Origin: Methanomassiliicoccales archaeon | Lineage (GTDB): Archaea > Thermoplasmatota > Thermoplasmata > Methanomassiliicoccales > UBA472 | Length of the DNA stretch: 64,000 nucleotides | Direction: 5' to 3' | NCBI GenBank assembly: GCA_036677555.1 | Contig: JAVBWG010000011.1 | Span: 87,497 to 151,496 of the forward strand | In this document: positions 1-64,000 of the stretch, one piece after another | Layout: every line of letters begins with the position of its first letter | Numbering within the stretch: position 1 is the stretch's first letter | The notes under the pieces: model-generated | Told to the model about the DNA's origin: nothing | Database searches by the model: none | The model's input: only the letters and a program-made list of their open reading frames with translations | Position numbers and translations under genes: made by a program

Positions 1-241
1 AATCGTTCGTGCCTAGGAATTTTTGAAGTCTCTGTCCACGAAGATCCAACTGAATGGCGCCCAAATTGCCATCGAGGGTGCCTCTGAAACCGAGATATTG
101 CTTTGCACCGAATTCAACCGCCGAAAATGGCCGCGTCGGTGTCTCAAAGCTTGGCTTTGACCTTAGGCGTACAGAGAGAGTTCGACCCCCCAACCCTGAG
201 ATTGTCTCATCCACACTGCCGACCTTGACCGAAGTAATCAC
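1..241 (-). CDS. N-terminal part of an unknown protein that runs off the window edge (not in the ORF track)
   Basis: GTG at 241-239 overlaps the TGA of the upstream gene (GTGA). The frame is open for 80 codons to position 2: MITSVKVGSVDETISGLGGRTLSVRLRSKPSFETPTRPF... Confidence 0.65.
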   Translation of the reverse strand, partial: MITSVKVGSVDETISGLGGRTLSVRLRSKPSFETPTRPFSAVEFGAKQYLGFRGTLDGNLGAIQLDLRGQRLQKFLGTND

Positions 242-918
242 TGTTCTTCCACCCTGATTTCATCGGTTTTAGTACGGCTGGTAACTCTTCTTCCGTGTAG
301 AACGCGTTCGAAAACCACGGATTCTTTGGCATAATCTGGGTAGTTTTTATAGACGTATTTCATCAACCCTTTCGCGCCAAGCTGGTGCCAATCCAGTCTT
401 GCCTTTTGATATTCATGTTTTTGAACCTGACTAAGTTTATTGAAAGAGCTAGCAGCTAAATCGACACCTTCTTTAGTTAATTCGAAATATTCCCCAGATG
501 CCCCCTTCCTGCCCTCAGCGATGATTGCTCCAGCGTCTTCAAAACCAATAATCACATCCTCGATTCTCTCAGAATACGGACCGAACTTATAGGCTTTGAA
601 ACCAGGGTTTTCTGTAGGAATATTATGATCTGGAGCAAACTCGATGAATGTTAGGAACAACATCTTCTCGAAACAGGTTATTCCTACGACAGGCATCGGC
701 TGGGCATACATCAACGCTAAAACCCAATCATGGACGAACATGAACTGATGTTTCTCTGAGTAATCCCATAGCTTTTGAAGCTCACGCATTGGATAGATCA
801 CATATCCACAGACCTTGCATTGCAAGTAGTTGTACTCTATGCCATCTACCTTGCGATCAACACGCTCGTAATCGTGTTCGGCATGCTCGATCTTGTGTTT
901 TCTGGATTGCGCACTCAT
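238..918 (-). CDS. Putative antitoxin: YgiT/MqsA-like Zn-ribbon remnant + Panacea/SocA (DUF4065/YwgA-like) domain
   Basis: N-terminal CKVCG. Motifs 'GITCFEKMLFL' and 'FKAYKFGPYSERIED', followed by a wHTH-like 'YFELTKEG'. Confidence 0.6.
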   Translation of the reverse strand: MSAQSRKHKIEHAEHDYERVDRKVDGIEYNYLQCKVCGYVIYPMRELQKLWDYSEKHQFMFVHDWVLALMYAQPMPVVGITCFEKMLFLTFIEFAPDHNIPTENPGFKAYKFGPYSERIEDVIIGFEDAGAIIAEGRKGASGEYFELTKEGVDLAASSFNKLSQVQKHEYQKARLDWHQLGAKGLMKYVYKNYPDYAKESVVFERVLHGRRVTSRTKTDEIRVEEQ

Positions 919-1238
919 GTGATTGGTTCCAAGTGTGTTATCCTTAGGACACTTGCTCCATTTACATTATCTCTGTCTAACAATATACTAAAAATCTTCC
1001 TATCGCGTCTAGAGCAGACTTGCATTGTTGTTTTTCGGAAAGGTTTTCCTCCTGTTTTACCCTTCTTTTTTTTAGGACATTCTATTGTATCTTTCAACAT
1101 TCCGCAAACGGTTTCCGGGGACATTCTGAACTTAAATAAGTGAGCGGTCCCGGAATCACTCATATAGACTGGGAGAACCACCTTTTGATATTCGTAATCG
1201 CAAAATGGGTCATTACGACCCGTTAAATCCCCCACCAT
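915..1238 (-). CDS. Small basic protein, putative DUF4258/RelE-like RNase toxin
   Basis: 107 aa and Lys/Arg-rich. ATGA overlap with the downstream Zn-ribbon antitoxin-like gene. C-terminal beta strands ending 'VLRITH'. Confidence 0.45.
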   Translation of the reverse strand: MVGDLTGRNDPFCDYEYQKVVLPVYMSDSGTAHLFKFRMSPETVCGMLKDTIECPKKKKGKTGGKPFRKTTMQVCSRRDRKIFSILLDRDNVNGASVLRITHLEPIT

Positions 1239-1395
1239 GATGAATATTGAAATAAATTATTCCTAAATTAAACTATGCATCATTATAAAAAAAGGACCAT
1301 TACGATCTTATTGATAATTCTGAGTCTCTTAGAAATATCACAGCGGTAGTCGCATTTTTTAGCTCTAAATGAAGATATCCTCATAGGTAACAATT

Positions 1396-2949
1396 TCAGG
1401 ACTCACCCGGCCCAGAGATCTCTCGAACATGCTTCTCGACTAGCTCAGGAGCATCGATATCATTCCCCATCGAAGCATTTAGCTCCTTGAGTCTGCGGGT
1501 GGTTACAAGAATCCTTCGTTCGTATGAGCCAACGGCTTTGTTATACGAATCGACTGCCTTTCCAAGACCCTTTCCGATGTCTGTAAGATTCTCGGATAGG
1601 GTACTAATGCGCTGATATATTTCCATAGCAAGCTCGTTGATGTGCTTAGCATTTTCTTCTATTGCCTCTTGGGTCCACCCCTGAGCGACCACCTTTAAAA
1701 GGGCAATGAGCGTGATGGGAGTCGCCAGGACAACCCCGTTTTTAAAACCATACTCTATTAATTCTGGGTCCCGCTCAAGTGCGGCGCTGAAGAAGACCTC
1801 ACCAGGAATGAAAAGTACAACGAATTCGGGAGTTTCTTCGAGTTGCTGCCAATACGCCTTGGCTCCGAGTTGGCCAATGTGGCTACGGATGGCGGAAGCG
1901 TGATTATCCAGCTTCTTGAGCCTTTCCCCATCATCTTGCGCTTCCAATGCTTCCAGGTAAGCGCTCATGGGAGTCTTAGAGTCGACCACGATGCTACGTT
2001 TCTCAGGCAGATTGATGATCATGTCAGGGCGAAGATTTCCGTCTTCAGTAGCATATGTCTCCTGCTCCGAAAAATCGCAGTGGCAACTCATCCCAGAGAG
2101 CTCTACGACGCGGTGAAGTGTAATTTCGCCCCAACGCCCCCGGACGGTCGGATTCCTAAGCGCCTTGACTAGGTTTCCCGTCTCAAGCTGGAGCTTAGCC
2201 TGGGCACCGTTGAGAGAACTAATTTGCTCAGTCAGCTTCGAATAGGATTCTACCCTAGCAACCTCAATATTTCGCATCTCAGTGCTGACTTTCTCCAGCG
2301 ATTCTTTTATAGGCTTTACCAATTCATCAATGGATTTCTGTCTAAGTTCGAGGTCCCCCTTAGCCTTCTCCTGAAACTTTTCCAGTATTTCATTAGCAAG
2401 CTGGAGGAACGCCTGATTATTGGTATTCAGCGCGTCTGCGGACAACGCCTTGAAGCTTTCGATTAACTTCTCTCGACTCTCACTAAGCAGAACGATCTTC
2501 TCCTCCGCCTTCTTCGCTTCCTCGTTGCTCCGGGCACTTAGCTCAGATAACTGGGATAACAACCCTGTATTCTTGTCCATAAGTTCTGAAATTCTAGTGT
2601 CCTTTTCAGCGATTGTCTTCTCAAGCTGGGGTAAGCGTGTGTTGCGTTCCTCTGCTGCCGATCTCTTGTCCCCCTCCTCGCTCAGTTGCGTCTGGAGGTG
2701 ATTCCCCTCTTTTTTTAATTCCTCTAGTGCAGTGGATAAGTTATTGATCGATTGATCTCTTGCTTTCAGCCCTTCAACTAGCGTGGCCTTCTCTGCCGCT
2801 ACCTCTGCTTGCGCCCTTTCTTCCATTCCTTCCCGCTTTGACTTTGTTATGTAAAACACGAATGCTGCGCCTGTGATCAATCCTATGATGAATAAAACGA
2901 TTGCCAGAATGTCCTCCAATATCCCACCGGGAGGGTAATACGTTATCAC
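1396..2949 (-). CDS. rmuC: DNA recombination protein RmuC
   Basis: N-terminal TM and long coiled coil, then RmuC motifs 'RGRWGEITL', 'RPDMIINLP..IVVDSKTP', 'PEFVVLFIPGE', 'ATPITLIALLK'. Confidence 0.92.
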   Translation of the reverse strand: MITYYPPGGILEDILAIVLFIIGLITGAAFVFYITKSKREGMEERAQAEVAAEKATLVEGLKARDQSINNLSTALEELKKEGNHLQTQLSEEGDKRSAAEERNTRLPQLEKTIAEKDTRISELMDKNTGLLSQLSELSARSNEEAKKAEEKIVLLSESREKLIESFKALSADALNTNNQAFLQLANEILEKFQEKAKGDLELRQKSIDELVKPIKESLEKVSTEMRNIEVARVESYSKLTEQISSLNGAQAKLQLETGNLVKALRNPTVRGRWGEITLHRVVELSGMSCHCDFSEQETYATEDGNLRPDMIINLPEKRSIVVDSKTPMSAYLEALEAQDDGERLKKLDNHASAIRSHIGQLGAKAYWQQLEETPEFVVLFIPGEVFFSAALERDPELIEYGFKNGVVLATPITLIALLKVVAQGWTQEAIEENAKHINELAMEIYQRISTLSENLTDIGKGLGKAVDSYNKAVGSYERRILVTTRRLKELNASMGNDIDAPELVEKHVREISGPGES

Positions 2950-3003
2950 ATGATAAATAATTATGATTAAATGATATTATAGCTGTTTACGTAAGGGGAT
3001 AAA

Positions 3004-4605
3004 TTGGGATTGCTAAATTCGTTAAAGAAGGCGTTAAACCCCCAGAAGAGGGAAGAACGAAATAATGATGTACCCAGAATGGAACCGAATCATGAGATAA
3101 ACGGCAACAACACGGTCCCATATGGACCATCTATGCATATTCCCATCCCAGGTAACTTAGAAGATAATTCATTAACGAATTCTCTTACTTCATACCGCAC
3201 CGTGCACGGCATCCCCAAAGAAATCATCGATCTAATGTGGTTTAGAGATGGACCGATAAAGAATATTGATCGCGAGCCTCGATTTGTTCACAGGACCGAT
3301 CTATTCACAATCGAGGTTTCCTTTCTTGGTTCTATTGAACCCAGCGCCATAGGGATCGCTGATACAATCCATCCCCCGATGGATGGAATGGTGGTCGAGA
3401 GACCTCCCTATTACCCGACATACGAAAGAATGACCCCGGAACAAAGATGGGTGTATCTCAGTTGGTTGATCGATGTGGACGAGGAAGTCAACATTGGATA
3501 TGTCTTCGTTTTCTATTACGGCCTGGAGCGCCATCTTTTCCTCGGCCATTATGAAGCAGCGTTCGATATGATTCTGCGCCTCCGACGTGTGCACCGTAAT
3601 AGCTCTTTCCTCAGCTTTTCATCGAACGCATTAATCGCGACGTGTATCATCCATAACCGGCCAGACCTGTTCGTTCGATTCCTGCAGAGTCTTGTGGAAG
3701 TCACTGATGAAGATGTGAACACCATGTACCTCTTGGCGAAACGCTCATTGGGACTGGAGCTAGAACCAAAGGAGATAATGTTACTGGCTCGAGAAGTAGG
3801 GTTCACAAATAAACGGTATCTAGAAGGAGAAAGCGCACTTTTTGAGAACGAACTTAAGAGACGAATGGTGCAGGTACTGGGAAGAGAGACGATAGACCTG
3901 AGACCTTTGGCATTGAACGATACCCCGACCCACCCAGTGATGTTCTCAGCTAATTTTTCATTACCTGATAAACAACGTGTAGTCCATATCCCCGATCTGA
4001 GTCAGAATATGGCGTTTCGTGCATTGGTGTATCGGCTCCTCTTGGACACCCATGATGTTGTTAAGGAAAGAGTGAAGGAATCGAGAAAGGCTGAAAAATC
4101 TAGTGATATACAAATGGACAATGAGTCTGAATTGCCGATTCCATGTCCGTACTGTAACAACCCAACCAAACCTCCCAAGACTAAGAGGGTTTGCCCATCA
4201 TGCAAAAAGATCATTGTTGCTCGGACTGATCCCGATTCAAAAAAGAGGGTTTTCGTTACCGAAGAAGGAGCTGCAAGATTAGATGCTAGAAAGAAGGACC
4301 TGCAAGTCATCAGGTTTGCCGTCAAGTGTATGTGGCCTTTTGGGATGACAGCTGAGCAGTTGGAAGGTATGACCGGGGAGATGCGGGATAAAGCTCCTTG
4401 CACCGTTAACGATGCAGTTTGGAAAATTGTCAATACGAGTATGCAGAAATGGGAAGCAGAAGGTACGATACCGTCTCAATATTGTTATTTAGCAATGGCT
4501 AACTTTTTAGAGTTTGAAGGAAAGGATAAGAGCGAGATGATGGCGAAATATCAGGAAGAGGATAAGAAGGAGTTGGAGAAAAGGTATAGAAATTTTAACA
4601 CATAG
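3004..4605 (+). CDS. TerB N-terminal (TerB-N) domain protein with a C-terminal zinc ribbon
   Basis: 'YYPTYERMTPEQRWVYLSWL...IGYVFVFYYGLERHL' is the TerB-N signature. CPYC-x12-CPSC Zn ribbon. Confidence 0.8.
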   Translation: MGLLNSLKKALNPQKREERNNDVPRMEPNHEINGNNTVPYGPSMHIPIPGNLEDNSLTNSLTSYRTVHGIPKEIIDLMWFRDGPIKNIDREPRFVHRTDLFTIEVSFLGSIEPSAIGIADTIHPPMDGMVVERPPYYPTYERMTPEQRWVYLSWLIDVDEEVNIGYVFVFYYGLERHLFLGHYEAAFDMILRLRRVHRNSSFLSFSSNALIATCIIHNRPDLFVRFLQSLVEVTDEDVNTMYLLAKRSLGLELEPKEIMLLAREVGFTNKRYLEGESALFENELKRRMVQVLGRETIDLRPLALNDTPTHPVMFSANFSLPDKQRVVHIPDLSQNMAFRALVYRLLLDTHDVVKERVKESRKAEKSSDIQMDNESELPIPCPYCNNPTKPPKTKRVCPSCKKIIVARTDPDSKKRVFVTEEGAARLDARKKDLQVIRFAVKCMWPFGMTAEQLEGMTGEMRDKAPCTVNDAVWKIVNTSMQKWEAEGTIPSQYCYLAMANFLEFEGKDKSEMMAKYQEEDKKELEKRYRNFNT

Positions 4606-4899
4606 CTGATGAATAATAGGTGCTCGGGCGGAACTGATTAGTGAGTCATTTTGAGTGTCTTTCATTTACTGTGAATCACTATCGTTTTTTAGCGTAAATC
4701 CATTCTATTGGTTCAGTAATCTCTCTGACTTGCATTTAGTGTGATCATCGCTCGTTATAAATATTAAAACACTGGCCTTTCATTTATTCAGTGATTTATG
4801 ACTGAAGATTCGCATATAAATTATATATGGAAATGAGTGAGAAAACATCGCTAAGAGGTTTATATCAATATCAATATATGATGGAAATTGGTGGGAAGT

Positions 4900-5652
4900 A
4901 TGACAACTCAGCAATACCTGGAACAGGTGCTTGCCAAGTATAATCTCAGCAGCGCTCAGGAACAATCATTAAAGAATAAACGAATGCGCGTTGAAGAATT
5001 TCTTCAGAAGAGATATCCGTCCAAGATCAGGAGCTTTTACTACTCGGGGTCCTATGCCAAGGATACGGCAATCAATCTGAAGTACGATCTAGACCTCTGC
5101 ATTTACTTCAAGCATAATGCCTTCCAGACCCTGGCTGAGATGTATAACTCGGTTTATGAGAACCTTAAGTGTATGGATCAAGTGAATAAACAGCGGGTCT
5201 CCATCCGCATGCCCTCGGGGAAGGAGTCCATAGACGTGGTCCCGGCAAGGTGTATTGACGATACTTCTGACTACGCCAATCTCTATGTGACAACTGGCAG
5301 TCAAATCCAGACCAATATCAAGAAGCACAAGGAGTACATTAGTCAAAGCGGTTGTCGTCCGATAATTAAACTGATGAAAGTATGGAAAATTGAACACGGC
5401 ATACATTACAAGTCGTTTGCCCTAGAGTTACTGACCATTCGAGCCTTGGATGGCTTTAAGGACCCTGATTATGGAGAGCGGTTCGTCCATGTTCTTAAGT
5501 TTATAAGGGACAATGTTGAAAATGTCCGCCTTATTGATCCGGCGAACCAAAGCAATAATGTGGCAGACCTCATCAGTGTCAATGACAAGCTAAATATGAA
5601 AAATCAGGCAGCGGCCTCCCTGCAACAGACGTGGGAGCAAGTAATCTCATGA
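4900..5652 (+). CDS. cGAS/DncV-like nucleotidyltransferase (CD-NTase, SMODS), CBASS cyclase
   Basis: 'SGSYAKDTAI...DLDL' pol-beta NTase motif, third Asp in 'IDVVPA', 'IKLMKVWK', 'KSFALELL' and 'DPAN..NNV'. Coupled to NucC. Start is ATG 4900 (alternative TTG 4888). Confidence 0.9.
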   Translation: MTTQQYLEQVLAKYNLSSAQEQSLKNKRMRVEEFLQKRYPSKIRSFYYSGSYAKDTAINLKYDLDLCIYFKHNAFQTLAEMYNSVYENLKCMDQVNKQRVSIRMPSGKESIDVVPARCIDDTSDYANLYVTTGSQIQTNIKKHKEYISQSGCRPIIKLMKVWKIEHGIHYKSFALELLTIRALDGFKDPDYGERFVHVLKFIRDNVENVRLIDPANQSNNVADLISVNDKLNMKNQAAASLQQTWEQVIS

Positions 5653-6392
5653 GGTCAATGGCCCGCGAGCAAGACCCTCGGAAACTTTTCGCAGGATTGC
5701 AGGAGGAGATGCGTTCCACACTTGCCGCGGGAAAAACGATAGATCATCCGGGAGCCAAGGGAAATGACTCGGAGATGAAATGGGTTGAATGGTTGCAGCA
5801 ATATCTACCCAAGCGATACAGTGCCAGCAAAGCGTTCGTTCTCGACTCACAAGGGGGTTTGAGCCATGAGATCGACATAGTGATTTACGATCGCCAATAC
5901 TCACCCTTCTTATTCTTCCAGAAGGGGGCGTGCTATGTTCCTGCCGAGAGCGTGTACGCAGTTTTGGAGATCAAACAGGAGCTGAACCGGCGCCACATCA
6001 ATTATGCGAAACAGAAGGTAAAGTCAGTAAGGTCGCTGCATCGGACCAGCGCCGATATCGTCCACGCGGGCGGCCGCCTTGACCCCAGGCCACCGATACC
6101 GATACTCTCTGGGATACTGACTTATGAGAGCGGGTGGGCCGATCCCATAGGGGTAGACCTAAAGAGATCGCTGAAGTGTCCGGACGAGCTGGAACGCATA
6201 GATATGGGGTGTTCCATATGTAATGGGTCATTCGAGGCGGCCTATGATACTGCTGGTAATGCTACCTTAACTATTGCGGAGCGGGAGAGCGGGCTAATAA
6301 TATTCTTCCTTAGAATGCTATCAAGACTTCAAAAGGTAGGAACGGTCCCAGCAATGGACATAGACCAATACCTTAGGATGATCAAACCATAA
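5649..6392 (+). CDS. nucC: NucC-family cyclic-oligonucleotide-activated endonuclease (CBASS effector)
   Basis: 'HPGAKGNDSE..W...L..YLPKRY', 'IDIVIYDRQYSPFLF', 'PAESVYAVLEIKQEL', 'LQKVGTVPAMD'. ATG 5649 overlaps the cyclase stop (ATGA). Confidence 0.92.
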   Translation: MRSMAREQDPRKLFAGLQEEMRSTLAAGKTIDHPGAKGNDSEMKWVEWLQQYLPKRYSASKAFVLDSQGGLSHEIDIVIYDRQYSPFLFFQKGACYVPAESVYAVLEIKQELNRRHINYAKQKVKSVRSLHRTSADIVHAGGRLDPRPPIPILSGILTYESGWADPIGVDLKRSLKCPDELERIDMGCSICNGSFEAAYDTAGNATLTIAERESGLIIFFLRMLSRLQKVGTVPAMDIDQYLRMIKP

Positions 6393-6597
6393 TGAGGCTT
6401 CCGAGTCACATCCTTCAGAAAGTCGAGTGGGTGTTTAAAACCTGCCGTGGAGGGAGAGATACCAATAAGATATTAAAAAAATTGAATTGATTAGCTTCAA
6501 ATGCCACTTCACTGATTTTTTCTTAATCAATGAATCGAACTTGAGTTATTATAAAAATTGCGATATCATTATTATCAGGTCTGAATAATCAAGTTTA

Positions 6598-6966
6598 ATG
6601 CATATGTCCCAAGAAACCGCCAATGCCTTCTTCAGTTCAATTTCGATAATTGAAGGTGTTTTTTTCGCATTCTTGGTTTCATTTATTATGTATAATATTC
6701 AAGAAATGAAAAGTTATAACGAATGTATAATAACAAAAATTGGTTTAAATTTACTACATTTTATTGTATTTGCCGCAATCCTATATGCACAGATGATCCT
6801 CTTCTTATGGTCATTACTGGAAGTTGAATCATCCGGATTCGAATTCGATTACTCCACATCAATAATGTACGTATCCATTATTATATCAATGGTCGTATTA
6901 ATAATAGTAATGATTAGAGATTATAACAAGCATAGGAGGTGGAAAAATCGATACGGCTCAAGCTAA
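6598..6966 (+). CDS. Small multi-TM membrane protein
   Basis: About 3 hydrophobic segments; very AT-rich. Confidence 0.65.
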   Translation: MHMSQETANAFFSSISIIEGVFFAFLVSFIMYNIQEMKSYNECIITKIGLNLLHFIVFAAILYAQMILFLWSLLEVESSGFEFDYSTSIMYVSIIISMVVLIIVMIRDYNKHRRWKNRYGSS

Positions 6967-7378
6967 TGTCTTTTTTTCAACACTCGCTCAATTGTCTGGA
7001 ACGCTCTCAATAATCTTTTTTACTATATGGACATACTTTTATGACAAAGAAAAATATGTTGTTGGATATAAATTAATTATTACGAAAAGAATGAAAAAAT
7101 GGTTATTGATGTTATTTTTCATTCAGCTTATTATCTGTGTCACTTCTTTGATTTCAATTCTCTTTCAGCAATCGATTGGTGATTATTCGGAAATAATCGG
7201 AAAAATTCTACTATTCGCATCTTTTGCTGTAATCATATCTATTTTATTACTTGCAACATATAATTTGGATGAATCAAATTCAATTGATTCACTAGCATCT
7301 GCTCAAAATAATTATGTTCTAAGCATGGTAGAATCTGTGGAGGGACAGCTTGAAGAGATACGGAAAAATATGAAATGA
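6947..7378 (+). CDS. Small multi-TM membrane protein, probable paralog of the preceding gene (start uncertain: ATC 6947 or TTG 6992)
   Basis: The frame is open from 6914. 'DTAQANVFFSTLAQLSG' resembles 'SQETANAFFSSISIIEG' of the upstream gene. RBS AGGAGGT at 6934-6940. Confidence 0.6.
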   Translation: MDTAQANVFFSTLAQLSGTLSIIFFTIWTYFYDKEKYVVGYKLIITKRMKKWLLMLFFIQLIICVTSLISILFQQSIGDYSEIIGKILLFASFAVIISILLLATYNLDESNSIDSLASAQNNYVLSMVESVEGQLEEIRKNMK

Positions 7379-7500
7379 TACCAATTTTATCGAACATTTG
7401 GAATTCCATTAATATTCTCCGCGTAGAGAGCGTTTGAGATGCCATCAGACGTTCGATAAATGACTATGATAAGATAAATGATAAACGACAGAATCCCTTA

Positions 7501-8070
7501 ATGACAAATCGTGGGAGAATGAAGGATCATATCGATAATAATAGGTCGAAGCGGCCATTCGTCGAAGAAAGTCCCTCCATCGAACAACTATCCGAATTAA
7601 TTACTAAATACGGGAAACCTCGACCCCATCTGCGTACTTGGGACCTTTCGCATCTGGACGAGCCATTCTCCCCTCCTTCTTGCTCGGGGGAGGTCGTTCT
7701 GATCATTCGAACCGATGAGTCGAAGATAGTTTACGTTTCACGGCGCGGCCATCCGAAGGACTGGTTCTTACCTATGGGCAGGATACAGGTAGGCGAATCG
7801 GTAGAAATAGCAGCAATTCGGGAGACGTATGAGGAGACTGGTCTATCGATAGATGTCCTAGGGATCCCATTGTTGTATAAGGTGGATATCAGGTTTAAGG
7901 ATTGGACTCTTAGAAGATGGCATTTCATTGTTGCTGGAAAACCACATAGTAGTAGTCTTCAACCAATCGACAAAGAGGAGATAGAGAAAGCATTCTTCTT
8001 TCAGAACCGACCTCATAATAGCGATCCTTTCTTGAGGAGATGGTTGGTTGATATTCTTAACTGTGTATAA
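7501..8070 (+). CDS. Nudix hydrolase
   Basis: Nudix box G-x5-E-x7-RE-xx-EE-x-G-L ('GRIQVGESVEIAAIRETYEETGL'). Confidence 0.9.
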   Translation: MTNRGRMKDHIDNNRSKRPFVEESPSIEQLSELITKYGKPRPHLRTWDLSHLDEPFSPPSCSGEVVLIIRTDESKIVYVSRRGHPKDWFLPMGRIQVGESVEIAAIRETYEETGLSIDVLGIPLLYKVDIRFKDWTLRRWHFIVAGKPHSSSLQPIDKEEIEKAFFFQNRPHNSDPFLRRWLVDILNCV

Positions 8071-8313
8071 AGAAAATAGACGTTAGACGATTTGAGGTTG
8101 GCCAAGTCCGGAGAGACCATATTCATCACGAGATGGAGAGAATTTCTAAAAAAAAGTAAGTAGAGTATAGTCGAGATGATGAAAAAATGATAAATATCAA
8201 TTTATTTACCGAATTCGCTCATATGAGTGTTGAATGTTCTTTATTGAAATTGATCGTCATCTCACTCATTAATCGTGCTTCTCCCATTCTATGACAATAA
8301 AATTGACTAAAAC

Positions 8314-9036
8314 TTAGGCTTTCTGAACCTTAACAATACCAATCTCGTCCTTCAATTGCTCTTCAAGGATTAATATGATCATTGGCATCTCAATCCCCAG
8401 TTGTTTCTCGATGACGATGAAATTTAAAGTTGATTCATGAGCCTTCTTTGAACAAGCGAACAATTGGCCGACGATCTTCAGATCTCTGCTTCGATTTTCC
8501 TCACAGAGGGATGGGACGTTTTTCCTCAGCAGTTCATCAATCACCAAACGCAGACCTTCCTCCTCTTTTGTAAGGTCTGCAATAAGAATATCATCCATTT
8601 TTATAATTCCGAACGCGGCCTTATACCGCTCCTTAGACGACCTGAGGATATCATCATTGACCATTGCCAGAGATTGATATGGATGTGGAACATAGTACTT
8701 GACGAACTCTAAAAAGTCATCCATGCAATTGAAAAAACCTTCACTTCGGTATTTCGCCAATTTCCGTGCCCTGGTCATTACCTCAGAGATATCCTTCCAA
8801 TCAATCTCCTCTGGCAATTTATTCTTCTCTTTTGCTAATTCATTGAATACTTGTTGTACAAGGAATAATGCATATGCCGCTTTTTTCTGGACGACCTCAA
8901 ACGTTTCTAAGTGGACTTCAAATAAAATTTTTACCCGCGTATTCGGAATCTTATTGAGGGCTTCGTGCGCTCTCTTACTGTTGCGTTCGTTTAATATTCT
9001 CCCGAGAACGACCGTTGTATCGGGAGTATTATCCAT
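8314..9036 (-). CDS. Hypothetical protein, possible divergent PIN-domain nuclease with a helical insertion
   Basis: N-terminal 'PDTTVVLG' (PIN DT motif) and C-terminal 'RDLKIV...FIVIEKQL'. Confidence 0.5.
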   Translation of the reverse strand: MDNTPDTTVVLGRILNERNSKRAHEALNKIPNTRVKILFEVHLETFEVVQKKAAYALFLVQQVFNELAKEKNKLPEEIDWKDISEVMTRARKLAKYRSEGFFNCMDDFLEFVKYYVPHPYQSLAMVNDDILRSSKERYKAAFGIIKMDDILIADLTKEEEGLRLVIDELLRKNVPSLCEENRSRDLKIVGQLFACSKKAHESTLNFIVIEKQLGIEMPMIILILEEQLKDEIGIVKVQKA

Positions 9037-9045
9037 TATTAGCCC

Positions 9046-9774
9046 TCAAACATCAATCTCTTCTATAGGGTAATCGAGGGGCCCCCAGATAGGTGCACCG
9101 ATGTTTATTGTCGTCAAGAGTGTCAATGTATCTCTCAGCTCGGCCATACCTATCTTTTTTCGACGGAACGCCTCAATTCGCACGATGGCATAAAGAGAGA
9201 AAATTAAAACATCATTGATCAATTTCTCTTTTACTGACTCCTGAGCTCTTTCGATTTCATCCAAACCAGTTTTTATAATATTCATCGCTTCGAGCACGAT
9301 TGTTTGAGAGGTTAGTAAATACTCGAATTTTATCTGGTTCTCTGCCATTATTGTTTCCAATGCCAATTTGGAATGAAAATCAGATAAATTATTTGACATG
9401 ATATCCAAAGCCTCAGTCAGGTAGCGAATCTTTGCGTTTATCGACAGCGTATTGTATTGATTTTGGATTAAGTCGAGGGTCTTTCCCAAATTACCCACGT
9501 CTGCTATCCGCGAGTTATACTCCTTCATTCGCTCAAGAGTCACCCTCGCTGAAAAAAGGTCGGTTATGGCATCCATGAATTTTTCTATCTCATCATATCC
9601 AATATCAGATATTCTCTTTAAATGATGCTTCAGAACGCCCCGTTCTTTTACTTCACCCTCAGGAATACCAGTTAAAGGTGCTTTAAGGGCCGCGATGGTG
9701 CCGAAGACGGTCTCGATATCACTGAACGCAGCAATCTCATGATATTCTGATTGAACTGCATCGGCTCCACTCAT
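9046..9774 (-). CDS. Hypothetical alpha-helical protein, co-transcribed with the PIN-like gene
   Basis: 242-aa ORF; 9-nt gap to the next gene with a GAGGG RBS-like sequence. Confidence 0.75.
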   Translation of the reverse strand: MSGADAVQSEYHEIAAFSDIETVFGTIAALKAPLTGIPEGEVKERGVLKHHLKRISDIGYDEIEKFMDAITDLFSARVTLERMKEYNSRIADVGNLGKTLDLIQNQYNTLSINAKIRYLTEALDIMSNNLSDFHSKLALETIMAENQIKFEYLLTSQTIVLEAMNIIKTGLDEIERAQESVKEKLINDVLIFSLYAIVRIEAFRRKKIGMAELRDTLTLLTTINIGAPIWGPLDYPIEEIDV

Positions 9775-9979
9775 CTCAACGACCGTTAGAACGAACGTTC
9801 TTCCGATTATAAATAATTGTTACTATTATTCAATATTTATATAATAAATTACGCAATAGATTGCACGCTCCCATCATTATAGAATTCAAATCTATGTGGC
9901 CATTGTATCTCACAACTATGTCCGGATGTTATGCGAGGGGTGCGGGAGACGGCTGAGCTGATCATGATCAATCATTGGG

Positions 9980-10169
9980 AACCTTGACGCTTTAACTAAT
10001 TTGTTGATTTGAAATCCATCCAAACCAGCATCCTGATGTTGTGCGCCGCGATCCTCGAACATACCTCGTTTTTCCTTCCCACGTCCGAACGACACTTTAT
10101 GCGGTGGCCGAACTGGCCACCGATTATGTTGAACGTCGTCTCAGCATGATTGGCAATTAGTTCGATCAT
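9980..10169 (-). pseudogene. IS5-family DDE transposase C-terminal remnant plus terminal-repeat remnant
   Basis: Minus strand 10154-9996 translates ANHAETTFNIIGGQFGHRIKCRSDVGRKNEVCSRIAAHNIRMLV..*, matching the 'E..F...K..FG..++.R.....NE......HNI' pattern. It is followed by TTAAAGCGTCAA. Confidence 0.75.
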
Positions 10170-10248
10170 CAGATTAGATGTCGGAATTATGATTCGAGGT
10201 AAAACGAGGTGCGATACAAGCTAACAATGTTCAATCTGTATCAACTAA

Positions 10249-10274
10249 CAGTGACCGGGTTGTCCCGGTCACTG
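10249..10274. repeat. Perfect 11-bp inverted repeat / hairpin
   Basis: CAGTGACCGGG-TTGT-CCCGGTCACTG. Confidence 0.85.
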
Positions 10275-10382
10275 CAATCTTGCAACAAGGCCTTTTAAAA
10301 TAAGATATTATTATTTTTTATAGTACAGATGGCCTTATTAATTAAAAATCTATTCAAATCAGAGACCCAGGGGGTGCGTGGA

Positions 10383-10967
10383 ATGAAAAGGAAGAGGGTA
10401 GCCATTGTTGCAGTGTGCGTTGTAGCGATCATTGTATTGGCGGCCATTTTCTTTAATACAAGACCTTCAGACGATCGTGACTATGAATCGGCATGGAAGA
10501 AAGATATCATCGCCAGCAACGTTCCAATCGTGCTTCTGGGTAACAGTAGTAACTCGAATGAAATAATCGAAGTATTAACGTTCGCTACCACGAACTTCAC
10601 TCAAACCAATACAATGGATGGTCTGCTATCCCAGATTACCAGCAACAATACGATCGTGATGATCGATGCTTTTTGGGCAGAGAGCCAGAACGAGAGCGAG
10701 CTTGTTTCCTCCATGAAAACGATTCTTGATCAAGGAATACCCATCCTGACCATCGGTGAGATGCTGGACACTGTGAACAAAACCGGATATGCGATGAGCT
10801 ACGCCACTGGGCCCAACGTGGTGATATACGGTCTTAAGATATGCGAAAACGGCATAACGGCTTGCTACAACGGTGGTGGATCGATCTATAATGAGCTCGA
10901 CCTGAAGGCTGCCTTGGCAGGCGCTAACAATTGGGCTCTAGATTGGGTGTGGGACGCTTCAATATGA
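10383..10967 (+). CDS. Exported / membrane-anchored hypothetical protein
   Basis: MKRKR followed by a hydrophobic signal or anchor; many N-x-S/T sequons. The ORF track start at 10329 is probably too long. Confidence 0.75.
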   Translation: MKRKRVAIVAVCVVAIIVLAAIFFNTRPSDDRDYESAWKKDIIASNVPIVLLGNSSNSNEIIEVLTFATTNFTQTNTMDGLLSQITSNNTIVMIDAFWAESQNESELVSSMKTILDQGIPILTIGEMLDTVNKTGYAMSYATGPNVVIYGLKICENGITACYNGGGSIYNELDLKAALAGANNWALDWVWDASI

Positions 10968-10970
10968 TCT

Positions 10971-11018
10971 GGCTTTGACGCTTAACTAACGATTCCCTCG
11001 GAAATGACGGGGAGCCAG
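10971..11018 (-). mobile_element. Second IS end remnant (terminal repeat + last ~10 transposase codons)
   Basis: GGCTTTGACGCTTAACTAA nearly repeats 9984-9999 (TTGACGCTTTAACTAA). A GGCTTTG terminus is reminiscent of IS903-group IS5 ends. Confidence 0.55.
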
Positions 11019-11163
11019 TCAATTTTCATCACTAAATAATATGAGGGATTTATTGAGTTTAGCTTCAATGATTAAATTATTTAACAAGATACATATCAAG
11101 TTATTTATGTAAATATATGAATTTTTTAATGCTCCTTAGTATTTATCTACACACAGTCATTGA

Positions 11164-11430
11164 TTGTTTGCAATGATACTCTGGGGAAGTATAACCGATG
11201 CTCTATTGATTACAACTGCATGGGTGATGAGATCTGTTAATGCGATCTCAGCTCAAGCGATGAGCACGTATAATGCATTAGGTTTAGTGAAGCCAACTAT
11301 TCCATTGGTAACAAGTTCTGCTGAAACTTCCAGCAACCCCATTATAGACTATCTGATCGTAGCCATAATCGCTGGGGTCGTTATTGGCATCGTATGGTTA
11401 ATTTTGAGGTCTAGGAAGAAACGAGTCTGA
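11164..11430 (+). CDS. Small protein or fragment with a C-terminal TM anchor and basic tail
   Basis: S/T-rich linker, TM helix and RSRKKRV tail, typical of the C-terminus of a surface protein; may be a remnant. Confidence 0.4.
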   Translation: MFAMILWGSITDALLITTAWVMRSVNAISAQAMSTYNALGLVKPTIPLVTSSAETSSNPIIDYLIVAIIAGVVIGIVWLILRSRKKRV

Positions 11431-11767
11431 TAGTATCGTGTTTAGCGTTACTATGAGCCTCAAATCACACAAGGGAGCCCTTAAAGCCATCGAGATGCCG
11501 CCTCATCCTCGATCCCCAGCGCGTTATAAGGTATTGAACTTCTGATATTTAGTTGCAAACTGCCAATCACGGATTATCTCGATATTTGGTATTGAATGGA
11601 CTGAACCTCGAATCTGCAACAGACTCGGGTTTATGCAAAATTATTAAATATCAACAACCCATTTTTCTACCCAAAGTTGAAATATAAGAAAAAATGTGAT
11701 AACACCGTTAATATTCGATGCTGGCTTTAATATTTTACTGGCAAAAATAACGGTAAATATGGGGTAG

Positions 11768-11785
11768 GAATCCCGGCGGGAGCAC
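11768..11785 (+). other. tRNA 3'-end fragment (T-arm 3' side + acceptor strand), probable attachment site, tRNA-Glu-like
   Basis: GAATCCCGGCGGGAGCA resembles the archaeal tRNA-Glu end (..TTCRAATCCCGGC[C/G]GGAGCA). It is followed by a T-rich tract, has no 5' tRNA half upstream, and sits exactly at the GC shift. Confidence 0.65.
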
Positions 11786-11902
11786 TCATTGCTCATTTTT
11801 TACACCGTTGCGATCGATATACCTTTTCGGCGTTCATCACCCAATAAGAAGCACGGAAAAACAATACGTGTTGAAGGCGTTATCGCCGGACGGGTGATCG
11901 GG

Positions 11903-12634
11903 ATGGATGGGTTGGTTATCGAAACGGACCGATTGACAAGGAACTTCGGCGATGTGGTGGCGGTCGATAAGGTCTCGTTCTCAGTGAACAGGGGCGAGAT
12001 ATTCGGTCTGCTTGGTCCAAACGGCGCGGGCAAGAGCACCCTGCTGAAGCTATTGACCGGGCAGCTGGACGCCACGTCCGGTTCGTGCACCGTGCTAGGA
12101 GCGGACCCCTTCAAAGACCCTCTTGCAGTCAAGCGAGGCATAGGCATCGTGCCGGAGATCGAATCCCCACCCTCGTTCCTTACAGGACGGGAGTACCTGC
12201 ACTTCATCGGCTTGGTCCGCGGGATCGGTGACATAAAGGAACGGACCGAGGAGTGGATAGAGCGAATGGACATGAAGGAAGTGGCGACCGTTCCTTGTAA
12301 GGACCTCTCCAAAGGGACCAGGCAGAAGCTGATGGTGGCCGCCGGACTGATCCACGAACCTCAACTTGTTTTCCTGGACGAGCCGTTCTCCGGTCTGGAC
12401 CCGCGATACCAGAAACTGGTACGCGAGTATCTCCAGGGGTATCTGGAACGGGGAGGCACGGTCTTCATGTGCACCCATATACTGGAGATCGCCGAGAAGA
12501 TGTGCACCCGCCTGGCCATCATCGATCGAGGAAGGATAGTCGCCATAGGCGCCCCCGGGGCGATCGGCAAAGATGGAGAAACCCTCGACCAGGCCTTCAT
12601 GAGGGTGACCGAGAGGCAGGGGAAAGAGGAATAA
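11903..12634 (+). CDS. ABC transporter ATP-binding protein
   Basis: Walker A GPNGAGKST, signature LSKGTRQK, Walker B LVFLDEP, H-loop. Confidence 0.95.
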   Translation: MDGLVIETDRLTRNFGDVVAVDKVSFSVNRGEIFGLLGPNGAGKSTLLKLLTGQLDATSGSCTVLGADPFKDPLAVKRGIGIVPEIESPPSFLTGREYLHFIGLVRGIGDIKERTEEWIERMDMKEVATVPCKDLSKGTRQKLMVAAGLIHEPQLVFLDEPFSGLDPRYQKLVREYLQGYLERGGTVFMCTHILEIAEKMCTRLAIIDRGRIVAIGAPGAIGKDGETLDQAFMRVTERQGKEE

Positions 12635-12635
12635 G

Positions 12636-14090
12636 ATGTCCGGCTTCTCGAAGCATCTGAGCCTGGTGCGCATCTTCATCTCCGAGGAGCGTCGGCTGAA
12701 CGCCTCCATGATCGGCGGCGCGCAGTTCCTGATGTTCCCGGTGGTCATCCTGTTCATGTCGTTCGTCCTGGGCATCGCCTCCGAACAGCTGCTCAAGGAC
12801 CTTCCGTTGGAGCAGGCGTATCTGCTGCTGCACTCGGTCATCATCATCTACGGCATGAGCGTCGGGGGCCTGGCCACTTTTGGTGACCGCATCGCCGAGA
12901 GGCGCTTCGGCCCGATATCCATGGTTCTTCAGACCCCGGCGACCCAGCCGATATCGTACCGGGAGCTGTTCACCGCCTTCTACGTCAAGGAGATCATCTA
13001 CTACTTTCTGTACTCCGTGCTGCCGCTGGTCGGAGGCATCGCGCTCACCATCCCCCTCACCGGGTTCCAGCTCTCGAGCGTTCTCTTCCTGCTGCTGACG
13101 GTGACGCTGTCCTTCCTGTTCGGACTGTCGTTCTCATTCTTCCTCTCCGCCGTGCACGCCAGGTCGAGGGCGGTCCTAGGAGCTCTGCTGGGTTCCCTGG
13201 GATTGCTGGTCCTGTCAGTATCGGCGATCGGCGCCTTCGACCTGATATACCTGGTTCCATCCATGGCCTTGCAGCGCACGCACGATGCCGTCTTCCTGCT
13301 GGCAGGGCTGCTCATGTTCCTCGTCTTCTCGGCGGTGGCCCTGCGGACGGTAAATGTGACGCCCGGGAAGCATAGCCACAGGTACAAGGCTGAGATGCTG
13401 GAGAAGGCGGAACGCTTCTCCTGGTCCGGCGGATACGCTAAGCTGATGGGCAAGGAATGGATAGACCTGCTGCGCTCCCGCACCCTGGCACCGGTCCTCG
13501 GCGCCTACGTGGGACCGTTGGCGATGCTGGCAGCCCTGCTGTGGGTGCTGGAGAAGGCGCTCACCATCGATCTGGAGTTCAACATGGTCTTCTACGCGGC
13601 GATGATCGGCTTCTTCTCCGTGTCCATCTACAGCTGGCTGAACCTCCTCGATAACAACACCTTCATGGACGTTCTGCCTATCACGGTCGGTCAGGTGATT
13701 AGGACCAAGCTCATCCTTCTCTCGATCGTCGCATTGGTGACCTCGACCGCCTTCCTGTCCCTGCTCAGTTTTTTGCTGGGGGAGGCGGGAACGCTGCCCT
13801 TGGGACTGCTGGTGGCCTACGTCACCACCGCATACACGGTGACCGCCACGGCCTATCTGACCGGACTGCGCACCAACAGCTACCTGTTCGACCCGCGTGT
13901 GCTGGGTAAGTTCAGCGGGACGATCATACCGCCGCTCTGCGCCCTGGTGATTCTGTCCCTCAGCTACTCCGACAGCCCGTTCTTGTCCGGCTCGCTGATA
14001 ATGCTTGTCTGTGCCGGGATGGCCCTGGCGACCGTCCTTATGTACAGAGGGATAGGGAAGCGGTGGGACCGGGCGACGTTCGGGTTCTGA
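12636..14090 (+). CDS. ABC-2-type exporter permease
   Basis: About 12 TM segments; directly follows the ABC ATPase. Confidence 0.8.
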   Translation: MSGFSKHLSLVRIFISEERRLNASMIGGAQFLMFPVVILFMSFVLGIASEQLLKDLPLEQAYLLLHSVIIIYGMSVGGLATFGDRIAERRFGPISMVLQTPATQPISYRELFTAFYVKEIIYYFLYSVLPLVGGIALTIPLTGFQLSSVLFLLLTVTLSFLFGLSFSFFLSAVHARSRAVLGALLGSLGLLVLSVSAIGAFDLIYLVPSMALQRTHDAVFLLAGLLMFLVFSAVALRTVNVTPGKHSHRYKAEMLEKAERFSWSGGYAKLMGKEWIDLLRSRTLAPVLGAYVGPLAMLAALLWVLEKALTIDLEFNMVFYAAMIGFFSVSIYSWLNLLDNNTFMDVLPITVGQVIRTKLILLSIVALVTSTAFLSLLSFLLGEAGTLPLGLLVAYVTTAYTVTATAYLTGLRTNSYLFDPRVLGKFSGTIIPPLCALVILSLSYSDSPFLSGSLIMLVCAGMALATVLMYRGIGKRWDRATFGF

Positions 14091-14130
14091 TCGAACGCAG
14101 GCAGTGGACCCGGCGGATCACAGCACTGCC

Positions 14131-14922
14131 TCAACAGGGCCCATCGCACTCCCGGGCCTCCATGATCGTGAGGTCTATCATCCTGTTTATGAAATAGTCC
14201 ACGACCGTCCCGCTGCTTATTATGGCCCGGTGGCCGTTCCTCTCCTTGGACAGGATCACGGACACCTCCCGGTCGCAGACCATGACCATCTCGACATCGT
14301 AATCCATGCTCCTCTCCGCATCCTCCATGGCGGTGGACATGAACGGTTCGGGAGGGCTGAGCTTCCCCCGGCCGATGTTCAGCAGCTTGGCGTTTCCAAG
14401 CAGGCCGGTGAAGTCGCCGGACCCCTCCAGCATGACCACGGTCACCTTCCTTCCCTCCGAGGCGGCGGCCACATTCCTGGCGTACCGCCTGAGGTAGTCA
14501 TTGTGGATGCTGATGATGACCACCTCCCTTCTTGCCGACCCCATCATCTCGACCACCTTATGGTCTATGGCCCACTCCCCCTTGATGGTCCAGATGGGGT
14601 TGTCTCTCCGTTCGGCGGTGCTCCCCAGCTCCTCCAGAGCCCTGACCACCTCGTCCCTGGCCTTCGCCATGTCTTCGATCAGGTGGCCGAACACCTCCGC
14701 CGGGTCGTTAGCGCGATAGCAGCGGGGGTTGGTGTTACCCACCTCCACGAAGCCCTTCTCCAGAAGCCGCTCCATGACGTCGTACGCCCGGGACCGGGGC
14801 ACCTTGCTCTCATCGCTTATCTCTTTGATTGTGCCTTCGCCCAGCACCACCGTGGCGATGTACGCCTTCGCTTCGTACTCGCTCATTCCCAATCGCGTGA
14901 GGTGCTCGATGACGTCGGACAT
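14131..14922 (-). CDS. TrmB-family transcriptional regulator
   Basis: 'LGMSEYEAKAY...ISDESKVPRSRAYDVMERLLEKGFV' TrmB wHTH plus effector domain. Confidence 0.92.
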   Translation of the reverse strand: MSDVIEHLTRLGMSEYEAKAYIATVVLGEGTIKEISDESKVPRSRAYDVMERLLEKGFVEVGNTNPRCYRANDPAEVFGHLIEDMAKARDEVVRALEELGSTAERRDNPIWTIKGEWAIDHKVVEMMGSARREVVIISIHNDYLRRYARNVAAASEGRKVTVVMLEGSGDFTGLLGNAKLLNIGRGKLSPPEPFMSTAMEDAERSMDYDVEMVMVCDREVSVILSKERNGHRAIISSGTVVDYFINRMIDLTIMEARECDGPC

Positions 14923-14944
14923 GTCACTCTCGTAGTGACAACAA

Positions 14945-14958
14945 CTCTATAAATATCT
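14945..14958. promoter_or_regulatory. TATA-like element between the divergent trmB and MMPL genes
   Basis: CTATAAATATC in a 75-bp divergent intergenic region. Confidence 0.5.
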
Positions 14959-14997
14959 TCAATGTTGCCCGACCAAATCGTACAGTGGGGCGTATCA

Positions 14998-17961
14998 ATG
15001 GTATTCGACAGGTTAGCGAACACAGTCACAAAGCATTACAAGCTCATCATCGTCATCTGGGTGGCACTTCTGCTGCTCAGCGTGCCGGCCATGATGAGCC
15101 TGGACGGCGTGGTCAGCTACGACTCGGAGATGACCTCCGATGACCAGAACGAGTCGACCATCGCGGCCAAGATAATTGCAGACAACTTCCAGGGATCTGT
15201 GGCGAACAGCACCCTCATCATCGTGCTGCAGTCCGATGATATGACTACAGCGGATGCCAGGGATTTCGTTCTCCAGTTGCAGAACGATCTGATGTCCGCC
15301 GACCTGGCTTTCATGGAGGAGAACGGGATCGGCTCCATCTACAACTACGCTGGAGCTGTCATGATCATGGCGATCAACGAGCTGGGGCCCCAGATGTACG
15401 TGGCCGAGGAGCAGGTCAACCAGACCGCCTTCCTGCTCTGGGGCGTCCCGGACATGCATGTGCAGGCCTGGGATTCCTATTTCGCCTCGGATATGAACGA
15501 GACGAACGCCTCCGCCTACGCCTACTCTTCGACCATGGCGGCGCTGAACATGTACGCCTCGCAGATGGACGTTGAAAGGAGCGAAATGCTGTTCGGGTAC
15601 TACGGAGCCTTCGCCGGCGCCTGGAACTCCACCGCCCTGATCGCTGACCCGGCGGTGCGCGGGGAGACCTGCGTCGACACGGTGTTCCCCGCCTTCAATT
15701 CCAGCCTTCCGGCGGCATACCAGCCCCTGATGCAGGCCGTGAAGGGCGGGTTCGACCTGAGCACCTATGACAACCGGTCGGTGGTGCACGTCTTCACCCT
15801 GAGCATGATCTCCGGAATGTCCGGGATCTCCGACGGCGACTTCCTGCAGGACATCTATGACCTGGGGCCGAACTACACCGACCTGACCGCCCAGGTGGGC
15901 ATAGCCTCTCTTGCAGCCGAGATCGTTTCGACCCGGACATTGGACGGATATCCGATCCCCCTTCCGGCACAGCTCATCACCGGTTTCGTCTCTCCGGACA
16001 ACCGGACCATGATGCTGACCATCTCCTTCTCGGTGAGCGCCGCCTACATGACCGATGATGGCGAGACGCCCATGACCTCCATGGTCGACGACATCCGGGA
16101 AATGATCGCCGACGTAAAGGACGACACTGGCTTTGATGTCCGGACCTACGTCACCGGCGCGGCGGCCATATCCAAGGACATGGAGGAGCAGTCCGCCAGC
16201 GATATGAAGCTCATCGAGCCGATAACCATCATCGTCATCCTGGTGCTCATGGGCTACCTGTTCCGCACTGTGGTCGGGCAGTTCCTCCCGCTCGGGGCGG
16301 TGGGAGTGGCCATAGGCATCAGCCAGGCCATGGTGTTCGTGCTGGCATCCACGGTTATGGACGTCAACTACATGGTATCCACCATGCTCTTCGCCTTGCT
16401 GATGGGCGTAGGTACGGACTACTCCATCTTCATCGTCACCCGCTACCGGGAGGAGAGGATGAGGGGCGCCAACCGCGAGCAGGCCGTGCACACCGCGCTG
16501 ACCTGGGCGGGCGAGTCCGTGGCCACCAGCGCCTCTACGGTCATCATCGCGTTCCTGGCCATGGCCACCGCGGACTTCTCGTTCGTGCAGTCCCTGGGCA
16601 TAATCATCGCCGGGGCCATAGTCATCGCCCTGCTGGTGGCGCTCACGCTCATCCCGTCCATCCTGATGCTGGTCGGGAACCGGATATTCTGGCCCACCAC
16701 CGGGAAGCGCTGGGAGACGTACCGGGACAAATTCATAGCCCGCAAGGCCGCCGGCAACCACGGTTACTTCCACCGGGCGGCCACCTTCTCGGTGAACCAC
16801 GCCAAGGTGGTCCTGGTAGTGGCGGTGCTGGTCACCGTGCCCTCCACCTACATGTTCCTGACCGCCGAGACCAGCTTCGATTTCATCGGCGCCATGGGCG
16901 ACTCGGAGAGCATCGACGGCATCAAGGCCATGACCGATGACTTCGGCGCCGGCAGCATCCAGCCCACGCAGATCGTCATAACCGGTGATGTGGTGGTGTT
17001 CGACGGGACGAACTTCAACTATGCCTACCTGGACGCGATAGAAAATGTCACGGCCGCCGTGGCCGGGCAATCGGAGGTGCAGAAGGTCACCAGCATCACC
17101 CGACCCTTCGGGGAACCGCTGGATTATCGGAACCTGGGCACCCTTAACGATGAGGAGAGGAGCCAGGTCATATCGGCGATGCTGTCCAATCTGGGAGCGG
17201 ACAACCGCAGCGTGCTGCTGACGGTGATACTTGCCGAACAGCCGCAGAGCGCCGGCTCGGTCGCCTTCATCAGCGAGCTGAGGGGCGATCTGGCGGAGAT
17301 CAAGGGGAGCGAGATGCAGCTCGCCGGGTCCGAGATATATGTCGGCGGGGTCACCGCCGCCCTCTATGACACGGCGGAGTTCACCGACTCCGAGTTCAGG
17401 AACGTGGAGATCCTGGTGATCATCGGCATATTCATTGTGCTGATGATCGTCCTGGGTTCGATACTCCTGCCGGTGTTCGCGGTTATCACCATCGCCATGA
17501 GCATCAGCTGGGCCTTCGCCCTCACCTACCTGGTGTTCGGTACCATCCTCTCCCTGCCGGTGCTGTGGCTGATCCCGCTCATACTGTTCGTGATGCTGAT
17601 GGGCATCGGGATCGACTACAACATCTTCATCCTGACCAGGATACGCGAGGAGATCCACAAGGGCAAGGACACCAAAGAGGCGGTGGTGGACGCGGTGGAC
17701 TGGACCGGCGGCATCATCACCGCCCTCGCCCTGATCATGGCCGGCGCGTTCGGTGCGATGATGCTCTCCAGCAACGCCATGCTGCAGGAGTTCGGGTTCG
17801 CCCTGACCGTAGCCATCCTCCTGGACGCCATGGTGGTGCGGACCTACATCGTGCCTGCCGGCCTTGCCGTGATGGGCAAGAAGGCCTGGTGGGCCCCCGG
17901 CCGCCTGCAGCGGGAGGGGCGCGAGGAGAAGATGCGCAAGAAGAGCGAGAAGAAGGAATAA
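14998..17961 (+). CDS. MMPL/RND-family transporter
   Basis: Two repeats carrying 'GVGTDYSIFIVTRYREE' and 'GIGIDYNIFILTRIREE', with large extracellular loops. Confidence 0.93.
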   Translation: MVFDRLANTVTKHYKLIIVIWVALLLLSVPAMMSLDGVVSYDSEMTSDDQNESTIAAKIIADNFQGSVANSTLIIVLQSDDMTTADARDFVLQLQNDLMSADLAFMEENGIGSIYNYAGAVMIMAINELGPQMYVAEEQVNQTAFLLWGVPDMHVQAWDSYFASDMNETNASAYAYSSTMAALNMYASQMDVERSEMLFGYYGAFAGAWNSTALIADPAVRGETCVDTVFPAFNSSLPAAYQPLMQAVKGGFDLSTYDNRSVVHVFTLSMISGMSGISDGDFLQDIYDLGPNYTDLTAQVGIASLAAEIVSTRTLDGYPIPLPAQLITGFVSPDNRTMMLTISFSVSAAYMTDDGETPMTSMVDDIREMIADVKDDTGFDVRTYVTGAAAISKDMEEQSASDMKLIEPITIIVILVLMGYLFRTVVGQFLPLGAVGVAIGISQAMVFVLASTVMDVNYMVSTMLFALLMGVGTDYSIFIVTRYREERMRGANREQAVHTALTWAGESVATSASTVIIAFLAMATADFSFVQSLGIIIAGAIVIALLVALTLIPSILMLVGNRIFWPTTGKRWETYRDKFIARKAAGNHGYFHRAATFSVNHAKVVLVVAVLVTVPSTYMFLTAETSFDFIGAMGDSESIDGIKAMTDDFGAGSIQPTQIVITGDVVVFDGTNFNYAYLDAIENVTAAVAGQSEVQKVTSITRPFGEPLDYRNLGTLNDEERSQVISAMLSNLGADNRSVLLTVILAEQPQSAGSVAFISELRGDLAEIKGSEMQLAGSEIYVGGVTAALYDTAEFTDSEFRNVEILVIIGIFIVLMIVLGSILLPVFAVITIAMSISWAFALTYLVFGTILSLPVLWLIPLILFVMLMGIGIDYNIFILTRIREEIHKGKDTKEAVVDAVDWTGGIITALALIMAGAFGAMMLSSNAMLQEFGFALTVAILLDAMVVRTYIVPAGLAVMGKKAWWAPGRLQREGREEKMRKKSEKKE

Positions 17962-17970
17962 ACGCCAACC

Positions 17971-18003
17971 AGGGCGGCCGGACCGGCCGCCCTCTCTCTT
18001 TAT
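17971..18003 (+). terminator. Hairpin + pyrimidine tract after the MMPL gene
   Basis: AGGGCGGCCGG-A-CCGGCCGCCCT followed by CTCTCTTTAT. Confidence 0.65.
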
Positions 18004-18081
18004 TCAATGCCAATCCTTGTCATTCCATGATTTAAATCCTCAGCAGGCGTTCCTGGAACGTTCGTCAGGGAAGGTGTTCAC

Positions 18082-19044
18082 TTGAGCAAGAAGACCATGG
18101 TCCTGGGCGCCACCGGCCAGATAGGATCGGAGCTCATCCTGGAGCTGAGGAAGCGGTTCGGCGGGAAGAACGTCGTCGGCGTCGGCCACAGCCGAACGCC
18201 CTCCAAGGAGGTCCTGGGGTCCGGACCGTACGAGACCGGGAACGTTTTGGACGCCGGACGCGTGGTGGAGCTGTGCGACAAGCACGACGTGGGGACGATC
18301 TACCATCTGGCGGCGGTCCTCTCCGGCGTCGGGGAGAAGGACCCCCAGTTCGCCTGGGACCTCAACATGAACGGTCTCATCAACGTTCTGGAAGCGGCCC
18401 GGAAAAGGGACATCAAGGTGTTCTGGCCCTCCTCTATAGCCGTGTTCGGGAACAACTGCCCCCGCCTGAACACGCCGCAGGATACCGTGCTGCAGCCGAC
18501 CACCATGTACGGCGTCACCAAGGTCGCCGGCGAGCTGCTGTGCGATTACTATCACCGCAAGTACGGGGTAGATGTGCGCAGCGTGCGTTACGCGGGCATC
18601 ATCAGCGCCGAGACGCCCCCGGGCGGCGGCACGACCGATTATGCGGTGGCGATATTCTACGAGGCGGTGCGCAACAACCATTACACCTGCTTCGTCAACG
18701 AACGGACGGTGCTGCCGATGATGTACATGCCCGACTGCATCAATGCCGCAATAGGGATAATGGAGGCGCCCTCCGAAAAGCTGACCACCAGGCTGGGATA
18801 CAACCTAAACGGGCTGAGCTTTTCCGCGGCGGAGCTTGCCGATGCGGTCAGGGAACGCAGCCCGGGTTTCACCATCAGTTACGAGCCGGACTTCCGTCAG
18901 GCGATAGCGGACTCCTGGCCGGACTCCATGGACGATTCCCGCGCTGCGCGGGACTGGGGCTGGAAGGCTGAATGGGGATTGGAACGATTGGCGGATGACA
19001 TGTTCGTCAAGCTCCGCAAGCGCAAGGCCGAGGGGAAGCTATAG
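18082..19044 (+). CDS. L-threonine 3-dehydrogenase (extended SDR / GalE-like)
   Basis: GATGQIG, 'PSSIAVFG', YGVTK, 'PGGGTTDYA'; adjacent to the kbl-like gene. Confidence 0.88.
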   Translation: MSKKTMVLGATGQIGSELILELRKRFGGKNVVGVGHSRTPSKEVLGSGPYETGNVLDAGRVVELCDKHDVGTIYHLAAVLSGVGEKDPQFAWDLNMNGLINVLEAARKRDIKVFWPSSIAVFGNNCPRLNTPQDTVLQPTTMYGVTKVAGELLCDYYHRKYGVDVRSVRYAGIISAETPPGGGTTDYAVAIFYEAVRNNHYTCFVNERTVLPMMYMPDCINAAIGIMEAPSEKLTTRLGYNLNGLSFSAAELADAVRERSPGFTISYEPDFRQAIADSWPDSMDDSRAARDWGWKAEWGLERLADDMFVKLRKRKAEGKL

Positions 19045-19091
19045 CGAGCATAGATTAATCCGGCTGCTCGACGCTCCTGGACCGGGACATC

Positions 19092-20285
19092 ATGAGAGAC
19101 CCCACCTCGTTCCTCAGGAAGGAGTACCAGGACCTTGTCGATCAATCGTTGGATTGGCGCATAGCCAAGCTGCAGGGGGCCAGTACGCCATGGTGCAACG
19201 TCGACGGCAAGAGGGTGCTCATGTTCTGTTCGAACAATTATCTCAGTCTGAGCAATCATCCTCACATGAAAGAACTGGCGAAGAAGGCCATCGACACCCA
19301 TGGCGTTGGTTCCGGTTCCGTGCGGCCGATAGCCGGAACGATGGACCTGCACCTGGAGCTGGAGGAGCGCCTGGCCAGGTTCAAGCGACGACCTGCCTCG
19401 CTCGTGTACCAAACGGGCTTCGCTGCCAATTCCGGCCTGATCCCCCAGCTTGCGGGCAAGGGCGACCTGATAATCTCGGATGAGCTGAACCACGGCAGCA
19501 TAATCGACGGCGTGCGCCTCACGTCGGCCGACCGGGCTATTTACAAGCACTGCGACACGGACGATCTGGCATCGAAGCTGGAGGAGGCGGAGCGCAGGGA
19601 CCCTGCCTATCGCCGGGTTCTGATAATCACCGATGGCGTGTTCTCCATGGACGGGGACATGGCGCCCCTGGATCGGATAGCGAAATTGGCCAAGGACCAT
19701 GGCGCGATGCTGTACGTGGACGACGCGCATGGTGAGGGAGTGCTGGGCGAAGGCGGCCGCGGCATCGTCTCGCACTTCGGGCTGGACCACAATGACGTGC
19801 AGGTGGAGATGGGGACCTTCTCCAAGGCTTTCGGCGTCGTTGGCGGCCATGTCTCAGGATCGGTCGATCTCAAGAACTTCGCCCTGAACCGGTCACGGAC
19901 ATGGCTGCTCAGCGGATCCCATCCTCCGGCGGTGGCCGCCGCCTGCATCGGAGCGATCGACGTTTTGGAAAAGGAACCGCAGCATGTGCGGAACCTTTGG
20001 GCCAGGACCAATTATTTCCGCAAGGCCATGCAGGACCTGGGCTTCGACACTGGCCGTTCGGTCACCCCGATCATACCGGTGATGGTGGGCGACAGCGCGA
20101 AGGCCAAACGCCTTAGCGAGAGGCTGTACCAGGAGGGCATCTTCGCCCTGCCGATAGTCTTCCCCATGGTGGCCAAGGACAAGGCCCGTATACGAACCAT
20201 AATGAACGCCGCGCTCACCGATGAGGACCTGGACTTCGCCATCGGCAGGTTCGAGAACATCGGGAAGGAGCTGGGGATCATCTGA
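19092..20285 (+). CDS. kbl: Glycine C-acetyltransferase (2-amino-3-ketobutyrate CoA ligase), AOS/BioF family
   Basis: 'CSNNYL', 'SDELNHGSIIDG', 'DGVFSMDGD', 'DDAH', PLP Lys in 'GTFSKA'. Confidence 0.85.
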   Translation: MRDPTSFLRKEYQDLVDQSLDWRIAKLQGASTPWCNVDGKRVLMFCSNNYLSLSNHPHMKELAKKAIDTHGVGSGSVRPIAGTMDLHLELEERLARFKRRPASLVYQTGFAANSGLIPQLAGKGDLIISDELNHGSIIDGVRLTSADRAIYKHCDTDDLASKLEEAERRDPAYRRVLIITDGVFSMDGDMAPLDRIAKLAKDHGAMLYVDDAHGEGVLGEGGRGIVSHFGLDHNDVQVEMGTFSKAFGVVGGHVSGSVDLKNFALNRSRTWLLSGSHPPAVAAACIGAIDVLEKEPQHVRNLWARTNYFRKAMQDLGFDTGRSVTPIIPVMVGDSAKAKRLSERLYQEGIFALPIVFPMVAKDKARIRTIMNAALTDEDLDFAIGRFENIGKELGII

Positions 20286-21345
20286 TCCCGTAACCTTTCA
20301 GCATGCGGCAGATGCGATAGGATAGCCACTCCCTGTCCTCCGTCCTGCCGGGCCTCCCCTCCTCCAGGTCCCAGAGGCCGTCGCCGCTCTGGTTGCCGAC
20401 GAACCAGGAGATCCCCATGGCCACGTTGTCATCGTTCCCGTCATATCCCATACTGTGCAATATCTCCAGGGCGGTGAGCAGGTTGGGCCACCATCCCACG
20501 AACCTGGTCCAGTAGCGGGGTTCCTGGTAGGATCTGTAGTGGTCCGGCATGAAGAAGCTGCGCTTGAGCAGCTCGGCGGCCCCTCGGGCTCGCTGGTCGT
20601 TGCGGTAGCGGGGATGGGCGGCGAAGGCCCTCAGCACCATGTCGGTCCAGTTGTGCGAGGACGGGCAGCCGGGATCGGGAGGGATCGGCCTCTCGTTGCC
20701 GACGGTGGCCACGGATATCTCCTTCCAGCTCAGGCCCCTGGTCAGCACAGGGATTGTCCATCCACCGTCGTGCTGCCTCATTCTGAGAAGCCATTCCATC
20801 CCCCTCTCCACCCTGTCATCCTCCGCGTACCCCGCTCGGATGAGCAGGGAGAGCATTTCGCCGGTGTAGTAGGTGGCATATTGCCCCCCGATCATCCCCC
20901 GCAGGTCTCCCTCCTCCGTCTGGGTCGAAAATAGGTACTCGGCGGCCATGGCCACCTCGGGCACCTGCCTCCCCAGCCCATACCTGTGGACCAGACTCCG
21001 GAAGTTCTTGTAGGAGATGACCAATCTGGCGTGCTGGTCCGGGAGGTGGCCCTTGGGAGGGGGCCATGAGCCGTCGGCGCCTTGGGTCCGGAGGGATCGC
21101 CTCACCTCCCGGCATTCCAGGGCGGCCTTGGAGGTGTCCCGGTCCAAGTCCAACAGATGCTTCTCGACGAAGAGAGGAAGAATGCCGCCAGCGGAGAGAA
21201 GGCGGTCCGTGGGATCGATGGATAGCCGCCGCACGCGCTGCATGGTGCAGAATTCGCCGAACATGGCATAACTTTGACGTTCCTGTTGAAAGCAGGATGA
21301 GGGCCGGTGGCGGAACAGGCCATGCGGGCTGGACGAACACTCCAT
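20278..21345 (-). CDS. Prenyltransferase/squalene-oxidase (QW) repeat protein; true start probably downstream (~21266 or 21244)
   Basis: Repeated 'Q..DGSW', 'QHDGGW' and 'QSGDGLW' motifs. Confidence 0.75.
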   Translation of the reverse strand: MECSSSPHGLFRHRPSSCFQQERQSYAMFGEFCTMQRVRRLSIDPTDRLLSAGGILPLFVEKHLLDLDRDTSKAALECREVRRSLRTQGADGSWPPPKGHLPDQHARLVISYKNFRSLVHRYGLGRQVPEVAMAAEYLFSTQTEEGDLRGMIGGQYATYYTGEMLSLLIRAGYAEDDRVERGMEWLLRMRQHDGGWTIPVLTRGLSWKEISVATVGNERPIPPDPGCPSSHNWTDMVLRAFAAHPRYRNDQRARGAAELLKRSFFMPDHYRSYQEPRYWTRFVGWWPNLLTALEILHSMGYDGNDDNVAMGISWFVGNQSGDGLWDLEEGRPGRTEDREWLSYRICRMLKGYGIR

Positions 21346-21503
21346 CGAAAGGTTATTTTTATACTAGTATCCATTATTAATTATCATAATTTTAGGCATA
21401 TGGAATATCAATTAAAAATTTACTAGATGTTTGACTAATAAATTTATATAAAAACAACAAGCGTCTATTCAGTCCCCTTCAAACGGTTTCAGGTGAGATC
21501 ACG

Positions 21504-23462
21504 ATGGAAGCGAACGATAGCGGTGAGCCCGCATTATCTACCATGTTCAATGCCAAGTTCGAAGCCCACCAGGGCATGGCCGCGGAGCTTGAGGCGATGC
21601 GCATCCCTGACCTGAGGGTGGTGGCCGGAAGGGGGGAGATCGAGCTTTACTGCAGAGACCAGGCCGATGTTCCTCAGATGCTCAAGGACGTTCTCATACG
21701 CTACGTCCCGGACCTGGTCGTGCAGCCCTGCACCCCGGAGGCGGCTGTGGCTGCCCTGGGTTTCGCCAAGGCCCGCGGGCTGCCGGTCGTTCCCCGCGGG
21801 TCCGGGTCCTCCCCCTTCGGAGGATCCGTCCCGGTGAACGGAGGCATGGTCCTGGACGCCGGAAACCTGGACCGGGTGCTCTCCGTAGACAGGGAGAGGA
21901 AGCTGGTGAAGGTCCAGGGAGGATGCCGCTGGGCCGACGTGGACCACGTTCTCTCGCCGCACGGCCTCCGGCTGATGAGCTGCCCCTCCAGCCGGTTCTC
22001 GACCGTGGCCGGCTGGATCTCCGGAGGAGGATTGGGAGTCGGCTCGCTGGGCGGCGGGCACCTCAGGGACATAGTGATCTCGGTGAGGCTGGCCACCCCG
22101 GCGGGCCTGATCACCCTCCAGACGCCGCAGGAGGATTTCCTGGCGGTGTTCGGAAGCGAGGGACAGCTGGGCATCATCGTGGAGGCCACGCTGAGGGTCA
22201 AGGAGAAGGATGAGGGCTCTACGCCACATCTGCTGCTGTTCGGGGACCTCGACCATGCGGTGGACGCGGCAGAGCGTCTGCGCCGGCTCTCCCCTCTGCC
22301 GGAGGACCTTATCTACTTCTCACCTGGAAAGCTGAGGTACGCCAACAAGCTCCTGCACGGCGATCATTTCGGAGATGGGCATGCACTGCTGGTCACATCT
22401 GCGGACAGGACCTCGGAGAAGGCCCTCCGGGAACTGCTGGGCTCCATGGGAGTGGTTGAGGAGAAGAAGTATCAGGCCCGCCTGCTCTGGCATGAGCGCT
22501 ACTTCCCGATGAAGCTCCGCCGCCTGGGCCCAGGCATGATGGGCGCGGAGGTCCTGGCGCCCATGGACCGGCTGAAGGACATCCTGCACCGGGCCGAGGA
22601 TCTCTGCCGGGAGTTCGACCTGGACCCCCTGCTGGAGGTGCACTTCGTCCGCGGCAGGGAGTCGCTCCTGCTGTGCTATTACCTCACCGACCAGGTGAAC
22701 CAGTCCGCTTACACCCTGGACGCCGCGAAGTCCATGGTGGTCACCTCCTCCCTGATCGGACTGGGGGCGAGGCCCTACTCCCTGGGGGTATGGAACAACT
22801 CCTTCGCCGACAGCTGGCCGGCGGAGGAGATGGACCGCCTCAGGAAGGCGAAGGACAAGTACGACCCGTCCGGCATCATGAACCCTGGGAAGTACTTCGC
22901 GCTCAGGGGCCGCCTGTTCGGTATGGCCGGGATGCTGTTCGGCCCGTCCGGGTCCGGGGCGGCGTTCGAGATGATGGCCAGGCTGCACTCGCCCCTGGGG
23001 GCGGCTTTCCGTTCCCTGTCTTCATTCTCCAGGAGGGCCATGGGCCCCAGGGAGCGCGATCCCCTCGTGCAGATGGCCAACCAATGCGCCATGTGCGGGG
23101 CCTGCGTGAGCGTCTGCCCCGCCTACGCCCTGACCATGGACGAGAGGGTCACCGCCCGCGGCAAGCTGCTGACCGCCAAGGCCCTGGTCGGCGGAAAGGA
23201 GATAACCAGGGAGCACGCCCACCGGACCTTCCTGTGCATGCGGTGCAAGGCCTGCGAGCAGGTCTGCCAGTCCAAACTGGAACTGATACTGGCGTACGAG
23301 GAGCTGGAAGCCCGCCTGGAAAGGCAGCACGGTAAGGACGGGGCGGAGATAGAGCGTTTCGTGCGCGCCGCCGAGGCAAGCCCCCGATACGAGGAGATGG
23401 TGGCCCGCGGACTGGTGCTCGGCGCCCCGAAGAACGCCATGGGAGGCGATCGCCGTGTATGA
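21504..23462 (+). CDS. FAD-binding oxidoreductase (GlcD/Dld family) with a C-terminal 4Fe-4S domain
   Basis: 'PRGSGSSPFGG', 'GSEGQLGII', 'DPSGIMNPGK', CAMCGACVSVCP and CMRCKACEQVC. Confidence 0.88.
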   Translation: MEANDSGEPALSTMFNAKFEAHQGMAAELEAMRIPDLRVVAGRGEIELYCRDQADVPQMLKDVLIRYVPDLVVQPCTPEAAVAALGFAKARGLPVVPRGSGSSPFGGSVPVNGGMVLDAGNLDRVLSVDRERKLVKVQGGCRWADVDHVLSPHGLRLMSCPSSRFSTVAGWISGGGLGVGSLGGGHLRDIVISVRLATPAGLITLQTPQEDFLAVFGSEGQLGIIVEATLRVKEKDEGSTPHLLLFGDLDHAVDAAERLRRLSPLPEDLIYFSPGKLRYANKLLHGDHFGDGHALLVTSADRTSEKALRELLGSMGVVEEKKYQARLLWHERYFPMKLRRLGPGMMGAEVLAPMDRLKDILHRAEDLCREFDLDPLLEVHFVRGRESLLLCYYLTDQVNQSAYTLDAAKSMVVTSSLIGLGARPYSLGVWNNSFADSWPAEEMDRLRKAKDKYDPSGIMNPGKYFALRGRLFGMAGMLFGPSGSGAAFEMMARLHSPLGAAFRSLSSFSRRAMGPRERDPLVQMANQCAMCGACVSVCPAYALTMDERVTARGKLLTAKALVGGKEITREHAHRTFLCMRCKACEQVCQSKLELILAYEELEARLERQHGKDGAEIERFVRAAEASPRYEEMVARGLVLGAPKNAMGGDRRV

Positions 23463-24813
23463 GAGGTATCACATCCACACCGAGGTGACGCCGGGAAGGC
23501 ACAGGCCGGTCCCCCGGTTCCTGGTCCGCAGGGCTGACAACTGCATGAACTGCGGGAAGTGCGAGAGAGCATGCGTGTACAACGCGCATAAGCGGAGCGC
23601 GGAGGACCCCAGGAAGATGGCGGAACCGGACAGCACCCTGTGCAAGAACTGCTTCCGCTGCGTGGTGGAGTGCCCGCAGAGGGCCCTCTCCATCAGGGTG
23701 AACGAAGAGTACAAGGATCTCGGCCACGGCGTGTGGACCCCGGTGCGGGTGACCACCATGTGGAACGAGGCGGAGAACGCCAAGATCCCTGTGCTGGGCG
23801 CGGGGTACCGCGGCAACTTCTCCGGACCGGGCTTCGATGCCATGTGGACCGACATGTCCGAGATCGTTCGCCCCACCAGGGACGGCATCCATGGCCGGGA
23901 GTTCATATCCACCGCGGTGGACCTGGGGCGCAAGCCCGGGCTGCTCGCCTTCGACGGGGAGGGGCGGCTCGCTACGCCGTTGAGCGCCATCATCGACCTG
24001 CCGGTCCCGTTCCTGCTGGATGCCTCGCGCCTGGACGCGACTCCGGAGCAGCTCAAGGGATTGGCAGGCGCGGCCTCCGGGCTGGGAACGCTGCTGGTCC
24101 TGCCTTTGGACAGGGTTAGCGAACTCAGGGGTGCCGAGGCGCTCCTGGTTCCGGTGCTTTCCAAGCCTGACGACGCCAAGAATCTGCCCAAGGAGGTCAG
24201 GATGGCCGAGCTGCGCTGGTCCGAGGAATGGAGAGAATGGCTGAGGGCCGTTCGCTCCGAACGCCAGGACCTGGTGGTGGCCGTGCGGTTCGATCCGTCC
24301 TCGGTCCCCGATGCGGCGATCGAGCAAATGGCAAGGGAGGCCGACGTGCTGCACGTGCTCTTCGGCGAGAGCGGCATGGACGCCGGCGGGAGATACGCCC
24401 GGGACGCCATGCGCCAGCTGCACCGCCGCCTGGTGTCCGCCGGCCTGCGGGACGGCGTCACCATCATATCCTCCGGCGGCCTGGCCGCGGCGGAGATGGT
24501 GCCCAAAAGCATCATCTGCGGGGCTGATGCGGTCACCCTGGAGACGGCCTTGAAGGTGGGATTGGGCTGCCACGCCTGTCCGGAGTGCAGGGAAGGATGC
24601 TCCTCCAACGTGCGGAGCGCCCCGGCCGAGTTCGTGAGGCAGAGGGTGATCAACCTGTGCAGCGCCTGGAGGGACCAGATGCTGGAGATGCTGGGCGCCA
24701 TGGGCATCCGCGAGGTGCGCCGCCTCAGGGGCGAGACCGGACGTGCGATATTCGAGGAGGATGCCCTGAGGGATGCCTTCAGCGGCATCGAGGGAGGTGC
24801 TGGTCATGACTGA
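23455..24813 (+). CDS. Glutamate synthase-related protein: ferredoxin + degenerate FMN-barrel (GltB2-like paralog)
   Basis: Two CxxCxxC clusters, 'GPGFDAMWTDMSEIVRPTRDGIHGREFIST' and 'GAMGIREVRRLRGE'. Lacks the AQGAKPG motif. Confidence 0.85.
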   Translation: MYERYHIHTEVTPGRHRPVPRFLVRRADNCMNCGKCERACVYNAHKRSAEDPRKMAEPDSTLCKNCFRCVVECPQRALSIRVNEEYKDLGHGVWTPVRVTTMWNEAENAKIPVLGAGYRGNFSGPGFDAMWTDMSEIVRPTRDGIHGREFISTAVDLGRKPGLLAFDGEGRLATPLSAIIDLPVPFLLDASRLDATPEQLKGLAGAASGLGTLLVLPLDRVSELRGAEALLVPVLSKPDDAKNLPKEVRMAELRWSEEWREWLRAVRSERQDLVVAVRFDPSSVPDAAIEQMAREADVLHVLFGESGMDAGGRYARDAMRQLHRRLVSAGLRDGVTIISSGGLAAAEMVPKSIICGADAVTLETALKVGLGCHACPECREGCSSNVRSAPAEFVRQRVINLCSAWRDQMLEMLGAMGIREVRRLRGETGRAIFEEDALRDAFSGIEGGAGHD

Positions 24814-26296
24814 CGGCCATGAATGCGTGCCGGAGGCCTCGTGGATACCTTCGGTTAGGCTCAAGTTCGTTAATCGCTTCAGAGTGGAGAGGAAGGACTC
24901 CTGCATCTCCTGCGGGCTGTGCGAATCGCTCTGCCCCCATGGCGTCCACAGGCGCGTGGAAGGGCATGCCAAGGTGCTTCCGCCGTACGACCAGAGGTGC
25001 ATCGGCCCTTCCTGCCAGAGCAACGCCTACTTCTGCGTCTCCCATTGCCCGACCGGATCGCTGAGCGTCCGGCCGAGCGAGACGTTCGGCGCCCTGGGGG
25101 ACGTACGATGGACCACGGACATGATATTGGCCACCTGGAAGATGGCGGAGACCGGAGACATGCTCCCGTTGGACCATGCAGGCAACGTCGGAAGCTCCGG
25201 GGGCGGCTTCGACCGTCTCCATTTCAAACTGGGGAGCGTGCCGGAAAAGGTCGACTACGGCGAGTTCAGCACGGCCATCGAGCTCAATCGCCGGGAGGGG
25301 GAGCGCAGGCGCATATCCATCCCCGTCTACGGGGGCGGGATGTCCTACGGCTCGGTGTCGCTGCACACCATGGTCGCCAGGGCCAAGGCGGCCCAGGCCT
25401 GGGGCACCTACACCTGCACGGGCGAGGGCGGATATCCGGCCGAGCTCCTGCCCTATCAGAACAACGTAGTGACCCAGATCGCAACCGGCCTCTTCGGGGT
25501 AAAGGAGGAGACCATCATGCGGACGCCCATGGTGGAGTTCAAGTACGCCCAGGGGGCCAAGCCTGGACTGGGCGGCCATCTGCTTGGGGATAAGAACACC
25601 CCGCTGGTGGCCAAGATGAGGGAGGCCGTGCCGGGCACCTCGCTCTTCTCCCCCTTCCCGTTCCACAGCGTTTATTCCGTCGAAGACCACAAGAAGCACC
25701 TGGACTGGATAGCCTCCATCAATCCGAGGGCGCTGCTCTCGGTGAAGGTATCCACGCCCAACGACGTGGAGATGGTGGCCATCGGCTCGTACTACGCCGG
25801 GGCGCACATCGTCCATCTGGACGGGGGGTACGGCGGCACCGGGGCGGCGCCGGAGATAGCCAAGAAGAACATCGCCATGCCCATCGAGTACGCCATACCC
25901 AAGGTGCATCGCTTCCTGACCAACGAGGGGGTGAGGGAGAGCGTCACCCTGATCGCCAGCGGAGGGATGCGCACGGCCATGGATGTGGCCAAGGCCATAG
26001 CCCTGGGGGCGGACGGCGTGGTCATCGGGACCGCGGAGCTGGTGGCCCTGGGCTGCGTGCGATGCGGGAACTGCGAGTCCGGAAGGGGATGCCCGCGGGG
26101 GATCGCCACCACCGACCCGGTTCTCTATCTGCAGATGGACATCGACTGGGGCGCTCAGCGCCTGATAAACCTGTTCTCGGCCTGGCGGAAGCAGTGGTGC
26201 CATCTCCTGGCGGCGTTCGGCATGAAGGACATAACCGAACTGCGCGGCCGCACCGACCTGCTGATGTATGACGGAGAAAAGGAGGGGAGGGTATGA
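24806..26296 (+). CDS. Glutamate synthase FMN-binding subunit with an N-terminal ferredoxin (archaeal GltB2 type)
   Basis: 'MSYGSVS', 'TGEGG', 'EFKYAQGAKPGLGGHL', 'DGGYGGTGAAP', 3Fe-4S 'CVRCGNC..GRGCPRGIAT'. Confidence 0.92.
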   Translation: MTDGHECVPEASWIPSVRLKFVNRFRVERKDSCISCGLCESLCPHGVHRRVEGHAKVLPPYDQRCIGPSCQSNAYFCVSHCPTGSLSVRPSETFGALGDVRWTTDMILATWKMAETGDMLPLDHAGNVGSSGGGFDRLHFKLGSVPEKVDYGEFSTAIELNRREGERRRISIPVYGGGMSYGSVSLHTMVARAKAAQAWGTYTCTGEGGYPAELLPYQNNVVTQIATGLFGVKEETIMRTPMVEFKYAQGAKPGLGGHLLGDKNTPLVAKMREAVPGTSLFSPFPFHSVYSVEDHKKHLDWIASINPRALLSVKVSTPNDVEMVAIGSYYAGAHIVHLDGGYGGTGAAPEIAKKNIAMPIEYAIPKVHRFLTNEGVRESVTLIASGGMRTAMDVAKAIALGADGVVIGTAELVALGCVRCGNCESGRGCPRGIATTDPVLYLQMDIDWGAQRLINLFSAWRKQWCHLLAAFGMKDITELRGRTDLLMYDGEKEGRV

Positions 26297-28881
26297 ACGG
26301 TAACGCCGAGGCGATGATCGGATCGAGGGAATGGATGAAGGAATGCCGCCCCAAGCTGAACCGCTTGCAGATGGAGGCGGAAGGGGGATGCGGAGTGGTC
26401 GGCCTGGCCGCCTCCGTGGGGCTTCCCGGAAAGCATATCCTGGAACCGCTGGTCCAGATGCACAACCGAGGGAATGGGAAGGGGGGCGGGATCGCCGCCG
26501 TCGGGCTGGACCACGAGCAGATGGGCGTCCCCGAGAACGTGCTCAGGGACCACTATCTAGTCCAGGTGGCGTATGTCGACCCCTCGTCCAGGGGAAACCT
26601 GGAGAAGGTCATCGACGAGCGGTACGAGGTGCACACCCGCTATCAGGTGGCGGAGAGCGACGACCCGTTCGTGCTGGGCGCATTGCCTGTCCGCCCGCCG
26701 CAGGTGTGGCGCTACTTCTGCCGGGCCCGCCCGGAGAGACTGGCGGAGTTCATCGAGGACCGCGGATTGAGCGGCCTGCAGGCCAGGAGGGCCGAGGATG
26801 AGTTCGTCAACCAGACCAGCTTCGCCATCAATCACCGCTTCTACGTCAAGGAGGGAATGAAGGCCTTCGTCATGTCCCATGGCAGGGACATGATCATAAT
26901 GAAGGTGGTCGGATACGCCGAGGATGTCATCAGGTTCTACAGACTTGAGGAGCTCACCGCCCACGTCTGGATCGGACATCAGAGATACCCCACCAAGGGC
27001 AGGGTGTGGCACCCGGGCGGCGCCCATCCCTTCATGGGCCTGGACGAGGGACTGGTCCATAACGGCGACTTCGCCAACTACCATTCGGTGAGCGAATACC
27101 TGGCGCAGAAGAATGTGGTGCCCCTGTTCCTGACGGACACCGAGGTATCGGTGCTCCTGTTCGACCTGCTGAACCGGACATACGGCTATCCGCTCGAATA
27201 CATAATCGAAGCGTTGGCGCCCACCACCGAGAGGGACTTCCATGCCCTGCCGGAGGATAAGAGGAAGCTTTACCAGGCCATCCAAAGGACCCATATCCAC
27301 GGCTCTCCGGACGGCCCCTGGTTCTTCATCATAGCCCGCAACCATTTTTACGAGGACAAGTTCCAGCTAATCGGCATCACCGACACGGCCATGCTGCGCC
27401 CCCAGGTGTTCGCCCTGGTGGAGGGGGAGGTGCAGATCGGCCTCATCGGCTCCGAGAAGCAGGCCATCGATTCCGCCCTGCGCTCGATATCCATGGACCA
27501 TCCGTCCGTCCCCAGGCAGGCCGATGCGTACTGGAACGCCCGCGGGGGAAGCCACACGGACGGAGGGGCCTTCATCTTCGATCTGGTTAGGGACGGGGAC
27601 GGAAGGAGGCTGAACGTCACCAACAAGTTCGGCGCGCGGGTGCGAATCGACCTTGCGTACGAGAGGAAGGAGGATGCCCTGCTCTCCCAACCCCTGGTGC
27701 CCGGCGGGACGGACCAGTTGCTGGACGGGGATGAGGCCGGGATGTTCGACCGCTTCCTGAAGGCCCTGCCGGACATGGACGCCGCGTCGTTCCGCAGGCT
27801 GATGCAGGCTGCGGCGGCCAAGGCCGGGGGTGGGGAGAGGGACAGGCGGGCCGTGCTCTCCCTGCTGACCCAGATGATAGACCGCCGCTACCCCGGCGGA
27901 AGGCTGAGACGCAGCCGCATCACCGACAAGGCTCTGGAGGCAGTCAACCTGGTGCTGAGGGCCGTGCCAAGGGCGCCGCTGACGGGCGACGGGTTCACCC
28001 TGGTCGACCGCTCCAACCGGACGGAGATTCCCGCCGGTGACGGCGGCGGGACCCTAGTCGCGGACTGCCGCGGCTTCCCGATGGAGGGCGAGGAGGGCGT
28101 CTCCTTCGTCATCAGGGAGGCGTTCGCCAAGGGGTGGCGCCACGTGGTGGTGATAGACTCCCATGGGCAGCGCTTCTTCGGCTGCGGGCTAGGCCAGGAT
28201 TCCAAGGGGATGCGCATCGAGGCGTATGGCACCCCGGGAGACTATCTCGCATCTGGACTGTCCGGCGCCACCGTCGAGGTGCACGGCAACGCCCAGGACC
28301 AGCTCGGCCAGATATTCGCCTCCGGGAAGCTGGTGGTGCACGGGGACGTGGGGCAGACATTCATGTATGGAGCCAAGGGCGGGGAGGCCTACGTGATGGG
28401 CAACGCCGCCGGCCGCCCGCTCATCAATGCGGTGGGCAGGCCCAGGGTGGTCATAAACGGCACCTGCCTGGACTATCTGGCCGAATCTTTCATGGCCGGA
28501 GATCCTTTGAACGGAGGCGGGTTCGTGGTGCTGAACGGCATCACCTTCGACACGTCCGGGAGGCCGGTGGATCTACCCACCCCCTATCCGGGCAGCAACC
28601 TGTTCTCCCTGGCCTCCGGAGGGGCGATCTATGTCAGGGACCCGGAGCGGAAGGTTACCGCGGACCAGCTCAACGGCGGGCGCTTCGGCCGGATGACCGA
28701 TGAGGACTGGGGGACCATCCTTCCGTACCTTCTGGAGAACGAGAGACTGTTCGGGGTGCCAGTGGAGGGATATCTGCTCAGGAGAGGGGAAAGGGCCGCC
28801 AGGCCGACAGAGGTGTATCGGAAGATCGAGCCCTCCTCGGCCAAGGGGGCGCCCGAGGAGGTCCTGGACGACGACATCTGA
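26293..28881 (+). CDS. Glutamate synthase amidotransferase (class II GATase) + GXGXG domain fusion (GltB1+GltB3-like)
   Basis: 'EGG|CGVVG' nucleophile Cys, 'HQRYPT', 'AHPF', 'HNGD', 'TDTE'; C-terminal GXGXG repeats. Confidence 0.9.
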   Translation: MNGNAEAMIGSREWMKECRPKLNRLQMEAEGGCGVVGLAASVGLPGKHILEPLVQMHNRGNGKGGGIAAVGLDHEQMGVPENVLRDHYLVQVAYVDPSSRGNLEKVIDERYEVHTRYQVAESDDPFVLGALPVRPPQVWRYFCRARPERLAEFIEDRGLSGLQARRAEDEFVNQTSFAINHRFYVKEGMKAFVMSHGRDMIIMKVVGYAEDVIRFYRLEELTAHVWIGHQRYPTKGRVWHPGGAHPFMGLDEGLVHNGDFANYHSVSEYLAQKNVVPLFLTDTEVSVLLFDLLNRTYGYPLEYIIEALAPTTERDFHALPEDKRKLYQAIQRTHIHGSPDGPWFFIIARNHFYEDKFQLIGITDTAMLRPQVFALVEGEVQIGLIGSEKQAIDSALRSISMDHPSVPRQADAYWNARGGSHTDGGAFIFDLVRDGDGRRLNVTNKFGARVRIDLAYERKEDALLSQPLVPGGTDQLLDGDEAGMFDRFLKALPDMDAASFRRLMQAAAAKAGGGERDRRAVLSLLTQMIDRRYPGGRLRRSRITDKALEAVNLVLRAVPRAPLTGDGFTLVDRSNRTEIPAGDGGGTLVADCRGFPMEGEEGVSFVIREAFAKGWRHVVVIDSHGQRFFGCGLGQDSKGMRIEAYGTPGDYLASGLSGATVEVHGNAQDQLGQIFASGKLVVHGDVGQTFMYGAKGGEAYVMGNAAGRPLINAVGRPRVVINGTCLDYLAESFMAGDPLNGGGFVVLNGITFDTSGRPVDLPTPYPGSNLFSLASGGAIYVRDPERKVTADQLNGGRFGRMTDEDWGTILPYLLENERLFGVPVEGYLLRRGERAARPTEVYRKIEPSSAKGAPEEVLDDDI

Positions 28882-28908
28882 GGGAAAATCTATTGACCTT
28901 CGGCGGTC

Positions 28909-29634
28909 ATGACGGGGCGGATGAGCGCAGCGGAAGGGAACGAGGGCTGGATGGACCGGCTCATGTTCGAGCACATCAGCCCCACCCAGGCGGCCGTGGA
29001 GTTCTTCTACGGGTTGCTCATGGCCATGACCCTCAGCAACACCCTGCGCCTGGCCCTGCTGGGCAGCTCCGCGGCCGAGGTGGTGTTCGTGGTCTCCGTG
29101 GCCATCTTCGGATGCAACCTGGCCTGGGGCATCGCCGACGGAGCGGTCAGCGTGCTGACGTCGCACTTTCAGAACATGTACTACTACCGCAAGGTGAAGC
29201 AGATCAAGGATGGGAAGGACAGTGATGCCGCCCGGGAGCTGGCCTCTGAAGTGCTGTCGGAGGCGCTCACCGAGATACAGGAGGACATCCTTGACGAGGA
29301 GACCCGGAGGCGGATGGCCGATGTCGCGATACAGGCGATCAGGCGCAAGGACATCGTCAGGCCAACCCTGGGTCGCTCGCAGTGGATGGCCGCCACATGG
29401 TGCATCGTGCTCAGCGTTGCCGCGGCCCTGCCCTTCATCCTCATCTACCAGCTCACCCCCTTCCTCAACCTGAACTCGGTAACTCTGATGGCCAACATCG
29501 CCGGGGCGGCGATGCTCTTCTTCCTGGGGCGGTTCCTTGACCGCCGGTTGGGGGACGGGAGCGGGCGCACCGGGGTGGTGATGGTCGGCCTGGGCATGCT
29601 CATGCTGGTGATGATAGTCGCCCTGGGGGGGTAG
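28909..29634 (+). CDS. Membrane protein, VIT1/CCC1-like
   Basis: 2+3 TM layout, 'EFFYGLLMAMT', 'GCNLAWGIADG'. Confidence 0.65.
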   Translation: MTGRMSAAEGNEGWMDRLMFEHISPTQAAVEFFYGLLMAMTLSNTLRLALLGSSAAEVVFVVSVAIFGCNLAWGIADGAVSVLTSHFQNMYYYRKVKQIKDGKDSDAARELASEVLSEALTEIQEDILDEETRRRMADVAIQAIRRKDIVRPTLGRSQWMAATWCIVLSVAAALPFILIYQLTPFLNLNSVTLMANIAGAAMLFFLGRFLDRRLGDGSGRTGVVMVGLGMLMLVMIVALGG

Positions 29635-29673
29635 GGGAAGTTATTTCTCCGCGCAGGTCAAAGTGCTATTGAG

Positions 29674-30225
29674 GTGCGCAACATGTTCGCCTACAACCTC
29701 TTGGTGACCTTTCATGGCAACCAGAAAGGCCACTCCGAGACAGAAGTCAGAGAGCGCATGAAGGAACTGGGAGCATACGTGGAGCGGCTGGAGACCTGCG
29801 AGGTGGAAGGGGTTTTCCTTATCCAGGCCGGAGGGGACTCCAAGGTGCTCGTCTCCCAGCTGAAGCGCCTGTGCCATGAGGACCCGGTGGGGTTCCAGTA
29901 CACCCACCACTGGGTCCCCATCGAGAGATGGGTGCCTTCGGATAGGGAGGAGATCAGGAAGAACGCGATGGAGCTTGGCAAGGGCATCGGCGAACACGAG
30001 ACGTGGATGATGCATCTGCACAAGCGCCATCTGCCGGAGCATTATGACGACCTGATCGCCTATCTGACCGAACCGCTGAACCGCGGCAGGGTGGACCTCT
30101 CCGATCCGGACAGGATACTGGCCGTGGAGATACTTGGCAAGAGCACGGGCATGTCGCTGCTGAACCGGCACGAGCTGCTGGATGTGAACAGGGTCAGGGT
30201 GGAGTCCGGGCACGGAAAGGTATGA
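29674..30225 (+). CDS. THUMP-domain RNA-binding protein
   Basis: 'VDLSDPDRILAVEILG' THUMP C-terminal motif. Confidence 0.82.
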   Translation: MRNMFAYNLLVTFHGNQKGHSETEVRERMKELGAYVERLETCEVEGVFLIQAGGDSKVLVSQLKRLCHEDPVGFQYTHHWVPIERWVPSDREEIRKNAMELGKGIGEHETWMMHLHKRHLPEHYDDLIAYLTEPLNRGRVDLSDPDRILAVEILGKSTGMSLLNRHELLDVNRVRVESGHGKV

Positions 30226-30449
30226 GCTTCCGGACCTTGGGACCGGTCACAGCGATAGCTTTGTTCCGCAAGGCATGTCCGATCATTTGAGCTTGCTTTC
30301 TTATTCCGATGATACGTTTGAGCATGCGCATTATTATTGATTAGACAAAATCCGCAATGCAACCATCCATGAAATTAATATTATGTGATTATAAAATTAG
30401 ATGGAGATACCGCAATCTATAATAAATAAAAAAAATTCTCCCGCTTCTC

Positions 30450-30668
30450 ATGGTATCCCCACAAGTAGAGAAGCTGTTCACCGCCCTGGTGAAGGCCGGA
30501 GCGACCGCCGAGGACAAGGCCGTGAGCGCCGAGAAGGCCACCTCCCTGTCCAAACTGCCCAAGGCGCAGTGCATGAACGCCATCCAGGAACTGAAGAAGA
30601 TCGGTGCGCTCAAGGACAAGAAGAACAACAACTCCGTCTACTATTATCTGATAAAAACTTCGCTGTGA
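30450..30668 (+). CDS. Small basic winged-helix DNA-binding protein
   Basis: 72 aa and Lys-rich, with a helix-helix-helix-wing pattern ending 'YYYL'; preceded by an AT-rich promoter region. Confidence 0.7.
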   Translation: MVSPQVEKLFTALVKAGATAEDKAVSAEKATSLSKLPKAQCMNAIQELKKIGALKDKKNNNSVYYYLIKTSL

Positions 30669-30703
30669 GCATTCCCGGGGATGCCTGGCATCCCTCGGGA
30701 TGC
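30669..30703 (+). terminator. GC-rich hairpin directly after the small wHTH gene
   Basis: GCATTCCCGGGGATGCC-T-GGCATCCCTCGGGATGC imperfect inverted repeat. Confidence 0.55.
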
Positions 30704-30801
30704 CCCCTACAAATCATTTACATCCGCATCATGTTCTAGATCGTTCTCACCAAAGGTTGTCGAAAGGTTCATCAGATGCACCCGCCATGCCATGTTCCGT
30801 C

Positions 30802-32091
30802 ATGGACGCTGTCGAGACTGCCGCAAGGAACGCCAAGGAGGCATCGTACCGACTGCAGAGCCTGACCCAGGTGGTCAGGAACGAGGCGCTGCAAGAAATC
30901 GCCGCCGCCCTGCAGGAGCACGCTGACGAGATAATCAAGGCCAACCAGGCCGATGTCAGGGAGGCGGAGAAGGCGGGCCTGCCCAAGGTCCTCATAAAAC
31001 GTCTGGGCTACGATCGTTCGAAGATAGCCGAGTCGGTGGAGTCGCTGCGCTCCCTGATCAGGCAGGAGGACCCCATCGGGAAGCTGGTGTCCAGCACCGA
31101 GCTGGATTCCGGGCTCGTTCTGGACAGGGTGACCTGTCCCATAGGCGTCATCGGGGTGATATTCGAGGCGAGGCCGGAGGCCCTGGTGCAGATATCGTCC
31201 CTGTGCCTCAAGTCCGGCAACGCCGTGATCCTCAAGGGAGGCTCTGAGGCGCACCGGACGAACGAGATCTTGGCCAGGACCATCGCCAAGGCGGTGACCG
31301 ACCTGGACGAGCGATTCGTCTCCGCCGTTCAGCTGCTGTCGACAAGAGAGGAGATCAACAGGCTGCTGGCCATGGACCAGTTCGTCGACCTCATCATCCC
31401 CCGCGGCTCGAACCAGCTGGTCCGTTTCATAAAGGAGCATACCAAGATACCGGTGCTGGGGCATGCCGATGGCATCTGCCACACATATGTGGACGAGTCG
31501 GCCGACCTGGACATGGCCATGCGGGTCTGCTTCGACGCCAAGGTCCAGTATCCCGCGGTATGCAATGCCATGGAGACCCTGTTGGTCCATGAGAACGTGG
31601 CGCTTACATTCATACCGGCCATGGCCGAGCGGTTCCATAATGCCGGGGTCGAGCTTCGCGGTGACCAGGGATCGTGCTCACTGGCGGAGATGAAGGAGGC
31701 CATCGAGGAGGACTGGGGTACCGAGTACAACGATCTGGTGCTCTCGGTGAAGATCGTCTCCTCCCTGGAGGAGGCGGTGCAGCACATCAACCGTTACGGT
31801 TCGCATCACAGCGACGCCATAATCGCCTCCGACGAACGCATGGCACAACGATTCATGGACGAGGTCGATTCATCATCGGTGATGTGGAACTGCTCGACCC
31901 GGTTCGCGGACGGCTTCCGCTACGGGCTGGGGGCGGAGGTGGGGATAAGCACCAACAAGACCCACGCCCGCGGACCGGTGGGGCTGGAAGGCCTGACAAT
32001 CTACAAATATCGCCTGAGAGGCTCCGGCCATGTCGTCTCCGAATATGTGGGCGACGGCGCCAAGCGGTTCACCCACAGGAAGATCCTATGA
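30802..32091 (+). CDS. proA: Gamma-glutamyl phosphate reductase
   Basis: 'PIGVIGVIFEARP', 'LKGGSEA', 'VCNAMETLL', 'STRFADGFRYGLGAEVGIST..HARGPVGL'. Confidence 0.96.
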   Translation: MDAVETAARNAKEASYRLQSLTQVVRNEALQEIAAALQEHADEIIKANQADVREAEKAGLPKVLIKRLGYDRSKIAESVESLRSLIRQEDPIGKLVSSTELDSGLVLDRVTCPIGVIGVIFEARPEALVQISSLCLKSGNAVILKGGSEAHRTNEILARTIAKAVTDLDERFVSAVQLLSTREEINRLLAMDQFVDLIIPRGSNQLVRFIKEHTKIPVLGHADGICHTYVDESADLDMAMRVCFDAKVQYPAVCNAMETLLVHENVALTFIPAMAERFHNAGVELRGDQGSCSLAEMKEAIEEDWGTEYNDLVLSVKIVSSLEEAVQHINRYGSHHSDAIIASDERMAQRFMDEVDSSSVMWNCSTRFADGFRYGLGAEVGISTNKTHARGPVGLEGLTIYKYRLRGSGHVVSEYVGDGAKRFTHRKIL

Positions 32092-33188
32092 GGGACATCA
32101 GCGTCACCCGGGCGGTCATAAAGATCGGCACAAACACCATCTGCGACGAGGACGGGCAGGTGGACTCCGAGTACCTGGACGGAATCGCCCGCCAGGTGGT
32201 GGAGCTGGAAAGGATGGGCATCCAATCTATCATCGTCACCTCCGGGGCCATCGGTTCCGGGAGCAGCGAGCTGGGACTGGACGATGTTCAGAAGGACATA
32301 CCGCACAAGCAGGCCTGCGCGGCCGTAGGCCAAGCCGCCCTGATGCTCACCTACCGGGAGGTGTTCGCCCGCCACGAAAGGTCCGTGGGGCAGCTTTTGC
32401 TGACCTACGACGCCTTCTCGGACCGAAAGGTGTACCTCAACCTGAGGAAGACGGTCGACGCCCTGTTCGAGCTGGGGGTCATACCGATCGTCAACGAGAA
32501 CGATGTCATATCCACGGACGAGATCGGGGCGACCTTCGGAGACAACGACAAGCTCTCCGCGCTGGTCGCCAGCAAGGTGGACGCTGACCTTTTATTGCTG
32601 CTCACGGACGTTGACGGCCTTTACGACCGCAACCCGGAGACGGACAAGGACGCGCGGTTCATAGACACGGTCGATGAGATAACCAAGGACATCGAGATGA
32701 TGGCCGGGGGCGGGACCAGCGGCCGATCCAAGGGTGGCATGAAGACCAAGATAAACGCCGCCCGGATAGCTATGGGGGCCGGATGTAATACGGTCATCGC
32801 CAACGGCAGGACCGAGGATGTGATCGTCCGCGTGGTGCGCGGCGAGCACGTGGGAACGTTCTTTTCCGCCAAGGCGCTGTACAGCAACCGGGAGCGATGG
32901 ATACTGTACGCCAGCCCAAGGGGCAAGATCTCGGTCGATGCTGGGGCGGAGGAGGCTCTGCGGGACGGCGGCAGCCTGCTTCCCTGCGGGATAGTGTCCG
33001 TGGAAGGCCGCTTCAAGGAGGGGGACGTGGTTCGCCTGGGCACCTTCGCCAAGGGCGTTGTGAATTTCCCCTCGGGCGAGATAATGCAGCTCAAGGCGGA
33101 ATGCGAGAGGGAGAAGAAGAGGGGCAACGGAAAGGTCCACAACGATTCAGTCGTCATGGACCATTGCAACATCGTGTTCCACGAATGA
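32088..33188 (+). CDS. proB: Glutamate 5-kinase with PUA domain
   Basis: 'VIKIGT', 'VTSGAI', 'NENDV', 'FGDNDKLSA', 'GGMKTKI'; ATGA overlap with proA. Confidence 0.96.
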   Translation: MRDISVTRAVIKIGTNTICDEDGQVDSEYLDGIARQVVELERMGIQSIIVTSGAIGSGSSELGLDDVQKDIPHKQACAAVGQAALMLTYREVFARHERSVGQLLLTYDAFSDRKVYLNLRKTVDALFELGVIPIVNENDVISTDEIGATFGDNDKLSALVASKVDADLLLLLTDVDGLYDRNPETDKDARFIDTVDEITKDIEMMAGGGTSGRSKGGMKTKINAARIAMGAGCNTVIANGRTEDVIVRVVRGEHVGTFFSAKALYSNRERWILYASPRGKISVDAGAEEALRDGGSLLPCGIVSVEGRFKEGDVVRLGTFAKGVVNFPSGEIMQLKAECEREKKRGNGKVHNDSVVMDHCNIVFHE

Positions 33189-33243
33189 GGTCGCTCATCG
33201 CCGAGGAGTAAGCTTTACCGGTCGTTCCACCCATATTCCGCAC

Positions 33244-34425
33244 ATGGAGGCGGGGAAGCTTCTGTCCAAGTGGTGGTTCGTCGCCCTATTGTCCTTGGGG
33301 ATCGGCGTGCCATCCGGGTTCCTTGTCATCGATGAGGTCTTCAGCGGTATCGTGGCCCCGTACGTAGGAACGTCCTCCTTCGACCTGATGAGGAACGCCC
33401 CCCTGGTTCTCTCCTTGAGCGGTTACTTCGTTCTGCTAATAAGCGCGCTGTTGACCATGGCCCCCCGGCATTCGATCGGCAACGGACCTCCAGGCACTGA
33501 GGCGTTCAAGATGGAGGGCTGCGAGGTCTTGGTGAGAAATGATTCGTACGACATCAGGGTGGCCAAGTACTCCGTTATCAGGGTGTACAAGACCGATGGG
33601 ACGTTCCGATGCCTGCCAACGTCCACCGGCCTTTGGGCGATCGCCCTCCTCTCCCTGGGGCCGCCGTTCGTATTGTTCGCCTTTTTATTTCTCCTTTACA
33701 GCAACGATGGATGCTGGAGAGCGGTGGAGGACCTGACATGGGAGGAGGAGAAGGACCGGGTGGAAGAAGAGAATGGCATCGATGAGCTGATGAAGGACAG
33801 CCTGCTGAGCGCCTATGCGTTGGCCAGGGAGGCGGCGGACATCCGAAGGGCGTCCTTCCAGGACCATGCCATCATATTGGTGGCATTTTCCCTGCTGGCC
33901 TGGGCGGCCCTCGTGGCGCTCAGCGCCCCCGTGATAGTTGACCATGGTCCGCCCTGGCGGTTTTCCATGGGGACCGCGGCCATTGCCGCCGTTGCCTTCT
34001 CCGGCCTTCTTATCCTAAGGCGGCGGAGCAGGAGGCTGGCGGCCAAGGAGAAGGAATGGGCTGAAAGGCTTTATTCCGCCATGGAAGGGATTGGGGCGGG
34101 AAGCTCGCCGGTCGTGATCCTCCTGGACGCCTGCCGTGAGGTGCCGGGATGGCTATCCCTGCATAGGAAGGGGATATGGACCAGGGAACCTCAAAAGACG
34201 CTTCTGTCGTTCATCCTGATGGTCGCCGGATCGAGCGGACTGATGCAATACGGTTCCATCTGGTGGGGGTTCGTTCCATTGTCCATCGGTCTCCTGGCCA
34301 TCGGATTTTCGATCTTCCTGCACATGGCCATCACCGCCGGGACCGAGACCAGGGAGCTGGCGAGCGAATGGGAGGAACGCATGCAGGAGATGGGCTCGCT
34401 CCTCGAACCTGGTGGGAGGCGCTGA
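33244..34425 (+). CDS. Hypothetical multi-pass membrane protein
   Basis: 393-aa ORF with several TM pairs. Confidence 0.7.
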   Translation: MEAGKLLSKWWFVALLSLGIGVPSGFLVIDEVFSGIVAPYVGTSSFDLMRNAPLVLSLSGYFVLLISALLTMAPRHSIGNGPPGTEAFKMEGCEVLVRNDSYDIRVAKYSVIRVYKTDGTFRCLPTSTGLWAIALLSLGPPFVLFAFLFLLYSNDGCWRAVEDLTWEEEKDRVEEENGIDELMKDSLLSAYALAREAADIRRASFQDHAIILVAFSLLAWAALVALSAPVIVDHGPPWRFSMGTAAIAAVAFSGLLILRRRSRRLAAKEKEWAERLYSAMEGIGAGSSPVVILLDACREVPGWLSLHRKGIWTREPQKTLLSFILMVAGSSGLMQYGSIWWGFVPLSIGLLAIGFSIFLHMAITAGTETRELASEWEERMQEMGSLLEPGGRR

Positions 34426-34430
34426 GTTCC

Positions 34431-34700
34431 ATGGACCGCCCGGACCTCTACGTGGTGGCCAGGATACTCGAGCGCCTCTGGCGGGAGAGCGAGCCAATGC
34501 TTCGCACCAGACTGCAGGTGGCGGTGGGGACCAACTTCGACGTCCTAACGAAATACCTGGATTGGATGTGCGAGAGGGGATTGGTGGCCTTCGTGGTGAA
34601 CGATGGCCATCAGAAGGTCCTGCTCACGGATGAGGGGAAGGACTCATACCGCAGACTGGTCTGCTGGATAAACGAAACGGTCCATGGCCGGTTCAGATGA
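34431..34700 (+). CDS. Small archaeal winged-helix transcriptional regulator
   Basis: 'RTRLQVAVGTNFDVLTKYLDWM.ERGLV...LTDEG' wHTH. Confidence 0.8.
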   Translation: MDRPDLYVVARILERLWRESEPMLRTRLQVAVGTNFDVLTKYLDWMCERGLVAFVVNDGHQKVLLTDEGKDSYRRLVCWINETVHGRFR

Positions 34701-34706
34701 TACGTG

Positions 34707-35774
34707 CTACGCCGACCGGAAGGTCAGTTCGAAGCACGCCCCGCCGCGGGGATCGTTGCTGGCCCTTATGCTCCCACCGTACCGCTGCATGGTCCTCATG
34801 ACCAGGTAAAGTCCTAGACCGGTCCCGCGGGATTCGCCGAAGGCGACGCCTTCCATGAACACCCTGGGCAGGAACTCCTCCTTGATGCCGATCCCGTCAT
34901 CCCTCACCAGCAGCACGGTCCGGTCCGCGGAGGGGACTATGGTCAGCTCCATCCTCTCCGCCTTGCCATGGCGCTTGGCGTTCCTGGCCAGATTTTCGAT
35001 TATGGCCGTCAGGGCGGGATCGGCCAGCACCTTTCCCTCCCCCGTGATCGTGTATGGCAGGTCCAGGCATCTCATCGCCCTGTCGACCGACTCGCGAAGG
35101 TCGGTCACCGCCATCTCGGTCCGGGAGAACAGGAATTGGTCGAGCTCCCTCATCTGGACTATGATGTTCTGCATCCGCTGCAGGGACCCTTGCGCCCGCA
35201 GCAGGTCCCTCTCCCGGTTGTTGACCTTGTACAGGTCCAGGGAGGAGCTGATGACCAGCAGTTCGTTGGCGATGTCGTGCCTGAGGATCTTGTTGGCCAC
35301 ACCCAGCGATTCCGACAGACTCTCCAACCGGCCCTGGGAATCCCGCAGCTGCTGCAGAAGCCGTATGTTCGAGAAGGCGATCTCCAATGCGTCCGGGATG
35401 ATGAGGAGCACGGACAGACCCTCGTTCAGCGACCGGGGATCGTTAACTTCGTCCGCGCACAGCGTCCCGATGCGCACCCCCTTCTCCTTTATGGAGAGGG
35501 CGAAACCCCTCTTGGAGGGGAGCAGCTTGACTATCTGATTTGGCAGAAGGTGCGCTCCGGCCGTCCAGGGACCGCAGTCGCCCAGACGGCGTTCCCCGCC
35601 CTCCGGGAGATAGCATATCGAGCGGGGCTGGAAAATGCCGGCCACCGTGTCCATGACCGCCATCACGGCCGATTCCCGGTCCTCGCACGCCTGCAGGGTA
35701 TGCAACATATCCAGCAGCTGGGTTCGGCTGCGGTCGAGGTCTTGATCATCGCTCATTATTAGCCAACTTTCCAT
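34707..35774 (-). CDS. Sensor histidine kinase (GAF-like + HisKA + HATPase)
   Basis: H-box 'ILRHDIAN', N-box 'ENLARNA', G1 'DDGIGI', G2 'GTGLGL'. Confidence 0.92.
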   Translation of the reverse strand: MESWLIMSDDQDLDRSRTQLLDMLHTLQACEDRESAVMAVMDTVAGIFQPRSICYLPEGGERRLGDCGPWTAGAHLLPNQIVKLLPSKRGFALSIKEKGVRIGTLCADEVNDPRSLNEGLSVLLIIPDALEIAFSNIRLLQQLRDSQGRLESLSESLGVANKILRHDIANELLVISSSLDLYKVNNRERDLLRAQGSLQRMQNIIVQMRELDQFLFSRTEMAVTDLRESVDRAMRCLDLPYTITGEGKVLADPALTAIIENLARNAKRHGKAERMELTIVPSADRTVLLVRDDGIGIKEEFLPRVFMEGVAFGESRGTGLGLYLVMRTMQRYGGSIRASNDPRGGACFELTFRSA

Positions 35775-36059
35775 TTCTTTTGGGCTATAAAACCGTTACA
35801 TGTTCATTCAGCCTTTTGATATTCAGAGAGGGGGGACTGCGATCTCGGTCACCCGGTCCAAGAGCGGTCGATGCACTTCGGCGATGTCGCAACGGATGTG
35901 TTTGAGAGGTCAAAAGGACAGGTAAAGGTCAGCTCCGACCGCCGGACCTCGCGGCCGGCCTCATAAGCATGGCCGCACTTGGCCCGCGCGGCAGCTCGCG
36001 CAGCCAGAGGCGGATCGAGAATGACCATCGGGCGCTGGCGGCAGGGGAGATGAGGGACC

Positions 36060-36326
36060 TCATCTCATGAGGTCGTTGAGAAGGTCGTGAACCAGCCATA
36101 CGTCCATGGGACCCACCAGCCCATCCTGCTTCTTCGGGCCCTCGGTGCCCAGAGGAAGCCTCTGGCTGACCCCGTTTATCGGCGGGTCCGATCGTATGAG
36201 GGAGCGGGTGACACCCCCCAGCTGATACTCCTCGAAGAAATAGTCCAGCATCTCCGGGTCGGGGATTATGGCCTGGCCGACACGGGGATGTCGGGGCCGC
36301 AGAATTCTGACCAGCAGAGAGGACAT
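36060..36326 (-). CDS. Hypothetical protein
   Basis: 88-aa ORF co-oriented with its neighbours, with a TATA-like element ~25 nt upstream. Confidence 0.5.
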   Translation of the reverse strand: MSSLLVRILRPRHPRVGQAIIPDPEMLDYFFEEYQLGGVTRSLIRSDPPINGVSQRLPLGTEGPKKQDGLVGPMDVWLVHDLLNDLMR

Positions 36327-36390
36327 GCGCTTAGGGACACGACCGAGCGTATTTTAACGTATCGTCCACGCCTCGGCATTAACGCGGAGA

Positions 36391-37488
36391 TCAGGGCCCG
36401 GAGCTGCCGCGGACGATCCTGCGCATCGCCTCGCTCTCCTTGAAAAGGGCGGGCAGCATTCCCTTGTCCAGGCGGCTCACCGTCGGCAGTCGGCCCGGAA
36501 AGGTGCGTATGAACTCCCGCAGCAGGTATTCATGCACCGCCCCGTTGCCCCGGAGCCCTTCTCCGGACCAGTCCTCCAGGGCCTCCAGCACCCCATCCCG
36601 GCCGCCGCGGTAGAACAGCTCGGCCAGTATGGAGGTGACTATGGCGTTCTCGGAGACCACCCCCACCTCCGCCTCCCGCAGGGCAGGCAAGCTGCCGTTG
36701 AAGGCCACTGAGAGCCCGCCGCTTCTCCTGACCACCTGCAGCACCCGGGCATCCGTCTCCCCGTCTCCCACGTACATGCAGTCCTCCAGGGGGACGCTCA
36801 TCCGCTTGCATATCTCCACGACCGAAGTGGCCTTTTCGTCCCCGCCCACCGGGTTCACCTGGCTGACCAGCTGGTAGGATGACAGGTCGGTGATCTCGGT
36901 CCAGAATATCTCATCAAGGCGGCGCAGGACCAGCCGGTCGTCCGGGCCCAGGTCTCTGACGCTGCTGGCACCCTCCGGAACCTCCAGGAGCGGGAGCCGC
37001 ACGATCTCCCGGGCCAGGTTGCGCAGAGTCTCCGTCTCCCAGTCCTCGATGTCCAGCATGTCCATGCTCAGGCGGGTGCAGAAGGTGTTCTCGAAAGGGA
37101 ACCCGATCTGGTCGCAGGCCGCGCCGACGTAATGTTCGTAGCTGGTGCTGACGATGAAGCTGGACATCAGCTCCTGCACGAACCGCATGGCCTTGTCCGC
37201 CCCGGGCACGATGCGCATACTCTCCCTGGAGAAGCGGAGCAGCGACGAATCGGTCGTCCCGTACGCCTTGAGGAACGGGAGGATCAGCCTCAAGGTGTCC
37301 CCCGGCTTGACACCCTCCTTGCGGGATATGCTGGACAGCACCCCCTCATATCTCCTGACCGCCTCGAACAGCCTGCCGCCGTCCTCCACGATGGCCGCGG
37401 TGAGCTCACGGGCATTGTCATTGGCGGTGACCGGCCCCTGCAGGTCGGAGATCAGGACCTTCCCCTCGAAGGGGAACGCCTCGTCCAA
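36391..37488 (-). CDS. HAD-superfamily hydrolase, EhaR-like
   Basis: 'SDLQGPVTANDNA', 'GDTLRLILPFL', 'IVSTSYEHY', 'YVGDGETD', 'VAFNG'. Confidence 0.8.
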   Translation of the reverse strand: MDEAFPFEGKVLISDLQGPVTANDNARELTAAIVEDGGRLFEAVRRYEGVLSSISRKEGVKPGDTLRLILPFLKAYGTTDSSLLRFSRESMRIVPGADKAMRFVQELMSSFIVSTSYEHYVGAACDQIGFPFENTFCTRLSMDMLDIEDWETETLRNLAREIVRLPLLEVPEGASSVRDLGPDDRLVLRRLDEIFWTEITDLSSYQLVSQVNPVGGDEKATSVVEICKRMSVPLEDCMYVGDGETDARVLQVVRRSGGLSVAFNGSLPALREAEVGVVSENAIVTSILAELFYRGGRDGVLEALEDWSGEGLRGNGAVHEYLLREFIRTFPGRLPTVSRLDKGMLPALFKESEAMRRIVRGSSGP

Positions 37489-37566
37489 GATATCGAACTC
37501 CGTTCAGCTCACCTCCATCAGCGTCGGCATAACGGAAGGTCCCCTTATCTAGGTAACGATTACTCC

Positions 37567-37986
37567 TCAGATATCGAAAACGACGCGGACCAGAGGCCGA
37601 ACGGGATCGACCAGCATCATGTGGTACGTTACGGCCTTGATCTCCTTCTTGGGATCGTGCCTCCGGGCATCGTACTTCTCCCCCCTTGCATGGCAGCGCA
37701 CCTCGCCGCCGGCGAAGGTGACGGAGAACTCGGAGAACAGCATTCCGGTGACATCGAAGACGAAAAGCATCTCCGATAGAAAGTTATAGAGCATCGATTC
37801 GTGGTCGTGCCCCTCGACCACGATTTGCCTCTCCTCCCGCGCCCGCACCTTCGCAGCATCCACCATCTGGTCCGTGAGGGCGTAGGCGGCGTTGGCGAAA
37901 CATTCCTCCAGCGAAGCGCCGAATGCCTCCACCATCACGTCCGCGGTGTGGTCCAGGGTGCGATATCTCATGGCCATGTCATCCAC
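37567..37986 (-). CDS. Archease
   Basis: 'DHTADV...G.SLEECF.NA' and 'EIKAVTYH', C-terminal 'FDI'. Confidence 0.95.
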   Translation of the reverse strand: MDDMAMRYRTLDHTADVMVEAFGASLEECFANAAYALTDQMVDAAKVRAREERQIVVEGHDHESMLYNFLSEMLFVFDVTGMLFSEFSVTFAGGEVRCHARGEKYDARRHDPKKEIKAVTYHMMLVDPVRPLVRVVFDI

Positions 37987-38079
37987 TCCAATCTATATCA
38001 TCCTCTTCACCCTGAGATCTCGATCCTGAGACGGGGCACGTGCATTATTAAGATGCGGCAATGCGATCGGTCAATCGCC

Positions 38080-41000
38080 ATGCCCTCATACCTGAACATA
38101 AGACCGTTGGAGGTTTTGGTGGTCGATGACGAACCTGGGATACTTCAGATCAGCAAGGAGTTCCTTGAGACGTTCCATGGAATGAGGGTGACCATCATCA
38201 ACGACGGCCACGAGGCCTTGGCCGCCCTGGCGGCGAAGGAATACGATGCAGTGGTATCCGACTATCAGATGCCGGTCATGGACGGGTTGCAGCTTCTGAA
38301 GGAGGTCCGGGCCCGGGGCCACAACATCCCCTTCATCCTCTTCACCGGAAGAGGCCGGGAGGAGGTGGCCATGGAAGCTTTGAACAACGGTGCCGATTTC
38401 TATGTCCAGAAGGGCGGGGACGCGGCGTCCCAATACCTGGACCTCGCCCACAAGGTCAGGAAGGCGGCAGGGGAGAGGGAGAAGGAAAGGAAGCTGAGGA
38501 TGGAGAACCTCAGACTGGACAAGCTGCTGGAACTGTACAGGATGGAGGACCGTTCCGAAGGATCGCTCTTCCGATATGCCCTCCGGTCCGCCCTGGAGCT
38601 GAGCGATGCGAGCTTCGGCTTCCTGGGGCGGATTGACGAAAGGGCGGGCACCATGTCCCTTATCTGCACCATCGGGGCGGGAACGCCGATGGAGGACCCG
38701 TCATCCCCTCCCAAAATGAACGTTGCCAATGGACCCTGGACCGAGGCGGTCCGGACCAGGAAGGCGTACGTTCTGAACGATGCGCGCGGACGGTCGGACA
38801 CGGAGCTGAGCTGCCCGAACATGGGAAGCATGAACAACATCATGATCGTCCCCCTTCTGGACGATGACCAGGTCGTGCTGGCCCTCGGCGTGGGAGACAA
38901 CTCGAACGGATTCGATGATTCCGATGTCATGCAGGTGTCCCTGCTTCTGAACGGGGTATGGGAGATCGTTAAGAGGAGGAGGACGGAGGAGAGCCTCTGC
39001 CTGAGCAACATGGAACTGGTGTCGAACCAGGACCGCCTCATGGACGTGGAGAACAAGTTCCAGACCATTTTCGAACGCTCCCAGGACGGAATGGCCCTCA
39101 TGGGCGAGAGGTTCCGCGAGGCCAACACCCGCTGGGGCGATATGCTAGGCTATTCGCATGAGGAGCTTATCGGGATGAGACCCTGGGAGGTGTCTCCGCC
39201 CAAGCAGCCGAACGGGGGGGACTCGGAGAAGCTGGCAAAGGCGCACATCTCCAAGGCCATGAAGGACATCATGGACCACTTTGAATGGACCCACATCACC
39301 AAGGACGGGCGGACACTGGAATGCGATGTCATACTGCAGAAGATGACCTCCAAGGGCGAGGACCTCCTGATGGCCACCATCCGCGACATCAGCCGGGAGA
39401 AGAGGGACGCACAGGTCATGGAGTTCATGTATCGCATCTCCGAGGCCGTGCAGACCGACAAGGACCGCCGGGAGCTGTTCGCCAACATATACGATTCCCT
39501 CGCCAGCCTGCTTTCGGTGGACAGCTTCTACGTCGCCTTCCGGGAGGGGGACGAACTGGAGTTCCCGTTCTATGTCGACCATGGGGACTGGAAGGATGTG
39601 GCTTCCAGGAAATGCGAAATGGGGGTCACCGAGCATGTTCTGGACGCTGGCCAACCGATCCTCCTGGACCGGAGTATGTTGGAGACGCTGATGGAGGCCG
39701 GGAAGATCTCCCAAGTCGGGGAGCCGTCCGAGGAGTTCATGGGAGTGCCCCTGAGCGTCAAAGGCCGGACCGTTGGTATACTGGCGGTACAGAGATACGA
39801 GGCGCCTTGCCGCTTCCGCCAGGAGGACCTCGACCTTCTTACCTTCCTGTCGGAGCAGGTCTCCCTGGCCCTGGAAAGGATGGAGATAAGGAAGGAGTCC
39901 ATGGCCGCCCACTCCCTGCTCAAGGGAACCGTGGATTCCATACCGATCGGGATACTGGTGACGGACGAGCGGAACCGCGTCCTCATGGCCAACCGGCCAT
40001 TGCGGGAGAGGATCGGCAGCCTGGAAGGTCATGATATCATTGATCAGCTTGATGTTCTGACCCGCTTCGCCGCGGACGATGAGTGGAGGTCGTTCCTTGA
40101 TATCGATCTGAAGGCTGACCCGGGGACCATCACCAAGACCATAGGATCCAAGGACGGGCGGTCGTTCGAGGTCATCCGGTCGCCGTACATGGTGGAGGGC
40201 AGGATAGCGGGAAGCATCCTCACCATCAATGATGTGACCGAGGTCCGTGAAATCGCCAAGGGACTGCAGGAGAGCGAGGCGAGCCTGAGGGCCATCCTGA
40301 CCGCCGCCCCGGTAGGGATGTGCGTACTCAAGGACCGGCGCTTCCAGAGGACGAATGAAAGGCTGCTCGAAATGCTGGGATACGAAAAGCATGAGCTCCA
40401 GGGCAAGACCACAGCCATGCTCTATGAGAGCGATCATGAGTTCGAGAGGATAGGCCGGGAACTGACCGACGCGGACCCGGGGAACAGGGTGAGGTGGACC
40501 AAGACCCGGTGGAGGAGGAGGGACGGCAGCTTCATCGACCTGCTGATGAGCGTATCCGTCTTCACCCCGGGCCGGCCGGAGAACGGTTATGTGGTCACTT
40601 TGACGGACCTGACGGAGATAGAGGAGGCCCGCCGCAAGCTGCAGGACCGCCTGGAGATGGAGGCCGTCCTGGCCTCGGTGTCCCGCCTCTTCTCTGACAT
40701 GGACATCGCGAACCATTACCAGGTGCTGGAGAAGGCCCTGGGAGCGATCGGCGCTTACGAAGGTGCCGACAGGGCCTATCTTTTCGAGATAGACCCGGTG
40801 TCGGGGCTGGGAAGCAACACGGTGGAATGGGTGGCCGAGGGGGCCCGAGGCTACAAGGAGGAGATGCAGGGGCTGAGCACGGAGGATCACCCCTGGTGGA
40901 TGAAAATGCTGCGCGAGCAGGGCACCATCACCATACCCGATGTCTCGAAGATGCCGCCGGAAGCCTCGAAGGAAAGGGCCATAATGGAGGCGCAGGGATC

Positions 41001-42207
41001 GAGCAGCGCGGCCATCGCCGCGTTGACGGTGGACAGAGAGCTGGTAGGTTTCCTGGGCTTCGATTTCTCCAAGGGCGATCACCGTTCCATGGAAAGGGAC
41101 CTGTATCTCCTGCGGTTCATCGGCGACATGTTCTCCAGCGCGCTCTCCAGATGGGCCAAGGAGAAGGAGATCCGCCAGGAGCAGGAGAAGCTGGTGAACG
41201 CCCTCAACGGGGCGCCGATGGGTGCCATGGTCTTCGAGAAGGAGGGCGGCGCGCTCAGCCTTACCTATTTCAACGAGGAGGCCGGGGTAATGCTGGGAGA
41301 GCATGCGATGGACTTCCTGGGGCGCCTGCCGGAGGAGACCATGCCCTTCCTGGGGGAGGAGGCCGTCGACCGCCTTCTGGTGAACGCCACCGAAGGGATA
41401 TGGACGGCCGGCGGCAGGGAGTTCCAGGACCCCCGCTCCGGCGAGCTGTATCAGATATGGACGTCGATGCTGGACAGGGACCATCTGGTGGTGTTCCTGC
41501 TCAATGTCACGGACCTTCGCAACCTTGACCAGCGCCTCATCCTGGCGAACAACAAGCTCACCTTGGTCACCCGGCTGGCCACCCATGATGTTCGGAACAA
41601 GGCCATGGCCGTGAGCGCCAACCTCGACCTGCTCTCCCTGAAGTTCAAGGACGAGGGCGTGGCGAGATACATCGAGAATGCCAACAAGGGATTGCGGGAC
41701 CTGCAGGAGATCACCGACCGCCTGCACGGCTACCTCTCCATTGGCATCGGACATCTGGGATGGACCGATCTGGAGGAATCGGTGCGGGTGGCCATGGGAT
41801 ATATGGACCGGACGGACCAGATGCTGCCGGCGGTGGAGGTCGGGGAGGAGGTCAAGGCGTACGAGGTCCAGGCCGATGAGCTTCTGCCCACGCTCCTCCA
41901 CAACCTCCTCTGCAACTCCATAAAGCACGGGGGCGGGGTGACCAGTATACGCCTGGGGGCGCACATCAGGGAAGGAGCCCTCTGGCTGATCTATGAGGAC
42001 GACGGCGTGGGGATACCCGAGGAGGTCAGGGACTGCCTCTTCGACTTCACCCTGAACGGGCGCCGGCAGGGCCATGGGCTGAACTTCATCAAGGAGACCC
42101 TGGAAATGTACGGGATGCGCATCGAGCTTGACCGCACGTACGACAAGGGCGCCCGGTTCCTGCTCAGGGTGCCCCAGGGACAGTTCCGGAGGAAGGCCAA
42201 GGCATAA
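38080..42207 (+). CDS. Hybrid sensor kinase: REC + multiple GAF/PAS + HisKA/HATPase
   Basis: REC 'LVVDDEP..SDYQMPVMDG..FTG..K', PAS/GAF repeats, H-box 'ATHDVRN', 'DDGVGI', 'GHGL'. Confidence 0.92.
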   Translation: MPSYLNIRPLEVLVVDDEPGILQISKEFLETFHGMRVTIINDGHEALAALAAKEYDAVVSDYQMPVMDGLQLLKEVRARGHNIPFILFTGRGREEVAMEALNNGADFYVQKGGDAASQYLDLAHKVRKAAGEREKERKLRMENLRLDKLLELYRMEDRSEGSLFRYALRSALELSDASFGFLGRIDERAGTMSLICTIGAGTPMEDPSSPPKMNVANGPWTEAVRTRKAYVLNDARGRSDTELSCPNMGSMNNIMIVPLLDDDQVVLALGVGDNSNGFDDSDVMQVSLLLNGVWEIVKRRRTEESLCLSNMELVSNQDRLMDVENKFQTIFERSQDGMALMGERFREANTRWGDMLGYSHEELIGMRPWEVSPPKQPNGGDSEKLAKAHISKAMKDIMDHFEWTHITKDGRTLECDVILQKMTSKGEDLLMATIRDISREKRDAQVMEFMYRISEAVQTDKDRRELFANIYDSLASLLSVDSFYVAFREGDELEFPFYVDHGDWKDVASRKCEMGVTEHVLDAGQPILLDRSMLETLMEAGKISQVGEPSEEFMGVPLSVKGRTVGILAVQRYEAPCRFRQEDLDLLTFLSEQVSLALERMEIRKESMAAHSLLKGTVDSIPIGILVTDERNRVLMANRPLRERIGSLEGHDIIDQLDVLTRFAADDEWRSFLDIDLKADPGTITKTIGSKDGRSFEVIRSPYMVEGRIAGSILTINDVTEVREIAKGLQESEASLRAILTAAPVGMCVLKDRRFQRTNERLLEMLGYEKHELQGKTTAMLYESDHEFERIGRELTDADPGNRVRWTKTRWRRRDGSFIDLLMSVSVFTPGRPENGYVVTLTDLTEIEEARRKLQDRLEMEAVLASVSRLFSDMDIANHYQVLEKALGAIGAYEGADRAYLFEIDPVSGLGSNTVEWVAEGARGYKEEMQGLSTEDHPWWMKMLREQGTITIPDVSKMPPEASKERAIMEAQGSSSAAIAALTVDRELVGFLGFDFSKGDHRSMERDLYLLRFIGDMFSSALSRWAKEKEIRQEQEKLVNALNGAPMGAMVFEKEGGALSLTYFNEEAGVMLGEHAMDFLGRLPEETMPFLGEEAVDRLLVNATEGIWTAGGREFQDPRSGELYQIWTSMLDRDHLVVFLLNVTDLRNLDQRLILANNKLTLVTRLATHDVRNKAMAVSANLDLLSLKFKDEGVARYIENANKGLRDLQEITDRLHGYLSIGIGHLGWTDLEESVRVAMGYMDRTDQMLPAVEVGEEVKAYEVQADELLPTLLHNLLCNSIKHGGGVTSIRLGAHIREGALWLIYEDDGVGIPEEVRDCLFDFTLNGRRQGHGLNFIKETLEMYGMRIELDRTYDKGARFLLRVPQGQFRRKAKA

Positions 42208-42226
42208 CTGGCAATCGTAGGAGCCT

Positions 42227-42238
42227 AACGGTTATATC
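42227..42238 (+). promoter_or_regulatory. BRE/TATA-like promoter of the nadX operon
   Basis: AACGGTTATATC ~25 nt before the ATG; identical 12-mer at 54661-54672. Confidence 0.55.
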
Positions 42239-42261
42239 GTTGTTCGGCGTTCCTCACGTCG

Positions 42262-43080
42262 ATGCGACTCCTCATCATCGGCAGCGGGGCCATCGGCACC
42301 ACACTGGCTGAGGCCATTCAGGACATGGACGAGTTCGATATCTTCTACATCACCGACAAGAACGAGGACCGGGCGAAGAAGATCGCCGCCCGGTGCAGGA
42401 AAGCCAAGTTCATATCCCCCACCGACGAGAGCATCAAGGCCCATCTGAAGAACGTCGACCTGGTCGTGGAGGCGGCATCGCAGGAGGCCGTACAGCACTA
42501 TGTGCCCATCGTGCTGGGTATGGGAGTGGACGTCCTGGTGATGAGCGTCGGAGCCTTTGCTGACGATGAGACTAGGGAAAGGTGCTTCAACGTGGCCAAG
42601 CGCAAGGGCGGCCGCCTGTACGTGCCGTCCGGGGCCATCTGCGGCACGGACGGGCTGCATTCCGCCTCCGCCGATGTCATACACAGCGTCGAGCTGACGT
42701 CCACCAAGGGGCCGAAGAGCTTCCAGGACAACGAGTACCTGAGGTCCATGGGCATCGATGTAAACTCGCTGAAGAAGAAGACCGTGATCTTCGAGGGGCC
42801 GGCCAGGGAGGCCGTTCAGCACTTCCCGAAGAACGTGAACGTTTCAGCCACCATCTCCCTCATCGGCATGGGCCTGGACAAGACCATGGTCAAGCTGGTC
42901 TGCGATCCCATGTGCGACTGCAACACCCACCGCCTGGAGGTCAGGGGGGAGTTCGGGCACATCGTCTGCGAGACGGACAACCTGCCGTTCCCGTCCAATC
43001 CGGCCACCAGCTATCTGGCGGCCTTGTCGGCCATAGCCGCGATAAGGCGCATAGCCGGCAACGTTTGGATAGGCATCTAG
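42262..43080 (+). CDS. nadX: L-aspartate dehydrogenase
   Basis: 'GSGAIG', 'VVEAAS', 'SVGA', 'PSGAI.G.D', 'FPKNVNV', 'NPATSYLA'. Confidence 0.93.
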   Translation: MRLLIIGSGAIGTTLAEAIQDMDEFDIFYITDKNEDRAKKIAARCRKAKFISPTDESIKAHLKNVDLVVEAASQEAVQHYVPIVLGMGVDVLVMSVGAFADDETRERCFNVAKRKGGRLYVPSGAICGTDGLHSASADVIHSVELTSTKGPKSFQDNEYLRSMGIDVNSLKKKTVIFEGPAREAVQHFPKNVNVSATISLIGMGLDKTMVKLVCDPMCDCNTHRLEVRGEFGHIVCETDNLPFPSNPATSYLAALSAIAAIRRIAGNVWIGI

Positions 43081-43117
43081 GGATTTCCTAAATACCGCCG
43101 ATTCCCTTTCGGCCTTC

Positions 43118-44218
43118 GTGATAGGGATGAAGGAGCGAGTGAAGAGGATATTCTCCAACTGCCCGGGCGACCTGGACGCCATCGTGATAATGAACGGCGA
43201 GGAACCGCTGCTGGACGTTGCGTTTCCTTATGTCACCGGCACCCGGGCCGGACTTTTCGAGGGATGCCTCGGCATCATTACGCCCGATGGCCGCTCGACC
43301 CTGATCACTTCCGCGTTGGAGGAGACCTCCGCCCGCGGGGGCAAGGCCGATGTGATGACGTTCCGAACGGCCCAGGAACGCAAGGATATAGCCGGCGGAA
43401 TCATGAGGGACTTCCGCAAGGTGGGGATAAACGGGCTGGGGATCGTCCATTCCAACTACCTTGAGGTTCAGAGGCTGGCTCCCGGCGCCGAACTGGTGGA
43501 CGTGAGCCGGGGACTGGAGGCCTCCAGGCTCATCAAGGACCGTGAGGAGGCGGGGAGGATGCGCCGGGCCTGCCGGATCGCCTCCCGGGTGGCGGACGAA
43601 ATACCGGGACTGCTGTTGGAAGGGATGAAGGAGTATGAGATGGCCGCCGAGCTCAACTATCGCATGACCAGGATGGGAGCCTCTGGACCGGCCTTCGGCA
43701 CCAACGCATCTTTCGGGGCCAGCTCCGCCGAGCCGCACCATGAGGCGGAGGACGTTTCCCTCAGAAAGGGGGATACCGCCCTGTTTGACTTCGGATGCAA
43801 GGTGGAAGGTTACTGCTCGGACATAACCCGCACCTTCTTCTTCGGTCCGCCGAAGGACTGGCAGAGGCGGATGTACGAGGTGGTCACGGAGGCGCAGCAG
43901 GCCGCTCTGAACGTGATAAGGGCAGGGGTGAACGGAAAGGACGCCGATGCCGCGGCCAGGGCGGTCATCGACGCCAGCGAGTTCAAGGGGTTGATGGTCC
44001 ATTCCACCGGCCATGGCCTCGGCCTCTCGGTACATGACGGGGGGCGTATGGCCCCGAACCACGACTTCCCGCTCCAGGCCGGCATGGTGCTGACCGTGGA
44101 GCCGGGCGTCTACATACGGGGGCAGGGCGGCGTTCGCATCGAGGACGATGTGCTGATCACCGAGGACGGCTACGAGATGCTGACCGATGCGGACAAGCGG
44201 TTGATGGTGATACAATGA
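43118..44218 (+). CDS. Xaa-Pro peptidase (M24 family)
   Basis: 'DFGC...YCSDITRT', 'HSTGHGLGL.VHD', 'TVEPGVY', 'GVRIEDD'. Confidence 0.93.
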   Translation: MIGMKERVKRIFSNCPGDLDAIVIMNGEEPLLDVAFPYVTGTRAGLFEGCLGIITPDGRSTLITSALEETSARGGKADVMTFRTAQERKDIAGGIMRDFRKVGINGLGIVHSNYLEVQRLAPGAELVDVSRGLEASRLIKDREEAGRMRRACRIASRVADEIPGLLLEGMKEYEMAAELNYRMTRMGASGPAFGTNASFGASSAEPHHEAEDVSLRKGDTALFDFGCKVEGYCSDITRTFFFGPPKDWQRRMYEVVTEAQQAALNVIRAGVNGKDADAAARAVIDASEFKGLMVHSTGHGLGLSVHDGGRMAPNHDFPLQAGMVLTVEPGVYIRGQGGVRIEDDVLITEDGYEMLTDADKRLMVIQ

Positions 44219-45591
44219 TGGACGAGCTTGAGATGGCCGTGGAGAGGATGAGGGCCGAGGGAGCGGACTTCTGCGATGCCCGCTACCAGACCATCACCAC
44301 CAATGGGATTGCGGTGGTGGACTCCGCCGTCCGGCGGATCTCTGAGGACCGCATTAGGGGGGTGTGCCTGAGGGCCAGGAAGAAGGGGTCCTGGGGCTAC
44401 GCCACGACGGTCGATCCCTCCAAGGACATGGTCCTGGAGGCAGCGGTGAGGGCGGCACGGAACGCCCTGGCCGGGAACGCTTTGGGCAAGCAAATTCCAG
44501 ACACCGGCGAGGCCAAGGCCGAGCTTAAGGCCGAGGTGAAGTTCCATCCTTCCCAGGTTCCCATGGATGAGAAGGTGCAGGCGGTGCTGGACATGGACCG
44601 GGCGCAGAAGGTGGATTCCCGTATCGTCAACACCAACTCCGTGCTGCGCGAGGAGGTCCGGCAGAACTCCCTGGTCAACAGCCATGGACGGCAGCTCAGC
44701 TGGGAGGAGGTTCGGACGACCATCATGGTTCAGGCCGTGGCCTCCGAGGCCGGGCGAACCGAGTTCTTCTACGACATCAGAGGGGGAGGCCTGGGCTACG
44801 AGGTGGTCAAGGACACGGACCTGGAGTCGTTCGGAAGGGAGGTGGGTAAGGAATCACTGAAGATGCTGTCCGCCGAGAAAGCGCCGTCGGGACTGCTCAC
44901 CTGCATCACCGATCCCGCCATCTCCGGGCTTTTGGCTCACGAGGTCATGGGGCACGCCTCGGAGGCGGACGAGATCGTGAAGCGGCGGTCGTTCCTCACC
45001 GACATGGTGGGGAAGCAGGTAGGATCGCCGCTGATAACCATGGTCGATGACGGCACCGTTCCGCTGGCCCGGGGAAGCATCCCCTTTGACGATGAGGGAA
45101 CGCCCTCGTCCCGAACGGTCATAATCAAGGACGGGGTGTACCAGGGATACATGCAGTCCCTGGAGACTGCGGCGGAGATGGGCGTGAGGCCGACCGGCAA
45201 CGGCCGGGCGCAGAGCTTCGACCGCCGGGTCTGGGTGCGCATGACCAACACCTTCTTCGAGAAGGGAGACCAGAACCTGGATGAGATGATCGCCGACGTC
45301 CGGTTCGGTGTTCTCACCGACCGCATGATAAGCGGAATGGAGGACCCGGTGGGCGGCGGGTTCGAGGCCAAGGCGCTGCGCGGTTACCTGATAGAGAACG
45401 GCCGGGTCACCAAGCTGCTGCGCTCGTTCACCCTCACCGGGAACGCCCTGGAGATATTGAGGACCGGGGACGCGGTGGGCAACAGGGTGGAGCTGGACGG
45501 AGGCTCCTGCGGCAAGGGCATCGAGGACTGGGTCCCGGTGTCCTCTGGAGGCCCGCACTGCCGCTTCAAGATCGTTCTGGGAGGTGACTGA
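44215..45591 (+). CDS. tldD: TldD metalloprotease
   Basis: HExxxH 'HEVMGHASEAD', 'DDEG', 'GNGRA', 'RMTNT', 'CGKG'. Confidence 0.92.
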   Translation: MMDELEMAVERMRAEGADFCDARYQTITTNGIAVVDSAVRRISEDRIRGVCLRARKKGSWGYATTVDPSKDMVLEAAVRAARNALAGNALGKQIPDTGEAKAELKAEVKFHPSQVPMDEKVQAVLDMDRAQKVDSRIVNTNSVLREEVRQNSLVNSHGRQLSWEEVRTTIMVQAVASEAGRTEFFYDIRGGGLGYEVVKDTDLESFGREVGKESLKMLSAEKAPSGLLTCITDPAISGLLAHEVMGHASEADEIVKRRSFLTDMVGKQVGSPLITMVDDGTVPLARGSIPFDDEGTPSSRTVIIKDGVYQGYMQSLETAAEMGVRPTGNGRAQSFDRRVWVRMTNTFFEKGDQNLDEMIADVRFGVLTDRMISGMEDPVGGGFEAKALRGYLIENGRVTKLLRSFTLTGNALEILRTGDAVGNRVELDGGSCGKGIEDWVPVSSGGPHCRFKIVLGGD

Positions 45592-46947
45592 ATGGACCTC
45601 GAGAGGATATCCAAGAAATCGGTGCACAAGGTCCTGGAAGAGGGGGCGAAGGAGGCGGAATCCTACCTGGTCCGCGTTCGATCGCTCACCGCCTACATAG
45701 ATGACGACCGTGTCAAGAACCTGGAGGAGAAGCTGGACCAGGGAATCTCCATCCGCGTGCTGCTGAACGGGAAGATGGGGCAGTCCTCATCCACCCTGCA
45801 CACCACCCGGGACCTGGAGGAGTGCGGGGCCAAGGCGGTCGCCCTGGCGAAGCTGTCCAGGCCGGACCCCTACTTCAAGCGCTTCCCGGGATTCTCGCAG
45901 CCGGTCGGCCACGTGGACGTCCGCCAGGAGGACGCGGCCACTGCCACCACCGCGTTCCTGAAGGAGAAGGTTGAGGAGATCGTGAAGGCTGCCGGGAACG
46001 AGGTTAAGGTTCCCCGCGGACTGCTGCGGGTGGCATTGGTGGAGAGGGCCCTGGCCAACAGCAATGGCGCCAACTTCCGGGAGCTGGGCACCATGGCCTA
46101 TGCGCATTTCACATCCATGACCAAGGGGCCGGAGCCGGGCGAGGGCTGCGAGTGCTATTACTCATCCGGACTGGCCGCCCTGGACACCCAGGCCATGGGC
46201 GATCGCCTGCGCCAAAAGGCCAGGAACGCCCAGGGCGCCGAGCATTTCAAGGGCAAGATGACCGGTTCGGTCATTCTTCCGCCCGATGAGCTGGCGGAGA
46301 TGCTGCTGGCCTCGGTCGGCTATTCCCTCGACGGGGAGAACGCTCTGCGCCGCCGCTCGCCGTGGGCGGAGCTGGTGAACAAGGAGGTGGGGAATGAGCT
46401 GGTCAACCTCAGGGACCAGCCATGGGACCCCCGTTCCGCCCTGTCCTGCCGCTACGATGACGAGGGCACGCCCTCCAAGGAGAAGCCCCTGGTGGAGAGG
46501 GGGACCCTGAGAACGCTGCTCTACGACAGCTATCACGCCCAGATGGGGAACGCTGTCGCCACCGGCAACTATCTCCGGAGGGACCCCTCCGACGCCCTCA
46601 ACCTCTATCGCCGGGGTGGAGCGACCATGCCGGTCAATCTGGCCTGGAAGCCAGGCAGTAAGAGCGTGGAGGACATGATCTCCGAGATCAAGGAAGGGGT
46701 GGTGATCGAGAAGCTGGCCGCGCCTGATGTGAACAGCGTCACCGGGGGATTCGCCCTGGAGGTGCGCTGCGCCAAGCTGGTCCGCGACGGAGCGGTGGTC
46801 GGACACGTCGACCAGTGCCTGCTGGTCGGCAACTTCTACCAGGCCCTGAAGCGGGTCGGCGCCGTGGGGAACGATGTCACGGTGCAGCGCAACTGCATCA
46901 TCCCCTCGGTGAGGTTCGACGGACTGGAGATCGTGGGAAGCGAGTGA
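45592..46947 (+). CDS. pmbA: PmbA/TldE protein
   Basis: TldD/PmbA fold motifs 'YDDEG', 'TGN', 'TGGFAL'; lacks HExxxH; follows tldD. Confidence 0.88.
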   Translation: MDLERISKKSVHKVLEEGAKEAESYLVRVRSLTAYIDDDRVKNLEEKLDQGISIRVLLNGKMGQSSSTLHTTRDLEECGAKAVALAKLSRPDPYFKRFPGFSQPVGHVDVRQEDAATATTAFLKEKVEEIVKAAGNEVKVPRGLLRVALVERALANSNGANFRELGTMAYAHFTSMTKGPEPGEGCECYYSSGLAALDTQAMGDRLRQKARNAQGAEHFKGKMTGSVILPPDELAEMLLASVGYSLDGENALRRRSPWAELVNKEVGNELVNLRDQPWDPRSALSCRYDDEGTPSKEKPLVERGTLRTLLYDSYHAQMGNAVATGNYLRRDPSDALNLYRRGGATMPVNLAWKPGSKSVEDMISEIKEGVVIEKLAAPDVNSVTGGFALEVRCAKLVRDGAVVGHVDQCLLVGNFYQALKRVGAVGNDVTVQRNCIIPSVRFDGLEIVGSE

Positions 46948-47319
46948 TCAGTCCAGCGGCTCCAGGGTCACCCGGGTGCGGTCCGATAGATCGGACATGG
47001 TGCTGACGTCGCCCAGCACCCGGCCTATCGGCGTCACCTTGGAGTAGGCCTCCGGCCTGGAGGTCGTGGACGCCGGGGTCTTCCCGAAGAATATGCAGAA
47101 GGCGTTTCCTTCCGGCCAGAAGGCCACCTCACCCACCTCCATGATCTTCCTGCCGTTCTCCAGCTCGCATTCGATGGGCACGGGGAAGTACAGCTCCCCG
47201 CCCCAGATGTTTATCTCCCTCTCCAGGGGCAACGTTCCGAATAGCTTGTAGGCGGCCAGGGTGTCGTTCAGCTCGATCTCCCACCGCTCGTAACGAGTAC
47301 GCAACAGAATACGGTCCAT
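46948..47319 (-). CDS. Cyclophilin-like fold protein (DUF369/TM1367 type)
   Basis: 'WGGELYF.VP', 'GEVAFWPEGNAFCIFFGKTP'. Confidence 0.88.
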   Translation of the reverse strand: MDRILLRTRYERWEIELNDTLAAYKLFGTLPLEREINIWGGELYFPVPIECELENGRKIMEVGEVAFWPEGNAFCIFFGKTPASTTSRPEAYSKVTPIGRVLGDVSTMSDLSDRTRVTLEPLD

Positions 47320-47366
47320 GCCCTTTCCCCGGTGGGGGAAAGGGTGGAAAGGTGAAAATGTTTTCC

Positions 47367-48356
47367 TTACTTCTTGCTCTCGAAGAGGGCGCGGATCTCG
47401 GTGCCCACCTTCTCGACCTGGCTCTCGCCCTCGGCCTTCTCCAGGGCCTTCATCCTGGGCATGCCCTTCTTGGCGTCGTCCAGCCACTCCTTGGCGAACT
47501 CTCCGGAGCATATGCGGTCCAGCATCTTCTCCATGGCCGCCTTGCTCTCCTCGTTGATGACCAGGTCCCTGGTCGTCAGGCCGCCGAACTCGGCGGTGTT
47601 GGAGACGCTCCTCCACATGTTCATCATGCCGCCGGAGTAGATGAGGTCGACGATCAGCTTCACCTCGTGCAGGCATTCGAAGTACGCTATCTCGGGCTGA
47701 TAACCCCTCTTGACCAGGGTCTGGAAGCCGGCGTTTATGAGAGCGGTGACACCGCCGCAAAGAACGGCCTGCTCGCCGAACAGGTCGGAGGTGGCCTCCT
47801 CCCGGAAGTCCGTTTCCAGAACGCCGGCCTTGGTGGATCCCAGGCCCTTGGCCAGGGCCAGAGCGATGGACTTGGCCTTCCCGGAATAGTCCTGGTGCAC
47901 CGCGATTAGCGCAGGTACGCCGAATCCCTCGAGGTAGACCTTCCGCTCCATGGGGCCGGGGGCCTTGGGGGCCATCATGATGACGTCGACGGTCTTGGGG
48001 GGCTTGATCGTCCCGAACGTTATGGCGAAGCCGTGGGCGAACTCCAACGCGGCGCCGTCCTTCAGGTTCGGAGCGATCTCCGCGGCGTACACATCGCCCT
48101 GCACCTCGTCCGGGATTAGTACCATGACCACGTCGGCGCCCTTGACGGCGCCGGCCACGGTATCGACCTTGAGGCCGTTCTTCTTGGCCTCGACCCAGGA
48201 CTTGCCGTCCTTTCGAACGCCGACCGTGACGTCCAGTCCGCTGTCGTGCAGGCAGAGTGCCTGCGCCTTGCCCTGGCTTCCGAAACCGATGACCGCGACC
48301 TTCTTGCCCTTCAGGACGTTGAGGTCGGCGTCTGACTCGTGATATATCCTTGCCAT
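47367..48356 (-). CDS. ilvC: Ketol-acid reductoisomerase
   Basis: 'IGFGSQGKAQA', 'FAHGF', 'APKAPG', 'DLFGEQAVLCGG', 'SNTAEFG'. Confidence 0.97.
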   Translation of the reverse strand: MARIYHESDADLNVLKGKKVAVIGFGSQGKAQALCLHDSGLDVTVGVRKDGKSWVEAKKNGLKVDTVAGAVKGADVVMVLIPDEVQGDVYAAEIAPNLKDGAALEFAHGFAITFGTIKPPKTVDVIMMAPKAPGPMERKVYLEGFGVPALIAVHQDYSGKAKSIALALAKGLGSTKAGVLETDFREEATSDLFGEQAVLCGGVTALINAGFQTLVKRGYQPEIAYFECLHEVKLIVDLIYSGGMMNMWRSVSNTAEFGGLTTRDLVINEESKAAMEKMLDRICSGEFAKEWLDDAKKGMPRMKALEKAEGESQVEKVGTEIRALFESKK

Positions 48357-48422
48357 GAGATCACCATTGAACGCTTTCACGCATTTTTTCCTGATTATAT
48401 ACAATGTTCGAATCTATCGGGA

Positions 48423-50102
48423 CTATTGGTTCCAGCGGCAGCGGTTGCGGATCGTTCCGTCAATGCTGCTGACGCCCCCGGGAACCATGGGCAGCATGTC
48501 CTCCTCAGGGTCCGTGCGGATGTCCAGCACGAACGGAACATCGGAGGATAGGGCCGCCTTGAACCCTTCGGCCAGCTCGCTGGAGCGAGTGACCGTCATC
48601 CCGCCGGCGCCGAACGCTTCGGCCAGTTTCACGAAATCGGGATTGTTGCGCAGCTCGGTGCCGCAGTAGCGCCGGTTCCACATCAGCTTCTGCCACTGCT
48701 TGACCATGCCAAGCCAGCCGTTGTTGAGCAGGCACACCACCACCGGCAGGTCCTCGCTCATGGCCGTGGCCAGCTCCTGGAACACCATCTGGAAGCTGCC
48801 GTCGCCGGCGATGTCCACCACCTGCTTGTCGCGATGGGCGTACTTCACGCCTATGGAGGCCGGGAACCCGAATCCCATGGTTCCCATGCCACCGGAGGTC
48901 ACGAACTGGCTGGGATGCTTCAATCGCATGAAGTGGGCCGCCCACATCTGGTTCTGCCCCACCTCGGTGACCACGAAGGCGTCGGAGGCCAGGGCCTTCC
49001 GCAGCTCCCAGATGGCCTTCTGTGGCTTCACCGGGTCCTCATCGATGTCGATGTTGCAGGCGCAGCCGTCATAAAGCTCCTTTACCCTGCGGCTCCAGGC
49101 CGTCTCGCCCTTGTTGGAGCGGCCAAGTGCTTTGATGACCATCTGCAGTCCGCGCTTAGCGTCCCCGACCAGCCTCACCTTGGTGCGCGAGTTCTTCCCG
49201 GCCTCCATGGGATCGATGTCCAGGTGTATGACCTTGGTATCCTTCGGAACCTCGCTGTCGTATCCGATGGTGCGGTCGGAGAATCGGGCGCCGATGGCGA
49301 ATATCACGTCCGCCTCCAGAAGCGCCTTGCGGGAGCATTCCCGCCCATGCATGCCCAGCATGCCGAAGGACATGGGGTGGTCCTCGGGGATGATGGCCTT
49401 GGCCATGATGGTGGTGACGACCGGGGCGAACAGCATCTCGGCCAGCCTCTGCACCTCGCTGGAAGCGTTGGACCATCTGGCCCCTCCGCCTACCAGCAGC
49501 ACTGGGCGCTCGGCATCCCTCAGCATCTTGACCGCGTCGAGCACGCCTGAGAGGTCCTCATATGGGGAGGGCACCGGGAAGTTCTCCTGCAGCTTGGCAG
49601 GGTCGATATCTCCGCGCAGCACGTCCACTGGGAGGTCGATGTGGACCGGCCCCTTGCGTCCGCTGTTGGCGATGCCCATGCCCCGCTTTATGGCCTCCGG
49701 AAGATCGCTTGGCTTCAGCACCCGGTAGTTGTGCTTGGTGATGGGCATCATCAGGCTGAAGATGTCCGCCTCCTGGAAGGCGTTGTTGCCGATGGCGGCG
49801 GTGGCCACCTGGCCGGTGAGGACCATCATCGGGGACGAGTCCGCGTACGCCGTCGCCACGCCGGTGACCAGGTTGGTCGCCCCGGGTCCGGAGGTGGCCA
49901 GGCAGACGCCGGTCTTGGAGGTGGTGCGCGAGTATCCGTCAGCCATGTGCGCCGCGCACTGCTCGTGGCGGACCAGGACGTGGTGGATGTTCGAGTCGAG
50001 TAATTCGTCGTACAGCGGGATGGTGACCCCGCCAGGGTATCCGAACATGACGTCTACCCCCTGCCCCTCGAGCAATTCCAGAACGGCCTTCGCACCTTTC
50101 AT
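48423..50102 (-). CDS. ilvB: Acetolactate synthase large subunit
   Basis: 'FGYPGG', 'RHEQ', 'TSGPGATN', 'GQNQMW', TPP motif 'GDGSFQM...NN'. Confidence 0.96.
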   Translation of the reverse strand: MKGAKAVLELLEGQGVDVMFGYPGGVTIPLYDELLDSNIHHVLVRHEQCAAHMADGYSRTTSKTGVCLATSGPGATNLVTGVATAYADSSPMMVLTGQVATAAIGNNAFQEADIFSLMMPITKHNYRVLKPSDLPEAIKRGMGIANSGRKGPVHIDLPVDVLRGDIDPAKLQENFPVPSPYEDLSGVLDAVKMLRDAERPVLLVGGGARWSNASSEVQRLAEMLFAPVVTTIMAKAIIPEDHPMSFGMLGMHGRECSRKALLEADVIFAIGARFSDRTIGYDSEVPKDTKVIHLDIDPMEAGKNSRTKVRLVGDAKRGLQMVIKALGRSNKGETAWSRRVKELYDGCACNIDIDEDPVKPQKAIWELRKALASDAFVVTEVGQNQMWAAHFMRLKHPSQFVTSGGMGTMGFGFPASIGVKYAHRDKQVVDIAGDGSFQMVFQELATAMSEDLPVVVCLLNNGWLGMVKQWQKLMWNRRYCGTELRNNPDFVKLAEAFGAGGMTVTRSSELAEGFKAALSSDVPFVLDIRTDPEEDMLPMVPGGVSSIDGTIRNRCRWNQ

Positions 50103-50306
50103 AAACTAATCCCTCAGTTCTCAATCGGGGAGGATGGTCGCTAGACCTCCTCTTTCACAAGATAACAACCGCAGTGAGCGATGGCAAAAGCAACGATGTC
50201 CTCTCACCCGTGTTGTTATTTGACACGGATGGACTTCATGCCGACCATGATATTTAAGAATATCCCAAATCATCCGCTTGCCGGAACAGCGCTGGGGACG
50301 TTGATT

Positions 50307-50831
50307 ATGATAGTGACGGAGGGATCGTGCAAGGAACTGGACATCGTGGAGCTCAGGGACCACGATCCCCGTTGGCCAACCATGTTCCAGCAGGAGCGGG
50401 ACGACCTGATTGGGGCTTTGGGGACGACCGCCGTTGCCGTGGAGCATGTGGGCAGCACCGCGATACCGGGGATCGCGGCCAAGCCGATCATAGATATCTT
50501 GGTCACCGTGGAGGAACTGCGCCTGGAGGATGTGGATAAGTGCCTGGGTCACCTTGGTTATGTTCACGTTCCCATAGGCGGCTCCGATAGGCTCTTCTTC
50601 CGCAAGGGGATGCCGAGGACGCACCATGTGCATGTGGTGCGCCATGGGGGGAACGAACATCGGAAGCACCTGCAGTTCCGAGACCGGCTGATCGCCCATC
50701 CTGACGAGGCCAGGGAATACGAGATGCTGAAGATGTCCCTCGCCCTGCGGTTCAGGGAGGACCGCGAAGCCTACTCCGAGGGGAAGGATGGCTTCATCGC
50801 CATGATGCTGGAGCGTTCGGAGAAGGAGTGA
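50307..50831 (+). CDS. GrpB-family nucleotidyltransferase-like protein
   Basis: 'EHVGSTAIPGIAAKPIIDI', 'FRDRL..HP', 'Y...K..F'. Confidence 0.9.
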   Translation: MIVTEGSCKELDIVELRDHDPRWPTMFQQERDDLIGALGTTAVAVEHVGSTAIPGIAAKPIIDILVTVEELRLEDVDKCLGHLGYVHVPIGGSDRLFFRKGMPRTHHVHVVRHGGNEHRKHLQFRDRLIAHPDEAREYEMLKMSLALRFREDREAYSEGKDGFIAMMLERSEKE

Positions 50832-50931
50832 GGGCCTTCTGTCGGAGAGCGGAGAGGGATCGCCAAACCCATATATTGCCAGTCAGCGTTCCCCTCATGG
50901 TCGGGAGAGTGCCCTAACGAACGCCAGGGAA

Positions 50932-52179
50932 TTGATGGACAACGGGTCCCGCAGCAAGCTTCTGGAGGACCCGTACGTGAAGAGGGTTTGGGACCTGATA
51001 ATGGAGGAGCCGCTCTTCAGGAAGAGCCCGGAAGAGCTGGCCTCGCTCAGGGGATCGCTGCGCCGGGAATGCCTGCAGTTTTTTGCCAGGCACAGCCCTT
51101 ATTACGCTGACCTATTTGAACGGCTGGAGATCGACCCGGCCAAGGCCACCCTCCACGATATCGCGAAGTTGGCCATACCCTCGGACATGCTGCGCGGCGA
51201 CGGACAGAAGCGCTTCCTGATCCAGGATCTGGAGGAGGGCGGGGAGACCTTCTCATCCAGCGGCACCACCGGCAAGGACCCGGTACGCGTCTACCGCTCC
51301 CCAGTGGACCTGGCCATCATGCTCAAGGCCAACACCGACCTGTTCGAGCATGTGTATGGCGACGTGCTCAAGCAAGGAGAGGGCGTCGCCCTCTTCATGG
51401 CCGCCCCCGAGCTTCGCTACAAGCTCAGCTTCGTGGCCTTCGTGGACCTGACGCTGGATAATAAGGGCATAGAGCTGCTGTACGGAATGGACCTGGAGGA
51501 CAAATCGCAGGCGGGGACGCCTTGGCAGAAGCTCACCACCAACAAGGAGAACCTCCTGAAGTTCCTGAAATCCAAGAAGGAGCCGAAGCTGTTCTTCACT
51601 GCCCCGGCCGGGGTCCATATACTCGGGCAGAAGTTCGATGACATGGGCGTCGGAAAGAAGATGGCATACAAGCTGGCATCTGGAGCGCCGCCTATCAAGC
51701 TGGGAAAGGGAGGCATCATCGTTACCGGAGGGGGAAGCAAGGGCTTCGCCGACCTTCCGCCGTACCCGCAGCTGGTATCCAACGCCCAGAAGCATTTCGT
51801 CAGCAAGGACGCCGCGGGAAAGCATATCGACACCCCGTTCATGGACGTTCTGGGAATGACGGAGACGCTCACCGCCCTCATCGACCGTTACGGCGTTATG
51901 GACAAGGTGCCCCACCCGCTGGCCGAGGCGTTCCTGCTCGACCCCCTCACCTTCGAGCCGATCGAGGAGGAGGGGAGGGAGGGGATACTGGGCATATTCA
52001 ACCCGTTCACCACCTCCTGGCTGGAGGTTTTCTATCCGGGGGACATCATGACCTGGCATTCCTCGAAGGGATTCTACGGCAAGGAGTTCGTGTACAGGCG
52101 CCGGCTGAGCGTCAAGGAGGGTTGGGACCTGCAGCGGGCCTGCGGCGGCACCCTGGAAGAGATGATGACCAAGCAGTAG
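50932..52179 (+). CDS. LuxE/PaaK-like acyl-protein synthetase (adenylate-forming)
   Basis: P-loop 'FSSSGTTG', 'TGGGSKG', 'GMTE', 'GD', C-terminal 'RACGG'. Confidence 0.8.
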   Translation: MMDNGSRSKLLEDPYVKRVWDLIMEEPLFRKSPEELASLRGSLRRECLQFFARHSPYYADLFERLEIDPAKATLHDIAKLAIPSDMLRGDGQKRFLIQDLEEGGETFSSSGTTGKDPVRVYRSPVDLAIMLKANTDLFEHVYGDVLKQGEGVALFMAAPELRYKLSFVAFVDLTLDNKGIELLYGMDLEDKSQAGTPWQKLTTNKENLLKFLKSKKEPKLFFTAPAGVHILGQKFDDMGVGKKMAYKLASGAPPIKLGKGGIIVTGGGSKGFADLPPYPQLVSNAQKHFVSKDAAGKHIDTPFMDVLGMTETLTALIDRYGVMDKVPHPLAEAFLLDPLTFEPIEEEGREGILGIFNPFTTSWLEVFYPGDIMTWHSSKGFYGKEFVYRRRLSVKEGWDLQRACGGTLEEMMTKQ

Positions 52180-52217
52180 GCGCATGTTTATTTTCCTGAA
52201 AGGGCATCCAGAGGCCC

Positions 52218-53684
52218 ATGTGCCCAGCCCTGGCCCCCCTGCTGTTCGATCGCTCTCTGGAGACCGTGCCCTCTGCCGGCAATCCGGAGGTCCTTGAGCT
52301 CTCGCCTTCTGACCTGGGGGATCTGATCTCAAACGCCGGGAAGGTGCAGGCGGAACTGTCCTCGGTGCCTGTCGACGAGCGGCTGCAGGTCATCGAGCAC
52401 ATCGCCCGCAAATGGAAGGAGAAGCTGGACAACGGGGACTTTGAGGATCTGAAAAGGGAGATGTCCGCCTCCACCGGTTACTCGCCGGCGCTGATGGAGA
52501 CGGAGCTGTCCTTCGTCCCGGCGGTGCTGGGCGCTGCGAACATCCGCAAGAACCTGGACGCCTCGGTGCAGGGCGGAGCCGACGCGCTGCATAGGTTCGT
52601 GGAGGTGGAGGAGACGGAGATGTTCCGCCACGTGCCGGTCGGTCCGGTGCTGATAATCAGTTCCGGCAATTCCATCGTCCCCACGCTGATACCGACAGTG
52701 GTGTCCCTGGTCACTGGAAACCTGACCGTCCTCAAGCCCTCCATCGCCAACTACCGCGGCGTTTGCGAGGTGTTCAAGCTCCTGGCCGACGTGCCCGATT
52801 CCCGGGCCGCCCGGGCCATGCGTTCCGCTCTGGTGGTCTCGTACTTCGGCCACGGCTCGCCATCGCTTAAGCTGGCATTGGAGGAGCTGCCCCTGGGAAT
52901 GGTTAACTTCTGGGGCGCCGAACCGGCCAGGACCATCGTCGCCAACATGGTCGGGAAGAACCCCCATCACCCGCGCTTCTTCGTGAACGGCCCGTTCACC
53001 GGGATGGCGGTGATCGAGGAGGGGGTGGACCCGCTCCAGGCGGCGGACGATCTGGCCTTGGACGTTGTTCTTTACGATCAGCAGCTGTGCTCCTCGCCCA
53101 CCGCCGCCGTGTTCATCGGAAGTTACGAAAATGCCAAGGACTTTCTGAGGTCGGCGGGGGAGCGTCTGGACGAGGCGGGCGGCGAATTCCCGCTTCCCCC
53201 GGACCAGGACCGACTGTTCGTCCTCCAGGGTGCGCGCCGCTTCATACAGATGGACGGGGGGATGGTGCTCTCCTCGAGGAACCCTGAAAACCCATGGACC
53301 CTGGTGCTCTCCAAAGGACGCAGCTCGTTGGGCGGCCTCGCCGCGCAGTTCCCGGCCTTCAACCTCTTCGCCCGCCGGCGCTTCCTGGAGATCGTGGTCG
53401 TCCCGGACGCGGAGAGCGCGATGGACCTTTTGCGGTCATTGCCGGATCATCCGGCCTTCCAAGGCATCGACGGGGTGCAGAGCGTCGGATTGGCGGTGAC
53501 TGAGGGGTCCCGGGAACGCATCGTCTCGCTGCTCATCGGAGCTGGCGTGCACCGGATACTCCCCTTGGGGGACATGTTCATGCGGGGGGCGGTGGAACCG
53601 TATGATGGGGTAACCATGTCCTCGCTGTTCACCCGCATAGTGTACTGGCGCAAGGAGAACGCCTTACTGGAGGGGCAGTTTTGA
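52218..53684 (+). CDS. LuxC-like acyl-CoA/acyl-protein reductase (ALDH fold)
   Basis: 'ISSGNS', 'LKPS', 'FWG', catalytic Cys in 'YDQQLCSSP', 'GVHRI..LG.M', 'YDG'. Confidence 0.85.
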   Translation: MCPALAPLLFDRSLETVPSAGNPEVLELSPSDLGDLISNAGKVQAELSSVPVDERLQVIEHIARKWKEKLDNGDFEDLKREMSASTGYSPALMETELSFVPAVLGAANIRKNLDASVQGGADALHRFVEVEETEMFRHVPVGPVLIISSGNSIVPTLIPTVVSLVTGNLTVLKPSIANYRGVCEVFKLLADVPDSRAARAMRSALVVSYFGHGSPSLKLALEELPLGMVNFWGAEPARTIVANMVGKNPHHPRFFVNGPFTGMAVIEEGVDPLQAADDLALDVVLYDQQLCSSPTAAVFIGSYENAKDFLRSAGERLDEAGGEFPLPPDQDRLFVLQGARRFIQMDGGMVLSSRNPENPWTLVLSKGRSSLGGLAAQFPAFNLFARRRFLEIVVVPDAESAMDLLRSLPDHPAFQGIDGVQSVGLAVTEGSRERIVSLLIGAGVHRILPLGDMFMRGAVEPYDGVTMSSLFTRIVYWRKENALLEGQF

Positions 53685-54658
53685 AGGTTCTGGTGACCGG
53701 GGCCACCGGCTTCCTGGGCGGCCATCTGATCGAAGAGATGGCCAAAGGCCCCCACGTTCCCATCTGCGCCCACCGAAATGGCAGCGACACCGGGAAGCTG
53801 GACAGGCTAGGGCTGGAGAAGAGGGTCTTTGACCTTACAGACCACGGATCCATGCGCCGGGCGCTGGAGGGAGTGGACGCCGTGGTGCATCTGGCTGCCT
53901 ACTATACCTTTACCGGGAAGAAGGAGCTGTACGACAGGGTGAACGTGAGGGGCACGGCGGACCTGCTGAAAGCCTGCCAGGAGACTGGAGTAAGGCGCTT
54001 CATATATTGCAGCAGCACCGAGACCATGGGGCCAATAGCGTCACCGCCCGGAGATGAGGATTCCCCCCTGAACCCGCAGTACGAGTATGGGCGCTCCAAG
54101 GCCAGGGCGGAGGATCTGGTGAAGGCCTCCGGCCTCGACTGGACGATCCTCCGGCCGTCGGGCATATACGGGCCGAGCAACGTGGACGACGTGGCATACT
54201 ACTTCATCACCTCATTCAGGGGGTTCGCCTCCAAGTTCATCATCGGCTCGGGAAGGAACCTGATCCAGTTCGTGCACGTGAAGGATGTGGTGCAGGGGTT
54301 CGTAAAAGCATTGGACCGCCCGGCGTCCGTCGGCGGGACCTACATCATAACCCAGGCCAGGCCCTACACCTACGAGGAGGTGTATCGCGTCCTGGCGAAG
54401 ATATTTCAGAAGGGGGAGCCCCGCTGGAGATTGCCCAGGCCATTGGCCAAGCTGATGATGCTGCCCATCGAGGGTTTCTGCACCCTCGTCGGCAGGGAGA
54501 ACTTCCTGTACCGCCGGGAGACGGTGGAGAGCGTGACGAGCGACAGGGCCTTCAGGATCGACCGGGCCCGGACTGACCTCGGCTACGAGCCGGTCTACGA
54601 CCTACCGGAAGGAATGGCGGAGACCGTGGCCTGGTACCAGGAGAACGGCTACCTCTAG
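53681..54658 (+). CDS. NAD-dependent epimerase/dehydratase (3-beta-HSD-like extended SDR)
   Basis: TGATGFLG, 'YGRSKA', 'LRPSGIYGP'; TTGA overlap with the LuxC-like gene. Confidence 0.88.
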   Translation: MKVLVTGATGFLGGHLIEEMAKGPHVPICAHRNGSDTGKLDRLGLEKRVFDLTDHGSMRRALEGVDAVVHLAAYYTFTGKKELYDRVNVRGTADLLKACQETGVRRFIYCSSTETMGPIASPPGDEDSPLNPQYEYGRSKARAEDLVKASGLDWTILRPSGIYGPSNVDDVAYYFITSFRGFASKFIIGSGRNLIQFVHVKDVVQGFVKALDRPASVGGTYIITQARPYTYEEVYRVLAKIFQKGEPRWRLPRPLAKLMMLPIEGFCTLVGRENFLYRRETVESVTSDRAFRIDRARTDLGYEPVYDLPEGMAETVAWYQENGYL

Positions 54659-54660
54659 GC

Positions 54661-54672
54661 AACGGTTATATC
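54661..54672 (+). promoter_or_regulatory. BRE/TATA-like element upstream of the prenyltransferase gene
   Basis: AACGGTTATATC, identical to the element upstream of nadX. Confidence 0.5.
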
Positions 54673-54703
54673 CGCTTCCGGTTTTTACCGTCGCGGTGAA
54701 AGG

Positions 54704-55660
54704 TTGGAGAAGACGCTGTATCGCACTTTGCTCAACTTGCTGAGGATCAGCTACACCCTTCCGTTCGTCATGGCCTCGGTGACCGGGGCGGTCTTCGCCC
54801 TGACGGTGGGCAACGAATGGCTGATGGCCGTGCTGATCCCGTTGGACGTGTTCTTCTTCGCGCTGTTCGCCAACCTGAGCAACGATTACTACGATCACAG
54901 GAGCGGGACCGATGCCACCCGCTTCGATTTCATGACCCCGGAGCGCATGGAATCGATCAAGGAGCTGTACGACGAAAGGGTATACTGGGACGGCAACATC
55001 TTTGACAAGGGGGATGTCAGCGAGAGGACCGGCAAGATCGTTCTGGCCATGATCCTGGGACTGGCGGCCATCACCGCCGTACCGATCGTCCTCTACGGCG
55101 GCTGGCTGGTCATCGTCCTTGGCGCCATCGGATTGTTCCTGGCCTACTTCTACACCGCTCCCCCGCTGAACCTGGGCGCCCGAGGGCTGGGGGAGCTGGA
55201 CGTGGGGGTGTCCTTCTTCATGATGTCCTTCTTTACCTATTTCGTCATAAGCCCGGAATGGTCCTGGCAGATGTTCCTGATCGGGGTCATCATCGGAACC
55301 TCGGTCATGCTGATGCGATTCATAGACCAGATGTCAGGCTATGAGGCGCATGTCAAGGGCGGGGAGAGGGACTGGTGCGTGCGGTTGGGACTGGAGAAGG
55401 CGGTGTCGGCCGTCGGGATCATCCTGCTGGCCATACACGTCATGCACCTGGGCCTGGTGTACTTTCACCCGGTGTTCCTGGTCCTTCTGCTGACCGTGCC
55501 CATGGGCAGGAAGATAGTGAAGGGGCTTCACGACAAAGGGGATGACCTTCGCTTCATCAGACCTGCGCCGCAGATAGTCAAGATGGTGATTTTCAGCGAG
55601 CTGCTGATCATCATTTCGTTGACAGTCCAAAACGCCCTGCCATGGACATTATGGTGGTAA
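54704..55660 (+). CDS. UbiA-family prenyltransferase, MenA-like
   Basis: 'NLSNDYYDHRSGTD', 'YTAPPLNL..RGLGE', ~8 TM segments. Confidence 0.88.
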   Translation: MEKTLYRTLLNLLRISYTLPFVMASVTGAVFALTVGNEWLMAVLIPLDVFFFALFANLSNDYYDHRSGTDATRFDFMTPERMESIKELYDERVYWDGNIFDKGDVSERTGKIVLAMILGLAAITAVPIVLYGGWLVIVLGAIGLFLAYFYTAPPLNLGARGLGELDVGVSFFMMSFFTYFVISPEWSWQMFLIGVIIGTSVMLMRFIDQMSGYEAHVKGGERDWCVRLGLEKAVSAVGIILLAIHVMHLGLVYFHPVFLVLLLTVPMGRKIVKGLHDKGDDLRFIRPAPQIVKMVIFSELLIIISLTVQNALPWTLWW

Positions 55661-56537
55661 TGCTTCCCCTGGTGATAAGAGAGTACTCGCGGACGGCGTT
55701 GAAACCGCAGCGCTTGCACGATTCACCCTTCATGGGGCAGCCGTAGAGCTTGCTGCGGTCCGGCATGATGAACTCCGAGGCCCAGAAGGCGCATCGGCCG
55801 GAGTAGTCCTCCATCAGCAGCTCCTTGAGCGCCTTCCTGGAGTTCAGGATGGGATATCCCTCCTTCTTGAGCGCCACTATCTCCTGCACCACCTTGCGCT
55901 TATCCTCTATGCTCAGCACCTTGGCATCCGGCGGCGGGGTGAGGAAATTTATCATGAGTCCGTTGATGCGCGGGTTGTCCTTCACGATCTGCGCCGTCTC
56001 TCTGACGAGGTGCTTGTTATCGGGCATTACCACCATGTTGGCGAAGACGTTGGGATGATCGACCTTGGAGAGGTTCTCCATCATCTTGTCGAACACGCCC
56101 TCGCATCTTATCCGGTCATGCACTTCCCGCGGACCGTCCAGGGATACCGAGATGACATCGCTCTCCAGATAGAACACGTTCGTTCCGTTGGTGGTGTAAC
56201 CGGTGACGAAGAAACCGATGTCCTTCCCGGCCTTGATGAGGTCCAGGAGGGTCCGCTCGCCATCGCTCCAGTGGGTCGGCTCCCCTCCCTCGAAGAACAG
56301 CACCCGGGCACCGCGGGCATAGGAGGCCTTCATCTCCGCCACCGCATCGCCGTAGGATATCTTGTGCGGCTGCGGTATGGACGGCAGGTTCTCCGCTATA
56401 TGGCAGTGCTGGCAGCGCAGGTTGCACTGGTAGGTGATTATCATTGTGGTGGCCAGAGGTTTCTTGAACCCCAGCAGCTCCTTGAGGAACCAGATGCCGT
56501 AATAGGCGGTCTGGCCGACGGTCCTCGCGACGCCCAT
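55611..56537 (-). CDS. Radical SAM protein with a C-terminal Cys-rich (SPASM/twitch-like) region
   Basis: CNLRCQHC, 'GGEP', 'TTNGT', 'SLDG', C-terminal C..C..CxxC; start ATG 56537 after a GGGGTG RBS. Confidence 0.9.
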   Translation of the reverse strand: MGVARTVGQTAYYGIWFLKELLGFKKPLATTMIITYQCNLRCQHCHIAENLPSIPQPHKISYGDAVAEMKASYARGARVLFFEGGEPTHWSDGERTLLDLIKAGKDIGFFVTGYTTNGTNVFYLESDVISVSLDGPREVHDRIRCEGVFDKMMENLSKVDHPNVFANMVVMPDNKHLVRETAQIVKDNPRINGLMINFLTPPPDAKVLSIEDKRKVVQEIVALKKEGYPILNSRKALKELLMEDYSGRCAFWASEFIMPDRSKLYGCPMKGESCKRCGFNAVREYSLITRGSITTIMSMAGRFGLSTK

Positions 56538-56742
56538 GGACACCCCATCCCCGCCAAGATATTTCAAATGTGTCCGTGTTGGCGATGAACGACCGACAGG
56601 GGCCTTGGGGAGATTGCGCCCTGCCGACCGAAAGGTGGTCCAGACCAGGACCTGGTGACATCTTCTAGTCGTTCACGATTCTGATAATCATTAAATACTG
56701 GCCAACTGGGTTTAACGTAAACGAATTCCGAGGAGTGATCCA

Positions 56743-57006
56743 ATGACAAGTCTGAAAGTAGAGATCATGGACAAAATAGTGGCCTTGATGACCGCAGCTT
56801 TCGGTTTCGTCGCTGCGCTGGCCTGGAACGGAGCCATCTCGAAATTGATGACCGACTGGCTTGGAGAGGGCGGGGACAACACCCTTGGCCTTATAATCTA
56901 TGCCGTCATCGTCACCATCGTGGCCGTGATCGCCATCGTCCTGATCTCCAGGACCTATGGCAAGATAAAGGCCAAGGAAGATGCCAAGGCCGCGGAGAAG
57001 AAGTAA
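56743..57006 (+). CDS. Small 2-TM protein (DUF5654-like)
   Basis: 'TAAFGFVAALAWN.AI' motif; GAGGAG RBS. Confidence 0.8.
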   Translation: MTSLKVEIMDKIVALMTAAFGFVAALAWNGAISKLMTDWLGEGGDNTLGLIIYAVIVTIVAVIAIVLISRTYGKIKAKEDAKAAEKK

Positions 57007-57127
57007 GCTTTTTTCCGCAAACCCCTTATTATCTTCCTTTTTTTCACATATTTCCACCATAGTTCTCGTCGCACCAAAACGATGATAACCGCCATTGGCT
57101 ATCCTGAAAACGTACAGGAGGGTTCAT

Positions 57128-58141
57128 ATGAAGGTCAAGGTAGGGATCAACGGATACGGGACCATAGGCAAGAGAGTGGCTTGGGCCGTGAACAGGCAGG
57201 ACGACATGGAGGTCGTCGGGGTGACCAAGACCCGCCCCTCGTTCGAGGCCGCCACCGCCCTCAGGGAGGGGCACCCGTTGTTCGCCGCCCATGCCGAGGA
57301 CGTCGACAACTTCGAGAAGGCCGGGATCAAGGTATCGGGCACCTTGGACGACCTGCTGAAGAAGGCGGACGTGATAGTGGACTGCACCCCTGGCGGGACC
57401 GGCGAGAAGAACAAGGAGCTGTATGCCAAGGCCGGGGTGAAGGCCATCTACCAGGGAGGGGAGGACCACGCCCTGGCAGGCATTTCCTTCAACGCCCTGG
57501 CCAACTACCATGAGGCCTGGGGAGCGGACAACGTAAGGGTAGTCTCCTGCAACACCACCGGACTGGTCCGCACACTTTTCCCGCTGCAGCAGGTCTTCGG
57601 CATCCAGAAGGTGTTCGCCTCCCTGATCCGCCGCGGCGCCGACCCGGCGGACAAGAAGGGGGCGGCCCTCAACGCCATCGAGCCTTCGCTGAAGCTGCCG
57701 ACGCATCATGGGCCGGACGTCAAGACGGTCATGCACGGGCTGGACATTCAGACCATGGCCGTGGTGACCCCGACCACGCTGATGCACCTGCACTGCATAG
57801 TGGTGGACCTGAAGAGGGAGGTCACAGAGAAAGATGTGCTGGAAGCATGGTCATCCTCCCCCCGCCTGCAGCTCATCTCCGGAAAGGAGGGCATAAAGAA
57901 CACCGGTCAGATCATGGAACTGGCCAAGGACCTCCACCGCGTGCGCGGGGACATGATGGACATCGCCGTCTGGAAGGACGGCATCAAGACCATCGGCTCC
58001 ACCCTGTACTACTACCAGGCCGTTCACCAGGAGAGCGACGTGGTCCCGGAGAACGTGGACTGCGTGCGGGCCATGATGAAGCTGGAGAAGGACAATCTGG
58101 CATCGATCAGGAAGACCGACGCGGCCATCGGCCTGAAGTGA
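57128..58141 (+). CDS. gap: Archaeal (type II) glyceraldehyde-3-phosphate dehydrogenase
   Basis: 'NGYGTIGKRVA', 'YQGGE', catalytic 'SCNTTG', 'HHGPDV', 'HQES.VVPEN.D'. Confidence 0.96.
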   Translation: MKVKVGINGYGTIGKRVAWAVNRQDDMEVVGVTKTRPSFEAATALREGHPLFAAHAEDVDNFEKAGIKVSGTLDDLLKKADVIVDCTPGGTGEKNKELYAKAGVKAIYQGGEDHALAGISFNALANYHEAWGADNVRVVSCNTTGLVRTLFPLQQVFGIQKVFASLIRRGADPADKKGAALNAIEPSLKLPTHHGPDVKTVMHGLDIQTMAVVTPTTLMHLHCIVVDLKREVTEKDVLEAWSSSPRLQLISGKEGIKNTGQIMELAKDLHRVRGDMMDIAVWKDGIKTIGSTLYYYQAVHQESDVVPENVDCVRAMMKLEKDNLASIRKTDAAIGLK

Positions 58142-58262
58142 TCGCCCGGACGGCAGCACCGCGCTTCCAGATGGAAGCCGGGCAAATCATTTTTTATTCC
58201 ATCGCCATCAGTGTGCTGTATAGTTGCCACTGATGCGGTTTTTACCGCCAGGGGAATTTGCC

Positions 58263-59495
58263 ATGAAGGACCACTTCACCATCGACGACCTGGACATCAA
58301 GGGGAAGACCGTCATCTACCGCGTGGACATCAACTGCCCGCTGAAGAAGGACACCCTGGAGCTGGCCAATGACAACCGCATCCAGGAGATATTGCCGACG
58401 CTGCGGGAGCTTCTGAAGAGACGCGCCAAGGTGGTCATCGTCGCCCATCAGAGCCGTCCGGGCGAGTGGGACTACATATCGTTGGAGAGGCACGCCAAGC
58501 GCACCTCGGAGCTGCTTGGCGTGGAGGTCGCCTATGTCGACGACATCCATGGCGAGAAGGCCAGGAAGGCCATTCAGCGCATGATGCCCGGCGAGGCGAT
58601 CATGCTGAGGAACGTCAGGGACGAGGCGGGGGAGATGGACAAGGCCAGCATGGAGCAGCATTCCCAGTCCCCGCTGGTAAGGGACCTTTCCGCCCTGGCC
58701 GATCTCTACATCTCGGATGCTTTCGGTGCCGCTCACCGTTCCCAGTGCTCCCTCGTGGGATTCCAGGCGGTGCTCCCGTCGGCCGCCGGAAGGCTTATGG
58801 AGAAGGAGCTGGACGCCCTCGGCCGGGTAATCGATTCGCCGTCGCACCCCTGCATCTTCGTCCTTGGAGGGTCCAAATTCGCCGACGCCATTAAGGTGGT
58901 GGACCGGGTCCTGCGGGAGAACATCGCCGACAAGGTGCTGATGGTCGGGCTGGCGGGCAACGCCTTCCTGAAGGCCAAAGGGATATCGCTCGGGGAGAAG
59001 AGCGAACAGATACTCATGGAGGAGTTCACCGAGGAGAACCTCAAGGCGGCCAGGACCCTGCTGGACAGGTACGGGGAGCGCATCGAGACCCCGGTGGACG
59101 TGGCCCTGGACGACGGAGGTGTGCGCAGGGACGTTCCTGTCGGCGCACTGCCTTCCGAACTGCCGATATCGGACATCGGAAAGGAGACGGCCGTTAAATT
59201 TTCCGAGATGGTCTCCAGCGCCTGCACGGTATTCATATCCGGTCCGGCAGGGGTCATCGAGAAGGAGGAGTTCTCCCTCGGAACGAAAGCGCTCATGGAG
59301 GCCGCGGTCTCGTCCGATGCCTTCTCGGTCATCGGCGGCGGGCATACCGTCAGCGCCGCGCAGAGATACCACTGCTGTGACCGCTTCTCATACGTCAGCA
59401 CCGGCGGCGGGGCGCTGGAGAACTACATCATGGGCAAGCCGCTGCCTGTGGTGGAGGCGCTGAAGGCCGCGTACAGAAGGGAAAAGGGGAAGTAG
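58263..59495 (+). CDS. pgk: Phosphoglycerate kinase
   Basis: 'RVDIN.P', 'DAFGAAHR', 'GGSK', 'GGGHT', 'STGGGA'. Confidence 0.96.
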   Translation: MKDHFTIDDLDIKGKTVIYRVDINCPLKKDTLELANDNRIQEILPTLRELLKRRAKVVIVAHQSRPGEWDYISLERHAKRTSELLGVEVAYVDDIHGEKARKAIQRMMPGEAIMLRNVRDEAGEMDKASMEQHSQSPLVRDLSALADLYISDAFGAAHRSQCSLVGFQAVLPSAAGRLMEKELDALGRVIDSPSHPCIFVLGGSKFADAIKVVDRVLRENIADKVLMVGLAGNAFLKAKGISLGEKSEQILMEEFTEENLKAARTLLDRYGERIETPVDVALDDGGVRRDVPVGALPSELPISDIGKETAVKFSEMVSSACTVFISGPAGVIEKEEFSLGTKALMEAAVSSDAFSVIGGGHTVSAAQRYHCCDRFSYVSTGGGALENYIMGKPLPVVEALKAAYRREKGK

Positions 59496-59499
59496 TTTC

Positions 59500-60657
59500 T
59501 CAGAGGACCTTGGACATCCGTTCCAGAGCTTCCTCTATGCGCTGCACCGATTGGGTGGTGGCCATGCGAACGTAACCTTCGCCGTTCTTTCCGAAGCCCA
59601 CTCCCGGGGTGACCACTATTCCGGCGTTCAGCATCGTCTCGGCGAACTTCAGGGACGGCCCGTCCACCTTCAGCCACAGATAGAAGGTCGCCTTTGGCGG
59701 ATCGACCTTGAACCCCAGCTTTCGTAGGCCGCCCACCAGCACGTCCCTGCGCTTCTGATAGACGGCGATGTTGTCCTGAACCATCTGAGGCCTATCCCCC
59801 TTACGGTACTCGCCCAGCGACATGGTCACCGCCCTCTGCAGGAACTTCGGCGCCCCGGAGTCGATCTGGGACTTGACCTTCTTCAATCCGGATATCAGAT
59901 CGGCATCTCCTACGGCATAGCCGATGCGATATCCCGTCATGTTGAACGTCTTCGACAGCGAGCCGAACTCTATCGTTCCGTCGCCTTGCGCCACCTGCAG
60001 AGCGGACGGGGCGACGTAATCATCGAAGGTCATCTCCGAGTAGGCGTTGTCGTAGCAGAGTATGGTGTCGGTCTCGATGCACCATCTTGAAGCCCCCAGC
60101 AGGAACTCCTCGTCGCACACCGCGCCGGTGGGATTGTTAGGATAGTTCAGATATACCATCCTGGCGTCCGTGGGCAGAGACTCCATGTCCGGCAGGAAGC
60201 CCCTTTCAGGCAGCAGGGGGAAGCGCAGGGGTACGGCGTCCGTCAGCAGCGCGGCGCCCTGCGCGTACACGGGATATGCCGGGTCTGGCGCCAGCACCTT
60301 CTCGCCCGGGTTCACGAAAGCGCGGCATATGTTGGCCAGGCCCTCCTTGGAACCGATTAGTATGGCCACCTCCCCGTTCGGGTCCACGTCCACATTGAAG
60401 CGCTCCTTGTACCAGCGGGCGATCGCCCTGCGGGTATCCGCCTCTCCGGCGCTGGAAGGGTAGCGGTGGTTGTCCGGGTTCTCCAGCTCCTGCTTGATGA
60501 AATCCACGATGGGCTTTGGCGTGGGAAGGTCCGGGTCCCCTATGCCGAAATCGATTATGTCCGCGCCTTCCTTCCTCTTCCTCTCCACCTTCTCCTCTAT
60601 CTCAGCGAAAAGATAGGGAGGCAGCATCTTCAGCCTGTTAGCGTACTCGAACCCCAT
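59500..60657 (-). CDS. dapL: LL-diaminopimelate aminotransferase
   Basis: 'LPPYLFA', 'GIGDPD', 'GSKEG', 'NYPNNPTG', 'SLSKTFNMTGYR'; lies in the lysine operon. Confidence 0.88.
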   Translation of the reverse strand: MGFEYANRLKMLPPYLFAEIEEKVERKRKEGADIIDFGIGDPDLPTPKPIVDFIKQELENPDNHRYPSSAGEADTRRAIARWYKERFNVDVDPNGEVAILIGSKEGLANICRAFVNPGEKVLAPDPAYPVYAQGAALLTDAVPLRFPLLPERGFLPDMESLPTDARMVYLNYPNNPTGAVCDEEFLLGASRWCIETDTILCYDNAYSEMTFDDYVAPSALQVAQGDGTIEFGSLSKTFNMTGYRIGYAVGDADLISGLKKVKSQIDSGAPKFLQRAVTMSLGEYRKGDRPQMVQDNIAVYQKRRDVLVGGLRKLGFKVDPPKATFYLWLKVDGPSLKFAETMLNAGIVVTPGVGFGKNGEGYVRMATTQSVQRIEEALERMSKVL

Positions 60658-60661
60658 ATGC

Positions 60662-61486
60662 TCACATCCGCCCTTCGAACACCAGTTCCGCCGGGCCGCG
60701 CATGGTCACCATGGACAGGTCCTCCGAGACCTTGATCCACAGGCTCCCGCCAGGAAGGCGCACCTGCACCTCCTTTCCGAAAGGGGCCTTGCCCAGCAGG
60801 CCGGCCGCCACCGCCGTCGCGCAGGCACCGGTCCCGCAGGCCATGGTCCACCCGGCCCCCCTCTCGTATACCCTGACGTCCAATATCCCATCCACCGATT
60901 TAACGAATTCTACGTTGGTCCGGCGCGGAAAGAGCGAATGGGCGTGAACAACCGGCCCCAGATGCTCGACCTCCGCGTCGTTCAGCTCGTCGAACAGTAT
61001 CAGGTGGGGATTGCCCATGGAAACCGCGGTTCCGTGCAGCACCCTTCCCTCCACCTCGATCGGCCGATCTACGAACCTCCCCTCCCCGTTCACCGGGACG
61101 TCTCTGCAGTCCAAGCGCGGGGCGCCCATCTCCACGGTGGCCGCCACCGCCCTGCCGCCCTCCACGTCCAGCCTGATGTCCATGATCCCGGCCAGGGTCT
61201 CGATGGTCATTCTATCTCCCTTCTTATGCCCGAAGTCGTGAACGTGCTTGGCCAGGCATCTGATGCCGTTGCCGCACATCTCAGCCTCCGAGCCGTCTGA
61301 GTTCATTACCCGCATGGCGAAATCGGCCTTGTCGCTGCGTTCCAGGTAGAGTATCCCGTCAGCACCCACTCCGAAGCGGCGGTGGCAGACTCTACGAACG
61401 TCATCGGGGTCCTTGGAGACCCCTCCGTCGAAGTTCTCCACCAGCACGAAATCGTTGCCCAGCCCGTGATATTTCCAGAACCTCAT
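60662..61486 (-). CDS. dapF: Diaminopimelate epimerase
   Basis: 'KYHGLGNDF', 'EMCGNG', 'GNPH', 'ERGAG.T.ACGTG'. Confidence 0.97.
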   Translation of the reverse strand: MRFWKYHGLGNDFVLVENFDGGVSKDPDDVRRVCHRRFGVGADGILYLERSDKADFAMRVMNSDGSEAEMCGNGIRCLAKHVHDFGHKKGDRMTIETLAGIMDIRLDVEGGRAVAATVEMGAPRLDCRDVPVNGEGRFVDRPIEVEGRVLHGTAVSMGNPHLILFDELNDAEVEHLGPVVHAHSLFPRRTNVEFVKSVDGILDVRVYERGAGWTMACGTGACATAVAAGLLGKAPFGKEVQVRLPGGSLWIKVSEDLSMVTMRGPAELVFEGRM

Positions 61487-62739
61487 TGGCTCAGCCTCGA
61501 CGGGATCTTCTGGTGGCGGAACAGGTCCTTGACCTCCTCTCTTTCCCGAATGAGGAAAGCCCGCCGGTCGGCCACCAGCACCTCCGCGCAGCGCGGTCTT
61601 GTGTTGTAGTTAGAGGACATCGAGAAGCCGTACGCGCCGACGTCATAGACGCATAGCAGGTCGCCCACGTCAACCTTCGGCAGGTAGCGCTCCTTGGCCA
61701 GGTAGTCCCCGGTCTCGCACAGCGGTCCGGCCACGTCATACTTGATCTGGGCCTGCTGCCCGAACTTGTTGGCGACCGTCACATGATGATACGAATCGTA
61801 GAAGGCCGGGCGGATCAGGGTGTTGAAGCCGGCGTCCACCAGCAAGTAATCCTTGACCGGCGTGGACTTCACATCGTTCACCCTGGTGAGCAGAACGGTT
61901 GTGTCGGCCACGATGTATCTGCCAGGTTCGATCACCAATCGCTTCACGCTGCTGCCCCCGAGCTTGCCGGCCACCTCGGCGGCGATGGCGTCCAGGTCCG
62001 CCCGCAGCTCCTCCGGCCGGTATGGTATGCCTATCCCCCCGCCGATGTCCAGGAACTCCAGGTCAATGCCCAGCTCTGACCGCACCTTTTCGAAGATGCC
62101 CATCAGAACCTCGGTCACCCGGCCGAATACCGTTGGATCGCTTCCGCCGGAGCCGGTGTGGGCGTGCAACCCCATGGGCGAGAATCCGAGCCTGACCGCT
62201 TCCGCGAAGGCTTGGACGATCTCCTCCTTGGGTATGCCGAACTTGGCCCCCTTGGTCCCGGTGACCACCTTCTGGGAGTGCCCGGAACCCACGTCCGGGT
62301 TGACCCTGAGCGAGATAGGGTGTTCGGCGCTGATGGCCGCCAGACGCCTGAGCTGACCGATGGAATCCACGTTGATGGGGACCTTTCTCTCCACCAGCAT
62401 GCGCATCTCATCGTCCGAGACGCTCACGCCTGTGTACAATATGCGATCGGGAGAGAAGCCGGCCTTCAGGCAGGATTCGACCTCGCCGATGGAAACAGCG
62501 TCTATGCAGGACCCTTCCTGCTCCAGTATGCGGAGCAGCGCCAGATTTGTGTTGGCCTTGCAGGCGTAGTTCACCCGGGTCGGGAAAACGGCGTTGAACG
62601 CGCCGTAGATCGCACGGTAGTTCTCCCGCAGAGCGTTCTCGTCGGTGACCATCACCGGAGTACCGAACCGCTGGGCGAGCTTGGCGGTCGAGACGCCGCC
62701 GATGAGCATATTGTCCTTTCTTTTCTGGTATTCCCTCAT
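61483..62739 (-). CDS. lysA: Diaminopimelate decarboxylase
   Basis: 'YACKAN', 'KFG', 'H.GS', 'DIGGG', 'EPGRY', 'GPLCE.GD', 'GAYG..MSSNYN'. Confidence 0.97.
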   Translation of the reverse strand: MREYQKRKDNMLIGGVSTAKLAQRFGTPVMVTDENALRENYRAIYGAFNAVFPTRVNYACKANTNLALLRILEQEGSCIDAVSIGEVESCLKAGFSPDRILYTGVSVSDDEMRMLVERKVPINVDSIGQLRRLAAISAEHPISLRVNPDVGSGHSQKVVTGTKGAKFGIPKEEIVQAFAEAVRLGFSPMGLHAHTGSGGSDPTVFGRVTEVLMGIFEKVRSELGIDLEFLDIGGGIGIPYRPEELRADLDAIAAEVAGKLGGSSVKRLVIEPGRYIVADTTVLLTRVNDVKSTPVKDYLLVDAGFNTLIRPAFYDSYHHVTVANKFGQQAQIKYDVAGPLCETGDYLAKERYLPKVDVGDLLCVYDVGAYGFSMSSNYNTRPRCAEVLVADRRAFLIREREEVKDLFRHQKIPSRLSQ

Positions 62740-64000
62740 TCAAGCACCTATGTAGAGTTCATGAAGTCTTCTGACCACGTCCGCGGCCTTGGAGCCGCCG
62801 ACCATGAAATTGAGCGCGATGTCCGATGCCCCCTCGGATATCAGTTCCACGTTGGCCCCCACGTCCGCCACCGCCGCGAATATCTTGGCGGATACGCCGC
62901 AGCTCTCCAGCATGCCGTCGCCGACCGCGCATACCAGGGCGGCATCCTCCTTTATCCTTACCGCCTCCACCTGGTCGCGGAAGCGTTTCAGCCGGGCGCA
63001 CGCCTCCGGTGCCGATTCGGAGGGCAGGACCACCGCCAGCGTGGACAATGAGGTGGACACGGCATATATCGTCGTCCCGTCCGCGCTTATGGCCTCCAGC
63101 ATTCTGGCCACCAGCTCGGGCTGGTATACCAGTTCGGAGGAGTAGACCTTGACTATGCTCAGGCCGGTCTTCAGCGCCACGCTGCGCAGCAGGTCCCTGC
63201 TGTTGCGATTGAGCCCATGGATGCGGGTCCCCCTTCCGGAGGGATTGAATGTGTTCTTGACCAGGACGGCGACGCCTTTGCGCTTGGCCGGCTCGATGGT
63301 CCGGGGGTGAAGGACCTTGGCCCCGAAGTAGGCCAGCTCGGCCGCTTCTCCGTAGTCCATCTCGGCGATGGTCCGGGCCCCCTTGACCACCCGGGGATCG
63401 GCTGACATGAACCCGTCCACATCCGTCCATATCTCCACCTCGTCGGCGTCCACGCCGTGACCGATGACCGCGGCGGAGTAATCGGAACCGCCCCTTCCGA
63501 ACGTGAGCGGGCGTCCTCGGCTGTCCACACCGTAGTATCCGGTGATGACCGGAACCTTGCCCTCGACGAGCAACGGAGCGAGCGTCCTGCGCAGATTGGA
63601 CTCGGTGGCCGGAAGCAACGCACCGCCGTTCCCCGGAGGACCGGCGGCCATTATTCCAAGTTCCTCGGAGGTCAGGGCTATGGAGTCCGCGCCACGGGTG
63701 CGCAGGATGAAGGACAGCGTGAGCGACGACAGGCGCTCACCCCAGCTGGCCAGGGCGTCCTGGTACATGATGCGGTCCTCATCCTGACGGTAGAGATGGA
63801 TGAGATGGCCCAGCCCGGAGAGCCTGTGCTCCAATTGCTCCAGGTATTCCGGCATGAGTTCCGGGGAGATGTTGTTCCGGGCGGAATCCAGATGCTTCTG
63901 CCTCAGCCATTTGAGGTACTCCGGTACCTCCCTGCCACCGTCGCCCATGATCTCCAACAGGGAATTGGTGACCCCGGACATGGCCGAGACGACCGCCGCC
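62740..64000 (-). CDS. lysC: Aspartate kinase (5' end beyond the window)
   Basis: 'VVSAMSGVT', 'GERLS', 'GRGGSDYSA', 'TDVDG', 'GAKVLHP', two ACT domains; frame open to the window edge. Confidence 0.95.
   Translation of the reverse strand, partial: AAVVSAMSGVTNSLLEIMGDGGREVPEYLKWLRQKHLDSARNNISPELMPEYLEQLEHRLSGLGHLIHLYRQDEDRIMYQDALASWGERLSSLTLSFILRTRGADSIALTSEELGIMAAGPPGNGGALLPATESNLRRTLAPLLVEGKVPVITGYYGVDSRGRPLTFGRGGSDYSAAVIGHGVDADEVEIWTDVDGFMSADPRVVKGARTIAEMDYGEAAELAYFGAKVLHPRTIEPAKRKGVAVLVKNTFNPSGRGTRIHGLNRNSRDLLRSVALKTGLSIVKVYSSELVYQPELVARMLEAISADGTTIYAVSTSLSTLAVVLPSESAPEACARLKRFRDQVEAVRIKEDAALVCAVGDGMLESCGVSAKIFAAVADVGANVELISEGASDIALNFMVGGSKAADVVRRLHELYIGA

Follow-up and report, generated by a model that had tools for sequence, protein, structure and literature searches.

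Gene layout of the locus

The window analyzed here is a stretch of 64,000 nucleotides from a Methanomassiliicoccales archaeon. An ORF check of the window confirmed all five genes called in a first-pass annotation, and Pfam or profile matches at each of them bore out the identities it had assigned. We refer to the first three genes as unit 1, or the trio, and to the last two as unit 2, or the pair. The genes and features used below are as follows.

50935..52179 (alternative start 50932), + strand: P0001, LuxE-like acyl-protein synthetase, 414 aa, unit 1
52141..52143, + strand: Cys403 codon of P0001 (RACGG), predicted acyl carrier
52218..53684, + strand: P0002, LuxC-like acyl-thioester reductase, 488 aa, PF05893, unit 1
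53088..53090, + strand: Cys291 codon of P0002 (YDQQLCSSP), predicted catalytic cysteine
53681..54658, + strand: P0003, extended SDR, 325 aa, overlapping the P0002 stop via TTGA, unit 1
54666..54671, + strand: TATA-like element TTATAT before the UbiA gene, a putative promoter by sequence match only
54704..55660, + strand: P0004, UbiA-fold membrane protein, 318 aa, PF01040, unit 2
55316..55366, + strand: rebuilt second motif of P0004, R205-x2-D208-x3-G212-x3-H216-x4-E221
55611..56537, - strand: P0005, radical SAM protein, 308 aa, Radical_SAM, unit 2

Both junctions described in the first pass are present, namely the TTGA coupling of the SDR gene to its upstream neighbor and the convergent overlap of the P0004 and P0005 genes, which lie tail-to-tail and share 50 bp at the UbiA 3' end. 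The gap between the SDR and UbiA genes is 45 bp here. The TATA-like element, likewise called earlier, recurs as a match of letters upstream of UbiA in relatives, including locus L125, which has no trio. Metatranscriptome contigs held just short fragments scattered across several genes and are uninformative on operon structure or expression. A promoter/terminator scan performed at chance level; the scan is bacterial and ill-suited to an archaeon.

The LuxE-like, LuxC-like and SDR genes

Among the Pfam families proposed earlier as a check on the locus, LuxC (PF05893) and UbiA (PF01040) were matched but LuxE (PF04443) was not: P0001 has no Pfam match at E 0.01 and does not reach the PF04443 gathering score, and among the matches listed, 2 of 120 P0001 relatives carry that family. 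The language-model neighbors of P0001 form a PF04443 cluster (score 0.97), and a profile match links it to LuxE (7xc6_E; E 3e-4, a weak alignment). The structural model of P0001 adopts a PaaK-type adenylation fold in which the C-terminal subdomain is missing, followed by a disordered tail. Its best structural matches are PaaK-family adenylating enzymes (Z 21.5 to 26.1; RMSD 3.0 to 4.1 Å), and the solved folds that match it best belong to CoA ligases and to enzymes that adenylate aryl acids. P0001 shares this fold with the PaaK family (PaaK1/2, BT_0428, NatL2, ClxA, and HCL) and with the phenazine protein EhpF (PDB code 3HGU); however, identity is 13 to 18%, and the match stops at about residue 395, beyond which P0001 continues into its Cys tail. 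LuxE 7xc6_E is absent among the fold matches listed for P0001, which gave no sign of a different fold.

The LuxE description (PMC9157457) reports an adenylation fold minus the C-terminal subdomain, a conserved tail cysteine, and the residues K238 and R354/R355. The P0001 model has the defining features of LuxE, that is, the fold lacking this subdomain and the conserved tail cysteine, and P0001 also contains an SSGTTG loop, K269, and R389/R390. Cys403 in the tail is invariant in all 72 aligned relatives, and the invariant K269, R389, and R390 correspond to LuxE K238, R354, and R355 in the same weak alignment (E 3e-4). All LuxE-like proteins of the Methanomassiliicoccales fall in one clade (SH 95).

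P0002 matches PF05893 with 102.5 bits against a cut-off of 21 (E 3e-29) and is related to 7xc6_A (E 3.5e-6), whose YDQQAC cysteine aligns with Cys291, a residue conserved in 60/60 sequences. It scores below the LuxC equivalog model NF052251 (35.8 versus a cut-off of 750 bits). P0003 carries GxxGxxG, R32, and Y136xxxK140, with R32, Y136, and K140 kept in 64/64 sequences; this NADP-type fingerprint and catalytic YxxxK are shared with extended SDRs (the HpnA, SdmB, and OleD models and 3WJ7). It falls under all NCBIfam cut-offs shown, including those of these three models, and sugar dehydratases score nearly equally. The best solved relative of P0003 is 3WJ7 (E 7e-27), which we take to be Gox2253, a protein described as an aldehyde reductase.

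Unit 1 resembles LuxC-LuxE of Photobacterium phosphoreum (7XC6; PMC9157457) in having an adenylation enzyme that lacks the C-terminal subdomain and ends in a flexible Cys tail, a K/RR active site, an ALDH-like reductase with a YDQQxC cysteine, and adjacent genes. It differs in being remote by profile (E 3e-4 and 3.5e-6), in having an extra SDR, in lacking luxAB and luxD, and in its anaerobic archaeal hosts. The absence of luxAB and luxD, reported earlier for the locus, held genome-wide: neither a luciferase (control matched in 9/14) nor LuxD (control matched in just 1/14) was found in this 99.9%-complete genome. PhzA/B (PF03284) had no match in the genome, and its control likewise matched nowhere.

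The conservation of catalytic residues in the LuxE-like protein, the LuxC-like protein, and the SDR is consistent with the route from acid to aldehyde to alcohol that had been proposed for these three genes. By analogy with LuxCE, we infer that P0001 would use ATP to activate the acid as an adenylate and then transfer the acyl group to its own tail Cys403. From the tail the acyl group would move on to Cys291 of P0002; reduction by P0002 with NADPH would free the aldehyde, which P0003 would convert to the alcohol. Such a route would need no CoA, ACP, or LuxD. A medium- or long-chain aliphatic acid is a plausible if tentative guess for the substrate, an aromatic acid a somewhat less probable one, and any other acid an outside choice. 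Unit 1 would represent a CoA-free acid-to-alcohol route in anaerobic archaea with isoprenoid membranes and could provide carboxylate reductases of thermophilic origin.

The order of the three genes is kept in 66 of 80 loci, and the record titles of trio loci name Thermoproteota, Nitrososphaerota, Odinarchaeota, Brockarchaeota, Bathyarchaeota, and Thermoplasmatota. No additional gene common across lineages was seen among the neighbors of the trio in other phyla.

The UbiA-like and radical SAM genes

P0004 matches PF01040 (E 6e-15) and has the UbiA fold and an intact first Asp-rich motif, which is invariant together with R14 and Y150. It shares this fold, the first motif NxxNDYxDxxxGxD, and a YT-PP loop with the branch that contains MenA, UBIAD1, and chlorophyll synthase. 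Unlike these proteins, P0004 has R-x2-D-x3-G-x3-H-x4-E as its second motif, scores below all family cut-offs, forms its own clade, and has a radical SAM gene as its partner in place of men, mqn, or ubiE genes. The second Mg-binding motif, DxxxD, has become GxxxH in 74 of 74 relatives of P0004, with G212 and H216 occupying the positions of UBIAD1 D236 and D240; an Asp is retained at the H216 position in 97 of 117 compared UbiAs. This invariant change falls at a site needed by characterized members of the family. The best NCBIfam matches of P0004 are MenA models, all below cut-off (35.2 versus 102.15 bits for TIGR00751 and 64.7 versus 264 for PRK06080), and it has no match to the DGGGP synthase models PRK12882-4. 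The P0004 group forms one clade (18 rows, SH 99) in a FastTree tree that contains no characterized reference sequences and gives no direction of transfer.

P0443 was placed outside this clade despite sharing the rebuilt motif. Other distant members of the clade are P0422 (source name, Bacteroidales), P0426, and P0434 to P0436.

The CxxxCxxC motif of P0005 and its Pfam Radical_SAM score place it in the radical SAM superfamily. Its radical SAM core is like that of the PTO1314 family (TIGR03961) and of HpnH-like proteins (TIGR03470), which are its best or among its best NCBIfam matches. However, it scores 50.4 bits against the PTO1314 cut-off of 306 and 37.8 bits against the HpnH cut-off of 225, no hopanoid context was seen, and unlike these proteins it has a C-terminal set of four cysteines (C249, C267, C274, and C277), all invariant. 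A B12-binding domain, the mark of the archaeal lipid methylases of the B12 radical SAM type, was not among the 12 Pfam families matched by 56 P0005-type members (E <= 1).

The UbiA and radical SAM genes occur in the same 62 of 148 Methanomassiliicoccales genomes; across the 148, they were gained or lost together without exception. The radical SAM gene adjoins UbiA in 72 of 74 metagenome loci with room, convergently in 69 and co-oriented in 3. Locus L173, which is clearly bacterial, has the same overlapping pair among rpoD, dnaG, bL25, and glmU. The neighbors of the pair in other families included no additional gene common across lineages, in searches of which one scan covered 26 of 32 planned proteins.

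From these residues we infer that P0004 would bind a Mg-prenyl diphosphate via the intact first motif and ionize it, whereas the rebuilt second site (R/D/G/H/E) may take an acceptor or metal foreign to MenA. P0005 would either make the P0004 acceptor or act on the prenylated product, abstracting H or adding an adenosyl group. Alternatively, P0004 may not be a transferase, because mutations of the second-motif aspartates of E. coli MenA abolish or nearly abolish activity (PMC4106721) and both equivalents are replaced here. In that case P0004 would present a prenyl diphosphate or lipid to the radical SAM enzyme, in keeping with the strict co-occurrence of the two genes, or would hydrolyze or cyclize it. 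We consider this unlikely. The invariance of the first motif, R14, and Y150 argues against it, as does the nature of the replacements, which are polar and likewise invariant (R, D, H, and E), as in a new active site. Moreover, chlorophyll synthase, an active enzyme, lacks the first of these aspartates, and mutations of the AfUbiA equivalents weakened GPP binding just 21- to 45-fold.

Distribution of the two units and their possible products

Among 148 Methanomassiliicoccales genomes, 18 carry both units, 3 the LuxE-like gene only (which is thus present in 21/148), 44 the pair only, and 83 neither, in counts where kin are not independent and absences are drawn from MAGs. The 44 of 62 UbiA genomes without the LuxE-like gene speak against the single route put forward for the locus, in which prenylation and a radical modification would be the last steps. 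Outside family f7, the pair is found in 48/57 genomes (84%) and in 17/20 genomes with the LuxE-like gene (85%), so the pair is not enriched with that gene. Family f6 has UbiA in 19 of 24 genomes and the LuxE-like gene in 3 of 24, with zero overlap, and one genome (G006) has an intact pair beside an SDR reduced to its 3' half. A UbiA or radical SAM orthologue was found in none of 42 trio-bearing genomes titled outside Methanomassiliicoccales. The first-pass annotation had named a lack of co-conservation in relatives as grounds for refuting its route, and this is what the 44/62 and 0/42 counts and the TATA-like element kept without the trio indicate. With no such co-conservation, the five-gene route is unsupported, and the five genes are best read as two separate units.

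The likely explanation is that the two units are inherited independently, with the trio probably taking an acid to an alcohol and the pair probably making a prenyl-derived membrane compound that is neither menaquinone nor a standard diether lipid. The earlier idea of an unrecognized prenylated product survives for the UbiA/radical SAM pair but not for the five-gene set. The probable DGGGP synthase is another gene, located beside GGGP synthase (247 bits versus a cut-off of 296). A fuller version of the same explanation, which we offer tentatively and regard as doubtful taken whole, is that the pair is a self-contained pathway of two enzymes with new UbiA chemistry, in which a His/Glu/Arg site stands in place of the second Mg site, that it makes a prenyl-derived membrane molecule not described before, and that it has moved as a unit between these archaea and bacteria. 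In most free-living Methanomassiliicoccales, the product might then be the membrane carrier "X" that has long been postulated, or else a lipid modification. The trio, which could feed the pair in some lineages, might be a kind of reductase as yet undescribed in archaea, one that takes acid to alcohol without CoA. The hosts are methanogens, in which the pair may bear on membrane chemistry and on a possible electron carrier, and it could bring to light new chemistry for UbiA proteins and perhaps supply a biomarker. A search of open-access full text found no paper describing either unit.

The pair might instead work alone in most genomes and use the alcohol or aldehyde of the trio as an alternative UbiA acceptor where both are present, giving a variant product. 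Where both units occur, the trio lies directly upstream of UbiA and co-oriented with it in 14 of 18 genomes, with 1 more cut by a contig end. This adjacency is found in two families with different flanks, and the 45-bp gap here also counts in favor of coupling. The neighborhood is thus old, since the LuxE-like clade is single (SH 95) and the adjacency spans two families. Still, such optional coupling is decidedly unlikely given the absence of enrichment, the mutual exclusion of the units in f6, the lack of the pair in the 42 trio genomes titled outside the order, and the TATA-like element of UbiA's own.

It is improbable that P0004 acts as a conventional MenA, prenylating scavenged naphthoate to yield the postulated membrane electron carrier. 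MenA models are its best NCBIfam matches, and Table 6 of PMC4153887 enters its orthologue AGN26109.1 as a DHNA octaprenyltransferase serving an unknown carrier. Nevertheless, P0004 lies far below every MenA cut-off in a separate clade, and the genome has a separate MenA-like gene that is a better MenA match, has an intact motif, and overlaps a UbiE/MenG gene. Nothing in the genome exceeded cut-off in a search that covered the MqnA/D family, MqnC, and MenB, and the complex I homologue of the order does not hand electrons to a membrane-soluble carrier, according to PMC10673518.

It is very improbable that the pair or the trio builds a butanetriol or pentanetriol lipid backbone, a link that the first pass had drawn and that proved weak. 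Such lipids are known from Methanomassiliicoccales, and radical SAM and UbiA proteins would be the right kinds of enzyme. However, a paper title attributes butanetriol lipids to backbone methylation, P0005 has no B12-binding Pfam match, and the pair also occurs in a bacterium. Bathyarchaeia make BDGT, yet 201 genomes from the class of G229, whose title names Bathyarchaeota, yielded no member of the UbiA clade, in a sample that may miss the BDGT-producing genus. Table 6 of PMC4153887 lists one ubiA in the producer M. luminyensis and two in Ca. M. intestinalis, which is suggestive only.

Least probable is an obligatory pathway running from acid through aldehyde and alcohol to prenylation and radical modification: five genes stand in order at 16 of 80 loci, and four at 2 others truncated by a contig edge, but the distribution largely refutes it, with 44/62 pair genomes lacking the first gene, 3/21 first-gene genomes lacking the pair, and a trio gene upstream of UbiA in just 11 of 50 metagenome loci with room.

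Two units at one locus

We found the five open reading frames where the first-pass annotation had placed them, with a TTGA overlap at 53681-53684 of the window between the LuxC-like gene (P0002) and the SDR gene (P0003). The UbiA and radical SAM genes (P0004 and P0005) overlap tail to tail by 50 bp. The nearest named relatives are Methanomassiliicoccales, and the flanks of the locus are as follows:

Left flank: ilvB (by reading of the sequence) and a GrpB-domain gene
Right flank: genes for a DUF5654 protein and a GAPDH-like protein (GAPDH by reading of the sequence)

The five genes are real, but their grouping into a single pathway was wrong, and we regard the locus as two units, not one: a LuxE-like, LuxC-like, and SDR trio and a UbiA-radical SAM pair. 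Among 148 Methanomassiliicoccales genomes of at least 90% completeness (kin, mostly MAGs), 21 had the LuxE-like gene and 62 a member of the UbiA clade; the radical SAM orthologue was in those same 62. Both units were present in 18, the first unit (scored by its LuxE-like gene) alone in 3, the pair alone in 44, and neither in 83. The two parts of the locus are inherited separately. In family f6, UbiA was found in 19/24 genomes and the LuxE-like gene in 3/24, never together. Of 62 trio-locus genomes without a UbiA seen beside the trio, we searched 50: seven of the eight titled Methanomassiliicoccales carry the pair elsewhere, and none of the 42 titled outside the order had a UbiA or radical SAM orthologue, with three weak UbiA matches (1e-14 to 1e-16). 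In genome G006, SDR residues 141-325 alone remain ahead of an intact pair, and a TTA(T/A)AT element precedes UbiA whether the trio is present or absent.

An optional link between the units may nevertheless exist. Where both occur (18 genomes), trio and UbiA lie side by side in 14, across two families, and the LuxE-like proteins of Methanomassiliicoccales group in a single clade (SH 95), indicating that the neighbourhood is old. Against such a link, the pair is not enriched in genomes that have the LuxE-like gene: outside family f7, it occurs in 48 of 57 genomes and in 17 of the 20 with that gene. In some MAGs (L041, L057, L106, L114, and L121), genes of both units carry frameshifts or breaks, which may reflect either assembly error or decay.

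A luciferase-free LuxCE-type trio

P0001 had no Pfam match. Its best solved relative is LuxE of Photobacterium (profile of 72 relatives, E 3e-4), language-model comparison places it next to archaeal LuxE-domain clusters, and its predicted model (pLDDT 86) matched adenylating enzymes of PaaK type, EhpF among them (Z 21.5-26.1). LuxE is defined by the lack of a C-terminal subdomain, by Cys364 on a flexible tail, and by K238/R355 (PMC9157457). In P0001 the tail is predicted to be disordered and bears C403, which is invariant; K269, R389, and R390, also invariant, align with LuxE active-site residues. P0002 scored above the PF05893 cut-off, and its C291, aligned with the cysteine of LuxC YDQQAC (presumably the catalytic residue that the same paper numbers Cys296), was retained in 60/60 full-length relatives. 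P0003 belongs to the extended SDRs, with R32, Y136, and K140 kept in 64/64. Neither luciferase nor LuxD was found in the source genome.

From these features and conserved residues, the trio is probably a CoA-free acid-to-alcohol reductase that would proceed from acid through acyl-AMP, acyl-Cys, and aldehyde to alcohol. The acid-to-alcohol part of the proposed pathway agrees with the conserved residues of P0001 to P0003; its continuation to prenylation is not supported, as the units are not co-conserved.

P0001 relatives were found at 91 genome loci; in the best 80 of these, the trio stood in order at 66, and of the other 14, 8 stop at a contig edge and 6 had room but lacked one or two genes. 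Trio loci are titled Methanomethylicales, Odinarchaeota, Nitrososphaeria, Brockarchaeota, Thermofilales, Zestosphaera, Bathyarchaeota, Methanofastidiosia, and Methanomassiliicoccales, with P0001 identity of 54-69% outside the last. UbiA followed the trio at 18 of these 80 loci, 17 titled Methanomassiliicoccales and one (L046, 93% identical) titled otherwise; besides UbiA, no neighbour was common to several lineages in the trio neighbourhoods compared. Partial trios were seen at L042 (G018), L060, and L067 (LuxE-like and LuxC-like genes, no adjoining SDR) and at L085, L092, and L113 (LuxE-like gene alone). In the ESM Atlas, a 170-member archaeal LuxE cluster, with PF04443 in 96% and commonest in Promethearchaeota, adjoins the P0001 family.

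We found no description of either unit in the open-access full texts searched. The available portion of PMC11948995 concerns an archaeal fatty acyl-CoA reductase of another kind, with no mention of Lux proteins, and that of bioRxiv 2025.10.20.683597 concerns B12-type lipid enzymes; PMC10673518, PMC13003381, PMC12694404, and bioRxiv 2026.10.06.757028 were further sources. The trio would be a variation on LuxCE-type reductases, lacking luciferase and adding an SDR; in the pair, a radical SAM enzyme accompanies a UbiA clade whose active-site motif has been rebuilt.

A UbiA clade paired with a radical SAM protein

P0004 has the UbiA fold. Its first Asp-rich motif is intact in its relatives (n = 74), and the second reads R205-x2-D208-x3-G212-x3-H216-x4-E221 in 74/74; unlike in UBIAD1, G212 and H216 replace the aligned D236 and D240. 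Among 117 UbiA proteins (9 family members, 105 of 150 listed profile matches kept by length, and 3 paralogues), the His position held Asp in 97 and His in 19, 18 of the latter on one branch (SH 99). Matches at E 1e-30 comprised only 26 representatives (50% identity). Among 151 genomes of the class, full orthologues were limited to Methanomassiliicoccales, the exception being a partial match in G115 (E 1e-50, residues 7-121). The orthologue AGN26109.1 appears among the genes of PMC4153887 Table 6, where it is the second ubiA assigned to an unknown membrane carrier; we found no study of it.

P0005 is a radical SAM protein outside any named family, with four additional invariant cysteines. A metagenome scan with distant UbiA clade members found 137 loci, of which 80 were compared; 74 of these had room for a neighbour, and in 72 the radical SAM gene adjoined UbiA. 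At L133, L136, and L138 (genus g13 of family f6) the two genes of the pair run in the same direction on either side of a ribulose-phosphate 3-epimerase gene, so their linkage survived rearrangement. A further copy was found at:

L173, 8001-9882: a UbiA gene with its radical SAM partner, on a bacterial contig

This pair is convergent and overlapping as in the window (41% and 52% identity) and is taken as bacterial because it lies among rpoD, dnaG, bL25, and glmU. Judged by this gene content, the pair crosses the archaea/bacteria boundary; the bacterial occurrence comprises one clear contig (L173) plus the short L172, and misassembly may lie behind it. The L173 proteins are also known from a 45-kb contig. 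The start of the L173 pair is overlapped by a gene for an archaeal-type N-glycosylase/DNA lyase (PRK01229, above the cut-off). Convergent genes cannot share a transcript, and pairing kept over such distance therefore argues for a shared function of the two proteins.

We lean slightly toward a two-step route by which the pair would make a prenyl-derived membrane compound. The main rival is that P0004 is no longer a prenyl transferase and instead binds, hydrolyses, or cyclises prenyl groups for the radical enzyme. The second-motif aspartates bind the second Mg, and their loss weakened GPP binding 21- to 45-fold in AfUbiA and abolished or nearly abolished E. coli MenA activity (PMC4106721), which favours this rival; the intact first motif speaks against it. 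An ordinary MenA is unlikely, since P0004 scored far under every MenA cut-off, searches of the source genome found no MqnA, MqnC, or MenB, and that genome has a separate MenA-like gene whose second motif is intact and which overlaps the gene for a UbiE/MenG methyltransferase (672-2307 of L146, from G000:C12). A role in butanetriol lipids is also unlikely, as a search of 201 genomes from the class of the Bathyarchaeota-titled G229 found no member of the clade.

The source genome encodes four UbiA proteins besides P0004, one a probable DGGGP synthase beside GGGP synthase. The L146 overlap, in a genome for which MqnA, MqnC, and MenB searches came up empty, may point to quinone assembly from a scavenged head group. 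At L147 (positions 245-3072, from G000:C8), the gene for a 554-aa membrane protein with a C-terminal UbiA domain overlaps a flavoprotein gene that, by reading of the sequence, looks like a geranylgeranyl reductase. Elsewhere in the window, positions 1-12000 have a GC content of 39-47%, versus about 60% in the rest, and are probably an acquired island; they contain several orphan ORFs and a two-gene CBASS-type defence unit at 4888-6392, whose first gene encodes an oligonucleotide cyclase (PDLC00803, E 8e-79) and whose second encodes a NucC nuclease (E 4e-92).
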